Shown piece by piece: positions 1 to 35,951 of a stretch of 35,951 bases of DNA; the stretch's first letter is position 1, and each line of letters starts with the position of its first letter. Source of the stretch: Anaerolineae bacterium (lineage in GTDB: Bacteria > Chloroflexota > Anaerolineae > SpSt-600). Below the pieces are notes generated by a model. The model was not told where the DNA came from. It searched no databases and saw nothing but the letters and a program-made list of their open reading frames with translations. The position numbers were made by a program, and so were the translations under genes. The DNA is taken from the NCBI GenBank assembly GCA_034432815.1, contig DAOUBN010000053.1, positions 1 to 35,951 on the forward strand, in the 5' to 3' direction.

Positions 1-404
1 TCGGCTACGATATGGTCGGAGAAGAAGGCGAGGAACCCCCCATCGTCCTCAACCTCACCGGCCACCACCTGGAGATGCTCATAGGAAGGAAAGGCGAGAT
101 CCTCTCCGCCATCCAGCTTCTGACCAGAACTATGGTCAGCAAGAAGCTGGGGCACAATGTGAACCTGATCGTGGATGTGGAGAACTACCGGGCAAGGAGG
201 TGGAAGTTCCTCACCCGCCTCGCCCTCCGCATGGCCGAGAAGGTTGAAAGGACCCGCAGGACCGTGGTCCTGGAGCCCATGCCCCCTTACGAAAGGCGGA
301 TAATCCACCTGGCCCTCAGGAACCACCCCACCGTCACCACCAGGAGCATAGGCGAAGGGGAAAAGCGCCGGGTCACCATTTTCCTGAAAGATCAGGCCCA
401 ATGA
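1..404 (+). CDS. jag: Jag/KhpB-like RNA-binding protein (KH + R3H domains), 5'-partial
   Basis: The frame is open to the window edge. KH-type GxxG motif (LIGRKGEILSAIQ) and R3H-like motif (ERRIIHLALRNHP..V). The stop overlaps the next gene's start (ATGA at 401-404). Confidence 0.75.
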   Translation, partial: GYDMVGEEGEEPPIVLNLTGHHLEMLIGRKGEILSAIQLLTRTMVSKKLGHNVNLIVDVENYRARRWKFLTRLALRMAEKVERTRRTVVLEPMPPYERRIIHLALRNHPTVTTRSIGEGEKRRVTIFLKDQAQ

Positions 405-1249
405 GGGAACCCCATATCCCCGATTTCCTGGTCATAGGCCATGCCACAAGGGACCTGCTCCCCGAAGGCTGGACCATCGGGGGAACCGTTTCGTATGCCT
501 CCATAACGGCCCGGAACCTGGGGAAAAGAGCGGCAGTGGTCACCTGCGCGGGCGACGATCTGCTTCTGGAAGAATTCCTGAGAGGGATTGCGGTCCTCAG
601 AGCCCACAACTCGGCCACCACCACATTCCAGAACATCTACTCGGGAAGTGCGAGGATCCAGTTCATCCGGGAGGTGGCTCCGAAGATAACCCCATCCCAT
701 ATCCCCTTGCCCTGGCGCAGGACCCCCATAGTGCTCATAGGTCCCGTGGCCATGGAAGTGGAGGAGGACCTGATAGGGCTTTTCCCCCAATCCCTGATAG
801 GCGTAACCCCCCAGGGCTGGATGCGCTCCTGGGACGACAGCGGCGCAGTCCGGTATCGGGTCTGGGAGGAGGCCCCGCGGATTCTGCCCCGGATCAGGGC
901 TCTCATCCTGAGCGAGGAGGATGTCCGGGGCGATCTTAAGATCGTTGAGGAATACGCCAGCCTTGTGGAAATCCTTGTGCTGACCCAGGCCGAGAGAGGA
1001 GCCACCCTCTACTGGAAGGGCGGGAAGGAGCACTTTCCAGCCCGACCTGCCAGGCTGGTGGACCCCACCGGGGCGGGGGATGTCTTTGCGGCGGCTTTCC
1101 TCATACGCCTGTATGAGACCGGAGACCCCAGGAGGGCCGTCAGTTTTGCCAATGTTGTGGCCTCTTTCTCGGTGGAAGCCCCCGGAACAGGCGGCATACC
1201 CGATCGCCGGACGGTTGAAGAGTGGATGGCGAGGAACGGATGGGAGTGA
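401..1249 (+). CDS. PfkB/ribokinase-family carbohydrate kinase
   Basis: 282-aa ORF with the C-terminal PfkB signature DPTGAGDVFAAAF. ATGA start/stop overlap with jag. Confidence 0.8.
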   Translation: MREPHIPDFLVIGHATRDLLPEGWTIGGTVSYASITARNLGKRAAVVTCAGDDLLLEEFLRGIAVLRAHNSATTTFQNIYSGSARIQFIREVAPKITPSHIPLPWRRTPIVLIGPVAMEVEEDLIGLFPQSLIGVTPQGWMRSWDDSGAVRYRVWEEAPRILPRIRALILSEEDVRGDLKIVEEYASLVEILVLTQAERGATLYWKGGKEHFPARPARLVDPTGAGDVFAAAFLIRLYETGDPRRAVSFANVVASFSVEAPGTGGIPDRRTVEEWMARNGWE

Positions 1250-2010
1250 TTTACGCCATCGCTAATCAGAAGGGAGGGGTCGGGAAAACCACCACGGCCG
1301 TAAACCTGGCAGCCTTCATGGCCGAGGCGGGGAAGAAGGTGCTTCTGGTGGATGTTGACCCCCAGGCCAATGCCACTTCAAGCCTGGGGATTGACAAGAA
1401 CTCCCTGCCCCTCTCCATCTACCATGTGCTCATAGGAGGCCTTCCCATAGCCGAAGTTATAACCCTCACCCGCTGGCTGAGGCTTGACCTCGTGCCATCC
1501 TCGGCCGATCTGGCGGGCGCTGAGGTGGAGATGGTGGGGATAAAAGGCCGGGAGCAGCTCCTCAAAAGGGCCCTCTCCCCGGTGGCAGATCGCTACGATT
1601 ACATCCTCATTGATACCCCGCCAAGCCTCGGTCTTCTCACCGTCAATGCCCTTGTCGCCTGCCACGGGGTCATAATCCCGGTGCAGTGCGAGTATCTGCC
1701 CCTTGAAGGCCTCGCCCAGCTCATGAAGACCCTCCGCCTCGTCAGGGCAAGCTTCAACCCCGAACTCCGCATTGCGGGCCTTGTCCTGACCATGTATGAT
1801 CCGCACACTACCCTGTCCAGGCAGGTAGTTCAGGATGTTCGCTCCCATTTCAAAGGCTATGTCTTCCGGACCATAATCCCGAGGAGCGTGAGGCTGAGCG
1901 AGGCTCCGAGCCATGGGGAGCCAATAAATGTCTACGCTCCCAGGTCCATCGGGGCTGTGGCCTATAAAGCTCTGGCCGAGGAGCTTATGGGGAGGACCCG
2001 TGAAGGTTAG
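1240..2010 (+). CDS. parA: ParA/Soj chromosome-partitioning ATPase
   Basis: Deviant Walker A motif AIANQKGGVGKTTTAVNLAA and a DPQANATS motif. I chose ATG 1240 (MGVIYAI...) rather than the track's upstream start at 1222. No parB follows. Confidence 0.9.
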   Translation: MGVIYAIANQKGGVGKTTTAVNLAAFMAEAGKKVLLVDVDPQANATSSLGIDKNSLPLSIYHVLIGGLPIAEVITLTRWLRLDLVPSSADLAGAEVEMVGIKGREQLLKRALSPVADRYDYILIDTPPSLGLLTVNALVACHGVIIPVQCEYLPLEGLAQLMKTLRLVRASFNPELRIAGLVLTMYDPHTTLSRQVVQDVRSHFKGYVFRTIIPRSVRLSEAPSHGEPINVYAPRSIGAVAYKALAEELMGRTREG

Positions 2011-2728
2011 AGTGGGATGCTGCGGCTTCCCCGCAGCCAGGGCCCGGTATTTTGAGACTTTCCGGCTGGTGGAGATCCAGAACACTTTCTACAAGCCTCC
2101 TCAGGTGGAAACGGCCAGGAAGTGGCGCCAGGAAGCCCCTCCCGACTTTGAATTCACCCTCAAAGCCTGGCAGCTCATAACCCACCCCCCAACAAGCCCC
2201 ACTTACCGCAAGGCCGGCATCAAGGTTGACAGGGAAAAGGCCTCTTCCTACGGGTTCTTCCGCCCAACGCCTGAGGTTTTCCAGGCCTGGGAAACGACCC
2301 TGGCCATAGCTGAGACTCTGGAGGCGAAAGTAGTGGTGTTCCAGTGCCCGGCGGCCTTCACCCCTTCTGAGGAGAACATCGCCAGCATGAGGACCTTTTT
2401 CCGGGAAATCCCCAGGAAGGGGCTCCTCTTCGCCTGGGAACCAAGGGGGGAGTGGGAGGATGCGGAGATAAGGAGGCTGTGCGAGGAGCTGGAGCTTATC
2501 CACTGTGTGGATCCTTTCCAGCGCATGCCAGTGACGGGTGGACTGGCCTATTTCCGGCTTCACGGCAAAACAGGCTACAACTATCGCTTTACAGAGGAAG
2601 ACCTGCTCTGGCTCAGGGAGCAGTGCGAGCCTTTCAGCGAGGTCTACTGCCTCTTCAACAACGTTTCCATGTGGGATTCGGCCCTGGCCTTCCTGGAGCT
2701 CCTCAGTGGTGGGTCTCGCGCCCCCTGA
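2000..2728 (+). CDS. DUF72 family protein
   Basis: [46 protein letters not shown] fits the DUF72 N-terminal pattern. GTG 2000 has GGAGG 5 nt upstream. The track's ATG 1928 would overlap parA by 83 nt. Confidence 0.7.
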
Positions 2729-3191
2729 GGAGGTCAAGGCCGTGAGGCAGGGCCGGGAGGATGGCTTCAAGGTTTTCCCGGGCGGCTTTAGGGCTTCCGG
2801 GCAGATTGACGATGAGAGTCTTCCCCCTTATTCCGGCTATGGCCCGGCTCAGCATGGCGTGAGGGGTTTTCTGAAGGCTTGAAGCCCTCATGGCTTCGGC
2901 CAGGCCCGGGGCTTCCTTCTCAATGACTGCCCTGGTGGCTTCCGGGGTCACATCCCTTGGGGCAAATCCGGTGCCTCCGGTGGTCAGGATGAGCTCCAGG
3001 TCCAGCTCATCGGCCCACCTCCGGAGCACTTCTGCGATCATCTCTTTTTCATCGGGGACGATCTCCTCCGCCACCACTTCCGCCCCGAGCTTCTCCTCCA
3101 CCAGCCTGCGGATTTCCGGCCCGCTCAGGTCCTGATATTCCCCCCTTGAAGCCCTGTCGCTCACGGTGAGGATCCCGACTTTTATGCCCAT
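2703..3191 (-). CDS. mogA: Molybdopterin adenylyltransferase MogA/MoaB family
   Basis: [16 protein letters not shown]...[20 protein letters not shown]...[15 protein letters not shown] are classic MogA/MoaB motifs. Its 3' end overlaps the convergent DUF72 gene by 26 nt. Confidence 0.85.
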
Positions 3192-3216
3192 AGCCTCCTC
3201 CAGTTGAAAGTATCAG

Positions 3217-3785
3217 GTGAGCACCCCTCCACCCCCGATTTTCCCCACCCTCATTTGCTGAGGGTTCGCCAGGGTTCATGGTCCCACCCGTGGGCGGGTT
3301 GCATGGGTGCACCCCTTTGGAGAAGAGAAAAGTGGCGGGGGGACACCCCCCGCAGCCCCCTGGCATGGGGGCTTCGCCCCCCTGCACCCCCCTTTCTGGG
3401 GGGACACCCCCATGCCCCCCGGGAGGGGGCTCTGCCCTCTCCCCCCCATGAATGGGAAAAACAGGAGGTGCAGGGGGACAAAGTCCCCCTGACGGGGGGA
3501 AGTGGGGGGTGTCCCCCCACGAAAACAAAATTGGGGGCGAGCTGCCACCTCCTGAAACCCGCCCACGAGGGGGCCCCTTAAGCCAGGCTGAACCGGAGCA
3601 AACGGGGGTGGGGGATTTATTTCTTCGGGGGCACATCCCCCAAACCCCCTGGCATGGGGGCTTCGCCCCCTGCACCCTCCCGATTTTTGGGGGACACCCC
3701 CCAGGCCCCCGGGAGAGGGCTTCACCCCCTCCACTCCCATTTTGGGGAGCACCCCCACGGCCCCACGGCGTGGGGGTTTCGCTCC
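3217..3785. repeat. Mosaic A/B interspersed-repeat cluster 1
   Basis: A1 module 3243-3315, two B modules (e.g. 3336-3392), a reverse B (~3468-3519), A2 module 3533-3615 and about three more B modules. The same modules recur at five other loci. Boundaries +/-15 bp. Confidence 0.85.
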
Positions 3786-3788
3786 AGG

Positions 3789-4721
3789 TCAGGGTTCCAG
3801 CCAGGCGAATTCAAACAGCCTGGGGGCTTTAAACTCCCTTACAAACCCTTTTATCCTCTCCTCCGCCAGCTTCACATACTCTTCTTCTATCTCATACCCA
3901 ATATAATGCCTCCGCGTTTTTATGGCGGCTATGGCGGTTTGCCCACTCCCCATGAACGGGTCCAGAACCACCTCGCCTTCGTAAGTGTAAAGCTGTATGA
4001 GCCTGTAAGGCAGCTCCACGGGGAAAGGAGCCGGATGCCCGATTTCCTTTGCCGATACAGCCGGGAAAGTCCAGACGCTCCGGGTGAACTCCAGGAACTC
4101 CTCCTTTGAGATGGTGCTTCTCCTCCCGGCGGGGTTTTTCCTGGAGAACGTGCCCTTGGAGAAAACCAGGATATATTCGTGAACATCCCTCAGGGTTGGA
4201 TTCGTGGCTGAGCACCAGCTCCCCCAGGCGGTGGAGGGGCTCGCAGAGGAACCTTTGTTCCAGATTATTTCCCCCCGCATCAAAAAGCCCAGCTCCAGCA
4301 TATCCCTTATGATGAAGGCGTGGAGGGGTATGTAAGGCTTCCGGCCCAGGTTAGCGATGTTTATGCAGGCTCTGCCTCCCGGCACAAGAACCCTGTAGAC
4401 CTCTTTCCACACCCGCTTCAGAAACGCCAGGTATTCCTCCAGGGTGAGGTCCCGATCGTATTCCTTGCCCACATTGTAAGGAGGCGAGGTCACCATGAGG
4501 TGGACGCTGTTATCGGGCAGTTCCTCCATTTTTTCGGAGGATTTGCAGAAGATTTTGTCCAGAAATTCAGGGGGAATCGGGTTTTCCACCCACTTCAACT
4601 TTTGCTCCTTAGGCAGGCCTTCATAGAGTTTGCTTGTATAGAAAGGGGTGGAGTCGTGGTTTATCCTGCCAGGTGAGCCAAAAGAGCTTGTCCTGGTCCC
4701 TCTCCTCCTCACCTTGCCCAT
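3789..4721 (-). CDS. Beta-class N4-cytosine/N6-adenine DNA methyltransferase (SPPY type)
   Basis: Motif IV (TSPPYNVGKEYD) lies upstream of motif I (DPFMGSGQTAIAA), which is the beta-class order. The SPPY variant is typical of m4C enzymes. G+C is visibly lower than in flanking genes. Confidence 0.85.
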   Translation of the reverse strand: MGKVRRRGTRTSSFGSPGRINHDSTPFYTSKLYEGLPKEQKLKWVENPIPPEFLDKIFCKSSEKMEELPDNSVHLMVTSPPYNVGKEYDRDLTLEEYLAFLKRVWKEVYRVLVPGGRACINIANLGRKPYIPLHAFIIRDMLELGFLMRGEIIWNKGSSASPSTAWGSWCSATNPTLRDVHEYILVFSKGTFSRKNPAGRRSTISKEEFLEFTRSVWTFPAVSAKEIGHPAPFPVELPYRLIQLYTYEGEVVLDPFMGSGQTAIAAIKTRRHYIGYEIEEEYVKLAEERIKGFVREFKAPRLFEFAWLEP

Positions 4722-4725
4722 TTAA

Positions 4726-5358
4726 TTACTCCTCCTTCCAGCAATCTACCCATCTCTTGTAAGGGTTGTAAGCCATCTTCGTTTTGCGCCATTCTATAGT
4801 GATGCACTTTGTGCGCTTATCCGCAATTAAAGCGGAGATGGCCTCCTTGGAAATCTCCACGCCGCGCGGGTTAGTTCCAGGCTTTGGCAGCTTTATGTAT
4901 ACCTCCTTTCCGAGCTTTTCAAACACTTCTTGCTGAACTTCAACGGGGATGTAATAAAAACCACCCCTGCCTCCCCAGTTAATGTGAACCAGCAAAAAAT
5001 CGCATTTAGGGCAGTATTCCTCTTTAAATTTGCGCGCTTTTTGAGGGTCAACTGTCCAGACAAGCTTAACCCCGCCGATGCTTTTACCGGTTACGGTCTT
5101 AATGGAGATTGGCTTACCAAATAATTTTACATCTACTTCTGGCTCTGTGGGCGGAATTTCAGTTTGCACATTATCCTCACCGAATTTATAAATGAGCAAG
5201 GCTACCAAAATTTTCTCCCGGAGGGAGCCAGCTTCCATTCCCACTTTGCCGGCTCTTGAGCTTTCCATCTCTGCAAGCTGGAACAGATACGGCAATTTGC
5301 GTTCAATTTTCTCCACAGTTTGCGCATCATCAAATATCTCTTCCAATCTGCTCGCCAT
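4726..5358 (-). CDS. Putative type II restriction endonuclease, partner of the methyltransferase
   Basis: 210-aa ORF 4 nt upstream of the MTase on the same strand, in AT-rich sequence. Possible PD-(D/E)XK element (PTEPEVDVKLFG). I do not recognise a family. Start set at MASRLEEIF; the track's extension to 5490 overlaps the upstream gene. Confidence 0.45.
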   Translation of the reverse strand: MASRLEEIFDDAQTVEKIERKLPYLFQLAEMESSRAGKVGMEAGSLREKILVALLIYKFGEDNVQTEIPPTEPEVDVKLFGKPISIKTVTGKSIGGVKLVWTVDPQKARKFKEEYCPKCDFLLVHINWGGRGGFYYIPVEVQQEVFEKLGKEVYIKLPKPGTNPRGVEISKEAISALIADKRTKCITIEWRKTKMAYNPYKRWVDCWKEE

Positions 5359-5419
5359 TTTCTTTCTGCTCTGGAACGATTTGTAGATGGGGCGACCCCT
5401 GAGGGCCGCCCCATTGCTT

Positions 5420-8400
5420 TTATGTTCTCCGCATGAAGCGGGGGAGGATGGTGGCCCATTCGGGCAGGGGGACGCTGTCCCCGGGGCCAAGTTTGTCCAC
5501 AGGCTTCACCTCCCGCTGGCGGGCACGGCCCGCAAATATCCCTATCTGACTGCCTTCCCGGGCGTGGCGCCTGTCCACAAGAGCCATGCCGGTGAGGAAG
5601 CCTTCCGTGTCAATGGCGCAGGAGGTCACCACCCCGATGTAGTCCCCCCGCTGGTTGACTACAGGATCACCGGGCTCAGGCCTGGGAACGCCCTTGCGGT
5701 TCATCCGGAAGCGGATTATCTCCCGGGTCCGCCTGGCTTCTTTCTCTATGATGGCCTTCCGCCCGATGAAGTAGGGCTTGTGGAATTTGACGTAAGGGGC
5801 GAAACCCGCCTCTATCGGGTCTATGTTGAAGGGGCCTGCCAGTTCGTGGCCGTAAAGCGGCAGACCCGCTTCCGTCCGGGTTGAATCCCTGGCCCCGAGG
5901 CCCGCCGGCTTTATGCCGAAAGGCTTCCCCTTCTCCAGGAGCAGGTTCCACAGGCGAGGGGCATCGTCGGGGTGGACGAAGATCTCGTAGCCCCACTCCT
6001 CGCCGGTGTAACCCGTGCGGGCCACGATCACGTCCATCCCGTCCAGGGTCATTTCGGCCAGCTCTGTGCGGCGCATCCTCTTCAGGATCTCCCTGCCATC
6101 ACGATCGGCCAGGGACATGAGAATGTGGATTGAGGCCGGCCCCTGAAGGGCCATGTCCACCCTCATGTCTTTGCCGGAAGAGGGATCCTTGAGGTTCCGG
6201 AGGATGGCCTGCCCGTCCACTTCCTTAGCCGGGTTCTCCCTGTCCACGATAACCCGGCGGGAGTTAACGGCGTTCAGCCAGGCCCAGTCCTTCTCCTCAT
6301 TGGCGGCATTGACCACCATTATGTAGCGATCGCGGCGGATCCGGTAAATCATAACGTCGTCTATGACGTTGCCGTCAGGGTCAAGCAGGTAGGAGTAGAG
6401 GGACTGGCCGTCCTCAAGCCAGCGGACGTAGTTGGTGGTGACGAAGTCAAGGAAGCGGGTGGCATGTTCCCCGGAGATTTCAAATACTCCCATGTGGGCC
6501 ACGTCAAACAGGCCCGCGGCTTCCCGCACTGCCCTGTGCTCCTCAAGCACGCCTGTATACCAGACAGGCATTTCCCATCCGGCGAAGGGGATGAGTTTGG
6601 CCCCAAGCTTGCGGTGTTCTTCGTAGAGGGGGGTGTGCTTGAGAGGGCCTGGCTTTTCCTCCCAGCGGAACTCTTCCTTCTGGACGGGAGGCCTCTCTGA
6701 GGCCAGGAATTTTTCCCCCACAAAGTAGGGCTTGGAGAGGGCGAAGAGGTCCCTGTGGTTGCTCCGGTAGAGGGTGAGGGCATCGGGCCTTTCCCCGTCG
6801 TAAGAGGGCCAGTCGGCTCCGGAGCGCCAGGATCTGTAGGCCTGAGGCGAGGATGGCTGGAAGCCGTTCTGGCGCAGGATCCCCCAGAGCCGGGCGATGT
6901 TGTCGGGATGGGATATAAGCATCAGGAGTTCGCATCCGTTGCCGTAGTCCACCCTGGCGGCCAGCGTCTCCACTCCGTCCACCTGACCGGCCCAGAACCG
7001 GTTCAGGGGCATCTCGGGGAGCCAGGGCAAAAGGCCTTTGAGCCGGGAAACGGCTTCTTTCCCCGCCACTCCTATGGCCACTTTCCTCCAGGGTTCCTCC
7101 ATATCCTCCCACAGATCCTCCACGATGACAGGCCCTTCAACTTTGGCCAGGATGTCCTGGCGGTCAAAGATCGTGTAGCCATCGGACAGGGCCCGGAACC
7201 AGTCCTTAACCCTTTCGGTGTTTTCGGGGTTGGTGACAACCAGGTATTGCTGGCGGCCCCGGCTGTCGTCGGGAAGGCGGAGGATGGAGACATCGTCCAG
7301 GAGTTTGCCGTCGGCGTCCAGGAGGAAGGAGCGGGCTGCCATCCCCGGCCTGAGGTCGGCCAGGTTGGCGGTGTTGACCTGCTGGATGAAGGCTTCGGCC
7401 CTTGAGCCTCTGACCACAAGGAGGCCGAGGCTGGTCAGGTCAAAGAGGAAGGGCCCCTCGCCGGCGGGGATGGCTTTCTCCTCAAAGAGGGGCTTGCGGA
7501 CGGGCTCCTTTCCGGGCAGGAAGCAGTAGTGGGGGTAGCCGGTCCGGCAGGGGGGCGGGCAGATAGGGATGCGGTCAATCAGTTCGTCCACGCGGCAAGC
7601 AGCTTTCTTGAGGATCTCCAACTCTATCTTGCCCCTGGGCAATTCGTGGTCGCGGCCGTAATAGCGGAAGGGCTTGATGTTGACCAGGACTTCGGTCATG
7701 ATATCGGCTATCTCATCCATCTCTTCGGCGTCAAGGCCCCTCTGGGTCACCCACGGGGTCCCGAGGCGTATCCCGCTGGCCAGGGGGGTCATGGTGTCGC
7801 CGGGAATTGTGTTCTTGTTGACGATGATGCCGGCTATGTCCAGGAGTCTGGCGGCAATTTCCCCCTTCACCGGGTAGCCGGTATCGGTCCTGATTGACCT
7901 GAGGTCCAGGACCACCATGTGGGTATTGGTCCCGCCGTAGGCTACTTTTATCCCCCTCTTCTGGAAGGCCTCGGCGAGGGCTTTTGCGTTCTCCACGATT
8001 TTATACTGGATGCGCTTGAAGGTTTCGGTCTGGGCGATCTTGAAGGCCACGGCTATGGCGGCGAACTTGTTGACGTGGGGGCCTCCCTGGATTCCCGGGA
8101 AGACGGCGGCGTCAATGCGCTGGGCGAGCTCCTCGTCTGTGGTGATGATGACGGCTCCCCTGGGGCCGCATATGGTCTTGTGGGTGGTGAAGGTTATGAC
8201 GTCAGCGATGCCGATGGGGGAGGGGTGGGCGCCGGCCACCACAAGGCCTGCGGTGTGGGCGATATCGGCCATGAGGTAGGCTCCCACGGCATCGGCTATC
8301 TCCCGGAACTTCTCCCAGTCGGGTGCCCAGGAGTAGGAGGTGTAGCCAGCTATTATGAGGCGCGGCCTGTATTCCAGGGCCAGCTTCATAATCTGGTTGT

Positions 8401-8992
8401 AATTGAGGCGCTCGGTGGCGGGGTCAACTCCGTAGGAGACGACTTTGTAGCGGCGGCCGGAGATGTTGAACTCGCTTCCGTGGGTGAGGTGGCCCCCCTG
8501 GAAGAGGTCCATCCCCATTATGGTATCGCCGGGGTTGAGGAGAGCATCATATACGGCGATGTTGGCGGCGGCGCCGGAGAGGGGCTGGACGTTGACGAAG
8601 ATCCGCTCCGGGGGCACCCTTTCGTTGGCGAAGGCCTGGGCAATCCTGCGCTGGGCGAGGGTTTCCACAAAGTGGACGTATTCAACCCCTTTGTAGAACC
8701 GCCTGTCGCCGTAGCGCCGGTAGTGGCTGAGCTGGTGGGCGAAGTCCATCACAAGCTCCATCTCTTCCCTGGTCATCCTCAGGGGAGGGTAGCCTTCGGC
8801 GTAGATGTTGTTGAAGACGGAGCCCAGGGCTTTGAGGACGGGTTCGGGGGCTATGCTCTCGGAGGGTATCAGGATGATCTTGCGGGCCTGTTTTTCCTCC
8901 TCAAAGCGGATGAGGCGGTCTATCTCCGGGTCAATGGCCGAGAGTTCCCCTTCAAGGATCGCACGGTATTCCTGAGCGAGCTTCAGGTCCAT
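5420..8992 (-). CDS. Fusion protein: serine hydroxymethyltransferase + GcvT-like domain + aminomethyltransferase (GcvT)
   Basis: aa 1-~475 are SHMT-like (SESIAPEPVLKALGSVF.NIYAEGYP, GGHLTHGS, PLP-lysine motif TTHKTICGPRG). aa ~505-780 are a degenerate GcvT/YgfZ-like fold (LLVVRGSRAEAFIQ..LLDADGKLLDDV). aa ~785-1190 are a full GcvT (TPLYEEHRKLGAKLIPFAGWEMPVWY..EEHRAVREAAGLFDVAHMG..ARTGYTGEEWGYEIF..ARDSTRTEAGLPLYGHEL). RBS AAGGAGGGGG precedes the ATG. Confidence 0.85.
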   Translation of the reverse strand: MDLKLAQEYRAILEGELSAIDPEIDRLIRFEEEKQARKIILIPSESIAPEPVLKALGSVFNNIYAEGYPPLRMTREEMELVMDFAHQLSHYRRYGDRRFYKGVEYVHFVETLAQRRIAQAFANERVPPERIFVNVQPLSGAAANIAVYDALLNPGDTIMGMDLFQGGHLTHGSEFNISGRRYKVVSYGVDPATERLNYNQIMKLALEYRPRLIIAGYTSYSWAPDWEKFREIADAVGAYLMADIAHTAGLVVAGAHPSPIGIADVITFTTHKTICGPRGAVIITTDEELAQRIDAAVFPGIQGGPHVNKFAAIAVAFKIAQTETFKRIQYKIVENAKALAEAFQKRGIKVAYGGTNTHMVVLDLRSIRTDTGYPVKGEIAARLLDIAGIIVNKNTIPGDTMTPLASGIRLGTPWVTQRGLDAEEMDEIADIMTEVLVNIKPFRYYGRDHELPRGKIELEILKKAACRVDELIDRIPICPPPCRTGYPHYCFLPGKEPVRKPLFEEKAIPAGEGPFLFDLTSLGLLVVRGSRAEAFIQQVNTANLADLRPGMAARSFLLDADGKLLDDVSILRLPDDSRGRQQYLVVTNPENTERVKDWFRALSDGYTIFDRQDILAKVEGPVIVEDLWEDMEEPWRKVAIGVAGKEAVSRLKGLLPWLPEMPLNRFWAGQVDGVETLAARVDYGNGCELLMLISHPDNIARLWGILRQNGFQPSSPQAYRSWRSGADWPSYDGERPDALTLYRSNHRDLFALSKPYFVGEKFLASERPPVQKEEFRWEEKPGPLKHTPLYEEHRKLGAKLIPFAGWEMPVWYTGVLEEHRAVREAAGLFDVAHMGVFEISGEHATRFLDFVTTNYVRWLEDGQSLYSYLLDPDGNVIDDVMIYRIRRDRYIMVVNAANEEKDWAWLNAVNSRRVIVDRENPAKEVDGQAILRNLKDPSSGKDMRVDMALQGPASIHILMSLADRDGREILKRMRRTELAEMTLDGMDVIVARTGYTGEEWGYEIFVHPDDAPRLWNLLLEKGKPFGIKPAGLGARDSTRTEAGLPLYGHELAGPFNIDPIEAGFAPYVKFHKPYFIGRKAIIEKEARRTREIIRFRMNRKGVPRPEPGDPVVNQRGDYIGVVTSCAIDTEGFLTGMALVDRRHAREGSQIGIFAGRARQREVKPVDKLGPGDSVPLPEWATILPRFMRRT

Positions 8993-9004
8993 ATCCCCCT
9001 CCTT

Positions 9005-12000
9005 TTAGCGATTCATTTTACCAATTGCAGGCACTTCGGCGCTCTTTGGCTTTTTGCTTTCCAGGACTTTCTCTATTTCCGGGACGTTCTCTCCGAGGAG
9101 GCGGCGCAGTTCAAAGATTTCGTCGCGCAACATGGCCGCTTTTTCAAATTCCAGGTTCTTTGCGGCGATGTGCATCTGGTTCTCCAGTTCCTTTATCATG
9201 CGCCTGATTTCGTCCTTAGGGATTTCCTCACCCCGCACGATGTATTCGGCTTTGCGCTCCGCCACTTTCCGGACTCTGTCTGTGAGGTCGCGCACCTCTT
9301 TGACGATGCTGCGGGGCTCAATGCCGTGGCGCAGGTTGTATTCCATCTGGATGCGGCGGCGGCGCTCGGTCTCTTCTATGGCCCGGCGCATGGATTCGGT
9401 GATGGTGTCGGCATACATTATGGCGGTGCCTTCCACGTGCCTTGCCGCCCGCCCAATGGTCTGGATGAGGGCGGTCTCGGACCGCAGGAAGCCTTCTTTA
9501 TCGGCGTCCAGGATGGCCACCAGGGAGACTTCGGGCAGGTCCAGGCCCTCCCGCAGGAGGTTTATCCCCACCACCACGTCGTAGACGCCAAGGCGCAAGT
9601 TGCGCAGTATCTCCACCCGCTCAATGGTGTCAATTTCCGAGTGGAGGTAATGCACCTTGATGCCCATCTCGGCGAGATACTCGGCCAGGTCCTCGGCCAT
9701 CCTCTTGGTGAGGGTAGTGACCAGGGCCCGCTGCCCCTTTTCCACCCGCTTGCGGATTTCGGAGATGAGGTCATCAATCTGGCCCTTAGTGGGGCGCACC
9801 TCCACCTTCGGGTCCACGATTCCGGTGGGCCTTATAAGTTGCTCCACGACCTGTTCGCTCTTTTCCAGTTCGTAAGGGCCTGGGGTGGCGGAGGTGAAGA
9901 TGACCTGGCGCACCCGCTGCTCAAATTCCTCAAACTTGAGGGGCCTGTTGTCCAGGGCCGATGGCAGGCGGAAGCCGTAGTCCACCAGGGTTTTCTTGCG
10001 GGTGTAATCTCCGTGATACATCCCCCTGAGCTGGGGTATGGTCATGTGGGATTCGTCTATTATGACCAGGAAATCGTCGGGGAAGTAATCCAGGAGGGTC
10101 CAGGGGGGTTCTCCAGGCTTGCGGCGGGAGAGGTGGCGGGAGTAGTTTTCAATGCCGGGGCAGTAGCCTGTGGTCTTCAGGAGCTCCAGGTCGTAGCGGG
10201 TGCGCTGCTCAAGGCGCTGGGCCTCCAGGAGCTTCCCCTGAGCTCTGAGTTCCGCCAGCCTCTCCTCCAGTTCCTGCTCTATGTCCCTTATGGCCAGCTG
10301 GAGCTTTTCGTAAGGGGTGATGAAGTGCTTTGCCGGGTAAATGGCTACGGAGTCCAGCTCCCTGAGGATCTCGCCGGTGAGGGGGTCAAATTCGGTTATG
10401 CGCTCTATTTCATCGCCCCAGAATTCAATGCGGTAGGCAGTCTGGAGGTAGGCGGGCTGGACTTCCACGGTGTCTCCCCGGACCCGGAACCTCCCCCTTT
10501 CCAGGACGGTGTCGTTTCTCTCATACTGGATTTCCACCAGGTGGCGGAGGATTTTGTTGCGGCGGCGGACTTCGCCACGCCTGAGGGTTAGCACCACCTG
10601 GCCGTAGTCCTCGGGGCTTCCGAGGCCGTAGATGCAGGATACCGATGCCACGATGATGACGTCCCGGCGGGAGAAGAGGGCGGATGTAGCGGCCAGGCGC
10701 AGGCGGTCAATCTCCTCATTGATGTCGGCGTCCTTCTCTATGTAGAGGTCGTATTCGGGCAGGTAGGCTTCGGGCTGGTAGTAGTCGTAGTAGCTCACGA
10801 AGTATTCAACGGCATTGTGAGGGAAGAATTCCCGGAATTCGGCGTAGAGCTGAGCGGCCAGGGTCTTGTTGTGGGCGATGACGAGGGTTGGCTTCTGGAC
10901 CTGTTCAATGACTTTGGCCATGACGAAGGTGTTGTGCACAAAGAGCCCTCCCGCACCGGCTAAGAAGGTTTCATTCCCGGCCACGCTCAGGTCGTAAACG
11001 TAAGGCGAGGAAGCGCTTGCCGGCTCAACGCTGGCCACCGGCGACCAGCGGACCTTCAGGCGGCTCTGGAGTTTTCTCCAGCCTTCCCACCACTTTTCAT
11101 CTTCGTGATGCCTGGCCCCGGCTATTTCGCTTAAGGCTTCAAGAAGGCGCTGGAAGCTGGCGCGGGATGGGTTCCGGACCTGGCATTCAATCGCCGAGAC
11201 CAGCTTCTGGCTGACGCCTGCTGCTTGAGCCAGGAGTTTTTGGCTGACGCCCAGAGCCAGCCGCAGGTCCCGAAGGGAGCTCCCGACATCCGGGATTATG
11301 TCTACGCTGGAATTGGCCTTTCTGGCGATTTCCTGTTCCAGAGCCTCTGCTTTTCCGGCAAGGGAGAACCCGATGTGCTGATGGAAGGCGCGCAGGTTTT
11401 CCTGGCCAGATATGCTCACCTTCCAGTACCAGTCGCCCGGGTGATTGCCGTTGGTTGCCCGCTTGCGCACGCGCTGAATGCGAGCCCAGATGCCGAAGCG
11501 CAACAGCGCATAGGCCAGTTCGTAAGCCAGGCGCTGGCTGGCCGTGGTCACGGTCACGCATCCTTTATCACGCTCAACCGTCCCATCGCCATCAAAGTAG
11601 GCTTGCAGGAGTATGGCCAGCTGACGGTTGGACAGTTGAGGCCAGAAAGGAGGCAGGTGCTTCTCGCGAGCCACCCGGCCTGCCAGGCGGGCAAACAGCC
11701 GGGCAAGGGGAGCCGATGAGATCTGGAAATCGCTTGAGGGTCGGATTGTGAAGCGGAGCCCCAGTTCTGTCAGGCTTTCCGCGATGTGTTCCCTCAGTTG
11801 AGGGGAGCGGTTGGCCAGGATGAGGTGATTCCCTTTGGCCGTCGCCGTCCCTTCGGCCAGGTAACAGCCAAGCAGCCTCAGGAAAGCATCAGTAAGGCGC
11901 AATTCCAGGGGCAACCCTGAGCGCTCTAACCTGCCGGCCACATGAGCCTGCTCCGGGTGCCAGGTTCCCTGAAAGCTCTCCGTTGCCTCTGGACAGGAGT

Positions 12001-12670
12001 AATGAGGGGCGAGGAGGGCGGTGAATTCCTGCCCGCCCCTCGCCGCGATGTATTCGGCAATTTGTTGACGGGCTTGGATGAACAGGCCTGCGTCCTGCAG
12101 GTAATCCAGCAGGTTCAGGTCTGGAAGGTCCTGCGCAGGGGCAGGAATGCTGAGGGGGATGGGTATGTAATCCCCGGGGCGAATTTCGGTGGTAGGAAGC
12201 AAGTGCATCTGTCCGTCCCGGAGCACCCAGAGGTTGTGGTCTCCGGTGATGACCGCGCTTCTGCCGCATTTCAGGGTCACCCGGAACATCCGCTCGGGGG
12301 CGCGATGCCGGATGAAAGCCATAATGGGTTTCGGTTCCACCTCGCCTGTGCGGGCGTTGAAGCTCAAAGTCCAGTATGAGCCGGGTTCAGGGCGCGCCAC
12401 CACCGTGTCGCCGTAGTGTTCCACTCTGGAGGCTCTTTTTATCGCAGCTTCAATAAGTTCCCCGATAGGGACAAGCTCAAAGCGGAAGCCATCGCTCTCC
12501 TTCCGGGCGATGAAGACGGGCTCGGCGCCGTCCAGGCTCTTGCCGGTGCCCGTGGCTCCCAGCAGGGTCTGGTAGCGGTATCCTTTGCGGATACCTTCTA
12601 CCAGTTTTTCTATGGCCTGGGGCTGGTCGCCTGTGGGTTTGAAGGGGGAGACGAGTTTAAACCTTTCCAT
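9005..12670 (-). CDS. uvrB: Excinuclease ABC subunit B (UvrB), interrupted by an intein
   Basis: [38 protein letters not shown]|...|[25 protein letters not shown], helicase motifs and a C-terminal UVR motif ([17 protein letters not shown]). Start set at ATG 12670. The track's 56-codon extension to 12838 is translated repeat DNA. Confidence 0.9.
10931..12538 (-). mobile_element. Intein (536 aa, Ser1...His-Asn / Thr+1) with LAGLIDADG homing-endonuclease and HTH regions, inserted in the UvrB Walker A motif
   Basis: It begins SLDGAEPVF directly after GATGTGK and ends GGLFVHN directly before TFVMAKV. Block B is [18 protein letters not shown] motifs are [11 protein letters not shown] and [15 protein letters not shown]-like HTH is [25 protein letters not shown]. 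Block F is [12 protein letters not shown]. Length is 1608 nt, in frame. Confidence 0.85.
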
Positions 12671-13235
12671 TTTTGTTTCCCCACCCTCGTGGGCTCGGGG
12701 TTCGCCATGGTTCAGGATCCCACTCGTGGGCAAGTTGCGGGAGTTGCCTTCTCGCTCCTTTGATTGGTTTTTCTGGGGGCACATCCCCCATACCCCCTGG
12801 CATGGGGCTTTGCACCCTGCACCCCCGATTTTCCCCACCCTCGTTTGCTCTGGGTTTGCCCACGTTCAGAGTCCCACTCGTGGGCGGGTTGCGGGAGTTG
12901 CCCCCTCGCCCCTTGATTTGTTTTCCTGGGGGGACACCCCCCAGACCCCCCGGGAGGGGGCTCGCCCCCTCCAACCCCTTGAGGTTGTTTTCCCGGGGGC
13001 ACATCCCCCATACCCCCAGCATGGGGGCTTCGCCCCCCCTGCACCCCTCTTTCCCCACCCTCGTTTGCTCAGGGTTCGCTGGGCTTCAGGGGCCCCCTCG
13101 TAGCCAGGTTGCAGGAGTTTCCCGCTCGCCCCTTGATTTGTTTTCCTGGGAGGACACCCCCCAGACCCCCGGGAGGGGGCTCGCCCCCTCCACCCCCATT
13201 TTGGGGACACCCCCCAGGCCCCCCGCCAGGGGGTT
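12671..13235. repeat. Mosaic A/B interspersed-repeat cluster 2 (three same-orientation A1+B units)
   Basis: A1 copies at 12679-12758, 12833-12912 and 13053-13132, each followed by 1-2 B modules (e.g. 12928-12978). Confidence 0.85.
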
Positions 13236-13256
13236 CTATGTTTCCTCCTCGTTTAA

Positions 13257-16253
13257 TTATACCTCCACGCGGGAGAGGTCAGCAATGCCTCTGGGGAGGA
13301 GGGCTATGCGCTGGAGGAGGGCGAGTCTGTTCTCCCTTATCTCCCTGTCCTCCACCATGACAAAGACTTCGTAAAAGAACCTGTCTATCGGCTCTACAAG
13401 GGGCATGAGCAGGGCGAAGAGGCCGTCAATGTCGTTGACCTTTCGCCTCTTCTCCTCCGCCTCCAGATATGCCCTGTAGAGGTCGTGTTCGGCGGGTTCG
13501 GTGAAGAGTTCCGGGCGGAGGGGCAGGAGCTCAGGCACATCTTTCACTATCCTGGCCGGCCGGATGAAGGCAGTCATGACGGCGGGGAACTCGGGTTTCT
13601 GCGCCCAGCGGGCCAGGTCCTGCAGGGTGACCCAGGCTAAATAAGGGTTATCGGCCCGCTCGGCCAGGACGGCTTCTATGAGGTCGGGCCGGTAGCCTCT
13701 CTCCTGGAAGAGGCCCCGCATCCTCGCCACGATGAATTCCAGGGCCTCCTGCAGGATTTCCCCGGTGATGGCCAGCGGGAGAAGGCGAGCCGCTTCGGCC
13801 AGGGCCTCCCGGAGGGACAGGCTTATGCCTTTGTCCACCAGGATCTGGACAAGGCCCAGGGCCGTCCGGCGGAGCCCGTAAGGGTCGGCTGAGCCGGTGG
13901 GAGCAAGCCCCGCTCCGAGAAGACCCACCAGGCTGTCCAGTCTGTCGGCAATCCCCACCACTGTGCCGGGGATGGTGCGGGGAAGGGAATCGCCGGCGAA
14001 GCGAGGCAGGTAGTGCTCAAAGATGGCTTCGGCCACCTCGGGATCTTCCCCCCAGTGGAGGGCGTAGTGGCGGCCCATGGTCCCCTGCAGGCTCGTTAGT
14101 TCTACAACCATCTGGGTGGCAAGGTCGGCCTTGCACAGGCGGGCGACTCTGGAGGCCTTTTGGCTTTCCTCTTCGGAGAGGCCAAGGCGCCGGCAGAGCC
14201 ACGGCACGAGTCTTTCCAGCCTGCTCACTTTGTCCAGCATTGACCCGAGCCTTTCCTGGAAGGTGAGCCCCCCGAGCTTCGGCAGGTATTCCTCAAGGGG
14301 CTTTTTGAGGTCTGTTGCGATGAAGTAATCGGCATCGGAGAAGCGGGCCCGCAGGACTTCTTCGTTCCCCCTGCGGACTATGTCCAGGTGGCGGGTGTCC
14401 CCGTTGCGGACGGCGATGAAGTAGGGGAGGAGTTTGCCTTCCTGGGAGAGGACAGGGAAGTAGCGCTGGTGTTTCTTCATCACGGTTATCAGGACTTCCT
14501 GGGGGAGGCGGAGGAAGGCGGGGTCAAAGGACCCCCGGAGGGCCGTCGGCTTTTCCACGAGATTGGTTACCTCTTCCAGCAGAGCCGGGTCATCCGGGAT
14601 CAGACCTCCCACTTCCGAGGCCAGTTCGGCTGCCTGCCTCCTTATTTCCTCCCGGCGTTTCTCCAGGTCCACCACGATCCCGGCCTCTTCCATGGCTCTG
14701 AAGTAGTCTTCAGCCCTGGGGATTTCAATGGCAGGGGAGCCTTCGGGCCTGAGGCCCCTGGTGGTGCGGCCGGAACGGACCCCGGCGTATTCAAAGCTCA
14801 CCACTCTGGCCCCGAAGAGGGCCACGATCCAGCGGATCGGCCTTGAGAACCTCACGCCGCTTTCGTTCCAGCGCATTGTGAGGGGGAAGCGCAAGGATGA
14901 GATGAGCCTGGGGAAGAGTTCGGCCAGGACGGAGGGGGTTGCTTCCCCTTTTTTCCGGACCACGGCCACCACATAGCGCTTGTCCTCGTATTCCCTTATC
15001 TGGAGATCTTCCACTCTCACGCCCTGCTTTTCGGCGAAGGCAATGGCGGCTCTGGTGGGTTTTCCCTCCGGGTCAAAGGCTGCCGAAGCCGGAGGCCCTT
15101 TGACCACCATTTCCTCTTCTTCCTGGCAGGAAGCGAGGTTTCTGATGTAGAGGACAAGGCGGCGGGGGGTTCCGGCCACGTAGAGGCTTTCGTAGCGGAG
15201 GCGAGCCTGGGCGAGGAGATCCGGGGCAAGTTCCCGGATCTGCTCCACTGCCAAGCTCAGGTCGCGGGCTGGCAGCTCTTCGGTGCCGATTTCCAGGAGG
15301 GCATCGGCGTAGGGGGGCAGGTCTTCTGTTCCCTCCGGCTCAGGGATCGCTTCTGCCTTCTGCCGGGTTGGGGCTCCTTTCAGCCAGGGGAAGCCCGCTT
15401 CCTGGCGCTGGTTCAGGTAGAGCTGGGCGGCCTGGCGGGCCAGATCCCGCATCCGGGCGAAGTAGGAGGCCCTCTCAGCCACCCCTATCGTCCCCCGGGA
15501 GTCCAGGAGGTTGAAGGTATGGGAGCAGCGTAGGATGTAATCGTGGGCCGGGACTACCAGGCCCCTTTCCAGGCAGCGTTTAGCTTCGGCCTCGTATTCG
15601 TTGTAGAGGCGCCGGAGCCTTTCCACATCCGCTTCTTCAAAGTTGTAGATGCAGTGCTCCACTTCCGAGCGGAGGAGGATATCGCCGTAGGAGTGGATCC
15701 CGTCCCAGTCAATTTCCCATACGCTCCTGACTTGCTGGAGGAACATGACAATGCGTTCAAGGCCGTAGGTTATCTCCACGGCCACGGGGTTCAGGTCAAT
15801 TCCTCCCGCCTGCTGGAAGTAGGTGAACTGGGTTATTTCCAGGCCGTCAAGCCAGACTTCCCACCCGAGTCCCCAGGCTCCGAGGGCCGGGGATTCCCAG
15901 TTGTCCTCCACGAAGCGGATATCGTGCTGGCGGGGGTCTATGCCCAGAACCTGAAGGCTCTCCAGGTAAATTTCCTGAGGGTTGCCGGGGTCGGGCTTGA
16001 GGATGACCTGGAACTGGAAGTGGAGTTGCATCCGGTTGGGGTTCTCCCCGTAGCGTCCATCGTCGGGGCGGTAGGATGGCTCCACGTAGGCCACGTTCCA
16101 GGGTTCGGGCCCGAGGACCCGCAGGAAAGTAGCCGGGTTCATGGTCCCGGCCCCAACTTTTTCGCTGTAAGGCTGCCATATCAGGCATCCCCTGTCGGCC
16201 CAGAACCTCTGCAGGCGGAGGATAACTTCCTGAAATGAAAGCGCTTTGCCCAT
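13257..16253 (-). CDS. glyQS: Glycine--tRNA ligase, fused alpha (GlyQ) and beta (GlyS) chains
   Basis: The N-terminus ([78 protein letters not shown]) closely matches GlyQ. The remaining ~700 aa are GlyS-like. Single 998-aa ORF. Confidence 0.9.
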
Positions 16254-16262
16254 AAATGCCTC

Positions 16263-17030
16263 CTACAGGAAATTTTCCACCTCAAGTTTTTCAAGGAATC
16301 TGGCGGATTTCAGGGGCCTTTCCATGTGGTAAACGATGTAGCGCCTGATGAGGGCTTCAACTTCCACGCTGAGGTTCCGGGGGACACGCAGGAGCTGGCA
16401 GAGTTCGTATTCCCGGGTGAGGAAGAAGCGCATGACCCTGAGGGCGCTGGCAGAAAAGGGGGTAGCGCCATCCTTCCCCTCGCCACAGCGGGGGCAGAGG
16501 GCACCACCATCGGCTGGGGAAAAGTAATTGACGTCAGCTTTGAGGGGCTCCCGGCACTTCACGCAGACGAAAAGTTCCGGCCTGTATCCGGCCAGGGAAA
16601 GGAGGCGAAGCTCAAAGAAGCGCAGGGCCGGCCATATTCCCTGTCCCCCTTCCAAGCGGTGGAAAGTGTCCAGAAGGAGGTGGAAGACCGCAGGGTTCCT
16701 GTCCTGCTCAGCCATGAAGCCATCGGTTAGTTCGGCTATGTAATGGGCGTAGCCGGTGCGGATCAGGTCTTCCTTCAGGGCCTGGAAGTATTCCAGGGCC
16801 TCGGCCTGGGTTATCAGGTCAATCTCTTTCCCTTTAGCCACCAGGAGCTTGACGTGGGTGAAGAGCTCCAGGTGGCCGGCCTTGCGGCTCGTGGGCTTCC
16901 GGACGCCCTTAGCCAGCAGGCGGAGCTTGCCCTCCTCAAGGGAATACACTGTTAAGAGCCTGTCGGCCTCCCCAAAGTCCGTCCGCTTGAGGACTATAGC
17001 GGTGATCTTGTAAAGCCTTTCCCTGTTCAC
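16263..17030 (-). CDS. recO: DNA repair protein RecO
   Basis: The size, the N-terminal OB region (AIVLKRTDFGEADRLLTVYS...GKLRLLAKGVRK) and the zinc motif (CVKC...CPRCG) fit RecO. The GTG start overlaps the upstream stop (GTGA). Confidence 0.8.
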   Translation of the reverse strand: MNRERLYKITAIVLKRTDFGEADRLLTVYSLEEGKLRLLAKGVRKPTSRKAGHLELFTHVKLLVAKGKEIDLITQAEALEYFQALKEDLIRTGYAHYIAELTDGFMAEQDRNPAVFHLLLDTFHRLEGGQGIWPALRFFELRLLSLAGYRPELFVCVKCREPLKADVNYFSPADGGALCPRCGEGKDGATPFSASALRVMRFFLTREYELCQLLRVPRNLSVEVEALIRRYIVYHMERPLKSARFLEKLEVENFL

Positions 17031-17395
17031 CCTCCCCTCACCGTTCCGTATCTGAAAGGCCTCTTCCAGTTTTCAGCCATTTTCTTCTGGTAGAGTTCTT
17101 CGGCGTCCAGGCCCAGCGCTGAGAGGAGGTGGAGGATCCGGATTATGGCGTCAATCAGTTCTTCCCCCACCTTCTCCAGGGGCTCGCCTTTTTTGTAAGC
17201 GTCGGTGGCTTCGGAGATTTCGGAATGGATGAGGGCGAGCATTTCCCAGATGCGGCTCTGGTCGCTGCTGAAGCCCTTAGCGTCCACCAGAGCCCTGACT
17301 TCCGCCATTTTCTCGTTGAGGCATCCTTCCCGCACAGCTCCTCCTTCTGGATTTTGGATTATATCACTTTCACCGGAGAGGGACAATTTCACCAT
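17027..17395 (-). CDS. Small MazG-like nucleoside-triphosphate pyrophosphohydrolase
   Basis: EISEATDAYKKGE...VGEELIDAIIRILHLLSALGLD is a MazG-type EExxE/D helix pair. The start is uncertain; ATG 17308 is an alternative. Confidence 0.65.
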   Translation of the reverse strand: MVKLSLSGESDIIQNPEGGAVREGCLNEKMAEVRALVDAKGFSSDQSRIWEMLALIHSEISEATDAYKKGEPLEKVGEELIDAIIRILHLLSALGLDAEELYQKKMAENWKRPFRYGTVRGG

Positions 17396-17454
17396 CTGGC
17401 AGTGGCGATTCAGAGGCAGATTTCATGGGAGCGCAAAGGGGCTATGCCCTCCTT

Positions 17455-17830
17455 CCAAGGAACCCGGAAGAGATGGCCCGCGAAACCGGCGCCCTCCAGC
17501 TGGTTAGGCCGCCTCATCGGGGCTCTCCTTGAAAGAGAAGGGGCTTCCTTTGAGCCTCATCGCCCAGACCTTGCCTGCCCAGAAGGCTGAGACCGCTCGC
17601 CGCCGGGTTCGCCAGGCCAGCCAGAATAAAGGGCACACACCCGGCGGGCTATCTCCTTCTGCTGACCAATTTACCTGCTGGCGTGTGGGGAGCAGAGGCG
17701 ATTTTGGGCCTCTACCGACTGCGCTGGCAGGTGGAGTTGCTTTTTTCTCCGGTTGAAAGACCCCGTTCTGGCCCAGGTCTGTTTGCTGGGCAAGGTGCTG
17801 GCTCTGCTCCTTATGGAGGGGGTTGCCGGG
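17455..17830 (+). pseudogene. Decayed IS4-family-like DDE transposase remnant (internally deleted, frameshifted)
   Basis: One frame reads ..GFARPARIKGTHPAGYLLLLTNLPAGVWGAEAILGLYRLRWQVELLF, which includes the Y-x2-R-x3-E part of the YREK signature. After a frameshift near 17745-17755 it continues as LKDPVLAQVCLLGKVLALLLMEG. An upstream fragment reads EEMARETGALQLV. No intact ORF. Confidence 0.5.
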
Positions 17831-18042
17831 GTAGCGGGGGGACGGAGTCCCCCTGACGGGGGGAAGTGGGGGGTGTCCCCCTACAAAAACAAAATTGGGG
17901 GCGAGTTGGCAACCCCTGAAACCCGCCCACGAGTGGGACCCTTAAGCCAGGCTCAGCCGCAGCAAACGGGGGTGGGAAAAATGAAAAAAGGCGGGGGGGA
18001 CATCCCCCGCATCCCCCCGGGAGGGGACAAAGCCCCCTCCGC
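17830..18042. repeat. Mosaic A/B interspersed-repeat cluster 3
   Basis: A reverse B (~17836-17885), then A2 at 17897-17976, then one more B. It directly abuts the transposase remnant. Confidence 0.8.
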
Positions 18043-18057
18043 TTTGGAGAAAGGAGT

Positions 18058-19773
18058 TCACTTTACTTTCAAAGTGCGGAGGCGGTTCAGGGCAGCGGCA
18101 AACTCCTGAGGGCGGAAGATCACATAGTGCCCCATGAGGCGCGGGTCCAGGACGTCCAGCCCCTCCCTCTCTATGTCTCTCATCACCAGTTCCAGGATCT
18201 CGGCCACAGTGCGGCGGCCATCCATATACCTCTCCCGGGCATAATAGAGGGCCTGGCCTATAGCGTGGAGCTGCCCGGGGTGAACCAGTTGCTCCACCGC
18301 CGAAAGGTCTATTTCGTGCCGCCCAAAGATTATGGCTCTCGTCCCCTTGGCCGTTATCCTCACCTCGTATTTCCCCCTGCTGGGATCCAGGCTCCAGGCC
18401 AGGGGTATGCGGGGCTTTATCTCCCCGAAGCGCTCGCCCCCCTCTTTCCTGCGTTCAGCCCTGTATTTCTCGGCTATGGCTTTAGCTTCAGCCGTCACAT
18501 CCCGGGGCTCATACTCTATCATGGCGATGACCGTGTCGGCCACGTCAAAGTAATCCCCGCTCCCTCCCATGACCAGGATCGTGGAAACGCCGTAATCAGT
18601 GTAAAGCTGCCGCACCTTGTCAATGAACGGGGTTATGGGCTCTTTGTCCTTGGAGATTAGTTCCTGCATTCTGTGGTCCCTTATCATGAAATTGGTGGCG
18701 CAGGTGTCCTCGTCCAGGAGCAGGAGCCTTGCCCCAGCTTCCAGGGCCTCTATTATATTGGCCGCCTGGGAGGTGGAGCCGGAGGCATTGTCGGTGCGGA
18801 AGCGGGTTGTATCCTGGCCGAAAGGCAGGTTGGAAATGAAGGGGGAAATGTCCACTTTCTCAATCCTGCGGCCATCTTCGGCCCTTATTTTCACCGCTGA
18901 AGGAATCGTAACCACAAGTTCCCTGCCATCCCCCGGTATGTGGTTGTAAACCCCGAACTGGATAGCGTTGAGGAGGGTGGATTTGCCGTGGTATCCTCCG
19001 CCGACGATCAGGGTAACTCCTTCGGGGATGCCCATGCCCCTTACAACCCCGCGGTTAGGCAGGTGGAATTCCACCCGAAGGGATTCGGGGGAGCGGAAGG
19101 GGATGGCTTTATCGGGCGGAAGGGGCCGGTCGTCAACCCCAGAGCGCCTGGGGAGGATGCTGCCATCGGCCACGAAGGCCACGAGGCCGCGCCTGGGGAG
19201 CTGTTCCCGGAGCCAGTCCGCATCTTCGGCAGTGAGGATGTGGAGGTAGAGTTTTTCGCGGTTCAGGCTGGAATAGAAAAGGCTCTCCTTCACTATCCTG
19301 GGGACCTTGCGGCAGAGGAGCTCAGCGGCTTCCGCTCCCAGGATGCGCCTCCCCCTGGCCGGAAGGCCAACCGCGAACCGGGCTTCCACGTAATCTTCGG
19401 TAATAACCACCGAGGTGCGCTCCAGAATCTCCTGGCCAGGCCTGTCTATGGCGATCAGGCCGCTGTGGCCTGTTCCCGTCCGTTCTTCAAGTTTATCGGC
19501 CACTGCGGCGAACTGGCGGGTGAGAAAATCGGCCAGGGCGACGCGCCTGCTCTTTGAGGAGAAAGTGTCGGGGGGAAAACCAGCTTCTTTTTGCTCAACC
19601 CGAACCCTCACCCTGCTGGGCGGGGCGAAGGGGTCGCCCTGAACGTGGTCAATGAAAAGGGTAAAACCGGGAGCGCGGTAGACCCCTTCTATCCCCCTGT
19701 AAGCCTTGTAGCCTTTTCCGTCAAGCCTTACAAGCAGTGCCTCAAGTTCGGCTATGGTCCTTTCACCCATCAA
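18058..19773 (-). CDS. ABC-ATPase-domain protein (COG3044-type predicted ATPase of the ABC class)
   Basis: 571 aa with P-loop LIVGGGYHGKSTLLNAIQFGVYNHIPGDGRE and LLLLDEDTCATNFM, as I remember for the ABC_ATPase family. Confidence 0.75.
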   Translation of the reverse strand: MMGERTIAELEALLVRLDGKGYKAYRGIEGVYRAPGFTLFIDHVQGDPFAPPSRVRVRVEQKEAGFPPDTFSSKSRRVALADFLTRQFAAVADKLEERTGTGHSGLIAIDRPGQEILERTSVVITEDYVEARFAVGLPARGRRILGAEAAELLCRKVPRIVKESLFYSSLNREKLYLHILTAEDADWLREQLPRRGLVAFVADGSILPRRSGVDDRPLPPDKAIPFRSPESLRVEFHLPNRGVVRGMGIPEGVTLIVGGGYHGKSTLLNAIQFGVYNHIPGDGRELVVTIPSAVKIRAEDGRRIEKVDISPFISNLPFGQDTTRFRTDNASGSTSQAANIIEALEAGARLLLLDEDTCATNFMIRDHRMQELISKDKEPITPFIDKVRQLYTDYGVSTILVMGGSGDYFDVADTVIAMIEYEPRDVTAEAKAIAEKYRAERRKEGGERFGEIKPRIPLAWSLDPSRGKYEVRITAKGTRAIIFGRHEIDLSAVEQLVHPGQLHAIGQALYYARERYMDGRRTVAEILELVMRDIEREGLDVLDPRLMGHYVIFRPQEFAAALNRLRTLKVK

Positions 19774-20980
19774 GCCTCACCATTAGCAGCGGCACGAGCA
19801 TCTCTTCAGGGGAAAGGCCCCCGTGACGCCCCTTGAGTTTTGGCTCTTCGTATCCCCAGACCAGGTGCTCCTCCCCCCTGGCAATGGCTATAAGGTCGCC
19901 AATGCGGGAGGAGAAGCCGGGAGCCGGCGTCCCCCTGCCGAAAAGGCCTTTCTCCACTGCTTCGGCGGAATCCATCACGGTGAAAGAGCCGATCTTCTCT
20001 TCCAGGTAAGCGCGCACCTGCTCTTTTCTGCCGTCCCGCACGTAAAGGTATGAAGCCCTTGATTCCCCTGTGGGAGGCAAGGCCAGGAGCTCCCAGAGCT
20101 CAGGGTGCTTCATGGCCAGGACGGCCCTCTCGGGATTTGCTGGGACCTGGCCGTGGTCGGAGAAGAGGATGAGGAGGGTGCCTTTCCTGTCCTGAGGCTC
20201 AAGGCGCTCCAGGAAATCCCGCTCCATGGAGAAGGCGAAGCTCCTGAGCTCGGCTTCCCAGGTTTCATCGTCGGGGCCATAGAGGTGGGCGAGGGCGTCC
20301 ACGAGGCCCCAGTAAACGCTTATTATCGCCTTTTCCCCCGCCTTCTCGCGGAGAAGGTGGCGCAGAATTATCCACATTTCCGGGGTGGTGAGGAATCCCC
20401 TGGCTTCGGCCACTTCCCTGTGGAGGGCGCGGGAGAAAGGGCTTCTGACGAATTCACGGTGGATGAGGACGAAAACTTTAATTCCGAAAGGGCTGAGGAG
20501 CTGGGGGAAAGAAGGCACAGGGACCAGCTTTTCGGGTTCAAGCCCCCATTTCTCCAGGGAATCGCCTTTCTCGTTCCGCATGGGGGCGAGGGCGATGGCG
20601 TTGGCTACCACGCCGAACTCTTTGAAGTAAAGGGTGTAGCCGGTCAGGCCGTGCTCAATGGGTGGTCGGGCGGTCCAGAAGCTGGCCAGGGCTGCCACGG
20701 TGGTGGAGGGGAAAACCGAGGTTATGTGGGTAAAGGAGCCCTTCCGGGCGAGCCTGGCGAAGAGGAATTCGGGGTCCTGGTCCATCAACCTCCGCAGGGC
20801 CAGGTAACCGACGGCGTCCATCAGTATGGCGATTACCCTTTCGGTACCGGGCGCTAAATCTTTCCAGAGGTAAGGGTCAAGGGGGGGAAGCCCTTCAAGT
20901 CTTGTTCCCAGGATAGCCGCCATGGTGGCGGGCAGGTTCGCGATGGAACCTCCTTCGTATTGAGGCCAGACGAAGTCCAT
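19763..20980 (-). CDS. Alkaline-phosphatase-superfamily metalloenzyme (nucleotide pyrophosphatase/phosphodiesterase- or PglZ-like)
   Basis: AP-superfamily ligand pattern: ILMDAVG, FPSTTVAALASF (Thr nucleophile), DALAHLYG and LFSDHGQ. Start set at ATG 20980 with GGAGGGA 4-5 nt upstream; the track starts at 21112. The 3' end overlaps the ABC-ATPase start by 11 nt. Confidence 0.7.
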   Translation of the reverse strand: MDFVWPQYEGGSIANLPATMAAILGTRLEGLPPLDPYLWKDLAPGTERVIAILMDAVGYLALRRLMDQDPEFLFARLARKGSFTHITSVFPSTTVAALASFWTARPPIEHGLTGYTLYFKEFGVVANAIALAPMRNEKGDSLEKWGLEPEKLVPVPSFPQLLSPFGIKVFVLIHREFVRSPFSRALHREVAEARGFLTTPEMWIILRHLLREKAGEKAIISVYWGLVDALAHLYGPDDETWEAELRSFAFSMERDFLERLEPQDRKGTLLILFSDHGQVPANPERAVLAMKHPELWELLALPPTGESRASYLYVRDGRKEQVRAYLEEKIGSFTVMDSAEAVEKGLFGRGTPAPGFSSRIGDLIAIARGEEHLVWGYEEPKLKGRHGGLSPEEMLVPLLMVRLDG

Positions 20981-21125
20981 TTCTCCCTCCATCTCTGGCA
21001 ATTTTACTGCAAAGGACGCAGACGTTGCAAACCTTTCCTGGGGCAGCCATTTGCGCAACTGCAAAGGCCCCAGGGTCAGGCCTTCCGGACGGGTCACCAT
21101 GTCCTGGCGCATTTACTTTGCCGGC

Positions 21126-21154
21126 TTGACAACTCGCTATTATTTCGGTATGAT
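21126..21154 (+). promoter_or_regulatory. Sigma-70-like promoter of the fur/perR-sor-prx operon
   Basis: TTGACA (21126-21131), a 17-nt spacer, then TATGAT (21149-21154), about 35 nt upstream of the Fur-family start. A short palindrome TCTAaaTAGA at 21155-21164 is a weak operator candidate. Confidence 0.5.
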
Positions 21155-21188
21155 TCTAAATAGATACTGGTTTTCCACAAGGAGGGTT

Positions 21189-21623
21189 ATGAGGTTACGG
21201 GATGAGCAACTGGAAGAGGTGACGAGGAAACTGCGGGAACGGGGGTATCGCCTTACGCCTCAGAGGATGGCGATAATCAAGGCCATTTTGTCCAGTAAAG
21301 AACACCCAACGGCTGAGGAGATATACAACCAGCTGGTGGGGGATTTCCCCATGCTGAGCCTGGCTACTGTCTATAAAACTCTGGATGTGCTCAAAGATCT
21401 GGGGCTGGTGATGGAGATAAAGGTGGAAGGTGCAGGGTATTACGACTCTGGCCTTATCCCGCATCCGCATTTAATTTGCGTGAAGTGCCATCGCATTGAA
21501 GACCTGCCCCCCGAGACGATGTGTTTGCCTCCGGAAGAGATCCTCTTGACCAGAGGGTTTAAGCCCATCCGGGTCCAGTTAGAAATTTATGGATTGTGCT
21601 CCCGGTGCCAGGAGCAGGCTTAG
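21189..21623 (+). CDS. Fur-family metalloregulator (PerR/Fur-like)
   Basis: LTPQRMAIIKAILSSKEHPTAEEIYNQL....LATVYKTLDVLKDLGLV, HPHLICVKCHRIED and CSRC (two CxxC pairs). RBS AGGAGGG at 21179-21185. Confidence 0.85.
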   Translation: MRLRDEQLEEVTRKLRERGYRLTPQRMAIIKAILSSKEHPTAEEIYNQLVGDFPMLSLATVYKTLDVLKDLGLVMEIKVEGAGYYDSGLIPHPHLICVKCHRIEDLPPETMCLPPEEILLTRGFKPIRVQLEIYGLCSRCQEQA

Positions 21624-21659
21624 GAGGCAATTCGGATCCTATGCCAGGAGGGTGTTCAA

Positions 21660-22028
21660 ATGATAGGCGAGACCATTAAATCAGCAGACTGGAAAGCCGA
21701 GAAACATGTCCCGGTCATTGAAGCTCCTGATAAGGTGGAGGCCGGCAAGCCTTTTGAGGTAAGGGTTACCGTGGGCAAAGAAATCCCCCATCCCAACACC
21801 CTGGAGCATCACATCAAGTGGATTGACCTTTACTTCCAGCCTCAGGGCGACCAGTTCGCTTATCAGGTAGGGCATGTGGAGTTCAGCGCCCACGGTGAGG
21901 CCGAAACCGTCACTGCTCCCGTGGCCGTGTTCTCCTTGCGATTGGGCAAGCCTGGCAAGCTCATCGCCCTTTCCCTGTGCAACATCCACGGACTGTGGGA
22001 GAGCTCTTCTGAGGTCATGGTGGTCTAA
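21660..22028 (+). CDS. Superoxide reductase (1Fe-SOR / neelaredoxin type)
   Basis: SOR centre II ligand motifs EKHVPVIE, HPNTLEHHIKWIDLY and CNIHGLWES. 122 aa with no desulforedoxin N-domain. Confidence 0.85.
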   Translation: MIGETIKSADWKAEKHVPVIEAPDKVEAGKPFEVRVTVGKEIPHPNTLEHHIKWIDLYFQPQGDQFAYQVGHVEFSAHGEAETVTAPVAVFSLRLGKPGKLIALSLCNIHGLWESSSEVMVV

Positions 22029-22114
22029 AGATGCGAACGGAGGGGCGCAGGCGGCACAGGCGACGGCATCTCCTGGCGCCCCTTCACAAAAACTTTTTGT
22101 AAGGAGGGATTGCC

Positions 22115-22726
22115 ATGTGTGAAGAGAAGGTTGCTGTGGCCCGCGTCGGTAAGGAAGCCCCGGACTTTGAGGCCCCTGCTCTGATTGGGGGTGAAATCAA
22201 GAAAGTGAAGCTTTCCGATTACCGGGGCAAATGGGTGGTGCTGTGCTTCTACCCCTCTGACTATACCTTTGTCTGACCCACCGAACTGACGGCGGTCGCC
22301 GTCAGGTACAAGGAACTGCAGGAACTCGGGGTAGAAGTCCTGGCTATCAGCACCAACAACATTTTCGTCCACAAAGCCTGGCAGGATGGGGAACTCTCCA
22401 AGATGGTGGAAGGGGGAATTCCCTACCCGATGCTTTCGGATCCCGGCGGCAGGATCGGGAAGATGTATGGCGTCTATGACGAAGAAGCAGGCATTGACAT
22501 CCGTGGGCGCTTCCTCATTGACCCTGATGGGGTGATCCAGGCCGCCGAAATCCTTTCCCCGCCTGTGGGCCGCAATCCCGATGAACTCATCCGCCAGATC
22601 AAAGCGTTCCAGCACGTCAGGAAGACCGGAGAGGCCACCCCTTCAGGCTGGACTCCCGGCAAGAAGACCCTCAAGCCCGGGCCCGATCTGGTGGGCAGGG
22701 TCTGGGAAGTGTGGAAGCCGGAGTAG
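22115..22726 (+). CDS. Peroxiredoxin (AhpC/Prx1-like) with selenocysteine (TGA, codon 54) in place of the peroxidatic Cys
   Basis: ATG 22115 follows RBS AAGGAGGG. The read-through translation ..[16 protein letters not shown][TGA 22274-22276][72 protein letters not shown] matches 2-Cys Prx end to end. The track shows only 22403..22726. Confidence 0.8.
22286..22305 (+). promoter_or_regulatory. Candidate bacterial SECIS hairpin
   Basis: Perfect 8-bp stem CTGACGGC/GCCGTCAG with loop GGTC, starting 9 nt after the in-frame TGA. The spacing and the G/U-containing loop resemble the E. coli fdhF SECIS. Confidence 0.6.
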
Positions 22727-22747
22727 CCCCTGCCACTACAGCCGAGA

Positions 22748-22778
22748 ACCCGGCGGGCAAATCCCGCCGGGTTTTTTT
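22748..22778 (+). terminator. Rho-independent terminator of the prx operon
   Basis: ACCCGGCGGG-caaat-CCCGCCGGGT followed by a T7 run, 22 nt after the stop codon. Confidence 0.85.
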
Positions 22779-22921
22779 ACACCCGCAGGACGAAGTTGCT
22801 CCTCAGTCCCTCCGTGCAAGCCTTGAGGCGTGATGCGGGTGCTTTGCTATCCCCTGATGGGTTCTCAGCGGGGCGACCGCGGTCATTGCCGATTTGCAGG
22901 GTCACGTTAAGAGTTGCGCAG

Positions 22922-22949
22922 TTGACAGGCGACCTTTACTGTTTATCAT
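22922..22949 (+). promoter_or_regulatory. Sigma-70-like promoter upstream of the DarA-like gene pair
   Basis: TTGACA (22922-22927), a 16-nt spacer, then TATCAT (22944-22949), 54 nt upstream of ATG 23003. Confidence 0.45.
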
Positions 22950-23002
22950 ATAGCTATCCGATGGTGTTTCCGAGGAGTCCACTTTAAGCCGGAGGGGGCA
23001 AA

Positions 23003-23344
23003 ATGAAGGAGGGAAGTGTGGACCGCCTGGCTTTCACCATTGTGCACAGTTCTTACGTGCATGGGCTTCTCAAAGCCCTTTACAGGGAAGGGTTCCAGGC
23101 CACAGTCGTGGAGGTCAAAGGAGGGTTCCTGGAGGAGCCCATGGTGACTTTGCTGGTGGGGATGAACCATCGGAAGCTCCCCCTCTTCCTTGAACTCCTC
23201 AAGGCCCACTGCCCTGCCCGGTTCCGTTACGTTCCGGCAGGAGTTATCGCCACCTGGCCCCCTTCTTTCCCCCGAATGGTGGAAGCCAGCGCGGGAGGAG
23301 CAACAGTCCTGGTGGTCCCGGTGGAGAAGTTCTACCAGCTCTAG
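23003..23344 (+). CDS. PII-like cyclic-di-AMP receptor family protein (DarA/PstA, DUF970), divergent long-loop paralog
   Basis: LAFTIV...GFQATVVEVKGGFLEE..VTLLVG....GGATVLVVPVEKFYQL parallels my recollection of B. subtilis DarA (..[23 protein letters not shown]...GGATVFVLPVDEFHQF). Confidence 0.65.
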   Translation: MKEGSVDRLAFTIVHSSYVHGLLKALYREGFQATVVEVKGGFLEEPMVTLLVGMNHRKLPLFLELLKAHCPARFRYVPAGVIATWPPSFPRMVEASAGGATVLVVPVEKFYQL

Positions 23345-23353
23345 GAGGGGATC

Positions 23354-23623
23354 GTGAAAAAGTTAGTCCTTGCCATCGTAAAGGACAGCGATGCGCCTGC
23401 AGTTATGGAAGCCCTTATTGGCAGAAACTTCAGGGTAACCAGGATAGCCAGCACCGGAGGGTTCCTGCGGCGAGGGAACGTTACGCTTCTCATCGGCACA
23501 GAGGAGGAGCGGGTGGAAGAACTGGTCAGAGCCATTTCTGGGGCCTGCGCCGAGCCCCCGCCTGGTCAGCACAGAGCCATAGTTTTTGTGATACCCATGG
23601 ATCAATTCATCCGGGTGGGGTAA
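23354..23623 (+). CDS. PII-like cyclic-di-AMP receptor family protein (DarA/PstA, DUF970), short-loop paralog
   Basis: KKLVLAIVKDSDAPAVMEALIGRNFRVTRIASTGGFLRRGNVTLLIGTEEERVEELVRAI is very close to the DarA N-terminal two thirds. GTG start with RBS AGGAGGGG. Confidence 0.8.
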   Translation: MKKLVLAIVKDSDAPAVMEALIGRNFRVTRIASTGGFLRRGNVTLLIGTEEERVEELVRAISGACAEPPPGQHRAIVFVIPMDQFIRVG

Positions 23624-23627
23624 AGCA

Positions 23628-24905
23628 GTGCTCAGACGCCTTATAATCATCATAGAGGACGACTGGGGGCCCCGGGCAGGAACCCTGCTGCGCCGCTCCC
23701 TCCGGTGGTTCATAGCCGACGGGGTGTTCGGCGGCTCAAGCGATGCCATAGTGAATGCTTTCCTGTCCCTTTACCTCCTGGCTCTGGGCGCCACAAGGGC
23801 CCAGATAGGGCTCCTGGCTTCCTTCTCCAACTTCACCATGCCCCTGGTGATGTTCCCTGGAGCTGCTCTGGCCGAAAGGGCCACCGAATACAAGAAGTTC
23901 GTCCTGAGGGCGCTCATTCTGAGCAAATCCACCCTCTTTTTCCTGGCCCTCCTGCCCTTCTTCCTCATAGGAAGGGCTGTGGTCCCGGTCGGAATAGGGC
24001 TGGCCGTCCTGCGGGTCCTTGCGGCCCATTTCGCCAACCCCGCCTGGACCGCTTTCGTGGGGAAGCTTGTGCCTCTGGAGTGGCGGGGAAGATACTTTGC
24101 CTCCCGCAACATCCTGATAGGCCTGGCCAGCATTGCAGTGACTCTGGTCGCCGGCGCTCTGGTGGACCTCTTCGGAAAGCCCGGCGGCTATCAGGTGGCT
24201 TTCGGCTTGGCCGGCATCCTGGGATTGCTTTCGGCCTATTCCTTCTCCAGGATTGAAGAGCCACAGGTCGCCCGGAAGAACGTTCACGGGATTTCGGTGG
24301 CAGCGGCGCTTAAGGACGCCGGGAGGATAGCAGGATTTCTGCCTTTCTGCATCCTTTCGGGCCTCTGGAACTTCTCAGTTCAGGTTGCGGGACCCTTTTT
24401 CCCGGTTTACATGGTGGAGGGGCTCAGGGCCGGAGGCACCCTGGTAGGACTCACCTCTTCACTGGCAACTCTGGCCTCAATTCCGGGGCAGAGGATCTTC
24501 GGCCGCCAGGCCGATGAGCGGGGAGCCCTGTGGGTTCAGAGACTCACTTCGTTCCTCATCCCTTTCGTCCCCTGGCTCTGGGCCATAGCTCCGGGGGTTT
24601 GGTTCATAATGCCCGTTGAGCTCTTCAGCGGCTTCGTCTGGGCGGGTTTCAACCTCGCCGCCTTCAACCTCCTGCTGGAGTTCACCCCTCAGGAGGGCAG
24701 GCCAATATATGTGGCCCTCTACCAGGTGATCGTGGGGGTTGGGATGAGCATAGGGCCGATGGTGGGAGGAGTTCTGGTGGATGCTCTGGGCTACAGGGGC
24801 TTGTTCGTGCTTTCGGGGGTGTTGCGAGCCATCACCGCAATCCTTTTCGTCCTCTTCCTCCGCAGGGGTAGCACCAGAGGCCAGCGAGGAGGGGAAAAGG
24901 GTTAA
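23628..24905 (+). CDS. MFS-type transporter
   Basis: 425 aa with about 12 hydrophobic segments and an MFS-like loop motif (AERATEYKK / GRQADERG). The GTG start is 4 nt after the preceding stop. Confidence 0.75.
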   Translation: MLRRLIIIIEDDWGPRAGTLLRRSLRWFIADGVFGGSSDAIVNAFLSLYLLALGATRAQIGLLASFSNFTMPLVMFPGAALAERATEYKKFVLRALILSKSTLFFLALLPFFLIGRAVVPVGIGLAVLRVLAAHFANPAWTAFVGKLVPLEWRGRYFASRNILIGLASIAVTLVAGALVDLFGKPGGYQVAFGLAGILGLLSAYSFSRIEEPQVARKNVHGISVAAALKDAGRIAGFLPFCILSGLWNFSVQVAGPFFPVYMVEGLRAGGTLVGLTSSLATLASIPGQRIFGRQADERGALWVQRLTSFLIPFVPWLWAIAPGVWFIMPVELFSGFVWAGFNLAAFNLLLEFTPQEGRPIYVALYQVIVGVGMSIGPMVGGVLVDALGYRGLFVLSGVLRAITAILFVLFLRRGSTRGQRGGEKG

Positions 24906-24974
24906 TTGGAGCTTTTCAGCGCTCTCCTGCATCCGGGCGGGGGGAAAAGGAGGCAGAGGATATCCCCTGCTCAT

Positions 24975-25800
24975 TCTTTTTCACCACTCTCGTTAGCTTT
25001 AGGTTCGCCAGGGTTAAGGGGCCCACTCGTGGGCGGGTTGAAAAATGGGGGTGGAGGGGGCAAAGCCCCCTTGCATCCCCCCAATTTTTTCCCACCCTCG
25101 TTTGCTGAGGGTTCGCCATGGTTAAAGGGCCCCCTCGCGGGCAGGTTGCGGGAGTTGCCTTCTCGCCCCTTTAATTGGCTTCTTTGGGGGGACACCCCCC
25201 ACACCCCCCGGGATGGGGCTCCGCCCCCTCCACCCCCGTGATTTGTTTTTTCCGGGGGCGCATCCCCCACCCCCTGGCATGGTGGCTTCGTCCACTTGCA
25301 CCTCCGATTTTTCCCCACCCTCGCTTGCTGGAGGTTCGCCGAAGTTAAGGGTCCCACTCGCGGGCGGGTTGCGGGAGTTGCCTTCTCGCCCCTTTAATTG
25401 GTTTCTTTGGGGGACACCCCCAACCTCCGGGAGGGGGCGAAGCCCCTTCCACCCCCGTAAAAGAGGAAAGAGGGAGTGCAGGGGGATGGAATCCCCCTGG
25501 CGGGGGGAAGTAGGGGGTGTCCCCCCACGAAAACAAAAAGGGGGGCGAGCTGGCACCTCCTGAAACCCGCCCACGAGGGGGCCCCTGAAGCCAGGCTGAG
25601 CCGCAGGAAACGGGGGTGGGGATTTGTTTTTCTGGGGGCACATCCCCCAACCCCCGCAGGGGGGCGAAGCCCCCATGCACCCCCGATTTTTCCCACTCTT
25701 GGGCGGGTTGAAAATTGGGGGTGGAGGAGGCAAAGTCCCCCTGCATCCCCCCAATTTTCAGGAGGACATCCCCACGCCACTGGAGGGGGGCAAAGCCCCT
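24975..25800. repeat. Mosaic A/B interspersed-repeat cluster 4 (largest)
   Basis: A1 copies at 24981-25039 (truncated), 25091-25170 and 25313-25392. A2 at 25540-25622, an A fragment at 25691-25709, and at least 8 B modules in both orientations. Confidence 0.85.
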
Positions 25801-25828
25801 TACAGCCCTGCTATTGAGAAGCGCGGGT

Positions 25829-25857
25829 TTGCAAAGTGGTGGCCTTTGTGATATAGT
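25829..25857 (+). promoter_or_regulatory. Sigma-70-like promoter (extended -10) of rpsF-ssb-rpsR
   Basis: TTGCAA (25829-25834), a 17-nt spacer, then TATAGT (25852-25857), with TG at 25849-25850. Confidence 0.5.
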
Positions 25858-25901
25858 TATCCAGACTTTGACCAGACCTGGAAAGGAGGAAGGGAAAAGG
25901 G

Positions 25902-26192
25902 ATGAGGGAATACGAGCTTGCCTGCATTCTGAGCCCGGAACTGGAGCAGAGCAAAATTGATTCCACCCTGGATGAACTCAAGCGGGTGGTGAAAGGCCTT
26001 GGAGGGGAGGTCACAGGAGTGAACGCCTGGGGCCTGAGGCGTTTCGCCTATCCAATCCGGAAGAAGAAAGAAGGTTACTACGTCTTCCTGAACCTTCAGC
26101 TCCCCCCTGAGGCTGTGAAGAACCTGGACCATGCTTTGAAATTCAACGAAAATGTGCTTCGCCACCTCATAATAAAAACCTCGGAAGAATAG
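25902..26192 (+). CDS. rpsF: 30S ribosomal protein S6
   Basis: MREYELACILSP...EVTGVNAWGLRRFAYPIRKKKEGYYVFLNLQ, in the conserved rpsF-ssb-rpsR context. Confidence 0.9.
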   Translation: MREYELACILSPELEQSKIDSTLDELKRVVKGLGGEVTGVNAWGLRRFAYPIRKKKEGYYVFLNLQLPPEAVKNLDHALKFNENVLRHLIIKTSEE

Positions 26193-26203
26193 GGGGCAGT
26201 GAG

Positions 26204-26572
26204 ATGGCAAGGGGGCTTAACAAGATAATCCTCATCGGGAGCCTCGGAAGGGACCCGGAACTGCGCTATACCCCGAGCGGGAAACCCATGGCTTCCTTCA
26301 GCCTCGCCACAAGCCGTTCCTGGGTCACCTCTGATGGGGAGAAGAAAGACGCCACCGAGTGGTTCAATGTGATCGCCTGGGGCAACCTGGCGGAAATCTG
26401 CAGCCGCCGCCTCAGAAAAGGCTCAAGGGTTTACATAGAAGGCCACCTCCAGACAAGAGCCTGGGACGATCCCGAAGGCCACAGGCATTACCGCACAGAG
26501 GTGGTGGCCAGCGAGATGATAATCCTTGATGACGAAGAAACGCCAGAGGAAGAGGACGAAATCCCATTCTAA
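26204..26572 (+). CDS. ssb: Single-stranded DNA-binding protein
   Basis: LNKIILIGSLGRDPELRYTPSGKPMASFSLA...WFNVIAWGNLAE..YIEGHLQTRAW and an acidic tail ending DEIPF. Confidence 0.9.
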   Translation: MARGLNKIILIGSLGRDPELRYTPSGKPMASFSLATSRSWVTSDGEKKDATEWFNVIAWGNLAEICSRRLRKGSRVYIEGHLQTRAWDDPEGHRHYRTEVVASEMIILDDEETPEEEDEIPF

Positions 26573-26584
26573 AGGAGGGAGAAA

Positions 26585-26860
26585 TTGGCAACAGAGCTCA
26601 GGGGACAGGAAGCCCAGCCCAGAAGGTTCGTTCCGAAGAAGAAAGTTTGTTTTTTCTGCGTGGAGAACATTGACGAGATAGACTACAAGCAGCCAGAACT
26701 GCTCCGCCGCTTCCTGAGCGAGTGGGGGAGGATCCAGCCCCGCCGGAAAACGGGGACCTGCGCTAAACATCAGCGGAAACTGAGCCTGGCAATAAAGCGG
26801 GCCCGCTTCCTCGGCCTCCTGCCCTTCACTTCCGAACACATCCGCAAATACGGCATGTAG
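26585..26860 (+). CDS. rpsR: 30S ribosomal protein S18
   Basis: [67 protein letters not shown] start with GGAGGG upstream. Confidence 0.9.
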
Positions 26861-26870
26861 AGGGGATTGA

Positions 26871-28031
26871 ATGGCCAGGCGCAGGCCGCAACCGCCAAAG
26901 CCCGAGACCAAGAAGGCCAGGGCTATCCGGAAGAGGGAAGAACGCCAGACCCTCTACGTATACATAGGCCTCGGGGCAGTGGCTTTCGTCGTTCTCCTCC
27001 TGCTGGCCCTGGGCCTCTATCAGGAATTTTACGTCAAGCCCGCTTCCCCTGTGGCCATCGTGGGCTCCACCCCTATAAGGACCGATGCATACCAGAGGAG
27101 GGTGCGGCTGGAGCGTTTCAACCTCAAGCGCAACATTGAAGCGCTGGAAAGCCAGAAAGCCCTGCTCAACCCGCAGAAAGAAGAAGACAAATTCTACATC
27201 CAGCTCATAGATTCCCAGATCCAGTCCCTCCAGTCCCGCCTGGAAAACATCGGTCTGGTGGTGCTGGAGCAAATGATAGAGGAAGAGCTCATAAGGCAGA
27301 AAGCGGCCGAGGAAGGGGTCACAGTGACCCCGGAGGAAGTTCAGCTCTACATTGAGCGCCTCTTCGGCTATGACCGCAATCCCCCCACCCCTACACCGAC
27401 CCCCATAACTTCCACACAAACCCTCACCGAAACGCCTGCTCCAGCTCCGACGCCCATGAGCGAGGAGGATTTCCGCAGGATGTATCAGTCTTTCCTCTCG
27501 GTCCTGAGCAGGGAGGCTGGGATTTCAGAGCAGGAATACCGTGAGATGGTGGCCGTCAACCTCCTCCGGGAGAAACTCCGTCAGGTCCTGGGGGAGAAAG
27601 TGCCCACCACCGCCGAGCAGGTCCACGCCCGCCACATCCTGCTGGATTCGGAGGAAGAAGCAAAGAAAGTGCTGGAAGAGCTCCGGCAGGGGGCCGATTT
27701 CGCCGAACTGGCGCGGAAATACTCAAAGGATGAAGCGACGAAGGAGAACGGGGGAGACCTCGGCTGGTTCCCCAGGGGGGAGTGGGAGCCAGCTTTTGAC
27801 GCCGTGGCCTTTTCCCTCAAAGTGGGGGAAATAAGCGATATCGTGCGCACCTCCAGAGGCTACCACATAATCAAAGTTGAGGGGCACGAAATGAACCGCG
27901 AGCTTGACCCTGATTATCTGGCGAGCAAAAGAGCCGCGGCTCTGGATGAGTGGCTCCAGCAGGCCCGATACTCCGATAAAGTCCGGAGACTCTGGAAGCC
28001 CGAGATGGTCCCTCCAGAGAAAACCCCTTAA
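26871..28031 (+). CDS. Membrane-anchored parvulin-type peptidyl-prolyl isomerase (PrsA/SurA-like)
   Basis: N-terminal TM segment (LYVYIGLGAVAFVVLLLLALGLY). PpiC domain ARHILLDSEEEAKKVLEELRQGADFAELARKYSKD..GGDLGWFPRG......GYHIIKV. Confidence 0.8.
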   Translation: MARRRPQPPKPETKKARAIRKREERQTLYVYIGLGAVAFVVLLLLALGLYQEFYVKPASPVAIVGSTPIRTDAYQRRVRLERFNLKRNIEALESQKALLNPQKEEDKFYIQLIDSQIQSLQSRLENIGLVVLEQMIEEELIRQKAAEEGVTVTPEEVQLYIERLFGYDRNPPTPTPTPITSTQTLTETPAPAPTPMSEEDFRRMYQSFLSVLSREAGISEQEYREMVAVNLLREKLRQVLGEKVPTTAEQVHARHILLDSEEEAKKVLEELRQGADFAELARKYSKDEATKENGGDLGWFPRGEWEPAFDAVAFSLKVGEISDIVRTSRGYHIIKVEGHEMNRELDPDYLASKRAAALDEWLQQARYSDKVRRLWKPEMVPPEKTP

Positions 28032-28094
28032 GCTTTCACAGTTCGCCCAAGAAGTCCTCGCACGCCGACCATCAGGCTCGGAGAACCATCCTGC

Positions 28095-28400
28095 TGCAGG
28101 ATTGGGGCACATCCCCCAGGCCCTCTGGACCCCCTTCTGGGGGACACCCCTCGCAGCCCCCGGGATGTGGCAAGCCCCCTCTACCCCCTGGAAAAGGGGG
28201 TGCAGGTGGACAGGGTCCCCCTGACGGGGGGAAGTGGGGGGTGTCCCCCCCCACGAAAACAAAAGGGGGCGAGTTGGCATCTCTTTAAACCCGCCCGCGA
28301 GTGGGACCCTGAGGCCAGACTGAGCCGTAGCAAACGGGGGTGGGGAAAGAGGGGGTGCAGGGAGACGGAGTCCCTCTGCCGGGGACAAAGCCCTTTCCCT
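28095..28400. repeat. Mosaic A/B interspersed-repeat cluster 5
   Basis: Two forward B modules, a reverse B at 28199-28251, A2 at 28265-28345 and another reverse B. It lies between convergent genes. Confidence 0.8.
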
Positions 28401-28406
28401 CCTTCT

Positions 28407-29267
28407 CTACCTGGATGCGCGCTCGCGGTAAGCCTTTATGTAACGTGCGGCGAAGGGGTCGCGGCCGAGGAGGAGCTCCGTCGCCAGGACGATGGGGCGA
28501 ACTCTGGCCACATCCACGATGGGGCAATTGACCCCGAAGGCGATGGCCATGGCCAGGAAAGCCCCGTTTATCACCTCCCGCTCAGGGAGGCCGAAGGAAA
28601 CATTGCTTGCCCCAACCGTTATGTTGCACCCGAGCTTTTCCCTCACCAGTTTTATCGTCTGCAATGTCACCAGGGCGGCTCTGCTGTCGGAGCCCACGGC
28701 CAGAGCGAGGGGGTCGGCGATTACGTCGTGCGGGGGGATCTCTTCGCCAGCAGCCCTTTCAAAGATCCTCTCAAGGACCGCAAGGCGCCCCTCAGGGGTT
28801 GAGGGTATTCCCCTTTCATCCATGGCCAGGGCGATGACCGCCGTCCCGTATTCCCTGACCAAGGGGAGGACCTGGCGGAGGGAGCGCTCCTCGCCGTTAA
28901 CTGAGTTGAGGATGGGCCTGGCTTCCGGGGCGATCTTGCGGAGCCTTTCCAGGGCCGAGGACAGGGCCTGAGGGCTGGAGGAATCTATGCACAGGGGAAC
29001 ATCCACCACCTCCAGCACGGCTTCAACAGCCCGGGGCAAAAGCTGCGCCTCATCCACCCCCGCTGCCCCCACGTTTACGTCCAGGATATCGGCCCCGGCC
29101 CTGACTTGCTCAAGGGCTTCCCGCTGCACAGGGCTGAGATCCCCGGCCTTCAGGGCGGCGGCCAGCCTCTTCTTCCCCGTGGGATTGATCCTCTCCCCGA
29201 TGAGGACCACAGGGCGGTCAGGTGAGATCACCACCGATCTGGCGATGCTCAGCAGCCTTGTCTCCAT
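28407..29267 (-). CDS. Pterin-binding (methyl-THF:corrinoid) methyltransferase, MetH/AcsE pterin-domain family
   Basis: VLIGERINPTGKKRLAAALKAGD...AGADILDVNVG...PLCIDSS...ILNSVNGEE...VGASNVSFGLP is the pterin-binding TIM-barrel pattern. Confidence 0.8.
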   Translation of the reverse strand: METRLLSIARSVVISPDRPVVLIGERINPTGKKRLAAALKAGDLSPVQREALEQVRAGADILDVNVGAAGVDEAQLLPRAVEAVLEVVDVPLCIDSSSPQALSSALERLRKIAPEARPILNSVNGEERSLRQVLPLVREYGTAVIALAMDERGIPSTPEGRLAVLERIFERAAGEEIPPHDVIADPLALAVGSDSRAALVTLQTIKLVREKLGCNITVGASNVSFGLPEREVINGAFLAMAIAFGVNCPIVDVARVRPIVLATELLLGRDPFAARYIKAYRERASR

Positions 29268-29270
29268 AGC

Positions 29271-29918
29271 TCAGTTTATCCCCAGCAGTGCTTTGGCCTT
29301 CTCCACAGCGAGGGAAGCGTTGGGGGCGTATCCGTCGGCCCCTATCTCATCGGCGTATTCCTGGGTCACGGGGGCCCCTCCCACCATGATCTTCACCCTA
29401 TCCCGGAGGCCGGCCTCCCTTAGGGCCTCTATAACCCTCTTCATCTCCACCATGGTGGTGGTGAGGAGGGCCGACATCCCCACGATCTGGGGGTTATGCT
29501 CCCTCACCGCCTCCACGAACCTCTCCGGCGGGGTGTCAACCCCCAGGTCCACCACCCTGAACCCTGCCCCCTCCAGCATCATGGCCACCATGTTCTTCCC
29601 GATATCGTGCAGGTCGCCCCTGACGGTGCCGATGACGAAGGTTCCGAGGCCCGAGGCGCCCGTTTCCGCCAGAAGGGGCCGCAGGATCTCCATGCCTGCT
29701 TTCATAGCGTAAGCGGCCACCAGCACCTCGGGCACGAAGAGGATGCCATCGCGGAAATCCTTCCCAACTTTTTCCATCCCGGCGATCAGGCCTTTCTGGA
29801 GGATTTCCTCGGGCGGGATGCCCTCATCCAGGGCTCTGCGGGTGAGCTCGGTCACCTTCTCAACCTCGCCATTGTAAAGGGCCTCGGCCATTTCCCTCAG
29901 AATGCCTTCCATGTTCAT
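29271..29918 (-). CDS. Corrinoid (B12-binding) protein, MtaC/MetH cobalamin-domain family
   Basis: An N-terminal helical cap, then GTVRGDLHDIGKNMV (the DxHxxG motif), MSALLTTT and VGGAP. Confidence 0.85.
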   Translation of the reverse strand: MNMEGILREMAEALYNGEVEKVTELTRRALDEGIPPEEILQKGLIAGMEKVGKDFRDGILFVPEVLVAAYAMKAGMEILRPLLAETGASGLGTFVIGTVRGDLHDIGKNMVAMMLEGAGFRVVDLGVDTPPERFVEAVREHNPQIVGMSALLTTTMVEMKRVIEALREAGLRDRVKIMVGGAPVTQEYADEIGADGYAPNASLAVEKAKALLGIN

Positions 29919-31357
29919 TCCTCCTTCAGGGTTTTGGCCTCTTCCCAGAGGGCGTCCATCTCCCCCAGGTCCATTTCCTCAAGCCTCTTCCCCCTCTTCC
30001 TGGCCTCTTTCTCAATGTGCCTGAAGCGGGCGGAGAACCGGGCATTGGCCAGGCGCAGGGCGCTTTCGGCATCAACCCCGAGCCAGCGGGCGAGGTTGAC
30101 CATGGTGAAGAGCACATCCCCGACCTCTTTTTCCCGCTCCTCCGGGGTGCGAGCAGCCCTGAGCTCGGCGAGCTCCTCCTCCAGCTTGCGCCAGACCCCC
30201 TCCGCATCCTCCCAATCAAACCCCACCTGGGCGGCTTTCCGCTGGTAAGCCTGGGCCTGAGCCAGGGCACATAAAGCACCGGGAACCCCCTCCAGCAGGG
30301 AGCTCTCCTCTTCCTTCTCCTCCCGCTTTATCCTCTCCCACCTCTGCAGCACCTCCTCCGCATCCTTAACCTTCACCTGGCCGAAAACGTGGGGGTGACG
30401 GCGCTTGAGCTTGCGGATCAGGCCGGCCACGATTTCAGCGGGGCGGAATTCCCCCTCCTCAAGGGCGATCTGGGCATGGAGCATTACCTGAAGCAAAAGG
30501 TCGCCGAGCTCCTCCCGAAGCCTCAGAGGGTCTTCCCCGTCCAAGGCCTCCAGAACCTCGTATGTTTCCTCAAGAAGGTAAGGCCTGATGCTCCTGTGAG
30601 TCTGCTGGCGATCCCAGGGGCACCCTTCGGGGGAGCGGAGATGAGCAACCACTTCCTGGAGGGTGATGAAGGAGCTTTCCTCTGGGAGGGGCGGGATGTA
30701 GAGGGAGGTCAGGTGGTCAATGTCCTCCTGGCGGTCCAGTTCGTAGAGGGGCAGGGTTCTGATAACGGGCTCCTCTGTCCCCGCCCCCCTGACCAGGGTT
30801 ACCGGATGCTCCTCAGGGTAGAGGTCCAGGAGGACGGCTTTAACCTGCGAGGCCAGGAAACGATCGTAAAGCTGGCCCACGATGGCCGGCCGGTCGGGGT
30901 CAATTCTGGGGTAGTGATGGGAGGCGAGGTCCGAAGCGTCCACGATCTGAAGCCCGTCAAGGGGGTCAAGCCTGAGGGCAGTGAAGAGGGAGTCCAGGAA
31001 GCTCACCCCGTCCCTGATCCTCACCTCCAGGCCCTTTTCGGAGGCCATCTTCAGGATCAGGCGCGTGGTGGTTTCACCCACGAGGGGGTGTCCCGGCACG
31101 GCATAGACCACCCCTTCCGGCCTTTCCCCAAGCCTCACGATCTCCTCAGCTATGGCCCTGTAAACCTCGTCAAAGGTCTCCTTCTCCTCGTAGAGGTAAT
31201 CAAAGGAGTGGACCCTGACGCCTTCGGGGAGGGAGGCCGCTGCAGGGTGCCTGATGGTTCTGAGGTAAACCTCCCCGGCGCTCCGGATTATCTCCCACAC
31301 CTCCCTGGTGATGAGGCTGGGGTCGCCTGGCCCAAGCCCAACGATCGTGATAGCCAT
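29915..31357 (-). CDS. YabN-like fusion: tetrapyrrole-methylase-fold domain + MazG pyrophosphohydrolase
   Basis: MAITIVGLGPGDPSLIT (TP-methylase N-terminus) and LRSPEGCPWDRQQTHRSIRPYLLEETYEVLEALD with a second MazG repeat (FDWEDAEGVWRKLEEELAEL..EVGDVLF). Start at ATG 31357 with AGGAGG upstream; the track extends to 31474. Confidence 0.8.
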   Translation of the reverse strand: MAITIVGLGPGDPSLITREVWEIIRSAGEVYLRTIRHPAAASLPEGVRVHSFDYLYEEKETFDEVYRAIAEEIVRLGERPEGVVYAVPGHPLVGETTTRLILKMASEKGLEVRIRDGVSFLDSLFTALRLDPLDGLQIVDASDLASHHYPRIDPDRPAIVGQLYDRFLASQVKAVLLDLYPEEHPVTLVRGAGTEEPVIRTLPLYELDRQEDIDHLTSLYIPPLPEESSFITLQEVVAHLRSPEGCPWDRQQTHRSIRPYLLEETYEVLEALDGEDPLRLREELGDLLLQVMLHAQIALEEGEFRPAEIVAGLIRKLKRRHPHVFGQVKVKDAEEVLQRWERIKREEKEEESSLLEGVPGALCALAQAQAYQRKAAQVGFDWEDAEGVWRKLEEELAELRAARTPEEREKEVGDVLFTMVNLARWLGVDAESALRLANARFSARFRHIEKEARKRGKRLEEMDLGEMDALWEEAKTLKEE

Positions 31358-31358
31358 C

Positions 31359-32684
31359 CTACCTCCTTTCGGCCCAGTAAGCCCTCTGCGCCCACATGCT
31401 TGACGGCGCTGTCTCCAGGATGCGGGTGAAGAGTTCCCGCGCTCTGTCCTTTTCCCCTGAGATGGAGTAGACAAGCCCCAGGTAATACAGGGCCCGGAGG
31501 GAATTGGGGGAAAGCTCCAGCGCCCTCTTGAGGCAGGATTCGGCCAGCTCTACCCGCCCGGCGTAGTAGTGGGCGATCCCCGCCAGCTCCCACCCTCCAG
31601 GCTCATCGGGGTATAGCTCCAGGACTTTCCGCACATTCTCCAGAGCCTCCTCGTCGGACCTCATCAGGACGGCGATCTGGAGTTCGGCCAGGGAGAGGCG
31701 GAAGGCGAGGTCCTCCGGAGCCAGTTCAACGGCGCGCCTGAGCCTTTCCTCGGCCTCCCTGTAGTTTCCCCTGCGGATTTCCACCTCGGCCAGGGCGGTG
31801 TGAAAGTATGGGTTTGAGGGTTCAAGGGATAAGGCGTAGAGGAGCTCGCGCCTGGCCCCCTCCAGATCGCCCCGGGATAGAAGGTGCAATCCCAGGAAGT
31901 AATGCCCCGGCGGGTAAGTATAATCCAGTTGCAGGGATTTGACAAAAGCCCGGGAGGGGTCCTGGCCGAGTCCGGAGAGGGCATGGCCCAGGAATGCCCA
32001 GCCCTCGGGGGAGTCGGGGTAGATAGTCAGGGCTTCCTCCAGAACGGCCTTCGCTGCCCCGTATTCCCCCAGAGCGATGTAGAATTTGCCCAGCTCTTTT
32101 AGGCGGAAGAACTCATCAGGGAAGGAGAGGACAGCTGCCAGGCCTTCAATTCCGGGGCAGTTTTCCGAGAGGCGCGCCGCCTCAGCTGGCCTGGAGGGGG
32201 CGATGGAAAGGGCCAGGAGGCATCGCTCGCCGGCTTTTTCAAAGTGGCGGGATGCTTCCTCAAGCTTTCCCATCCTGAAGAAAGCCACCCCCATCCTGCG
32301 GTGCAGGGCCGGGTTGTGCGGGCTCATTTCCAGGGCTCTGCGCCAGTGCGCCGCCGCCTCCTCCACCCTTCCCTGGGCGAAGAGGGCATCTCCGAGCCCG
32401 GCAAGAGCCCTGGATCCTCCCCCCATCTCCGCGGCAGAGGAGAAGGCTTTCTGGGCATAATCCTGGAGGCCGAGGCGCAGGTATATTTCCCCCTCCAGCA
32501 TGAGGGGGAGGGGGTTAACCGGATCCAGTTCCCTTGCCCTTTCCAGCGCTTCAAGAGCTTCGGAAGGCTTTCCGGGGCAGGAGACCAGCCGGATGAAAGC
32601 CTGCTCCCGGTAACCCGAAGCCAGGATCAGGAGGAAGAGGGCAAGGGGGATAACCCTTAAGGAAAACCCGGCCTTCCGTCCCAT
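31359..32684 (-). CDS. TPR-repeat protein with N-terminal membrane anchor/signal
   Basis: N-terminal hydrophobic segment (VIPLALFLLILASG), then repeated ~34-aa A/L/Y-rich units (e.g. GNYREAEERLRRAVELAPED, ALYYLGLVY). Confidence 0.75.
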   Translation of the reverse strand: MGRKAGFSLRVIPLALFLLILASGYREQAFIRLVSCPGKPSEALEALERARELDPVNPLPLMLEGEIYLRLGLQDYAQKAFSSAAEMGGGSRALAGLGDALFAQGRVEEAAAHWRRALEMSPHNPALHRRMGVAFFRMGKLEEASRHFEKAGERCLLALSIAPSRPAEAARLSENCPGIEGLAAVLSFPDEFFRLKELGKFYIALGEYGAAKAVLEEALTIYPDSPEGWAFLGHALSGLGQDPSRAFVKSLQLDYTYPPGHYFLGLHLLSRGDLEGARRELLYALSLEPSNPYFHTALAEVEIRRGNYREAEERLRRAVELAPEDLAFRLSLAELQIAVLMRSDEEALENVRKVLELYPDEPGGWELAGIAHYYAGRVELAESCLKRALELSPNSLRALYYLGLVYSISGEKDRARELFTRILETAPSSMWAQRAYWAERR

Positions 32685-32744
32685 GGCTCAACCCGTAAGA
32701 CAGATTTTCCCTTAAGCGAGAGCCCCTGCGTATCCTGGCTCCTT

Positions 32745-32840
32745 GAGCAACAGGGGGTGCAAGGGGCCCCAGTCCCCCTGCCAGGGGGCTTTGCCCCCGG
32801 ACCCCCTTTTGGGGACACCTCCCACAGCCCCCGTTGGGAA
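32745..32840. repeat. Mosaic repeat cluster 6 (B modules only)
   Basis: GGGGTGCAAGGGGCCCCAGTCCCCCTGCCAGGGGGCTTTGCCCCCGGACCCCCTTTTGGGGACACCTCCCACAGCCCCC, i.e. one reverse B-like and one forward B-like module. Confidence 0.6.
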
Positions 32841-32854
32841 TTTACTGCACAGGT

Positions 32855-32883
32855 TTGCAAATTCTCCGGAACATGTTATATAT
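32855..32883 (+). promoter_or_regulatory. Candidate promoter of the RHS/Tc-like gene
   Basis: TTGCAA (32855-32860), a 16-17-nt spacer, then TATATAT (32877-32883), in the only AT-rich stretch of this intergenic region. Confidence 0.35.
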
Positions 32884-32914
32884 GTAAAAGCCCTTTGGCA
32901 AAAGGATTTTTGCG

Positions 32915-35900
32915 ATGACATGGCGTTTTTTGAACCTTTTAGTGATAGCGAGCATGCTTTTCTCCCACTTAGCCAACCCCATCGGGCACCCTTTCCAGAG
33001 CCCTCTACCCACGCCCACTCCAGTTCTCTCCCCCACCTTTTCAAGCCCCCTGCCTGCCCCTCAGGAGCAGGTCCCATCCGGCCCTGAGGTGCCTCCTCCC
33101 CAACCTTTGCCTCCACCCGAGACCGTTCCCGTCCAGCCCGGGCAGACCATTGCCCTGGCTCAGGGCCGCGTTACCTTGACCATACCTGAAAAGTCCCCTC
33201 TCCGCAAGGTCACCCTCAGAGTGACTCAACTCAGGCCACTGGCCGGGCATGAAGCAGGCCTGGCTTTCGCCTTTGACCTGACCGCCTCTGACGCGGGAGG
33301 TAAAACCCTCAGCCTTCTTCCCGCCCCCATAACGGTCAAACTCAACCTGAATGGCCTGGTAAACTGGGCCTCCCGCCCTGACTGGCTCCGCCCCTGGGTT
33401 GGATTCTGGGATGAAAAGGGCCAGAACTGGCAGACCATAGAACCCATCTTCGTGGACGAGCAAGCCGGAGTAATAGCCTTCACCACCGATCACCTCTCCA
33501 CCTTCGGGGCCGGCACCCAGGGAGTTACAGTGAGTGGATGGATCCTCAACTTCAACGACACCAGGACAGACCTCTTTTCCGGCGCCTTAATCTGGGAGTA
33601 TCCTTTTGACCTGCCCCCAGGACCCGGGGGGATCAGGCCGGACCTGCGCCTCTCCTACAATAGCCGCAGGCTGGATGGGATCCTCCCCTGGGCCCAGTCC
33701 GATGGCGTGGGCTGGGGCTGGAGCCTGGACATAGCCGACATCCTCTGGCGCAATGTCCACCGCTGCAAGGGGAGCGGAGAATCCGATTATTACCTCTGCT
33801 GGGATAATGTCCCGCTGCTGGTGCTGAACGGGGAAGCCCTGAAACTTATCCCGGAGACCTCCCTCCCGAACGACATCCAGTATAACGGACCAGGATCCAC
33901 AACCTACAGCTTTCACACCGAAGACGAGAGGTTCTGGCGCATCCTCTGGAAACCGGGGTCTGAGAACGGCTACTGGGAAGTAACCCTCAAAGACGGCACG
34001 CGCTACCTTCTTGGAACCACCCCCGATAGCCGGCAGGTGTTGAGGGGCACCGCCCATGCCACCGTCCGCTGGCGGGGGAAAGGGATAATCTACCCCACGG
34101 GCCTCACCGTCACCTTCACCTACACTGAACAGACCCTGGCCCAGCAGTGCGAGCTCTTCAAGGCGGCAAACTTGATTAAAAGCACCGACACCTGCCACGG
34201 AGACCATTCAGACTCCGAAAGGCCAAGTTCCCTCACCCAGATTGAATCCCCGGGAACGAGGGTGAAGGTCCTCTGGGCCCGCCGCTGGAACGGCAACGGG
34301 CCCAACGACGGCTTCGGCCCCGAAGCCTACCGCGGGGATTTCGCCTCCGCCGGGATGGCCGCCATCTTCTGGCAGACCGACGCCGTCCAGAAAGTCGTGG
34401 TGGAGCGCCGGCGAGGGGATGGGACCTGGCAGCCTGTGCGGGAGGTCCGCTTCACCTACGGGACTTACACCCCGATGGATGAGGGGAACAAACGACTGCG
34501 GACCCTCACCGCCCTGCAGGAATGGGCCCCGGAGGGAAGCGCCTGGAAAGCCCTGCCCCCCTTCACCTTTGAATACACTGGATATCCCAATAAGGACTGG
34601 TGCAACACCTACTTAATCAAGACCTGCTCCGAGTGGGACCAGGCCCAGTTCTACTACCCCCGCCTGACCCGCATCAATAACGGATATGGAGGGGTGATTG
34701 AGATCAATTACGCCACCCCCGATGGGGGCTACTGGCAGGCGAAGAACTACCGGGTGGCCCAGCGGAAGGTCACCGACGGGCTGGGAGGAGGATGGAGAGA
34801 AGTTTACGCTTATTCCGACAATCCTGATGGACGATGTTACCTCTCCAGTGCGGATGCGGAAAGGTGCAAGTGGTATGATGAATTCCCGGACATAGGGGGA
34901 GGGGTCAGGGCCACCGGCGGCCTCTTCCTGGGCTACTGGGAGGTCACCGTGACCTTCCAGGACCTCGCCGGCGCCGCCCAGAGGGTGGAATGGACCCGCT
35001 TTGCCCTCCCCGGGGGGCCCACCAACGACCCCTGGCCCGCCCGGGGCCGCCCACGGGAGCGCCAGGTCCGGGATCCCGGCGGAGCTGTCCTCCAGGCCAT
35101 CGCCTACACATATGGCTTTTCCCCCACCGTAGACACCGCAGGCAAGGCGAACTTCGTCTTCCTCCAGCGCCAGGATATAACCACTGACGGCCGCACGGCC
35201 CGAACGGAATACCGCTACGACGCCTACGGGAACGTCACCGCCGTCTTCGAGCACGGCTTCCTTGACGTCTCGGGGGACGAGCGCTCCACCCACCGGGGCT
35301 ATGCTTCCAACCCCACCGCCTGGATCGTGGACAAAGTCGCCTGGGAGAACGTTTACGACGGCATCACCGAAAACACCGGGGGAGAAGCGCTGCGCACCCA
35401 GACCCGCTTCTACTACGACGGGGCTTCTTCCTTCACCACCCCACCGGTGAAGGGATTGCTGACCCGGGTGGACCGGGGCAAAGAAGGCTGGGGCTGGGGC
35501 ACCGAGCAGGCCGCCTACGACGCCTACGGCAACCCCACCGTCATCACCGACGCCCGGGGCTTCGCCACAACCTTCTCCTACGACCCCACGGGAGTCTACC
35601 GGCTCTCCGAGCGCAACGCATTGGGGCATATCACCCGCTATGAATACTACGGCATCAACGAGAGCGCCCCCGGTAAGGGCCGGGGGCCGGTGGGAGCCCT
35701 GAAGCGGGTTGTGGACCCCAACGGAGCGGCCACCGCCTACACCTACGACCCCTTCGGCCGGCTGCGGACGGTGGTGCGCCCCGGAGACTCCTGGGACTAC
35801 CCCACTGAAGAATGGCTGTATTACGATGGAGTGGACCACTCCTTCACCGACCGCTGGCCCCTGATGGTCGTGCGCCTGGTACGGGGGACGCCGGGGGCAG

Positions 35901-35951
35901 CCTGGTGCTCGGGTGGACTGGCAACCTGGGAACGGCTCTACTACGACGGCC
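32915..35951 (+). CDS. Secreted SpvB/TcdB-N-domain + RHS/YD-repeat protein (Tc-toxin B/C-like or polymorphic-toxin shell), 3'-partial
   Basis: Absent from the ORF track because no stop occurs before the window end. I translated it by hand in the frame with codon starts = 2 mod 3. It starts MTWRFLNLLVIASMLFSHLANP (signal-like), followed by a Pro-rich linker. Next is LIWEYPFDLPPGPGGIRPDLRLSYNSRRLDG..GVGWGWSLD, the SpvB/TcdB N-terminal signature. YD repeats follow (YRYDAYGNVTAV, YDAYGNPTVITDARGF..FSYDPTG, YTYDPFGRLRTVV). At least 1012 codons are open. Confidence 0.85.
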   Translation, partial: MTWRFLNLLVIASMLFSHLANPIGHPFQSPLPTPTPVLSPTFSSPLPAPQEQVPSGPEVPPPQPLPPPETVPVQPGQTIALAQGRVTLTIPEKSPLRKVTLRVTQLRPLAGHEAGLAFAFDLTASDAGGKTLSLLPAPITVKLNLNGLVNWASRPDWLRPWVGFWDEKGQNWQTIEPIFVDEQAGVIAFTTDHLSTFGAGTQGVTVSGWILNFNDTRTDLFSGALIWEYPFDLPPGPGGIRPDLRLSYNSRRLDGILPWAQSDGVGWGWSLDIADILWRNVHRCKGSGESDYYLCWDNVPLLVLNGEALKLIPETSLPNDIQYNGPGSTTYSFHTEDERFWRILWKPGSENGYWEVTLKDGTRYLLGTTPDSRQVLRGTAHATVRWRGKGIIYPTGLTVTFTYTEQTLAQQCELFKAANLIKSTDTCHGDHSDSERPSSLTQIESPGTRVKVLWARRWNGNGPNDGFGPEAYRGDFASAGMAAIFWQTDAVQKVVVERRRGDGTWQPVREVRFTYGTYTPMDEGNKRLRTLTALQEWAPEGSAWKALPPFTFEYTGYPNKDWCNTYLIKTCSEWDQAQFYYPRLTRINNGYGGVIEINYATPDGGYWQAKNYRVAQRKVTDGLGGGWREVYAYSDNPDGRCYLSSADAERCKWYDEFPDIGGGVRATGGLFLGYWEVTVTFQDLAGAAQRVEWTRFALPGGPTNDPWPARGRPRERQVRDPGGAVLQAIAYTYGFSPTVDTAGKANFVFLQRQDITTDGRTARTEYRYDAYGNVTAVFEHGFLDVSGDERSTHRGYASNPTAWIVDKVAWENVYDGITENTGGEALRTQTRFYYDGASSFTTPPVKGLLTRVDRGKEGWGWGTEQAAYDAYGNPTVITDARGFATTFSYDPTGVYRLSERNALGHITRYEYYGINESAPGKGRGPVGALKRVVDPNGAATAYTYDPFGRLRTVVRPGDSWDYPTEEWLYYDGVDHSFTDRWPLMVVRLVRGTPGAAWCSGGLATWERLYYDG

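Follow-up and report, generated by a model that had tools for sequence, protein, structure and literature searches.

Fused SHMT and GcvT modules in a single gene

C1 units enter the folate pool at two points, serine hydroxymethyltransferase (SHMT) and the glycine cleavage system, whose functions are coupled (2 Gly <-> Ser + CO2 + NH3). In the window analyzed here, a stretch of 35,951 nucleotides from an Anaerolineae bacterium, one ORF appears to encode an SHMT followed by two GcvT-like parts, and it raises the questions of whether such a fusion is real, which of its parts are likely to be catalytic and what their joining might achieve. The gene and its start signal are as follows:

5420..8992, minus strand: whole fusion ORF, ATG start, 1190 aa and stop codon
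8995..9004, minus strand: Shine-Dalgarno region AAGGAGGGGG, in the gap that separates the uvrB stop codon from the ATG of the fusion

The ORF is uninterrupted, as originally proposed, with no internal stop codon across its 1190 aa, the domain junctions included. The sequence 5' of the ATG reads ...CGCTAAAAGGAGGGGGAT-ATG, in which GGAGG, a strong Shine-Dalgarno, lies 6-10 nt 5' of the ATG and 12 nt past the uvrB stop codon, and when a Met codon or start signal was looked for ahead of the C-terminal GcvT part none was seen. A Pfam scan in which segments were searched separately bore out the three parts, their order and their approximate borders, namely an SHMT and two GCV_T copies in tandem, and an AF2 model of the whole fusion had a pLDDT of 83.9 and a pTM of 0.80.

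One may nevertheless ask whether separate glyA and gcvT genes have been joined artificially, by chimeric assembly or by a frameshift error, especially as in one relative (L049) the gene is split in two overlapping ORFs. Against this, clustering at 90% identity gives over 240 clusters of distinct full-length relatives with the same architecture, drawn from independent assemblies (NCBI, JGI, ENA, Logan). That architecture is also present in 79 species-representative genomes and on contigs of 4.9-5.4 Mb assembled from long reads; the junction regions hold family-invariant residues, and GC content is even along the whole gene. The recurrence of one fused ORF in so many clusters and genomes therefore rules out the chimera that the original prediction had asked about, and an artefact, refuted by cross-assembly conservation, has practically no probability left.

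The genomes carrying the fusion belong mostly to Anaerolineae and other Chloroflexota, as well as to Bipolaricaulota and a few other bins. The architecture had been thought uncharacterized, and indeed a literature search found no study of it, and no PDB entry spans more than one of its modules; any impression of rarity, on the other hand, does not survive, for the family is large and widespread in Chloroflexota.

The SHMT module

8177-8179, minus strand: codon of PLP-Lys272
8705..8785, minus strand: 27-aa insert, residues 70-96, family-specific and unaligned to every solved SHMT
7673..8992, minus strand: SHMT catalytic module, residues 1-440 (Pfam SHMT, NF000586, Foldseek TM 0.88)
7481..7672, minus strand: SHMT C-terminal extension, residues 441-~480 (strands and helix), and linker, residues ~481-504 (low confidence)

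The SHMT segment, scanned alone, matched Pfam SHMT (PF00464) with E=1.1e-125 and 415.6 bits against a cut-off of 27, and passed the curated cut-off of NF000586 (SHMT, NCBIfam; 447.4 bits vs 335). It shares with stand-alone SHMT (GlyA, EC 2.1.2.1; B. stearothermophilus 1KKJ, E. coli 1DFO) the fold (TM 0.88) and the PLP-Lys motif, TTHKTICGPRG, which was located where it had been reported and carries Lys272. By alignment, the PLP-binding Lys and the PLP-stacking His, Asp and His, K272/H168/D243/H246, correspond to K226/H122/D197/H200 of bsSHMT, and R409/E66/Y64/Y100/N394 to its R357/E53/Y51/Y61/N341, which by mutant studies of bsSHMT comprise the Arg that binds the substrate carboxylate, catalytic Glu and Tyr and a folate-binding Asn. 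All nine positions are invariant among the 50 relatives over which conservation of the SHMT part was assessed (60 aligned family members were used for the GCV_T parts). The module had been called divergent, a description that is too strong for 40-44% identity to solved bacterial SHMTs with every catalytic, carboxylate-binding and folate-binding residue intact.

In contrast to the stand-alone enzymes, the fusion SHMT has the 27-aa insert, a C-terminal extension of ~40 aa and Leu for His in the QPHSG motif (L138), and it is covalently joined to GCV_T modules totalling about 700 aa. The extra segment, PLRMTREEMELVMDFAHQLSHYRRYGD (residues 70-96), does lie between YAEGYP and RRFYKG as first noticed; its pLDDT is low in the monomer model (about 38-45), and in the relatives' alignment M73, R92, R93, Y94 and D96 are invariant, as are P441, Y444, G446, R453, G454, K455, Y486, P487 and H488 of the extension and linker. 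By profile coordinates only, insert and extension appear to be common to the 'long SHMT' of NF010094 (496 aa), of which profile positions 170-488 align to residues 157-479; the fusion SHMT scores under the cut-off of that model.

Such peculiarities could be read as signs of another substrate, such as threonine, alpha-methylserine or some other hydroxy-amino acid, in line with an earlier suggestion of a new activity on a serine/glycine-like compound. The conserved insert sits beside the active-site Tyr/Glu loop, and one may add L138, the conserved extension, and the aminotransferases, DUF1015 and conserved protein of unknown function that neighbor the gene. However, the module that passes NF000586 (447 vs 335 bits) falls far short of the fluorothreonine transaldolase model (96 vs 650), the carboxylate-binding Arg409 and all substrate, cofactor and catalytic residues are canonical, and the partners in the gcvH-gcvP operons of related loci are ordinary glycine-cleavage proteins. 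We consider a new activity highly improbable and do not retain that suggestion.

The C-terminal GcvT module

5423..6643, minus strand: complete GcvT/T-protein module, residues 784-1190 (GCV_T 789-1064, C-terminal barrel ~1090-1183)
6356-6358, minus strand: codon of the catalytic Asp879

The last module is, as had been recognized, a canonical aminomethyltransferase, passing the GcvT equivalog cut-offs (TIGR00528, 313.9 bits vs 235.85; NF001567, 362.4 bits vs 300) with its THF-site and catalytic residues kept. In human GcvT these residues are Met56, Asp101, Tyr197, Glu204 and Arg233 (PMC9551070); here they are M834, D879, Y995, E1003 and R1035, and they are kept in 60 of 60 C-terminal domains (the Tyr in 59, with a Phe in one). 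Compared with stand-alone GcvT (EC 2.1.2.10; B. subtilis 1YX2, T. maritima 1WOO), which has the same Met/Asp/Tyr/Glu/Arg set at its THF site, the module is alike from end to end. The three-domain cloverleaf with its barrel is present (AF2 barrel strands; Foldseek match spanning all of 1yx2, TMt 0.92, rmsd 2.4 A; E=3e-68 for the match to 1yx2), and the N-terminal T-protein segment that has been linked to interaction with the H-protein is kept in full. The differences are an N-terminus that is tethered to the upstream modules instead of being free, a ~20-aa insertion relative to canonical T-proteins (about residues 918-940), and a Pfam GCV_T_C score of 19.6 bits, under the cut-off of 25.9, for a segment that matches GCV_T with E=3.2e-79. 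As far as sequence can tell, both end modules of the fusion have complete, family-invariant active sites.

Genomic neighborhood

In 15 related loci the fusion occupies the slot of gcvT in the order fusion-gcvH-gcvPA-gcvPB, a likeness of these relatives to the stand-alone enzyme. Of the 54 loci whose downstream flank reaches at least 3 kb, 14 have a gcv operon at the fusion and 28 have gcvH/P, a 2-hydroxyacid dehydrogenase, an aminotransferase or DUF1015, and within +-10 kb of the fusion no separate gcvT or glyA was found at any locus. Serine-pathway genes are frequent neighbors in relatives, one locus (L053) being a serine-pathway island, and a lipoate-protein ligase lies near the fusion in two others (L080 and L081). 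A glycine riboswitch was looked for and none was found. A conserved protein without known function is also encoded beside the fusion in relatives. Within the 36 kb of the window itself there is no gcvH or gcvP, the neighbors there being uvrB and an R-M system, so that H-protein dependence in this organism is extrapolated from its relatives.

The missing gcvH and gcvP would also suit a different mode of action, formaldehyde capture in the style of dimethylglycine oxidase (DMGO) or TMAO demethylase, where folate-independent cleavage of a beta-hydroxy amino acid by the SHMT would release formaldehyde, to be trapped on THF by the fused GCV_T module or modules with no need of H-protein. All characterized fusions in which a catalytic domain precedes GCV_T work in this mode (matches to DMGO, DMGDH and sarcosine oxidase), and for TMAO demethylase channelling has been described in such a fusion (PMC13619132). 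Like DMGO/DMGDH, the sarcosine oxidase alpha subunit and TMAO demethylase, our protein combines on a single chain a C1-generating domain and, after it, a GCV_T folate domain, an arrangement that would prevent a reactive C1 unit from entering the free pool. In those enzymes, however, GCV_T traps, with no H-protein, an iminium or formaldehyde set free by the domain ahead of it, whereas in our protein the domain ahead of GCV_T is a folate enzyme in its own right, and there are two tandem GCV_T copies with an equivalog-level GcvT that is linked to gcvH/gcvP (operons at 15 loci). Since the SHMT folate-binding residues E66, Y64, Y100 and N394 are family-invariant, the SHMT should make CH2-THF directly. 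Moreover, the C-terminal module that passes TIGR00528 scores far under the Tdm, SoxA and DmdA cut-offs, and it retains the N-terminal segment for H-protein interaction. Formaldehyde capture is thus very unlikely.

A shrinking middle module

7115..7450, minus strand: first half of the middle module, residues ~515-626, a GCV_T subdomain kept in 60/60 aligned members
6773..7114, minus strand: second half of the middle module, residues ~627-740, present in the window's clade
6683..6772, minus strand: vestigial LSKPYFVGEK motif and linker, residues 741-770, a copy of the FHKPYFIGRK that precedes the C-terminal GcvT barrel

The reading of the middle module as a degenerate GCV_T fold was borne out by a Pfam scan of the segment alone (E=2.9e-20, 73 bits vs a cut-off of 25.6). 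The match covers profile positions 42-240 of 255, and that to an HMM of 406 positions runs from 42 to 307; the N-terminal segment and the C-terminal barrel are missing, and in the AF2 model no barrel strands follow the KPYFVG motif. What is left is modeled confidently, in the window's protein, as T-protein domains 1 and 2 (pLDDT 88), with Foldseek TMq of 0.71-0.72 to 1yx2/1wos and TMt of only 0.56. Its first description as 'GcvT/YgfZ-like' holds better for GcvT than for YgfZ, which like Iba57 is less close (TMq 0.64 for YgfZ and 0.57 for Iba57). The module does resemble YgfZ/Iba57 in keeping the fold, and often the 'catalytic' Asp too, with the canonical THF contacts lost, but it has no barrel domain, is never a separate protein in our data set and is visibly shrinking across lineages.

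HMM positions ~50-155 are matched in 60/60 members, and W598, D604, G605 and D613 are invariant family-wide, whereas the second half is deleted or replaced by a low-complexity linker in about 48/60. Two lineages have the module near-intact, the window's clade has an intermediate form, and most lineages keep only ~100 aa of it with a low-complexity linker; because these truncations are repeated and independent, the second half of the module must be dispensable. Middle modules are more identical to one another than to the C-terminal ones. Judging by these alignments, the middle module derives from one old duplication and is now decaying.

Could the long form found in the window nevertheless be a working third folate site, either a partial T-type site or one that holds THF/CH2-THF and passes the cofactor between SHMT and GcvT? 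The confident two-domain fold would allow it, Leu520 (for Met), Asp566, Tyr683 and possibly Glu688 (E or M, depending on the alignment) stand at canonical THF positions, all five residues are kept in two relatives (L016 and L042), and the first subdomain has its invariant residues. Yet Tyr719 replaces Arg233, three of the five positions are gone in about 50/60 relatives, the Asp position is D in 18/60 only, and the module's second half is the one that independent deletions have removed. Also missing from the module are ~40 residues at the N-terminus and the barrel domain, which in T-protein closes the THF cavity and bears a polyglutamate patch and Arg292 (PMC9551070). A third folate site is, on balance, unlikely.

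Proposed function

We regard the fusion as probably a bifunctional SHMT/T-protein in which a vestigial T-domain copy serves as structural spacer. The N-terminal PLP-dependent SHMT would catalyze Ser + THF <-> Gly + 5,10-CH2-THF, and the C-terminal T-protein aminomethyl-lipoyl-H-protein + THF <-> CH2-THF + NH3 + dihydrolipoyl-H-protein. The middle module would be the remnant of a tandem duplication of T-protein folate-binding domains 1 and 2, the N-terminal segment and barrel having either never been present or been lost. T-protein needs both of these for its THF cavity and for H-protein engagement; given their absence, and the shrinkage in most lineages to ~100 aa and a flexible linker, the middle module is most likely a structural spacer or docking module and not a catalyst, although 'spacer' may understate the part played by the kept ~100-aa subdomain with its four invariant residues.

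SHMT is an obligate dimer, so that the fusion would be a dimer bearing two T modules. Its advantage may lie in a fixed 1:1 stoichiometry and in the proximity of two sites that use one THF/CH2-THF pair, folate cycling locally in the interconversion of glycine and serine (2 Gly <-> Ser + CO2 + NH3) and little of the labile CH2-THF escaping. Glycine itself, whose channelling had been suggested, would not be what is passed on, because the T-protein substrate is aminomethyl-lipoyl-H-protein, and what the two sites have in common is the pair THF/5,10-methylene-THF. A hand-over of this pair between the SHMT and T-protein sites is plausible, but true channelling, rather than mere co-localization, seems rather doubtful to us. 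More speculative still is a self-contained serine-glycine machine, where THF/CH2-THF would be exchanged unreleased within an SHMT-centered dimer and a docking surface or conduit, or a second H-protein or folate-tail site, would be made up of the ~100-aa remnant and of the insert and extension in the SHMT. If true, it would be the first device that physically couples the glycine cleavage system to SHMT, and would provide an experimental handle on the old question of methylene-THF channelling between glycine decarboxylase and SHMT.

Implications

SHMT and GcvT are enzymes already known, and it is their fused architecture that is a new variant. As a natural covalent fusion it makes it possible to distinguish cleanly between hand-over of the cofactor and its free diffusion, and since the reductive glycine pathway relies on exactly the SHMT and glycine cleavage activities, a fused scaffold derived from a thermophile could be useful. 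The middle module offers an unusually complete series from intact duplicate to pseudo-enzyme domain to low-complexity linker, with several independent truncations. Finally, the automatic names given to these proteins, 'GcvT' by the NCBI pipeline and 'T protein' or 'glycine hydroxymethyltransferase' in IMG, each conceal half of the fusion, and metabolic reconstructions of Anaerolineae, Bipolaricaulota and their relatives can therefore miscall glyA or gcvT as missing.

One reading frame with three modules

The fusion gene lies at 5420-8992 on the minus strand of the window as a single ORF of 1190 codons, with an ATG start and zero internal stops; a GGAGG Shine-Dalgarno sequence is found 6-10 nt 5' of the ATG, inside the 12-nt gap that follows the uvrB stop codon. 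Scanned as a whole, the protein matched SHMT (E=2e-124) and GCV_T (E=2e-99, split over two stretches). When segments were scanned alone against Pfam, the first gave SHMT (E=1e-125), the middle one GCV_T (E=2.9e-20, 73 bits against a cut-off of 25.6, profile positions 42-240 of 255) and the C-terminal one GCV_T (E=3e-79) with a sub-threshold GCV_T_C, while the curated NCBIfam cut-offs were exceeded for both SHMT (NF000586) and GcvT (TIGR00528 and NF001567). The ORF and these segment-wise scans bear out the original prediction of an SHMT, a degenerate GCV_T domain and a GcvT in one polypeptide, and the motifs that it cited are present where it placed them.

A large family under half-correct names

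The fused architecture is far from rare: it belongs to a large family spread across databases. A search of a 5.8-billion-protein collection yielded, among the matches listed, at least 120 full-length relatives of 1090-1250 aa at 53-92% identity, each with PF00464 as well as PF01571, for which the source databases use the labels 'GcvT', 'T protein' and 'glycine hydroxymethyltransferase'. A further search, started from a divergent member of the Anaerolinea type, added at least 120 more among the matches listed (~1040 aa, at least 71% identity to the seed), which carry the labels Bellilinea, Longilinea and Anaerolinea and some of which sit on long-read contigs of 4.9-5.4 Mb. With the family-specific inter-domain segment as query, 79 clusters were matched at E<=1e-30 and 168 at E<=1e-10 (clusters at 50% identity, 1.84 billion representatives). 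The fusion is also present in 79 species-representative genomes, the majority of them Anaerolineae, Anaerolineales, Caldilineae, Thermoflexales or Aggregatilineales; two belong to Bipolaricaulota/Acetothermia, outside Chloroflexota, and eight are MAGs binned as Spirochaetota, Thermotogae, Myxococcales or Neomarinimicrobiota. In this survey the nearest relatives of the window's protein come from Anaerolineae MAGs, at 90-92% identity. Among the carriers are complete or near-complete genomes: CP070725.1 (Bipolaricaulota), OY771913.1 (Anaerolineaceae), ERZ25039495 contig_13575 and contig_33090, and JABUFD010000001.1.

One may also consider that the fused ORF is an artefact of assembly, but this is ruled out by its recurrence across relatives' assemblies, long-read contigs and the 79 genomes. 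Candidates for other architectures among the representative matches (a match at residues 700-1040 of ~1100-aa proteins, or in proteins of 600-870 aa) proved on Pfam analysis to belong to this SHMT+GcvT family or to be fragments truncated at the N-terminus. Among 80 loci, only that of one MAG (L049) has the fusion divided, inside the middle module, between two overlapping ORFs (9911-11734 and 11655-13406); either a frameshift error or a genuine fission may account for this. No published description of an SHMT-GcvT fusion was found in the literature searched, and it is absent from the one paper that brings together Anaerolineae, glyA and gcvT. The fusion is real and already deposited in sequence databases under half-correct automatic names, and, as far as our literature search showed, it has so far gone unstudied.

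The terminal modules are complete and conserved

In the AF2 model the SHMT module superimposes on solved SHMTs with a TM of 0.88 at 40-44% identity. By alignment to the B. stearothermophilus enzyme (bsSHMT), Y51, E53 and Y61 correspond to Y64, E66 and Y100 of the fusion, the PLP-stacking His122 to H168, D197 and H200 to D243 and H246, the PLP-binding Lys226 to K272, the folate-binding Asn341 to N394 and the carboxylate-binding Arg357 to R409, and all of these residues are invariant across a 50-sequence family alignment. Two parts are peculiar to the family: a 27-aa insert at residues 70-96, to which no solved SHMT aligns and which is of low confidence in the monomer model, and a C-terminal extension of ~40 aa, which carries invariant residues. 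Positions 170-488 of the 496-aa 'long SHMT' model NF010094 match residues 157-479, and these profile coordinates suggest that the module derives from a long-SHMT lineage that already had insert and extension. The Cys-rich IPICPPPCRTGYPHYC (residues 475-490) was considered as a metal or redox site and rejected: its cysteines are unconserved, and only Y486, P487 and H488 are conserved.

At the other end, residues 784-1190 match the T-proteins of B. subtilis and T. maritima end to end (E=3e-68 and 4e-65), and the modelled module superimposes on 1yx2 with a target-normalised TM of 0.92 (rmsd 2.4 Å). The THF-site residues of human GcvT, Met56, Asp101, Tyr197, Glu204 and Arg233 (PMC9551070), correspond to M834, D879, Y995, E1003 and R1035, which are kept in all 60 relatives. 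The N-terminal segment of T-proteins, called essential for action on H-protein in the literature consulted, is present and conserved. As enzymes, both terminal modules are complete and conserved, and in the glycine-cleavage operons of relatives the fusion occupies the gcvT position.

A middle module in decay

Conservation is strongly uneven: the family alignment has 103 near-invariant columns over the SHMT module, 62 over the GCV_T domain and no more than four over the middle module. Modelled alone, the window's middle module folds with confidence (pLDDT 88, pTM 0.87), and its top structural matches are true T-proteins (query-normalised TM, TMq, 0.71-0.72; rmsd 3.0-3.6 Å; 21-23% identity), followed by sarcosine oxidase/DMGDH (0.69-0.70), YgfZ (0.64) and Iba57 (0.57). 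YgfZ and Iba57 offer a parallel, being GCV_T folds with a degraded pocket, although the module falls outside their group. It spans T-protein domains 1 and 2 only, the first ~40 residues and the barrel being absent, and all that remains past these domains is a copy of 'KPYF(I/V)G', a motif usually found ahead of the barrel.

The length of the inter-domain segment varies from 204 to 388 aa among 60 full-length relatives. Scored with an HMM derived from C-terminal domains of the family itself, the middle copy is near-intact in two related loci, L016 and L042 (E=1e-67 to 1e-72), and intermediate in the window's clade (E about 1e-29), while about 48 of the 60 members match HMM positions ~50-155 only, plus the vestigial motif. 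The first subdomain of ~100 aa is kept throughout, with W598, D604, G605 and D613 invariant. In short forms the lost half is substituted by low-complexity sequence, e.g. PISNIQYPISNLQPP; PISNIQ- or PISNLQ-type repeats occupy this place in relative proteins such as P0037, P0041 and P0043.

Middle copies share 40-67% identity with one another and 25-42% with any C-terminal copy, and because they are closer to each other, the comparison points to one ancient duplication. Recent gene conversion, considered as a source of the intact L016 and L042 copies, was rejected on the same ground. A rough NJ tree, based on conserved columns of SHMT and GcvT, scatters the long forms and makes each of them sister to short forms; the second half was therefore lost several times. 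The window's gene belongs to the long-form minority, of which it is a typical case.

Since the parts that close the folate cavity and engage H-protein are absent, and the module is partly dispensable, it is most likely a vestigial duplicate kept as a spacer or docking element. All five THF-site residues are retained in L016 and L042 only; the window's module has L/D/Y/(E or M)/Y at these positions, and the Asp position is D in 18 of 60 family members. A residual folate-binding role in long forms such as the window's, which would draw on such retained positions and has the missing cavity parts against it, seems to us quite improbable.

Genomic context

The window neighbours are housekeeping genes upstream and a restriction-modification pair directly downstream of the fusion:

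3789-5490, minus strand, ThaI-family restriction endonuclease and N4/N6 DNA methyltransferase, directly downstream of the fusion
9005-12838, minus strand, UvrB with an intein (LAGLIDADG_3 and HTH_3), listed ORF of 1277 aa
13257-16253, minus strand, fused glycyl-tRNA synthetase alpha and beta (glyQS; tRNA-synt_2e and tRNA_synt_2f), 998-aa ORF
16263-17030, recO, after the fused glycyl-tRNA synthetase
29915-31474, minus strand, tetrapyrrole-methylase-like and MazG nucleotide pyrophosphohydrolase domains, 519-aa ORF

The restriction-modification stretch has a GC content of 0.52 against ~0.61 and was probably acquired horizontally; its listed endonuclease ORF overlaps the 3' end of the fusion solely through an upstream TTG, the Pfam match starting at residue 52. 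UvrB probably starts at the Met of MERFKL, residue 57 of the listed ORF, and in the 90%-identical relative L003, UvrB (7930-9987) has 686 aa and no intein. The MazG-type gene also occurs near the fusion in five related loci.

By ORF clustering and Pfam, 15 related loci have the order fusion-gcvH-gcvPA-gcvPB; in three of them (L014, L033 and L047) DUF1015 and a SerA-like 2-hydroxyacid dehydrogenase are inserted after the fusion. No separate gcvT or glyA was found within 10 kb on either side of the fusion at any locus. Where at least 3 kb of downstream sequence is available (54 loci), gcvH/P genes follow in 14, and at least one of gcvH/P, 2-hydroxyacid dehydrogenase, class I/II aminotransferase and DUF1015 in 28. 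In the Anaerolineaceae subfamily an aminotransferase comes directly after the fusion. No glycine riboswitch reached the Rfam gathering threshold ahead of the fusion, either in the window or at eight loci of the operon type.

DUF1015 accompanies the fusion in seven loci, a hint that it acts in serine/glycine metabolism. One contig, L053, carries two divergent fusion paralogs from different tree clades (2382-5705 and 11864-15151) flanking two SerA-like 2-hydroxyacid dehydrogenases, DUF1015 and a class-V aminotransferase, and looks like a serine/glycine island. Two near-complete Anaerolineaceae genomes have, ~3.4 kb downstream of the fusion, a lipoate-protein ligase of the LplA/LipB family (L080, 16604-17371; L081, 16440-17270), preceded by a class I/II aminotransferase and a gene of the PRK/uridine-kinase family. 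A conserved protein of ~385 aa without a Pfam match is encoded upstream of the fusion, in the same orientation, in 16 loci (L022, 6867-8021; also L006, L010, L024, L049, L050, L058 and others), often with an ORF carrying Phd/YefM and AF2212-like domains next after it.

Possible coupling of the two sites and significance

SHMT converts serine and THF to glycine and CH2-THF, and T-protein converts aminomethyl-lipoyl-H-protein and THF to CH2-THF and NH3. The channelling of glycine first proposed for the fusion does not fit, as glycine itself enters P-protein and not T-protein. THF/CH2-THF is the sole metabolite pair common to both sites, and the most natural reading is therefore that the fusion serves either local cycling of folate, for 2 Gly <-> Ser + CO2 + NH3, or simply expression at a fixed 1:1 ratio where both sites work towards CH2-THF. 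That the cofactor is truly channelled between the sites is possible, if doubtful. Bacterial SHMT forms dimers whose active sites are shared, and the fusion would likewise be a dimeric bifunctional enzyme; the model of all 1190 residues has a high pTM (0.80), a hint that its domains are arranged in a defined way.

The end modules belong to the SHMT and GcvT families on every criterion of sequence and structure applied, and the fusion is a new variant of known enzymes, not a new kind of system. No solved structure covers more than one of its modules (highest TMq 0.32). The layout of the fusion is similar to that of dimethylglycine oxidase/dehydrogenase, sarcosine oxidase and TMAO demethylase, enzymes whose catalytic domain precedes a GCV_T domain by which a reactive C1 unit is secured. 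Unlike those enzymes, the fusion has a folate enzyme as its upstream domain, a GcvT of the H-protein type as its GCV_T part and a second, decaying GCV_T copy.

Recognition of the fusion corrects the annotation of half-named proteins, and its middle module displays clearly how a duplicated enzyme domain decays to a linker. The family is also a natural test case for folate coupling between the glycine cleavage system and SHMT, and one for reductive-glycine-pathway engineering.

Follow-up and report, generated by a model that had tools for sequence, protein, structure and literature searches.

Organization of the uvrB locus

The stretch of DNA analyzed here (the window, 35,951 nucleotides) comes from a genome assembly of an Anaerolineae bacterium in 355 contigs that contains a single uvrB copy. 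This uvrB gene lies on the minus strand and encodes a protein of 1221 aa, from an ATG at 12670-12668 to a stop codon at 9007-9005. The longest possible open reading frame has 1277 aa and starts from a GTG at 12838; the ATG was taken as the start because the peptide MERFKLV begins UvrB in all congeners. The protein is interrupted between Lys44 and Thr45, inside the Walker A motif, by 536 residues that start with Ser1 and end with His-Asn (minus strand, 12538-10931), followed by a threonine (Thr+1). Removal of the insert yields a UvrB of 685 aa with the Walker A motif restored as LLGATGTGK/TFVMA (GATGTGKT; the slash marks the insertion point). An earlier, sequence-only reading had described a 1221-aa frame with a 536-aa insert bounded by Ser, His-Asn and Thr+1, and these boundaries turned out to be exact to the base, as did the return of a canonical GATGTGK/TF loop in a 685-aa protein.

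The N-extein (minus strand, 12539..12670) comprises 44 codons from the ATG and ends with the Walker A residues GATGTGK. Over its last 40 residues, it does not differ from the N-terminal UvrB sequence of most congeners. The C-extein (minus strand, 9005..10930) comprises 641 codons plus the stop codon, and its first residue, Thr+1, is the Walker A threonine. It is recognized by the UvrB models NF003673 and TIGR00631, with the equivalog NF003673 scoring 1067.9 bits (cut-off 743) in two stretches that flank the insert and TIGR00631 scoring 1055.8 bits (cut-off 750.1). The spliced UvrB would be 94-96% identical at the amino-acid level to the intein-free UvrB proteins of the seven congeners. The G+C content is uniform over the intein, the exteins and their junctions (0.58-0.62), and composition therefore shows no sign of a recent arrival.

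The splicing domain

The whole intein (minus strand, 10931..12538; 536 codons, Ser1 to His535-Asn536) was delineated with profiles, an AlphaFold2 model and Foldseek. The N-terminal half of the HINT splicing domain covers intein residues 1-135 (minus strand, 12134..12538), matches TIGR01445 and is rich in beta structure in the model. It contains the first residue Ser1 (12536-12538), an NX-motif, as defined in PMC10189870, formed by R77-H78 (12305-12310), and block B (T98-x-x-H101, 12236-12247), which reads T98-G-D-H101. The C-terminal intein segment (minus strand, 10931..11053) matches TIGR01443, with residues that are invariant in the alignments; blocks F and G read VYDLSV (D516) and LFVHN (H535, N536), respectively. 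All splicing-block motifs quoted in the sequence-only reading were thus recovered, and their catalytic residues are conserved in the family alignments.

Pfam Intein_splicing (PF14890) scores 54.4 bits (cut-off 35.8), TIGR01445 30.1 bits (cut-off 24.5) and TIGR01443 24.1 bits (cut-off 15.6). The alignment to Hint and LAGLIDADG profiles that had been proposed as a check gave intein, LAGLIDADG, HTH_3 and UvrB matches that all pass curated cut-offs, and judged by these profiles the evidence for the insert is well beyond chance. Across alleles (alignments of 47, 9 and 34 alleles), S1, H78, T98, H101, D516, H535, N536 and Thr+1 are invariant, H78 being present in 47/47 alleles, and R77 is conserved in at least 90%. 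In PI-PkoII and MjaTFIIB, an R-H pair stands at the position aligned with R77-H78. The pair of Ser1 and Thr+1 at the junctions, pointed out earlier as a less common chemistry, is present here and recurs in the homologous UvrB inteins. The intein is not free of cysteine as such (e.g., C91).

The AlphaFold2 model of the whole intein has a pLDDT of 92.4 and a pTM of 0.92. Model and Foldseek search indicate a HINT horseshoe fold with the endonuclease inserted at the canonical site, and the fold matches include the mini-inteins 5o9i, 4e2t and 6rpp besides 2cw7, 7qss and 1dq3. We infer, indirectly, that splicing itself takes place from the open frame and the status of this gene as the sole uvrB; with no second copy in the genome, splicing would be required.

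The endonuclease and the preceding helical domain

The LAGLIDADG homing endonuclease domain spans residues 213-405 (minus strand, 11324..11902). Pfam LAGLIDADG_3 (PF14528) matches in two stretches with 77.7 bits (cut-off 22.5; 8.2e-22), and Foldseek matches the domain to I-DmoI, I-Tsp061I and PI-PfuI. Two acidic residues are the predicted catalytic ones, E229 in the LAGLIDADG helix LLGCYLAEG (minus strand, 11852-11854) and D318 in the second LAGLIDADG helix (minus strand, 11585-11587). Across alleles, each of the two is either invariant or conserved in at least 90%, and the intein in the window (the window copy) deviates at only one of the 55 endonuclease columns that are conserved in the family.

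Between the HINT N-terminal half and the endonuclease lies what remains of a helical domain (residues 136-212; minus strand, 11903..12133), with alignment gaps that are found in the window copy alone. A deletion of 25 residues specific to this copy has its junction at 11989/11990 (minus strand), between P183 and E184. The missing residues, positions 186-210 of the full-length allele L094, are present in every near-full-length allele, and their loss removes a helix and truncates the one after it, directly before the endonuclease. L094 is modelled with five confident helices where the window copy has the deletion, and the pLDDT of the latter falls to 53-67 at the remnant. Deletions recur at this hot spot: independent ones occur in the same pre-endonuclease region of L034, L079, L097, L103 and P0114, while L102 and P0055 have larger deletions with the same start point that also remove LAGLIDADG helix 1. 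The domain has no Pfam match, either in the window copy or in the alleles searched. When all highly conserved columns are counted, the window copy deviates at 10 of 116 (the other alleles at 3.4 on average), more than about 93% of alleles do.

The homing endonuclease had been called intact, which stands for both catalytic acidic residues and for 54 of the 55 conserved columns but not for the 25 residues missing before the domain. Endonuclease activity of the window copy is thus plausible but not assured, its cutting being uncertain because the deletion falls in the adjacent helical domain. Some functional decay of this copy is possible, given the loss of 25 residues together with the 10/116 deviating columns.

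The helix-turn-helix accessory domain

Residues 406-495 (minus strand, 11054..11323) form a predicted accessory DNA-binding domain that consists of an XRE/Cro-type helix-turn-helix (HTH) and a long connecting helix. The HTH had been placed between the endonuclease and the C-terminal splicing blocks, and this position is borne out by a helical model, with four helices at residues 419-475 (AlphaFold2), and by a match to Pfam HTH_3 (PF01381) above the gathering score (residues 422-469; minus strand, 11132-11275; 30.6 bits, cut-off 23; 3.5e-7). HTH_31 (PF13560) stays just under its cut-off of 27 (26.8 bits; 6.7e-6). In the PDB, the HTH is matched at the sequence level by C.AhdI (1y7y), and HTH_3 or HTH_31 is detected in 32 of 34 alleles.

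An internal duplication had also been read into this HTH, which is not supported. Two GVSQKL hexapeptides (minus strand, 11234-11251 and 11201-11218) are identical at 16 of 18 nucleotides, but they represent the ordinary starts of helices 2 and 3 in an HTH_3 domain of normal length. Homologs align to the region without gaps and share the same pattern, G-[LV]-S followed by G-x-S. A duplication by insertion was rejected on the basis of this gapless alignment, in which only two hexapeptides are similar.

Distribution and mobility of the UvrB inteins

Both junctions could be resolved by pattern search in 101 of the best 120 public UvrB matches, and all 101 read GK/S ... HN/T. From 80 named genome loci, 76 were matched and 75 of these have clean GK/S ... 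HN/T junctions. The search of 185,579 species genomes found 188 relatives of the intein. Their hosts belong to at least eight phyla (Chloroflexota, Bacteroidota/Rhodothermota, Pseudomonadota, Cyanobacteriota, Patescibacteria, Omnitrophota, Planctomycetota and Bipolaricaulota). The 8000 matches returned by the database search are not a count of UvrB inteins, because the query included 56 residues of the C-extein and is matched by other inteins as well. The intein in the window is a typical representative of the family of inteins that is widespread at this UvrB site.

A comparison with the uvrB alleles of relatives had been suggested, and intein-free versions were found in all seven species of the source genus. 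Another 32 relatives, 31 of 32 same-class genomes and one genome of the same family (where the uvrB match starts at residue 44), likewise have intein-free uvrB. The intein is absent from all 40 relatives; 39 of them carry an uninterrupted uvrB, and the remaining genome (75% complete) gave no uvrB match. In other Chloroflexota, 5 of 400 genomes match at E<=1e-40. Because all seven congeners carry intein-free uvrB, the element is, on these comparisons, sporadic and mobile.

The closest known allele is 54% identical, and for this reason no donor can be named. In the tree, the window copy groups on a long branch with alleles of the Thermoflexales and Anaerolineales type. At C-extein positions +4 and +6, this uvrB encodes Met and Lys, unlike the congeners but as in exteins that belong to the intein's own clade; this may tentatively be seen as in line with co-conversion. 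DNA identity to the seven congeners in sliding windows of 60 nt showed no dip at the site and no clear co-conversion tract.

Proposed mechanism and alternative explanations

We consider it very probable that the insert is a class-1 Ser1/Thr+1 intein (an ‘oxyester,’ cysteine-independent intein) with a nested LAGLIDADG endonuclease and an XRE-type HTH, which would splice and, less certainly in this copy, home. The steps of the mechanism are derived from the chemistry of the family. Translation would yield the 1221-aa precursor, which could not function as UvrB because its ATP-binding loop is split. Within the HINT domain, an N-O acyl shift would take place at Ser1, aided by Thr98 and His101 of block B and by His78 of the NX-motif, after which the ester would move to the hydroxyl of Thr+1, the Walker A threonine. 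Cyclisation of Asn536 would release the intein, and an O-N shift would rebuild the peptide bond to give the 685-aa UvrB with GATGTGKT. The free intein would then act as a site-specific DNA endonuclease that cuts intein-free uvrB at the sequence coding for the P-loop, with the HTH domain supplying extra DNA contacts, and double-strand-break repair would copy the intein into the cut allele.

The homing half of this scheme is where a different outcome is most conceivable. The window copy may have retained splicing with an endonuclease that is impaired or dead, the element having become fixed and entered the decaying phase of its homing cycle. It would then persist only because precise loss is rare and UvrB needs splicing. 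We regard this as a serious possibility, although not as the probable state of the element. It accords with the deletion peculiar to this copy, which costs a helix and part of another, with the poor order of the model there, and with a number of deviating columns that few alleles reach. The independent deletions of the same region in five other alleles, together with the two that lost LAGLIDADG helix 1, point the same way, but since alleles that are otherwise intact have lost the domain repeatedly, it may just as well be dispensable, and VMA-b inteins have merely an unstructured loop of 28-32 residues at that position. Moreover, both catalytic acidic residues and all but one of the conserved endonuclease columns are kept, and the HTH still scores above its Pfam cut-off. 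Failure of splicing is a far more remote prospect. An insert that does not splice would inactivate uvrB and abolish nucleotide excision repair; splicing is deduced here from sequence, and this copy departs from its family somewhat more than average. The 1221-codon frame is nevertheless open, every class-1 splicing residue is present, and the exteins of this only uvrB in the genome are 94-96% identical to functional-looking congener UvrB. Equally improbable is an assembly artefact, in which the contig took up an intein-bearing uvrB fragment from a different organism of the metagenome. The fragmentation of the assembly (355 contigs) would allow for it, but both flanks run in frame into exteins that closely match the congeners (94-96% identity), the G+C content is even across the junctions, and the artefact would have had to produce two precise in-frame joins, both on codon boundaries of the canonical site.

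Conditional splicing is documented for other inteins in P-loops, e.g., that of RadA. The UvrB intein might likewise have been co-opted as a post-translational switch that responds to DNA binding by the HTH, DNA damage or temperature, or the excised intein might regulate transcription. Through the HTH, splicing could then depend on DNA binding or on DNA damage, with nucleotide excision repair being turned on only when needed, or the free intein could be a sequence-specific regulator. If true, such a service to the host could be what preserves the element in the window copy despite its truncated pre-endonuclease domain. The split P-loop does make the precursor necessarily inactive, the XRE-type DNA-binding domain is kept in 32/34 alleles, and the fold search also finds WhiA (3hyi), a LAGLIDADG and HTH protein that turned into a transcription factor. 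None of this is specific to a switch, however, and HTH-like accessory domains are regular components with which homing inteins grip DNA. The element is found in none of the 40 relatives and in about 1% of the phylum, a sporadic occurrence that is expected of a selfish element rather than of a retained regulator. We therefore think that a regulatory role is unlikely, and retain the reading of an intein that would splice and home.

Literature status and significance

A full-text literature search found no paper that names UvrB as an intein host. The remark in the sequence-only reading that UvrB is no well-known host is therefore fair with respect to the literature, where ‘UvrB intein’ has no match and where the accessible part of Novikova 2016 (PMC4760082) lists the top 15 bacterial intein hosts without UvrB. 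It does not hold for the databases, in which the allele is common. In public records, UvrB proteins some 1230 aa long bear only the labels ‘excinuclease ABC subunit UvrB’ or ‘helix-turn-helix domain-containing protein.’ The element is a genuine intein of a kind already known, while the UvrB family is undescribed in searchable papers.

The understanding of inteins is unchanged by these findings, and their practical value lies in the annotation of UvrB-intein proteins. Protein engineers describe cysteine-independent inteins as rare and useful; the UvrB family is a large natural pool of them, because it has Ser1/Thr+1 throughout and the NX-motif histidine. The locus also offers a clean natural comparison between one intein-bearing species and seven congeners whose sites are empty, which is well suited to the study of homing and of the recurrently deleted pre-endonuclease domain.

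Comparison with known systems

The best match by both sequence (3.6e-23) and fold (Foldseek E 9e-28, TM 0.67/0.68) is PI-TkoII (PI-PkoII), the second intein of the Thermococcus kodakarensis DNA polymerase (PDB 2cw7). Like the UvrB intein, it has Ser1, a HINT domain, a LAGLIDADG endonuclease, an HTH-like accessory domain located between that endonuclease and HINT's C-terminal portion, and an extra domain. It differs in being archaeal, in its family-B DNA polymerase host and in having no P-loop site, and the identity is only about 20%. PI-PfuI is also among the best fold matches.

A P-loop insertion and the layout of HINT, endonuclease and accessory domain are shared with the TliVMA intein (PDB 7qss), which occupies the VMA-b site in subunit A of the Thermococcus litoralis V-ATPase and was matched by Foldseek at E 5e-25 with a TMt of 0.80. 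The HTH-like accessory domain of TliVMA, which modulates DNA cleavage, and that of PI-TkoII lie at the same position as the HTH of the UvrB intein (Beyer and Iwai, 2022, PMC8966425). Unlike the UvrB intein, TliVMA starts with Cys1, is 429 aa long and is archaeal. Before the endonuclease, it has an unstructured linker of 28-32 residues, whereas UvrB inteins have a helical domain of about 95 residues. The P-loop inteins DnaB-b, MCM-a, RFC-a, RadA and VMA-b are similarly located in the Walker A loop of an ATPase of DNA metabolism, but in other hosts. For the DnaB insertion sites, Novikova 2016 (PMC4760082) gives Thr as the +1 residue.

In its chemistry, the UvrB intein resembles the Ser1 cysteine-independent inteins. 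According to the available sections of Pasch et al. 2023 (PMC10189870), Ser1/Ser+1(Thr+1) inteins conserve a histidine upstream of block B that directly follows an Arg or Lys (the NX-motif), and the UvrB intein shares with them Ser1, Thr+1 and the R77-H78 upstream of block B. Their set comprises 58 InBase inteins of 16 alleles, and those sections mention no UvrB allele. A more distant likeness is seen with WhiA (DUF199; PDB 3hyi; Foldseek E 1.8e-5), which has the LAGLIDADG fold and an HTH in common with the UvrB intein. WhiA lacks HINT and the catalytic acidic residues and is a free-standing transcription factor; judged by this comparison, the likeness is one of architectural analogy and not of membership.

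Position of the intein in uvrB

The uvrB open reading frame lies on the minus strand of the window and spans 1221 codons, from an ATG at 12670 (MERFKLV...) to a stop at 9007-9005. A GTG at 12838 opens a longer frame; the ATG is the start, because all congeners (seven species of the window's genus) begin with MERFKLV or MEKFKLV. The 536-residue intein (12538-10931, minus strand) corresponds to residues 45-580 of the protein. It starts with SLDGAEPVF, ends with GLFVHN and is followed by TFVMA, and its excision leaves 685 residues with LLGATGTGK/TFVMAK at the joint. The coordinates, lengths and motifs quoted in the sequence-only reading were all correct. The G+C content is uniform across both extein-intein junctions, and this interrupted copy is the sole uvrB of the genome.

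Around this gene, G+C-rich repeated sequence fills the entire interval from the glyQS stop to the uvrB start (12671-13235), and its six-frame ORF list contains the same peptide-like strings three times over. An 890-aa open frame (7919-10591, plus strand) lies antisense to uvrB and its upstream neighbour. Its translation is rich in Gly, Val and Ala, and it seems to be a by-product of the G+C-rich coding sequence opposite rather than a gene.

Domain organization

UvrB and the splicing, LAGLIDADG and HTH domains proposed from the sequence all have profile matches above curated thresholds. UvrB profile NF003673 (1067.9 bits) matches in two stretches either side of the insert, which itself matches the intein splicing domain PF14890 (54.4 bits), TIGR01445, TIGR01443, LAGLIDADG_3 (77.7 bits, two stretches) and HTH_3 (30.6 bits). 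Further NCBIfam models matching the insert are those of intein-bearing archaeal and bacterial RNA polymerase A'', RFC, IF-2, DnaB, PolII and GyrA. An AlphaFold2 model built from 47 allelic sequences (pLDDT 92.4, pTM 0.92) comprises HINT-N (intein residues ~1-135), a small helical region with the sole poorly ordered stretch (136-212), the LAGLIDADG domain (213-405), a four-helix HTH module with a long helix (406-495) and HINT-C (496-536). The HTH thus lies between the endonuclease and the C-terminal splicing blocks, as had been proposed.

HTH_3 or HTH_31 was detected in 32 of 34 UvrB alleles, and the HTH is therefore a family feature and no oddity of the window's copy. The internal duplication previously read into it did not hold. 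The hexapeptide GVSQKL does occur twice (intein residues 430-435 and 441-446; 16 of 18 nt identical), but homologs align through this region without a gap, and their helices 2 and 3 begin with the same pattern, G-[LV]-S ... G-x-S-[RQ]. The pair is a resemblance inside a domain of normal length, arising from chance or a small gene conversion.

Splicing residues

Invariant across the UvrB-intein alleles are S1, T98-x-x-H101 (block B), D516 (block F), H535-N536 (block G) and Thr+1. Thr+1 is imposed by the insertion site, since it is the Walker A threonine. Class 1 inteins with Ser1 and Ser or Thr at +1 possess an additional ‘NX’ histidine that follows an Arg or Lys and was required for splicing in all three Ser1 inteins mutated (Pasch et al., 2023, PMC10189870). 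The window's intein has R77-H78 about 20 residues ahead of block B, aligned with the R-H of PI-PkoII and of MjaTFIIB, and H78 is conserved in every one of 47 alleles. The Ser1/Thr+1 pair, noted earlier as less common, accordingly represents a known minority chemistry (58 InBase inteins from 16 alleles), here complete with its signature NX motif.

Deletion and state of the endonuclease

Typical UvrB-intein alleles measure 553-564 aa. The window's copy is shorter because it lacks 25 residues, equivalent to 186-210 in the full-length allele L094, a gap found in no other near-full-length allele in the alignments. The L094 model (pLDDT 93.3) shows a confident five-helix domain between HINT-N and the endonuclease (~95 residues; residues 142-241 of L094:3001-4686; window 11903-12133, minus strand). 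Mapped on this model, the missing residues comprise helix 185-193 and the first part of helix 203-212, and the remnant is the sole low-confidence stretch in the window's model. No Pfam family matches this pre-endonuclease domain of UvrB P-loop inteins. The domain is a deletion hot spot, hit independently in at least seven alleles, the window's among them: L034, L079, L097, L103 and P0114 are affected in the same region, and larger deletions from the same start in L102 and P0055 also remove LAGLIDADG helix 1. As independent deletions recur there, the region is either a module that the intein can do without or the place where endonuclease decay usually begins.

The acidic LAGLIDADG residues E229 and D318 are invariant or at least 90% conserved, except in alleles with large deletions. 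In 136 other alleles, 116 columns reach at least 90% conservation; the window departs from 10 of them (mean 3.4, SD 3.6; nine alleles deviate as much or more). The endonuclease domain holds 55 of these columns, and the window deviates at only 1. The proposed intact homing endonuclease therefore stands as regards its acidic residues and 54 of 55 conserved columns, but not as regards the adjoining helical domain. The intein is therefore very likely to be splicing-competent, and the chances of endonuclease activity are roughly even.

Origin and distribution

The UvrB intein is absent from all 40 relatives searched (seven congeners, one further member of the family and 32 further members of the class). 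As the sequence-only reading had suggested looking for, uninterrupted uvrB occurs in 39, including the seven congeners, which share 94-96% protein and 82-88% DNA identity with the spliced gene; in the other genome, which is 75% complete, no uvrB was matched. This distribution points to a homing element gained in the lineage of the window's species. Over 80 flanking residues, the window differs from the congeners only at C-extein positions +2, +4 and +6 (window 10913-10930): +4 is Met versus Ile in all seven, and +6 Lys versus Asn in six. Met at +4 is shared with the exteins of the intein's own clade (TYVMAK, TYVMAA), and Lys at +6 is found in two of its three members. These changes are consistent with either a short co-conversion tract or extein adaptation to splicing; the DNA-level signal of co-conversion in the flanks is weak.

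Two same-class genomes have in-frame TGA codons in uvrB (two in G029:C14:91530-93560, one in G037:C63:1663-3687). Both genes are full length at 73-76% identity when read through, and the codons could reflect sequencing error, pseudogenisation or recoding.

In a search of ~5.8 billion proteins, the best 120 matches included UvrB proteins of ~1220-1290 aa, the closest with 54% identity over the intein; G[AV]TG[ST]GK/S ... HN/T junctions were present in all 101 of these in which both could be located. Named sources included Anaerolineae, Chloroflexia, Rhodothermales (Salisaeta longa, Salinibacter) and Gammaproteobacteria. Across 185,579 species genomes, a pattern scan yielded 188 relatives. Of 80 examined, 76 had a P-loop junction match, and in 75 of these the intein lies cleanly at the same UvrB site, in Chloroflexota, Bacteroidota/Rhodothermota, Pseudomonadota (mostly Steroidobacteraceae), Cyanobacteriota, several Patescibacteria lineages, Omnitrophota, Planctomycetota and Bipolaricaulota. 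In a sample of 400 Chloroflexota genomes, only five had a match at E<=1e-40. In a maximum-likelihood tree, Pseudomonadota form a single clade and Chloroflexota require at least three origins; the window's allele sits on a long branch with three Thermoflexales- or Anaerolineales-type alleles (support 99/88).

The window's genome encodes a second intein, in FtsH (996-aa ORF, L104:3092-6082, contig C307, plus strand; Pfam Peptidase_M41, AAA, Intein_splicing and LAGLIDADG_3). It is inserted into the AAA+ module, with ...NVIVMAA before it and TNRPD after it, runs from Ser1 (SVTGDTPILI) to LLHN/Thr+1, and contains the LAGLIDADG motifs LLGYYVAEG and LKGYFLGDG and no detectable HTH.

Comparison with known inteins

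UvrB had been called an unfamiliar host. A full-text search of the literature found no description of it as one, and the top-15 bacterial hosts listed by Novikova (2016) include UvrD and RecG and not UvrB. P-loops are well-documented preferred intein sites (DnaB-b, MCM-a, RFC-a, VMA-b; Novikova, 2016). Among solved structures, PI-PkoII is the best match in sequence (3.6e-23), and the HTH taken by itself matches the controller protein C.AhdI. Foldseek against the PDB returned PI-TkoII (2cw7; E 9e-28, TM 0.67/0.68), the TliVMA intein (7qss; E 5e-25, TMt 0.80), PI-PfuI, PhoVMA and PI-SceI, and at lower rank mini-inteins, the free LAGLIDADG enzymes I-DmoI and I-Tsp061I, and WhiA. TliVMA, PhoVMA, PI-PfuI and PI-TkoII carry accessory domains between endonuclease and HINT-C, those of TliVMA and PI-TkoII resembling helix-turn-helix regulators and modulating DNA cleavage (Beyer and Iwai, 2022, PMC8966425); the window's HTH occupies exactly the same position. 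The host is the part absent from the searchable literature, while intein type and site are already known: in kind, the UvrB intein is a typical P-loop homing intein, with an architecture of the PI-TkoII/TliVMA type.

Follow-up and report, generated by a model that had tools for sequence, protein, structure and literature searches.

The window analysed here, a contig of 35,951 bp taken at its full length, carries a cluster of genes on its plus strand. A gene for a Fur-family (PerR-like) regulator lies at 21051..21623 (Pfam PF01475 FUR, 1e-26) and is followed by a desulfoferrodoxin / superoxide reductase gene, dfx, at 21660..22028 (Pfam PF01880, 1.1e-35). Directly downstream of dfx comes prxU, the gene with which this report is concerned. 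Its coding sequence (22115..22726) runs from an ATG at 22115 to a TAG at 22724-22726 and comprises 203 codons, including codon 54, a TGA that we read as selenocysteine (Sec). A Shine-Dalgarno sequence, AAGGAGG, can be read at 22101..22107, 7 nt before the ATG. Downstream of the gene, a strong intrinsic terminator at 22749..22778 has the form CCCGGCGGG-CAAAT-CCCGCCGGG followed by a run of seven T (-25.9 kcal/mol, z = -4.83); a consensus terminator scan missed it. Upstream, a promoter-like site, TTGACA-17-TATGAT (11/12), is found at 21126..21154, inside the stretch that lengthens the 'Fur' ORF at its N-terminus. The FUR domain begins only at residue 63 of the ORF 21051..21623, and the true start of the regulator gene is probably downstream of 21154. 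The promoter-like site would probably drive the perR-like/dfx/prxU cluster.

prxU is the last gene of a PerR-like/superoxide reductase/PrxU cluster, an oxidative-stress module of a kind typical for anaerobes. The arrangement recurs among the loci that we fetched: a Fur-family gene adjoins the peroxiredoxin gene in 13 of them (11 TGA-type and 2 Cys-type), and 7 of them, 4 TGA-type and 3 Cys-type, have a dfx homolog close by.

The prxU frame is interrupted at a single point, the in-frame TGA at 22274-22276. This codon 54 occupies the peroxidatic position of the motif PxxxTxxU, an assignment based on the frame, the motif, the TGA of orthologs and the usage of stop codons. After the TGA, 149 codons follow with no further stop or frameshift. 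Gene prediction breaks the gene apart: the mechanical list of ORFs has one entry of 53 aa at 22115-22276 and another of 107 aa at 22403-22726, and the gene caller applied to the Logan DRR082460 assembly makes the same split into 53 + 107 aa. A first-pass annotation of this DNA had described a peroxiredoxin hidden as a truncated ORF, which is what these callers yield, and on re-reading the sequence we found its coordinates for the TGA, the hairpin and the frame to be exact. The split into fragments would equally be produced by a pseudogene, that is, by an ordinary Cys-peroxiredoxin in which a TGC or TGT codon has mutated to a nonsense TGA, leaving the 107-aa ORF as a remnant. The 149 open codons downstream, with their conserved residues kept, argue against such decay. 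The Logan DRR082460 assembly, obtained with a second assembler, is 100% identical to the window over 21600-23000, TGA included; it probably shares its reads with the metagenome-assembled genome (MAG) and is not a fully independent witness. An assembly error at the TGA is unlikely.

Protein searches were performed with the 203-aa prxU product carrying Cys at the position of the TGA. The product matches positions 30-231 of the 233 in the NCBIfam equivalog model NF040737 'peroxi_PrxU' and scores 359.6 bits (E = 7.7e-108), where the curated equivalog cutoff is 270 bits. The AhpC equivalog gives 192.5 bits, under its cutoff of 272. The assignment to the PrxU-type Sec-peroxiredoxins made in the first-pass annotation thus agrees with the family model as well as with the TGA at the peroxidatic codon. 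Pfam reports an AhpC-TSA domain (7.6e-41) together with 1-cysPrx_C. Solved 2-Cys peroxiredoxins match the product over its full length with E-values down to 1.7e-52, and these matches, reaching about 1e-52, establish the predicted peroxiredoxin fold. NF040737 also recognizes two close Sec-type orthologs (350-362 bits). The model is clade-specific: four more distant Sec-peroxiredoxins of the group with 40-50% identity (from Neobacillus, Maledivibacter, Aquificales and Planctomycetota) score only 157-206 bits and so stay below the PrxU cutoff. NCBI names the NF040737 family 'thioredoxin-dependent peroxiredoxin'.

The prxU product has the catalytic residues P47, T51 and R130 and also R153, all of which vary little or not at all among 92 aligned sequences. 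P47, T51, U54 and R130 align with active-site residues of Prx2 and AcePrx-1. Identity to orthologs is 70-78% over residues 3-203. At four positions that hardly vary in the clade, the window protein has a residue other than the consensus (S48, Y50, N81 and N82), and four unusual residues in a single protein are something that a pseudogene could explain. Against this, N81 and Y50 recur in other Sec forms inside the PrxU clade, N81 being present in 10 other Sec forms. S48 is found only in more distant Sec-peroxiredoxins, and N82 occurs in none of the Sec forms compared.

A scan for D[FY]TFV-TGA-PTE, using one genome per species, matched at least 120 species genomes. Every one of the 121 matches listed (121/121) reads through the TGA in a peroxiredoxin ORF; nearly all of them are full-length and a few are cut at contig ends. 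About 95 of the matches listed share 57-78% identity with the window protein, led by those of Chloroflexi HyVt-544 (78%), an Ardenticatenia MAG (77%) and two Anaerolineae MAGs (77-78%). Some 30 of the 120 genomes listed are labelled Chloroflexota; the others belong to Thermodesulfobacteriota and other Deltaproteobacteria, Bacillota, Zixibacteria, Ignavibacteria, Acidobacteriota and Planctomycetota. The TGA does sit where Cys sits in other peroxiredoxins, as had been proposed, and the codon is the same in at least 120 species genomes. The decay of the downstream half in orthologs, named in the first-pass annotation as the mark of a true pseudogene, was looked for and the orthologs keep an intact downstream ORF. 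With a TGA at the same codon and an open frame behind it in so many species, we consider a pseudogene very improbable. The same annotation had spoken of a 'rare selenoprotein class', and here we disagree: since TGA forms occur in at least 120 species of many phyla, the class is widespread, and PrxU has an NCBIfam model of its own.

The database homologs carry the trace of the same codon in another guise. Among the best 120 full-length homologs (62-76% identity to the prxU product), those with the motif FV-x-PTE have W at the peroxidatic residue in 48 cases, Cys in 41 and Arg in 1, and about 20 more show W at this position in the variant FVWATE. A gene caller working under genetic code 4 renders TGA as W. 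In the DNA of P0002 and P0069 the W is indeed a TGA, and translation with table 11 gives a stop at the codon. The abundance of W in database gene calls is also what would be seen if TGA had been reassigned throughout these genomes (code 4 or 25), an explanation that we weigh together with a sequencing or assembly error at the codon. Global reassignment is excluded in the window because TGA ends 10 of its 26 confident genes, at ends consistent with Pfam domains, and is found in-frame in prxU and nowhere else. Error is opposed by the identical sequence from the second assembler, probably built from the same reads, and by the presence of TGA at this position in more than 100 independent genomes. 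Error and reassignment taken together are the least probable of the explanations that we considered, less probable even than a pseudogene. The practical consequence concerns annotation: a gene such as prxU is reported either as two fragments (53 + 107 aa) or with a Trp at its active site, and the same artefact affects about two-thirds of the best 120 database homologs.

Immediately downstream of the TGA lies a hairpin at 22286..22305 on the plus strand, consisting of CUGACGGC (22286-22293), the loop GGUC (22294-22297) and GCCGUCAG (22298-22305). Its stem is a perfect 8 bp without a bulge. The part that is conserved among PrxU genes is a 6-bp core stem at 22288-22303, beginning 11 nt after the UGA and exposing G22295 and U22296 in the loop. 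With the U of UGA numbered as nt 1, the core stem begins at nt 15 and is capped by the tetraloop GGUC at nt 21-24, leaving 17 nt between UGA and loop. In bacterial selenocysteine insertion sequences (SECIS) the UGA and the apical loop are 16-37 nt apart (PMC10778597). The perfect 8-bp stem, the GGUC tetraloop at 22286-22305 and a spacing that fits a bacterial SECIS had all been pointed out from the sequence and stand as described.

The hairpin can be compared with that of E. coli, in whose minimal SECIS a 17-nt stem-loop lies at a distance of 11 nt from the UGA and the nucleotides U17, G23 and U24 are conserved (PMC8659212). Shared with the E. coli fdhF type are the position of the hairpin within the reading frame and immediately 3′ of the UGA, the 11-nt spacer before the core stem, and a loop, here GGUC, with a conserved G-U (G23/U24, the SelB contact in E. 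coli). The E. coli fdhF element has a bulged U17 in its 5′ arm whereas the window stem has no bulge, and because of this the G-U of the window is one nt closer to the UGA than in E. coli. A further difference from the fdhF element is that the pairing of the lower stem is not conserved among PrxU genes.

Taken from the single sequence, the evidence for the hairpin is moderate. The hairpin alone folds with -15.4 kcal/mol (z = -4.65) and none of 200 shuffles is as stable (0/200). It is moderate nonetheless because a 66-nt segment that includes the hairpin folds with no exceptional stability (z = -0.66) and because perfect 8-bp hairpins are not rare in this 60% GC window, which has 18 of them against 7.5 +/- 3.1 expected in Markov-simulated sequence. 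Many of these 18 hairpins belong to a dispersed G-tract repeat family. An Rfam scan of the window returned no family at the gathering threshold. The significance of the hairpin comes from comparative data.

To obtain these data we aligned the window with 95 PrxU-type orthologs, without gaps, from TGA-6 to TGA+47 (alignment A2, 96 sequences). The hairpin is found at an equal offset in nearly all 96 sequences. A standard pair is formed in 83.8% of the cells, compared with a mean of 73.4% after shuffling, and 113 cells are changed on both sides, compared with a shuffled mean of 43; 0 of 500 shuffles reach the observed value in either case. The covariation score of 0.347 is likewise reached by 0/500 shuffles (mean 0.163), and controls in which the register was slid give 0.07-0.13. 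In all, four measures were compared with the shuffles, and on none of them did a shuffle equal the alignment. Two column pairs are particularly informative. At columns 24:33, 73 sequences have G:C and 15 have A:U; at columns 27:30, 48 have A:U and 39 have G:C. Since both pairs join synonymous third codon positions, constraints on the protein cannot explain their covariation. The loop reads GGUC or AGUU, with G28 at least 90% conserved and U29 invariant in the 96 sequences, and the 6-bp core has a mean of -9.2 kcal/mol and falls under -5 kcal/mol in 89/96. RNAalifold with default scoring returned no consensus pairs on A2, a result that was reproduced; with RIBOSUM scoring it returned a 7-bp hairpin at columns 20-26/31-37. 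In 7 of the 96 PrxU genes (L015, L079, L115, L116 and L121 among them) a different hairpin, CAUAGC-N3-GCUAUG, is found shifted downstream.

As a control for the peptide we used 28 metagenome loci that encode the identical FVCPTE[LI]xAVA with Cys in place of Sec. The fully paired 6-bp core is present in 3 of these 28 Cys forms compared with 51 of 82 Sec forms, and columns 27/30 are complementary (A:T or G:C) in 7/28 and 80/82 respectively. The Val codon GUG is common in the Cys forms and never used in the Sec forms. The alignment with Cys-containing orthologs that the first-pass annotation had proposed as a check thus reveals a hairpin that covaries in the Sec forms and is mostly absent from the Cys forms. 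The prxU hairpin is under selection at the RNA level that is specific to the TGA forms, and in the window this TGA-specific hairpin is perfect, a further point against a pseudogene. More generally, the covariation of synonymous sites, set against Cys forms of the same peptide, shows cleanly how the structure of an RNA can constrain the sequence that encodes a protein.

The hairpin is intact in three Cys forms, L143, L144 and L149. These are among the Cys forms nearest to the Sec forms and have the look of recent Sec-to-Cys conversions. That conversion occurs within the clade, and leaves intact hairpins behind, lends some weight to the idea that Sec decoding has been lost from the source organism, with prxU persisting as a very recent relic or being translated by near-cognate readthrough at a low level, with Cys or Trp placed at the UGA. 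The contig itself is silent on the machinery: ARAGORN finds 0 tRNAs on its 35,951 bp, hence no tRNA-Sec, and a Pfam scan of its 30-odd ORFs of at least 100 aa finds no SelA, SelB or SelD. The absence of selA, selB, selD and tRNA-Sec from this one contig would be compatible both with lost decoding and with a pseudogene. However, neither the prxU ORF nor its SECIS exhibits decay, no other TGA form was seen with a degraded hairpin and lost function, and TGA-type prxU is carried by about 30 other Chloroflexota among the genomes listed. We regard a loss of Sec decoding as improbable to the same degree as a pseudogene. A second selenoprotein gene in the window was sought as an in-frame TGA between two halves of an ORF, and the search gave only off-frame artefacts of the 60% GC sequence; the most promising candidate, 33587-34612 on the minus strand, was rejected as a low-complexity translation antisense to a long plus-strand ORF that runs off the end of the window.

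We conclude, with a probability of about 0.9, that 22115-22726 on the plus strand encodes a 203-residue Sec-containing PrxU in which UGA codon 54 is recoded by means of the hairpin. This reading is based on the intact frame, the membership of the family, the conservation of the TGA, the TGA-specific selection on the hairpin and the normal use of TGA as a stop elsewhere. It makes the source organism, a Chloroflexota-like anaerobe, a probable selenium user. The SSB protein encoded in the window groups with proteins from Chloroflexi and Anaerolineae MAGs. Insertion of Sec in this organism, binding of SelB, enzymatic activity and the nature of the reductant are what we infer. During translation, UGA codon 54 would be recoded to Sec as follows. 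The hairpin, which begins 11-12 nt past the UGA, would expose the conserved G-U in its apical loop, and this G-U would recruit SelB-GTP-Sec-tRNA(Sec) while the UGA occupies the ribosomal A site. In the finished protein, Sec54, replacing the peroxidatic Cys of PxxxTxxC, would attack the peroxide and be converted to a selenenic acid, which would in turn be recycled by a thiol, presumably that of thioredoxin and possibly through the conserved Cys44.

The prxU of the window is a further member of a known and widespread family and is nothing new in kind. The first PrxU to be reported came from Eubacterium acidaminophilum (Sohling et al. 2001, as cited in PMC13188914 and PMC9312934), and Sec-peroxiredoxin with the TxxU motif is counted in these two papers among the experimentally verified prokaryotic selenoprotein families. 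Common to the window protein and PrxU are a score above the NF040737 cutoff, a TxxU motif with peroxidatic Sec, the combination of AhpC-TSA and 1-cysPrx_C, the absence of the canonical C-terminal resolving Cys and a length of about 200 aa. The E. acidaminophilum protein is reportedly also 203 aa long. The two differ in host, a Gram-positive amino-acid fermenter in the one case and a Chloroflexota-like MAG in the other, and the window gene stands out by its perR-like/dfx cluster and by the minor variants S48, Y50, N81 and N82. More distant are the Sec-peroxiredoxins of Bacillus, Neobacillus, Rossellomorea and Clostridia, which the scan for D[FY]TFV-TGA-PTE also picked up. They share with prxU the peroxidatic TGA and a hairpin of the type GC-N-GU-N-GC that encodes AAVAA, whereas their identity to the window protein is 39-50% and they have Phe ten residues before the peroxidatic position (Cp-10).

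The typical 2-Cys peroxiredoxins (AhpC/Prx1-4; PDB 4fh8, 1qmv and 1we0) resemble the window protein in fold and catalytic residues, with E-values of 1e-48 to 1e-52, and differ from it at three positions. Where they have a peroxidatic Cys the window protein has Sec; where they have the resolving Cys of the C-terminal GEVCP motif it has Thr; and where they have Phe at Cp-10 it has Cys. The Thr is residue 175 (codon ACC, 22637..22639), at the canonical resolving-Cys site of 2-Cys enzymes. The motif given as GEVCPAGW in the first-pass annotation reads GEATPSGW in prxU, as stated there, so that the resolving Cys of this motif is absent from the product. Of the 92 aligned sequences, 61 have Thr at position 175, 14 have Met and 12 have Cys.

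The third of these positions, Cys44, bears on how the enzyme should be named. Its codon, TGC at 22244..22246, lies in the stretch VVLCFYP, 10 residues before the Sec, and Cys44 is a candidate resolving residue. The label '1-Sec' had been proposed for this enzyme. It is correct in that the canonical resolving Cys is missing, and yet the label lacks a firm basis: 88 of 92 aligned Sec-type sequences, the window included, have a Cys ten positions ahead of the Sec. We know of no peroxiredoxin subfamily with a resolving position at Cp-10. That Cys44 could serve as the resolving residue is suggested by its conservation and is a lead, not a finding; as such it is a mechanistic lead that can be tested. 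In a bolder version, which we think rather doubtful, the PrxU clade would not be truly '1-Sec': Cys44, in strand beta3, would be resolving and form an intramolecular selenenylsulfide. A separate part of this version is that the SECIS inside the ORF would fix the peptide x-A-V-A-x, and that the hairpin would survive as a fossil in recent Sec-to-Cys converts. Among the database homologs, Cys44 is present in 67 of 68 TGA forms compared with 23 of 50 Cys forms.

The probable selenoprotein PrxU, encoded at 22115-22726 (+) with Sec54 predicted at the in-frame TGA 22274-22276, has a second conserved position ten residues before the selenocysteine. The Cys44 codon (22244-22246) places a cysteine at Sec-10 within VVLCFYP, and 88 of the 92 Sec-type PrxU sequences in the alignment have Cys at this position. 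In the database homologs, 67/68 of the forms with TGA at the peroxidatic codon carry this Cys, versus 23/50 of those with a Cys codon there. Ordinary peroxiredoxins and all six distant Sec-peroxiredoxins looked at have Phe or Ile. Cys44 may be a resolving cysteine.

The peroxidatic codon itself varies. Three metagenome contigs (L143, L144 and L149) carry Cys-type PrxU genes whose products are 73-78% identical to the window protein, and all three retain a SECIS-like hairpin, GCGGC-AGUU-GCCGC, with every pair formed. These genes look like recent Sec-to-Cys conversions. Separately, the close homolog P0026 (ENA contig, 2330 bp) has Arg as its peroxidatic residue (FVRPTE), which may reflect a change of TGA to CGA or AGA or else a sequencing error.

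The downstream hairpin also differs within the family. In a subgroup of TGA-type PrxU genes (L015, L039, L063, L079, L115, L116 and L121), several of which come from Syntrophomonadaceae, Clostridia and Caldisericales MAGs, a CAUAGC-N3-GCUAUG hairpin replaces the GC-N-GU-N-GC hairpin, and the subgroup encodes the peptide IS[HS]IAVG.

Upstream of prxU, the 86-nt spacer that separates it from the desulfoferrodoxin gene dfx contains a GC-rich imperfect hairpin, GGAGGGGCGCAGG...CCUGGCGCCCCUU (22039-22085, +). It could be an attenuator or a processing site; its stability was not significant upon folding (z = -1.68). Directly 3' of the prxU terminator, two paralogous genes in tandem (23003-23623, +) encode cyclic-di-AMP receptors (PF06153), one 113 aa and the other 89 aa long. 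They have a promoter-like site of their own at 22922-22949 and are followed by an MFS transporter gene.

Elsewhere in the window, the minus strand encodes a UvrB (9005-12838, ORF of 1277 aa) split by an intein with HTH and LAGLIDADG homing-endonuclease domains, a 1190-aa fusion of serine hydroxymethyltransferase with the folate-binding domain of aminomethyltransferase (GcvT; 5420-8992), and a GlyQ-GlyS fusion glycyl-tRNA synthetase (13257-16253). On the same strand, a ThaI-family restriction endonuclease gene adjoins an N4/N6 DNA methyltransferase gene (3789-5490), and the two are a type II restriction-modification pair.

Intergenic stretches at ~3220-3770, 12675-13250, 17765-18040, 24980-25800, 28100-28400 and 32750-32830 carry members of one dispersed repeat family. 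Its modular units, 45-230 nt long and present in up to 10 copies, contain G-tract hairpins of the type GGGGGGACACCCCCC, and the repeats look REP/MITE-like. Four minus-strand ORFs within repeat stretches (3049-3675, 12866-13210, 24477-24974 and 25122-25754) have no Pfam match and are probably spurious.

Finally, a plus-strand ORF of at least 1021 aa (32888-35950) extends past the contig end and, being open there, is missing from the ORF list. Minus-strand ORFs in this interval, such as 34613-35839 and 33587-34207, gave zero matches in the Pfam scan and are probably antisense artefacts.

Follow-up and report, generated by a model that had tools for sequence, protein, structure and literature searches.

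A mosaic family of ~150-nt non-coding intergenic repeats in Anaerolineae

Six intergenic gaps of an Anaerolineae contig (35,951 nt, hereafter the window) appear to be assembled from the same sequence modules, raising the question of whether they hold a repeat family of their own and, if so, how it is built, how it spreads and what maintains it. Hairpin-rich, 'junk-like' intergenic repeats have long been known from E. coli, Neisseria and Deinococcus. The original prediction for this locus described two kinds of A module, A1 and A2, in opposite orientations and a hairpin-rich module B, which together span ~2.5 kb (~7% of the window).

We counted A copies with a degenerate 56-nt pattern, CCACYCYCRYNNNCTNNNGNTNNGYNNNNNNTNANNNNCCCMCYCGYRGSCRRGTT, using 100 shuffled sequences as a control. 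The pattern matched the window 11 times, with 0 matches expected from the shuffles: seven on the + strand (3245, 12681, 12835, 13055, 24984, 25092 and 25315) and four on the − strand (3556, 17920, 25564 and 28288), just as had been proposed for A1 and A2, respectively. Searches with nhmmer models made from the window's own copies placed the repeat DNA at 3219–3780, 12675–13240, 17828–18040, 24977–25808, 28101–28384 and 32752–32838, recovering the same six gaps and the same total of ~2.5 kb (7% of the window). Runs of five or more G or C were concentrated there, with 124 in 3.5 kb of gaps versus 150 in the remaining 32.4 kb. Module A is represented by six full and one truncated forward copies, one 22-nt fragment and four full reverse copies. 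Module B occurs, as predicted, in both orientations, with 10 copies within units, ~13 forward copies that are solo or partial, and 4–5 reverse halves (15 forward and 5 reverse matches at E<1e-4). The repeats are a genuine mosaic interspersed family, confined to intergenic DNA, with the following layout:

3238–3391, + strand: gap 1, full A+B unit of type 1 (A1-type); nhmmer unit model E=1e-34, pattern match at 3245
3393–3444, + strand: gap 1, solo B; nhmmer B model E=1.8e-7
3463–3619, − strand: gap 1, full type-2 (A2-type, inverted) unit, convergent with the type-1 unit; nhmmer E=8e-44 and alignment
3615–3780, + strand: gap 1, three solo B (3615–3677, 3684–3739 and a partial copy at 3741–3780), the run stopping 8 nt from the methylase stop codon; nhmmer B and U models
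12675–12979, + strand: gap 2, two tandem type-1 units (12675–12827 and 12828–12979); nhmmer E=2e-38 and 5e-41
12983–13240, + strand: gap 2, solo B (12983–13047), type-1 unit (13049–13198) and partial B (13203–13240); nhmmer
17529–17820, + strand: gap 3, remains of a frameshifted IS4-family transposase gene; open reading frames, NCBIfam transpos_IS4_1 and tblastn
17828–17982, − strand: gap 3, type-2 unit; nhmmer E=1.3e-43
17994–18040, + strand: gap 3, solo B, separated by 17 nt from the ABC_ATPase stop codon; nhmmer B E=6.5e-7
24977–25088, + strand: gap 4, truncated A-core (24977–25042) joined to an inverted B half (25046–25072); nhmmer and repeat self-comparison
25084–25457, + strand: gap 4, type-1 unit (25084–25238), solo B (25241–25306) and type-1 unit (25307–25457), running in the sense direction of the neighbouring MFS and rpsF genes; nhmmer
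25472–25625, − strand: gap 4, type-2 unit that converges on the type-1 unit before it; nhmmer E=5.9e-41, inverted pair 74% complementary
25622–25808, + strand: gap 4, solo B (25622–25685), A-core fragment with inverted B half (25691–25743) and weak B (25760–25808); nhmmer
28101–28189, + strand: gap 5, partial B (28101–28128) and solo B (28137–28189); nhmmer
28195–28384, − strand: gap 5, type-2 unit (28195–28349) and a further type-2 B half (28351–28384), separated by 22 nt from the stop codon of the pterin-binding gene; nhmmer
32752–32838, both strands: gap 6, type-2 B half (32752–32793, −) and partial B (32811–32838, +); nhmmer

Alignment of the copies showed that, in 10 of 11 cases, a T-rich linker and then B come after A, forming one unit of ~150 nt. 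A and B had been described as free modules combining in variable order; instead, the A+B units form head-to-tail arrays, and solo B modules occur besides whole units. Each unit runs from a conserved A-core through a variable A 3′ part and the linker to the G5/C5 hairpin module B. Unit length is 150–154 nt, not a multiple of three; the arrays lie between housekeeping genes, most of them without an adjoining transposase gene, and the unit is non-coding. The A-core holds two short CCCAC/GTGGG palindromes (GCCCAC-N4-GTGGGC and CCCAC-N2-GTGGGC). The B-H1 (~21 nt) and B-H3 (~16 nt) palindromes, which carry compensatory changes, were found only inside the 55-nt module or the 150-nt unit. Module B had been read as a chain of mutually exclusive mini-hairpins, which is correct for H2 and H3, because a G-run is common to both, and incorrect for H1, which stands alone. 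The division into A1 and A2 subfamilies was borne out, with identities of 79–87% within the A2 type, 69–84% within the A1 type and 65–74% between them, and A2 departs from A1 along the entire unit, B included. Local duplication is visible in two gaps. In gap 2, where the first unit begins 5 nt from the uvrB ATG (12670, − strand; start assigned from homology with the relatives L005 and L006) and runs antisense to glyQS/uvrB, 12767–13197 is a 220-nt tandem duplication with 85% matches; in gap 4, 25022–25088 and 25692–25758 are 67-nt duplicates, 93% identical.

The unit extends well beyond this contig. The analysis covered ~36 kb of the source genome and up to 21 kb of each relative. Among Anaerolineae MAGs and JGI metagenomes, at least nine further contigs carry head-to-tail arrays of 2–7 copies; carriers are L002, L003 and L006 (NCBI MAGs), L009, L010–L016 (JGI metagenomes) and a 161-kb contig (L017/L018; Ga0453288_0185). 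A scan of genome contigs gave at least three loci, and the family is present in at least two further NCBI MAGs. Relatives also carry a distinct terminal module, module C. Two outcomes that would have undermined the original prediction, confinement to the window and misassembly, can be dismissed because the arrays occur in at least nine other contigs. The idea that chimeric or collapsed assembly or binning produced the repeat has, in our estimate, negligible probability: short-read contigs from the same organism (L021, equivalent to 25620–28241, and L001, equivalent to 15989–17622) do break inside the repeats, but the unit recurs in independent NCBI and JGI assemblies, including contigs of 56–161 kb, it occupies orthologous positions in several of them, and an independent Logan contig repeats the repeat edges at 99.9% identity.

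As had been anticipated, the repeat corresponds to no described RNA family: there were no Rfam matches at gathering thresholds over the whole window, and E-value scans (E≤1) of gaps 2 and 4 returned sub-threshold noise, the best hit scoring 28.9 bits against a threshold of 45. The window has no match to the Chloroflexi-1 motif, an Rfam family, and contains no tRNA or tmRNA. Viral contigs and plasmid and phage collections gave no match to the repeat, and we found no description of such a family in the literature on Anaerolineae and Chloroflexi repeats. The family is undescribed in the libraries and literature searched, with BOX, NIME and SNR repeats compared by architecture only.

Comparison with relatives indicates turnover. 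Between glyQS and uvrB, L005 has a spacer of 38 nt, whereas the window, L006 and L009 have units there and a spacer of ~600 nt. Upstream of rpsF, the gap measures 92 nt (L019) or 177 nt (L020) in two relatives but ~900 nt in the window and L017, both of which carry arrays at this site. Because orthologous gaps are thus filled or empty among relatives, copies arise at new intergenic sites over evolutionary time. Within the 'empty' L005 spacer nhmmer detected no repeat footprint, and local alignment was only weakly better than shuffles. Repeat-poor relatives include GCA_025062375.1 and GCA_033580795.1. Units cluster by genome rather than by orthologous position; two from one MAG (L002_4825 and L006_13309) are 82% identical to each other and at most 70% identical to window units at the orthologous gap. 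Decaying, degenerate units were seen in L006, L002 and L007 and near-identical neighbouring units in L009, and repeat clusters are associated with synteny breakpoints.

Against this turnover stands a conserved consensus. Fourfold-degenerate sites of glyQS are 46–55% identical between the window and relatives (random expectation ~39%), synonymous sites being near saturation, while units are 60–76% identical between genomes. Agreement between lineage consensus sequences is 80% for the A-core, 76% for B and 64% for the A 3′ part and linker. The family consensus, above all the A-core, is held well above neutral divergence between genomes.

The reading that we favour, at somewhat better than even confidence, is that this is a lineage-restricted, non-coding, non-autonomous, REP/BIME-like selfish intergenic repeat of Anaerolineae, comparable in its behaviour to REP/BIME, NIME or SNR elements. 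Several observations weigh against it. Arrays downstream of glyQS, in the same orientation, persist in four of five relatives despite near-saturated divergence, which could equally reflect selection for a host function, and a host protein that binds DNA or RNA, instead of a mobility factor, could account for the conserved consensus. In addition, no mobilising enzyme for the repeat was found in the window or the portions of relatives seen, and no terminal inverted repeats, target-site duplications or target motif were seen at unit or array edges.

A host function at the RNA level, with the unit encoding or contributing to a small RNA, or working in cis within a UTR, for instance to stabilise mRNA, terminate transcription or insulate, under host selection, seems quite unlikely to us. 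It would account for the consensus kept beyond neutral divergence and for the arrays retained downstream of glyQS in four relatives, and the B hairpins do keep their pairing through compensatory changes (pair 105–123 is GC13/UA8/CG6/UG4 and pair 141–148 is GC29/AU4). Compensatory changes are limited to these hairpins, however, and G-U and A-C departures are equally common, a symmetry that fits the expectation for DNA-level palindromes and not a strand-specific RNA. RNAalifold on 15 and 38 units gave inconsistent long-range pairs without covariation (covariation term −0.14 kcal/mol, or ~0, on 38 units); hand-drawn A helices (H1a, H1b, H2, H3 and H3w) were invariant or broken and are unsupported; and DNA folding energies were no better than those of shuffles (z −1.9 to +0.5). 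Terminator-like scores occur in type-1 units at 25148 and 25371, where a 7-bp stem precedes a T-rich tract, but such matches are not enriched (3 versus 3.1 in shuffles), leading us to reject a terminator role. A promoter role was likewise rejected: the sole promoter-like site, that of rpsF at 25829–25857, lies outside the repeats, and none lies inside units. Finally, units run both with and against their flanking genes, there is no Rfam match, and many copies are visibly decaying.

A host function at the DNA level would have the A-core palindromes serve as putative double-stranded sites for a dimeric protein, with the arrays contributing to chromosome organisation or regulation. The A-core is the best conserved segment, the 2-nt spacer of its second palindrome is too short for a stable hairpin loop, and L009 has an inserted base in a palindrome spacer with both half-sites intact. 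Set against these points, the first palindrome is degenerate in the window's own units (helix 1 is 72% paired), sites have come and gone among close relatives, copies decay, and no candidate protein was identified. We assign this alternative a low probability.

How far does the orientation of the units bear on the selfish-repeat reading? The lock of A1 against A2, 11 of 11 in the original prediction, is real within the window; it is not a rule of the family, and the count overstates the evidence because A2 is an inverted unit by construction and because tandem copies in one gap are not independent. Each of the four A2 copies belongs to the same recurring arrangement, B(+)–spacer–[inverted unit]–B(+), and part of the lock arises because type-2 units are always embedded, inverted, between forward B modules. 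The residual signal is six gaps of one polarity (2 × 2^−6, ~0.03). This polarity does not define the family because relatives hold same-type arrays in both orientations: L015 has oppositely oriented arrays 3 kb apart, and L017 has arrays in −, − and + orientation inside 10 kb, that upstream of rpsF being inverted relative to the window's. Arrays are head-to-tail in 9 of 9 other contigs and in gap 2, and inverted units belong to the window's type-2 subfamily only. Two of the causes proposed for the lock were not supported. A transcription-linked polarity is contradicted by A1-type units being antisense to glyQS/uvrB and sense to the MFS gene and rpsF, with units also antisense to argH/argG and sense elsewhere. 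As for paired element ends, convergent A1/A2 pairs are present in two gaps, yet adjacent pairs are 74–75% complementary versus 75–79% for non-adjacent ones; REPIN-like co-evolving doublets were rejected on the same comparison.

The shared polarity of the six clusters is one of the points that could favour a true REP/BIME system, in which the B and/or A-core hairpins would be mobilised as single-stranded DNA by a cognate RAYT (a Y1 HUH transposase) encoded elsewhere in the genome and the uniform polarity would come from coupling to the lagging-strand template. The window may adjoin oriC on one replichore (jag and parA lie at its left end, and cumulative GC skew rises), and its palindromes are short, GC-rich, extragenic and clustered. 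Insertion sequences are reported to target REPs, and one is inserted in this repeat too. On the other side, both polarities occur inside 3–10 kb in relatives, and the units are head-to-tail rather than alternating and, at 150 nt, greatly exceed the length of a REP. The window encodes no Y1_Tnp domain and no RAYT gene. The only Y1 gene seen (L018, 395–835) scores as IS200 (64.9 bits versus 25.7 for the RAYT model), and we provisionally rejected it as the cognate enzyme, its flanking hairpin being unrelated to the repeat and absent from the window. GTAG-type REPs have been reported from Chloroflexi, and a conserved unpaired GTAG or CGTC at one palindrome end defines REPs (PMC3733652), but across the 38-unit alignment no conserved GTAG or CGTC lies beside the B-H1, B-H3 or A-core palindromes, GTAG being present in some copies only. 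On balance, we consider a true REP/BIME system unlikely.

An IS4-family element is seen next to units. In the window, the IS4 remnant of gap 3 (sub-cutoff match to NCBIfam transpos_IS4_1 at E=1.4e-7; 39% in tblastn to the L017 transposase along 49 aa) abuts with its 3′ end the B end of the next unit, a configuration also seen in L017. This contact, together with the inverted B modules that flank type-2 units and resemble terminal inverted repeats, would fit a MITE, the unit or an inverted B–A–B composite being a deletion derivative of an insertion sequence moved by its transposase, with IS4 as the candidate. The intact 1371-bp element in L017/L018, however, has inverted ends of its own (CATCAAGTTAAG, 12+ nt) and lies between B-like sequences; because B-like sequence is present outside its ends on both sides, the element is inserted in the repeat and does not end in it, and we rejected the repeat as a derivative of IS4 ends. 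A solo CATCAAGTTAAG end occurs at an array edge in L003, L010 and L013, and the window lacks CATCAAGTTAAG. We saw no target duplications, and head-to-tail arrays of 4–7 units are unlike MITEs. The MITE reading is largely refuted for the IS4 element, and in general we hold it to be very unlikely. The repeat clusters do serve, by association, as landing sites for the IS4-family insertion sequence.

Likeness to BIMEs and to Deinococcus SNRs, as suggested originally, holds in kind, as intergenic mosaics, and for SNRs in architecture only. As in REPs and BIMEs, the palindromes are extragenic and rich in GC, the clusters combine recurrent modules with linkers and fill intergenic space to gene boundaries, cluster units are amplified in tandem, subfamilies are lineage-specific and insertion sequences use the clusters as landing sites. 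In contrast to REPs of 20–40 nt, the units here are ~150 nt with several palindromes; they are head-to-tail where BIMEs alternate in orientation, lack the GTAG/CGTC tag and an identified cognate RAYT, and have a consensus common to genomes with near-saturated synonymous sites. BOX elements of Streptococcus pneumoniae (boxA–boxB(n)–boxC) are similarly modular, non-coding and intergenic, with modules of ~45–60 nt that encode no protein, one module of variable copy number (here B) and a terminal module (here C, in relatives), but the present repeat forms long tandem arrays of whole units and belongs to another host phylum, and no kinship in sequence is expected. NIMEs and SNRs likewise pack several repeat modules into intergenic DNA, make up a sizeable share of local sequence and are tied to insertion of insertion sequences or phages and to rearrangement; NIMEs, however, are 50–150-bp units bracketed by 20-bp dRS3 inverted repeats, and no such bracket is seen here. 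To our knowledge, and as far as can be judged, NIME and SNR sequences are unrelated to the repeat, the likeness being architectural. Mycobacterial MIRUs also form head-to-tail 50–150-nt units at numerous intergenic sites, some of them between genes of the same direction, with copy number differing between relatives; they are co-oriented with the operon and their short ORFs overlap flanking genes, whereas here orientation varies and the 150–154-nt length is not a multiple of three. The repeat is a new example of hairpin-rich intergenic repeats, not a new kind of system.

If the selfish-repeat reading is right, arrays would grow and shrink locally through tandem duplication or unequal recombination, and recombination in palindromic G/C runs would scramble them, yielding the inverted type-2 subfamily, solo B modules and chimeras of A-core and inverted B that give the gaps their mosaic look. 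The type-2 unit would have dispersed only as a fixed composite of forward B, inverted unit and forward B, and the six clusters of the window may simply happen to share one polarity. New copies would probably be made by a sequence-specific trans-acting factor encoded outside the window, as a factor of this sort would be needed to hold the consensus, above all the A-core, above neutral divergence; a recombinase or transposase acting on hairpins is the likeliest candidate.

Anaerolineae are abundant and mostly uncultured, and of their repeat content apparently nothing is described in the libraries searched. Occupying ~7% of the contig, breaking short-read assemblies, lying at synteny breakpoints and attracting insertion sequences, the repeat shapes the genome architecture of this clade and the quality of its MAGs. 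The unit model could mark the clade, and array length could type strains. Of chief biological interest, the consensus outlasts neutral decay across lineages by far, which implies a conserved partner protein. More speculatively, and with odds that we put low, the repeat may exceed decaying selfish DNA, and the A-core may be the recognition site of a dedicated protein, either a single-strand-specific, replication-coupled recombinase, which would explain the shared polarity of six clusters in a possibly origin-proximal window, or a host chromosome-organising factor; if so, the 150-nt arrays would represent a new protein–DNA system typical of the clade.

Direct reading of 24800-25950 and of the other five gaps revealed recurring common sequence blocks. 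A degenerate 56-nt pattern, based on the positions that are invariant in module A, matched the window 11 times (against none in 100 shuffles), and nhmmer models trained on the window's own copies delimited the repeats in each gap. The models place repeats in six gaps, approximately 2.5 kb in total (7% of the window), and the pattern marks seven forward and four reverse copies of module A. The original observation is thereby confirmed.

Module A pattern matches and repeat extents in the window
3245, 12681, 12835, 13055, 24984, 25092, 25315, forward strand, matches to the 56-nt degenerate pattern (n = 7)
3556, 17920, 25564, 28288, reverse strand, matches to the same pattern (n = 4)
3219-3780, repeats of gap 1 (nhmmer)
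12675-13240, repeats of gap 2 (nhmmer)
17828-18040, repeats of gap 3 (nhmmer)
24977-25808, repeats of gap 4 (nhmmer)
28101-28384, repeats of gap 5 (nhmmer)
32752-32838, repeats of gap 6 (nhmmer)

Repeat finding returned families of direct repeats 63-230 nt long and inverted pairs reaching 138 nt, none of them outside the six gaps, and G or C runs of at least five were about eightfold denser within the gaps (124 in 3.5 kb) than in the remaining 32.4 kb (150). All six gaps are true intergenic DNA flanked by ordinary chromosomal genes, including those for a MoaB-like protein, a ThaI-type restriction-modification pair, an SHMT-GcvT fusion, UvrB, a fused GlyQS, RecO, an ABC-class ATPase, an MFS transporter, rpsF-ssb-rpsR, a parvulin-type isomerase, a pterin-binding enzyme and a TPR protein. 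UvrB (9005-12670, reverse strand) carries an insertion of approximately 530 aa, in which the domains Intein_splicing, LAGLIDADG_3 and HTH_3 were recognised and which is missing from the 685-691-aa UvrB of close relatives. A single 1190-aa ORF (5420-8992, reverse strand) fuses serine hydroxymethyltransferase to a GcvT aminomethyltransferase domain, as it also does in GCA_042408195.1. The ThaI-type endonuclease and its N4/N6 DNA methylase (3789-5490, reverse strand), lying between the fusion gene and gap 1, are absent from the corresponding position in that assembly. Separately, a 36-nt direct repeat (CTACGACGCCTACGG...; 35215-35550, copies 300 nt apart) lies within a 408-aa ORF (34613-35839, reverse strand) that has no Pfam match.

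Modules A and B had been read as free modules. Alignment of the copies with their flanks showed instead that, in 10 of 11 cases, a T-rich linker joins A (approximately 85 nt) to a B (approximately 55 nt) behind it, forming a unit of 150-155 nt; the window holds six full forward units (type 1, previously A1), four backward ones (type 2, previously A2) and one extra forward A cut off after its first 66 nt. Identity is 69-84% within type 1, 79-87% within type 2 and 65-74% between types, which differ along the entire unit, B included. There are also about 13 extra solo B modules in forward orientation and 4-5 reverse halves. Each of the four type-2 units lies in a composite of a forward B, a short A-rich spacer and the inverted unit, closed in three of the four by a second forward B. 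Gap 4 contains two copies (93% identical) of a 67-nt chimera of A-core and inverted B half, and gap 2 a 220-nt tandem duplication (85%).

The module A pattern also occurs in genome contigs of at least two other Anaerolineae MAGs and in seven JGI metagenome stretches, with no match among viral contigs, plasmid records or phage records. In all the assemblies that carry it, 2-7 units follow one another head-to-tail at a period of approximately 152 nt. A close relative (PpiC 88% identical to the window's) is represented by a 161-kb JGI contig that bears three repeat clusters inside 10 kb. Short-read contigs of the window's own organism terminate within repeats. Because independent NCBI and JGI assemblies carry unit arrays, the family is real, present in multiple genomes and not dependent on any single assembly; it is neither confined to the window nor an assembly artefact. 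In other genomes a further module, C (AACCTCTCC...CCAGAATT...CCCTTCCCTCGCAGGGAAGGGGG), which is absent from the window, follows A-core at array ends; it also substitutes for the 3' part of A within units (approximately 470-540 of L003, an NCBI MAG stretch, and 1050-1110 of L011, a JGI stretch).

Module C at array ends in JGI metagenome stretches
L013, 10774-10860
L014, 6802-6860
L016, 6430-6500

At orthologous positions, gaps may be filled or nearly empty. The glyQS-uvrB spacer measures 38 nt in GCA_025062375.1; it is approximately 600 nt long and filled with units in the window, GCA_042408195.1 and one JGI contig, antisense to glyQS in every case. Likewise, the gap upstream of rpsF is short in two relatives (92 and 177 nt), whereas both the window and L017, part of the 161-kb contig, have arrays there and a gap of approximately 900 nt. 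Breaks in synteny with these relatives coincide with gaps 2 (in L007, a further relative), 3, 4 and 5. The 38-nt spacer (12995-13032 of its stretch) weakly resembles the first approximately 30 nt of module A and is possibly the relic of a lost array; in local alignments to four different units, 9 to 363 of 2000 shuffles scored equally well, and nhmmer detected no repeat in it. At the filled locus, only 5-20 nt separate the end of the first unit from the uvrB start codon (window 12670; 13622 in the GCA_042408195.1 stretch), so that in both genomes the ribosome-binding-site position is taken up by the 5' end of A in reverse complement (GGGTGGGG / GGGGTG).

The orientation lock, 11 of 11 in the original prediction, is confirmed within the window, where all type-1 units and nearly all solo B modules face forward and all type-2 pieces face backward. 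It is, however, built in to some extent, type 2 being an inverted unit that moves only within the forward-B composite, and tandem copies are not independent for such counts. What is left is six of six clusters of one polarity (p of approximately 0.03). Linkage to transcription, one proposed cause, does not fit, since type-1 units are antisense to glyQS and uvrB but sense to the MFS gene and rpsF. Nor is one polarity a rule of the family, because same-type arrays lie in opposite orientations 3 kb apart in one JGI stretch (L015), the arrays of L017 run -, -, +, and the L017 array upstream of rpsF is inverted with respect to its counterpart in the window. The left contig end carries parA and a jag-like KH/R3H gene (12-2010, forward strand), and cumulative GC skew climbs from approximately 4 to 28 kb; on these grounds the window may be origin-proximal and on one replichore, so a replication-linked bias, resting on six loci, is possible.

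RNAalifold on 38 units gave no consistent global fold (covariation term of -0.14 kcal/mol). Counting pairs on hand-specified helices supported only the B hairpins, where changes are compensatory; helices in A were invariant or often broken. In B-H1 (G5-6, loop, C5-6 plus a 3-bp extension) pair 105-123 is GC in 13, UA in 8, CG in 6 and UG in 4 copies, and in B-H3 pair 141-148 is GC in 29 and AU in 4, AU being the compensatory variant of type 2. G-U and A-C departures were equally frequent and so do not point to one transcribed strand. Folding energies were not better than those of shuffles, no promoter-like sites were found within units, terminator-like matches were not enriched, and no Rfam family matched the repeats. 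Given these results, the palindromes look less like a dedicated RNA gene than like DNA-level features, or RNA features that either strand could provide.

In gap 3, a frameshifted remnant of an IS4-family transposase gene (17529-17820, forward strand; motif YRLRWQVELLF) directly adjoins the B end of a type-2 unit. The 161-kb contig holds an intact-looking 1371-bp IS4-family element (L017/L018, 13556-14926) in the same configuration. It has inverted ends of its own, CATCAAGTTAAG, and lies inside a B module, with B-like sequence beyond either end. It follows that the element has inserted into the repeats, which do not form its ends; IS elements are known to insert into REPs in the same way. Solo copies of its end also lie at array edges.

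Solo CATCAAGTTAAG ends at array edges
L003 (NCBI MAG stretch), 842-853
L010 (JGI stretch), 5167-5178
L013 (JGI stretch), 10001-10012

A cognate RAYT/IS200-like transposase had been suggested as a target. A hairpin, TGGCACGAAGTGCCAAAGA.GGCTGATTTCCAAT, stands on either side of the only Y1 gene seen (L018, 395-835, reverse strand; IS200-like, 146 aa); this hairpin bears no relation to the A/B repeat and does not occur in the window. No mobilising enzyme was found in the window or the relatives' stretches examined.

This, then, is a genuine and apparently undescribed intergenic mosaic repeat family of Anaerolineae, new in itself and belonging to an already known kind, the selfish or neutral structured intergenic repeats. 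Closest in behaviour are REP/BIME clusters, MIRU-type loci and, likened by architecture alone, pneumococcal BOX elements, Neisseria NIMEs and Deinococcus SNRs. Unlike REPs, the units are 150 nt long, lack a GTAG or CGTC tag and run head-to-tail rather than alternating, with no RAYT seen in the window and relatives' stretches examined. The family falls outside Rfam and does not show the features of a MITE: no target-site duplications were seen at unit or array edges, and the neighbouring IS4-family element has its own ends.

Units group by genome and not by orthologous position: two units on separate contigs of a single MAG share 82% identity with each other but no more than 70% with the window's units in the orthologous gap. 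This clustering indicates lineage-specific amplification or homogenisation, and individual copies are decaying in GCA_042408195.1, L002 (an NCBI MAG stretch) and L007. The family consensus is nevertheless conserved. When the window is compared with its relatives, glyQS shows only 46-55% identity at four-fold degenerate sites, with a random expectation of approximately 39% at that composition. Units, by contrast, are 60-76% identical between genomes, and agreement between lineage consensuses is 80% in the A-core and 76% in B, falling to 64% across the A 3' part and linker. A family consensus that is kept while copies are born and die would be expected of an element needing recognition by a trans-acting factor. 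It is this conservation across lineages, well past neutral decay, that we single out for follow-up, as it implies a putative protein partner.

Follow-up and report, generated by a model that had tools for sequence, protein, structure and literature searches.

Introduction

Among described polymorphic toxins, the closest counterpart of the locus reported here is the 'TcdB/TcaC-type' class of Zhang, de Souza, Anantharaman, Iyer and Aravind (2012), in which a signal peptide, an optional ZU5 autopeptidase, an SpvB domain, RHS repeats and a variable toxin follow one another (PMC3482391). These authors proposed that ZU5 releases the SpvB–RHS toxins at the cell surface, described a CxH active-site motif for the ZU5 superfamily and named Chloroflexi among the phyla concerned; an integrin-like beta-propeller that follows SpvB is part of how the class was defined (PMC3482391). 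The class is known from comparative genomics alone. Bacterial teneurin-like proteins (TLPs), which carry TTR, FN-plug and NHL domains before a YD shell, are themselves toxins (PMC13018210).

Here we describe a gene that lies at the end of a 35,951-bp stretch of DNA, hereafter the window, which is an entire contig. Our reading, to which we give a probability of about 0.8, is that the window codes for the N-terminal half of a Sec-exported polymorphic toxin of the RHS/YD-repeat kind, 1012 residues out of roughly 2000, from a Thermoflexales (Chloroflexota) host in a hot-spring-type community. Its parts come in the order signal-like peptide, proline-rich linker, ZU5/GAIN-fold domain with an H-L-S motif, SpvB-like region and RHS repeats, and it belongs to the signal peptide–ZU5–SpvB–RHS class already described (PMC3482391). 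With that class it shares, judged by hydropathy, a signal-like peptide, as well as a ZU5 fold directly before SpvB, central RHS repeats and, as seen in orthologues, a polymorphic tip with an immunity gene. It differs in that a beta-propeller after SpvB was undetected (no FG-GAP, VCBS or propeller Pfam match) and in having H-[FL]-[ST], in a domain that lacks Cys, where the paper has CxH. A literature search returned no paper combining Thermoflexus with Rhs, and no experimental test of a ZU5/GAIN-fold domain fused to SpvB–RHS.

Results

An open frame that meets the contig end

Translation of the plus strand from 32915 to 35951 gave 1012 codons without a stop, bearing out the preliminary description of this DNA, which had reported a frame open from ATG 32915 to the edge. 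An in-frame TAA lies at 32885, the next start downstream of it is ATG 32915, and an AAGGA sequence (32902–32906) sits 8 nt 5' of that ATG. The gene is invisible in the program-made list of ORFs, as had been remarked, for this list drops ORFs that leave the source and shows minus-strand ORFs alone over the region. Composition favors the plus frame, whose GC3 of 0.775 compares with 0.768 for GlyRS and 0.738 for UvrB. The antisense ORF 34613..35839 has a GC1 of 0.81, and a Pfam search of it and of the antisense ORFs 33587–34207 and 33041–33493 gave zero matches; we therefore dismissed the minus-strand ORFs as real genes, in agreement with their earlier interpretation as shadows.

The gene had also been said to run off the window. 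The frame is indeed open at 35951, but this edge is the end of the contig itself, the proteins of the window being recorded from a contig of exactly 35,951 bp, so the gene cannot be extended with the present assembly. Exact 50-mers of the last bases, searched against genome and metagenome contigs, had zero matches beyond 35951. Exact-protein look-ups gave no record for the neighboring TPR and B12-binding proteins, and for two other neighbors gave only 1.2–1.6 kb Logan contigs of run DRR082460, a run mentioned by no paper that we found in the literature.

Upstream, a divergent intergenic region (32685..32914) separates the gene from a TPR gene on the minus strand (31359–32684) and holds both the AAGGA and an AT-rich patch at 32855–32883 that had been called promoter-like. 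The AT-richness is real (GC 0.31 versus 0.60 overall), but a sigma-70 consensus scan found no plus-strand promoter there, its two matches in the upstream region both lying on the minus strand and facing the TPR gene. Scans for a terminator, a tRNA or an Rfam family found none. The preliminary description had proposed looking for a TcA-like partner or a T6SS or T7SS context; the 36-kb contig has no T6SS or T7SS gene and no TcA-sized or TcA-like gene, and no TcA-sized gene occurs near the orthologues within 3–10 kb each side, where contigs allow. Outside the RHS gene the window showed no DNA similarity to any of five related loci, and the neighbors of the Thermoflexus hugenholtzii orthologue are his genes; genomic context thus offers no functional clue.

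Signal-like N-terminus and proline-rich linker

The protein opens with a signal-peptide-like stretch (aa 1–22; 32915..32980, plus strand, as for all features below) that reads MTWR, then the hydrophobic FLNLLVIASMLF, then SHLANP. By hydropathy only, its Kyte–Doolittle 12-mer maximum is 2.41 at aa 5–16, with an Arg before it, and there is no lipobox Cys. Basic residues together with a hydrophobic stretch (best 12-residue window 2.1–3.0) also begin six of the eight orthologues examined, and the remaining two show the same signal-like pattern further inside over-long ORFs. Judged by hydropathy, the short h-region fits a cleavable signal, or it may be an uncleaved anchor. The linker that follows (aa 23–68; 32981..33118) includes a conserved FQSPLP motif and is as proline-rich as previously noted, with 38% Pro over aa 23–75; AlphaFold2 (AF2) pLDDT is <50 for aa 1–62. 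Its sequence has diverged from the orthologues, with DNA similarity beginning only at about 33254.

A ZU5/GAIN-fold domain with a predicted autoproteolysis site

The beta-rich domain that the preliminary description placed after the linker could be assigned a fold. An AF2 model of aa 69–202 (33119..33520), built from a 38-sequence alignment, reached pLDDT 90.2 and pTM 0.80 with 11 strands, and its top 13 Foldseek matches in the PDB were all ankyrin ZU5 (4d8o, 3ud1) or GAIN domains, the latter including BAI3 (4dlo), CD97, CELSR1 and BAI2, at probability 1.00 and TMq 0.45–0.55, with modest E-values of 5e-4 to 1e-2. Pfam ZU5 matched 5 of the 38 family members (best 1.5e-5) and the Nup98 S59 autopeptidase matched 3, whereas the window copy of the domain alone had no Pfam match even at E <= 10. 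The domain contains no Cys, and 20 aa separate its end from the SpvB match.

Within it, His193-Leu194-Ser195 (33491..33499) is a predicted autoproteolysis site. The surrounding motif D-H-[FL]-[ST]-x-[FYW]-G-x-G recurs in diverse relatives, with His in 50 of 53, F/L in 51 and S/T in 51 (94–96%), and the site is also kept in two distant relatives that are 28–30% identical (alignment A1). In the AF2 model His193 ends the penultimate strand (strand 10) and Leu-Ser occupies the turn before the last strand; cleavage is expected between Leu194 and Ser195. Given the fold, the motif and the Pfam ZU5 matches of relatives, this is a domain of the ZU5/GAIN type, predicted to be autoproteolytic. At E <= 1e-3 the module of ZU5-like N-domain plus SpvB is widespread: it occurs in 1295 representative clusters, and many of these are 2000–4000 aa long.

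With ZU5 domains (ankyrin, PIDD, UNC5, NLRP1 FIIND) and with the GAIN/GPS of adhesion GPCRs, the domain shares the beta-sandwich fold and an H-[LF]-[ST] triad in the turn that leads into the last strand. Some GPS sites also read HL|S. In contrast to those domains, this one is bacterial and extracytoplasmic, stands ahead of a toxin cocoon, and has neither GAIN subdomain A nor Cys pairs.

SpvB-like region and RHS repeats

Both assignments that the preliminary description had put forward for the remainder of the protein, SpvB and RHS/YD, scored above curated Pfam or TIGRFAM cut-offs, and its positions for the signal-like N-terminus, the SpvB signature and the YD motifs all proved exact. The SpvB-like N-terminal shell region (aa 222–407; 33578..34135) matched PF03534 with 28.4 bits against a cut-off of 22, orthologues reaching up to 53 bits, and contains the signature YPFDLPPG…RRLDG (33599–33679) and the motif GWGWSLD (33710–33730). 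When the window protein was compared directly with the PDB by phmmer, the sole match was a chance-level one to a teneurin, so a family profile was needed; this profile matched the SpvB N-domain 6p0x with E = 8.8e-7, and Foldseek matched the same structure with E = 4.4e-7.

The first canonical YD/RHS repeats occupy aa 766–1012 (35210..35951), where the contig end interrupts the frame. They include the YD motif YRYDAYGNVTAV (35210–35245) and two further ones at 35516–35563 and 35738–35776, and they matched RHS_repeat PF05593 (52.5 bits, cut-off 22; two stretches, best aa 927–957) and TIGR01643 YD_repeat (48.9 bits, cut-off 15.8). Between the SpvB-like region and the repeats lies a middle region (aa 408–765; 34136..35209) of predicted long beta-hairpins, for which AF2 secondary structure gave long paired strands at low confidence. 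Pfam, applied to aa 408–780 alone, returned a sub-threshold RHS_repeat match only. Relatives conserve the region, with many of the representative matches spanning aa 65–780, and it is probably a continuation of the shell. The whole-protein AF2 model is poor (pLDDT 56), yet its best folds are still the shells of Tc BC, of T6SS Rhs and of teneurins; at E = 1e-10 to 1e-14, Foldseek on this low-confidence half-protein model returned such shells only, with YenBC (4igl) at E = 7e-15. No PAAR or related Pfam match was found in the window protein.

The missing half as suggested by orthologues

Intact orthologues (59–76% identical; ORFs of 2041, 2078 and 2129 codons) occur only in Thermoflexus/Thermoflexales genomes, and the earlier impression of a thermophile-style genome fits, all close relatives being of this group. 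In the orthologues the match runs about another 1000 aa past the window end, and they carry 7–10 RHS repeat stretches. Every orthologue with a complete 3' end (L001, L002, L003 and L005) has the core YDYRARFYDPxLGRFLQPD…NNPLxYxDxxGH, after which the C-terminal tips are unrelated among orthologues. One tip matches PF21111 CDI_toxin_EC869_like, a DNase, with 51 bits; for most of the tips and of the putative immunity proteins Pfam gave no family. Between L002 and L003 the tips are homologous, as are the downstream genes of 309/310 aa. Both L001 and L002 have orphan core-plus-tip cassettes, and in both the 3' part of the RHS gene is repeated; the repeats of L002 start about 570 bp beyond the position equivalent to the window end. 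With their tips, tip-matched genes and orphan cassettes, these are, as far as sequence can tell, classic polymorphic toxin/immunity loci. By analogy, the missing half of the window copy would complete a large beta-cocoon of about 1,600 residues and would end in an RHS aspartyl-autoprotease core and a strain-variable tip of about 200–240 aa inside the cocoon; a cognate immunity gene would follow the tip.

Relation to other RHS systems and rival explanations

Among solved structures, the T6SS Rhs effectors (RhsA 7q97, RhsP 8h8a, Tse5 8cp6 and Tse15 8uy4; E = 1.6e-25 to 1e-12) come nearest to the full-length orthologue by sequence, and with them the orthologues share the RHS core motif and an encapsulated tip. 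In contrast to these effectors, the protein has no PAAR, VgrG-binding or 'clade' domain, its contig has no T6SS genes, its signal is of the Sec type, and its larger shell begins with SpvB. WapA has been described as using cell-wall-binding repeats. With Bacillus subtilis WapA/WapI and Streptococcus suis WapA our protein would share an N-terminal Sec signal rather than PAAR/VgrG, an RHS shell exposed at the surface, a C-terminal toxin that is polymorphic and has its immunity gene downstream, and a link to interbacterial competition (PMC12704120); WapA, unlike the Thermoflexales protein with its Pro-rich stalk and ZU5 domain, has neither ZU5 nor SpvB. Membership of the T6SS, T7SS and TLP groups was rejected, as their N-terminal markers are absent.

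The preliminary description had offered the architecture of Tc-toxin B/C shells and of RHS polymorphic toxins, and of the two it is the latter that the protein fits. TcA proteins are about 2,300–2,500 aa long. A fused TcB–TcC (BC) subunit would dock on a TcA pentamer encoded elsewhere and inject its tip into eukaryotic cells, and several observations speak for it: an SpvB domain opens the shell as in TcB, a large RHS cocoon is common to both (YenB–YenC2, 4igl; TcdB2–TccC3, 6h6e), the orthologues keep the C-terminal aspartyl-protease core, the inferred shell (about 1,600 aa) is closer in size to a BC cocoon than to the T6SS Rhs proteins, and the whole-model fold search gave its top TM-scores, and best global fold overlap, to 4igl, 6l7i and 6h6e (TMq 0.31–0.35 versus 0.1–0.24 for others). 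That fold model is of low confidence, however, and by sequence the best matches of the full-length orthologue are T6SS Rhs proteins (1.6e-25), with YenC2 far weaker (2.9e-6). The protein is a single polypeptide, with a signal-like peptide, a Pro-linker and a ZU5 head that BC lacks, in a hot-spring Chloroflexota host. The TcdB_toxin_midN profile, which had been suggested as a check, matched neither the window protein nor full-length orthologues, and in the same profile search TcdB_toxin_midC, FG-GAP and VCBS propeller likewise had no match at E <= 0.1. There is no TcA-sized gene in the stretches examined, and the orthologue tips and loci look antibacterial (a CDI-type DNase, immunity-like partners, orphan cassettes). 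As the profiles detected neither propeller nor mid domains and the stretches examined have no TcA, we rejected Tc-toxin membership and hold this reading to be very improbable.

We regard it as improbable, too, that no active toxin is made and the gene is a decaying RHS remnant or an assembly chimera at the contig end. A frameshift splits the T. hugenholtzii orthologue into pieces of 702 and 1282 aa, and two relatives (P0001 and P0003) have aberrant, out-of-frame-looking tails, the second with an internal deletion as well; because several relatives are disrupted, the window copy could be a pseudogene further downstream, and the contig breaks within the gene. Against this stand 1012 uninterrupted codons with housekeeping-like GC3, conserved motifs that are all intact, including the HLS, SpvB and YD signatures, and the orthologues L003 and L005, which are intact, and L004, which is open throughout with a scaffold gap; a contig break in an rhs gene is moreover expected from internal and orphan repeats such as those of L002. 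A surface adhesin or teneurin-like YD-shell protein, with adhesion or signaling as its main role, would agree with the fold and sequence searches, whose matches include teneurins and bacterial teneurin-like proteins, and with a ZU5/GAIN domain, which is typical of adhesion receptors. Yet bacterial teneurin-like proteins match the full-length orthologue in the YD/RHS-core part only; neither the window protein nor the orthologues showed NHL, TTR, FN-plug or Ig-like adhesion domains (NHL and TTR by Pfam); and the orthologues retain a catalytic RHS core, their tips being polymorphic and accompanied by partner genes. TLPs, moreover, are themselves toxins. We hold an adhesin to be extremely improbable.

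Discussion

For the Sec-exported polymorphic toxin that we favor, we propose the following mechanism. The protein would be exported by Sec and held at the cell surface by its Pro-rich stalk, where the ZU5-like domain may cut itself between Leu194 and Ser195, either freeing the loaded cocoon or leaving it attached non-covalently only. The RHS core would sever the tip, and the tip would then poison neighboring bacteria that lack the matching immunity protein, with no TcA-like injector taking part.

More speculative, and on balance unlikely, is that the ZU5/GAIN-like head serves beyond a simple release protease as a GAIN-style non-covalent tether. After the HL|S cut, the last beta-strand (aa 196–202) would keep a Tc-BC-sized cocoon docked on the Pro-rich stalk, anchored in the producer's envelope, until contact or shear with a neighboring cell pulled the cocoon off and triggered delivery. 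If true, a monoderm thermophile would possess a stand-alone contact-dependent toxin that needs neither TcA nor a T6SS, and the tethered mechanism of adhesion GPCRs would have a prokaryotic counterpart.

RHS cocoon toxins are an ordinary weapon of bacterial competition, and the sole notable feature of this one is its ZU5/GAIN-like head, predicted to be self-cleaving; the fusion of this fold, with its near-invariant H-[FL]-[ST], to SpvB–RHS extends to more than 1000 protein clusters. Because the toxin tip and immunity gene would lie beyond the contig end, the payoff from the window copy is limited. A thermostable representative would nevertheless be a convenient subject for the release of Sec-exported RHS cocoons, and could also show how such cocoons act when they have neither a TcA injector nor a T6SS. 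The finding adds an RHS polymorphic-toxin locus to Thermoflexales, a little-studied thermophilic lineage, and suggests that contact- or proximity-dependent bacterial antagonism operates in hot-spring communities as well.

An RHS-repeat gene cut by the contig end

The long gene that the preliminary description had placed in the last 3 kb of the contig is real and was correctly interpreted in outline. Translation from ATG 32915 gave a frame of 1012 codons that is open up to the final base (32915-35951, plus strand), and the coordinates of all the sequence motifs quoted for it were exact. This ATG is the first possible start, with an in-frame TAA upstream at 32885 and an AAGGA 8 nt before the ATG. 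The frame was missing from the ORF track because ORFs extending past the source sequence are omitted there; hence the track shows antisense ORFs only, such as 34613..35839. GC3 of the plus-strand frame (0.775) is comparable to that of the glycyl-tRNA synthetase (GlyRS) and UvrB genes of the same contig, whereas the antisense ORF has its GC excess at codon position 1. Together with the lack of any Pfam match for the three antisense ORFs opposite the RHS gene, this codon-position pattern marks them as shadows, as had been supposed.

Judging from profile searches, the predicted SpvB region and RHS/YD repeats are both present, with Pfam SpvB matching at 28.4 bits (aa 222-407) and RHS_repeat at 52.5 bits (cut-off 22 for each); NCBIfam TIGR01643 scored 48.9 bits. 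The proline-rich linker was borne out as well (38% proline across aa 23-75), and the N-terminus, where a hydrophobic core of 12 residues comes after an Arg in a pattern common to the orthologues, looks like a putative Sec signal. The promoter-like patch at 32855-32883 is indeed AT-rich (GC 0.31), but a scan with the sigma-70 consensus found no plus-strand site. On the minus strand, the same intergenic region carries two sigma-70-like sites (32861-32901; 0.2 expected by chance), in a position suited to transcribing the divergent TPR gene (31359-32684).

A protein search with the window protein returned nine close relatives (63-76% identical) and two distant ones (~25%); among the six bearing a name or title given by the source, the organism labels were Chloroflexi and Thermoflexus only. 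The genome collection yielded four loci, all in Thermoflexus/Thermoflexales MAGs except for one unclassified bin. Intact orthologous genes have 2041 (locus L003) and 2078 (L005) codons, and the ORF at L004, with a scaffold gap inside, has 2129; by these lengths, the window holds about half of the gene. DNA similarity to the related loci begins only at ~33254, and DNA comparison found nothing in common in the upstream neighbourhood of the gene. In Thermoflexus hugenholtzii the orthologue comes after his genes.

The NCBI contig from which the window proteins are on record measures exactly 35,951 bp, so the window is the entire contig and the RHS gene is cut by its end. An exact-match search with the last 50 bases found no continuation of the gene in genome or metagenome collections. 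Proteins identical to those of the window are also encoded by Logan contigs of 1-2 kb from sequencing run DRR082460, probably the sample of origin. At the orthologous T. hugenholtzii locus, the 3' part of the gene is repeated three times downstream (92%, 80% and 80% identity), the first repeat starting ~570 bp beyond the point equivalent to the window end. Repeats of this type are the likely cause of the short-read assembly break inside the window gene. The T. hugenholtzii orthologue itself (L002, CP076326, 10001-22109) has an apparent frameshift between …PDGFTG and PTGGPFLGY…, giving pieces of 702 and 1282 aa, and its three partial 3' repeats are orphan toxin cassettes.

Toxin tips and partner genes in the orthologues

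Where the 3' end of an orthologue is complete, it holds an RHS core, YDYRARFYDPxLGRFLQPD…NNPLxYxDxxGH, followed by a tip of 196-237 aa; these tips are mutually unrelated. At L005 the tip, a DNase domain of the CDI_toxin_EC869_like family (51 bits), has a gene of 152 aa downstream. The tips of L002 and L003 are homologous, as are the 309/310-aa genes that come after them. Orphan core-plus-tip cassettes are found in L001 and L002. Such an arrangement is standard for polymorphic toxin/immunity loci, and the half missing from the window gene is expected to look alike. The L002 and L003 tips have in common a GLEVHHLIE[KR]RF motif, and the proteins of their downstream genes (L003 15628-16560; L002 15836-16765) contain paired Cys motifs. 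Because neither tips nor partners matched any Pfam family, they are possibly an undescribed toxin/immunity pair. The tip of P0002, the protein at L001, has 237 aa (5320-6063), ends in …YRHWGG…GSPWFSP…GKVAPQ…GGGEQIYLP and had no Pfam match; by eye, it resembles TNT/NADase-type toxins.

As to whether the window protein is a Tc toxin or an RHS polymorphic toxin, an AF2 model of the whole protein is poor (pLDDT 56), yet all its fold matches were RHS-type shells, with YenBC giving the best overlap. Profile searches detected no TcdB mid, FG-GAP, VCBS or NHL families in the window protein or full-length orthologues, and there is no TcA-sized gene on the contig or in the sequence stretches around the orthologues. 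In sequence, moreover, the full-length orthologue resembles T6SS Rhs proteins most (1.6e-25) and YenC2 far less (2.9e-6). We count this evidence against a Tc toxin. The contig contains no T6SS or T7SS genes, its remaining genes being housekeeping.

Other genes on the contig

All of the following lie on the minus strand. An intein splits the UvrB gene (9005-12838; 1277 aa), and the intein's Intein_splicing, LAGLIDADG_3 homing-endonuclease and HTH_3 domains lie between the helicase motifs. In a 998-aa protein (13257-16253), the alpha and beta subunits of glycyl-tRNA synthetase are fused. The protein encoded at 5420-8992 (1190 aa) is another fusion, combining serine hydroxymethyltransferase (aa 94-431) with a T-protein domain of the glycine-cleavage system (GCV_T matches: aa 789-1064 and one further stretch). 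Clustering at ≥90% identity puts it in a group of 27 proteins, found on contigs as long as 1.5 Mb, for which JGI uses the name 'glycine cleavage system T protein'. The restriction-modification pair at 3789-5490, made up of an N6/N4 DNA methylase and a ThaI-family endonuclease (332.7 bits), lies in the stretch of lowest GC (0.524 at 4001-5000 versus about 0.60), suggesting that the pair may have been acquired horizontally.

A ZU5/GAIN-type domain at the N-terminus

The part previously called a beta-rich domain (aa 69-202; 33119-33520) could be assigned to a family. A search of 1.84 billion representative proteins with aa 1-780 found 1295 clusters at E ≤ 1e-3, many aligning across aa 65-380; the domain and SpvB therefore travel together in large proteins. 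The motif D-H-[FL]-[ST]-x-[FYW]-G-x-G hardly varies across 53 diverse relatives (His kept in 50, F/L and S/T in 51 each), and the window copy has HLS at aa 193-195 (33491-33499, plus strand). A confident model from a 38-sequence alignment (pLDDT 90.2, pTM 0.80) has the penultimate strand ending in the His, with Leu-Ser in the next turn; without exception, its best 13 fold matches in the PDB are to ankyrin ZU5 or adhesion-GPCR GAIN domains. The window's own copy had no Pfam match; five relatives matched ZU5 and three the Nup98 S59 autopeptidase model, and the family profile matched ankyrin ZU5 and Nup145 weakly in the PDB. From motif, model, fold matches and relatives' Pfam matches, we conclude that this is an autoproteolytic domain of the ZU5/GAIN superfamily, and infer cleavage itself.

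A class of polymorphic toxins that combine a signal peptide and an N-terminal ZU5 autopeptidase with SpvB and RHS repeats was described by Zhang et al. 2012 (PMC3482391), who gave Chloroflexi among the phyla and proposed a role for ZU5 in freeing the toxin at the cell surface. The window gene, incomplete in the assembly, belongs to this class. It fits in all but two respects: a beta-propeller was not detected, and the active-site motif is H-[FL]-[ST], where those authors mention CxH. Bacterial teneurin-like proteins (PMC13018210) and WapA-type Rhs toxins (PMC12704120) are functional analogues with other N-terminal modules. None of the papers found in our literature search linked Thermoflexus with Rhs. 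Of what the analysis adds, the head of ZU5/GAIN type is the most useful part, since the conserved HLS site in it provides a testable release step.
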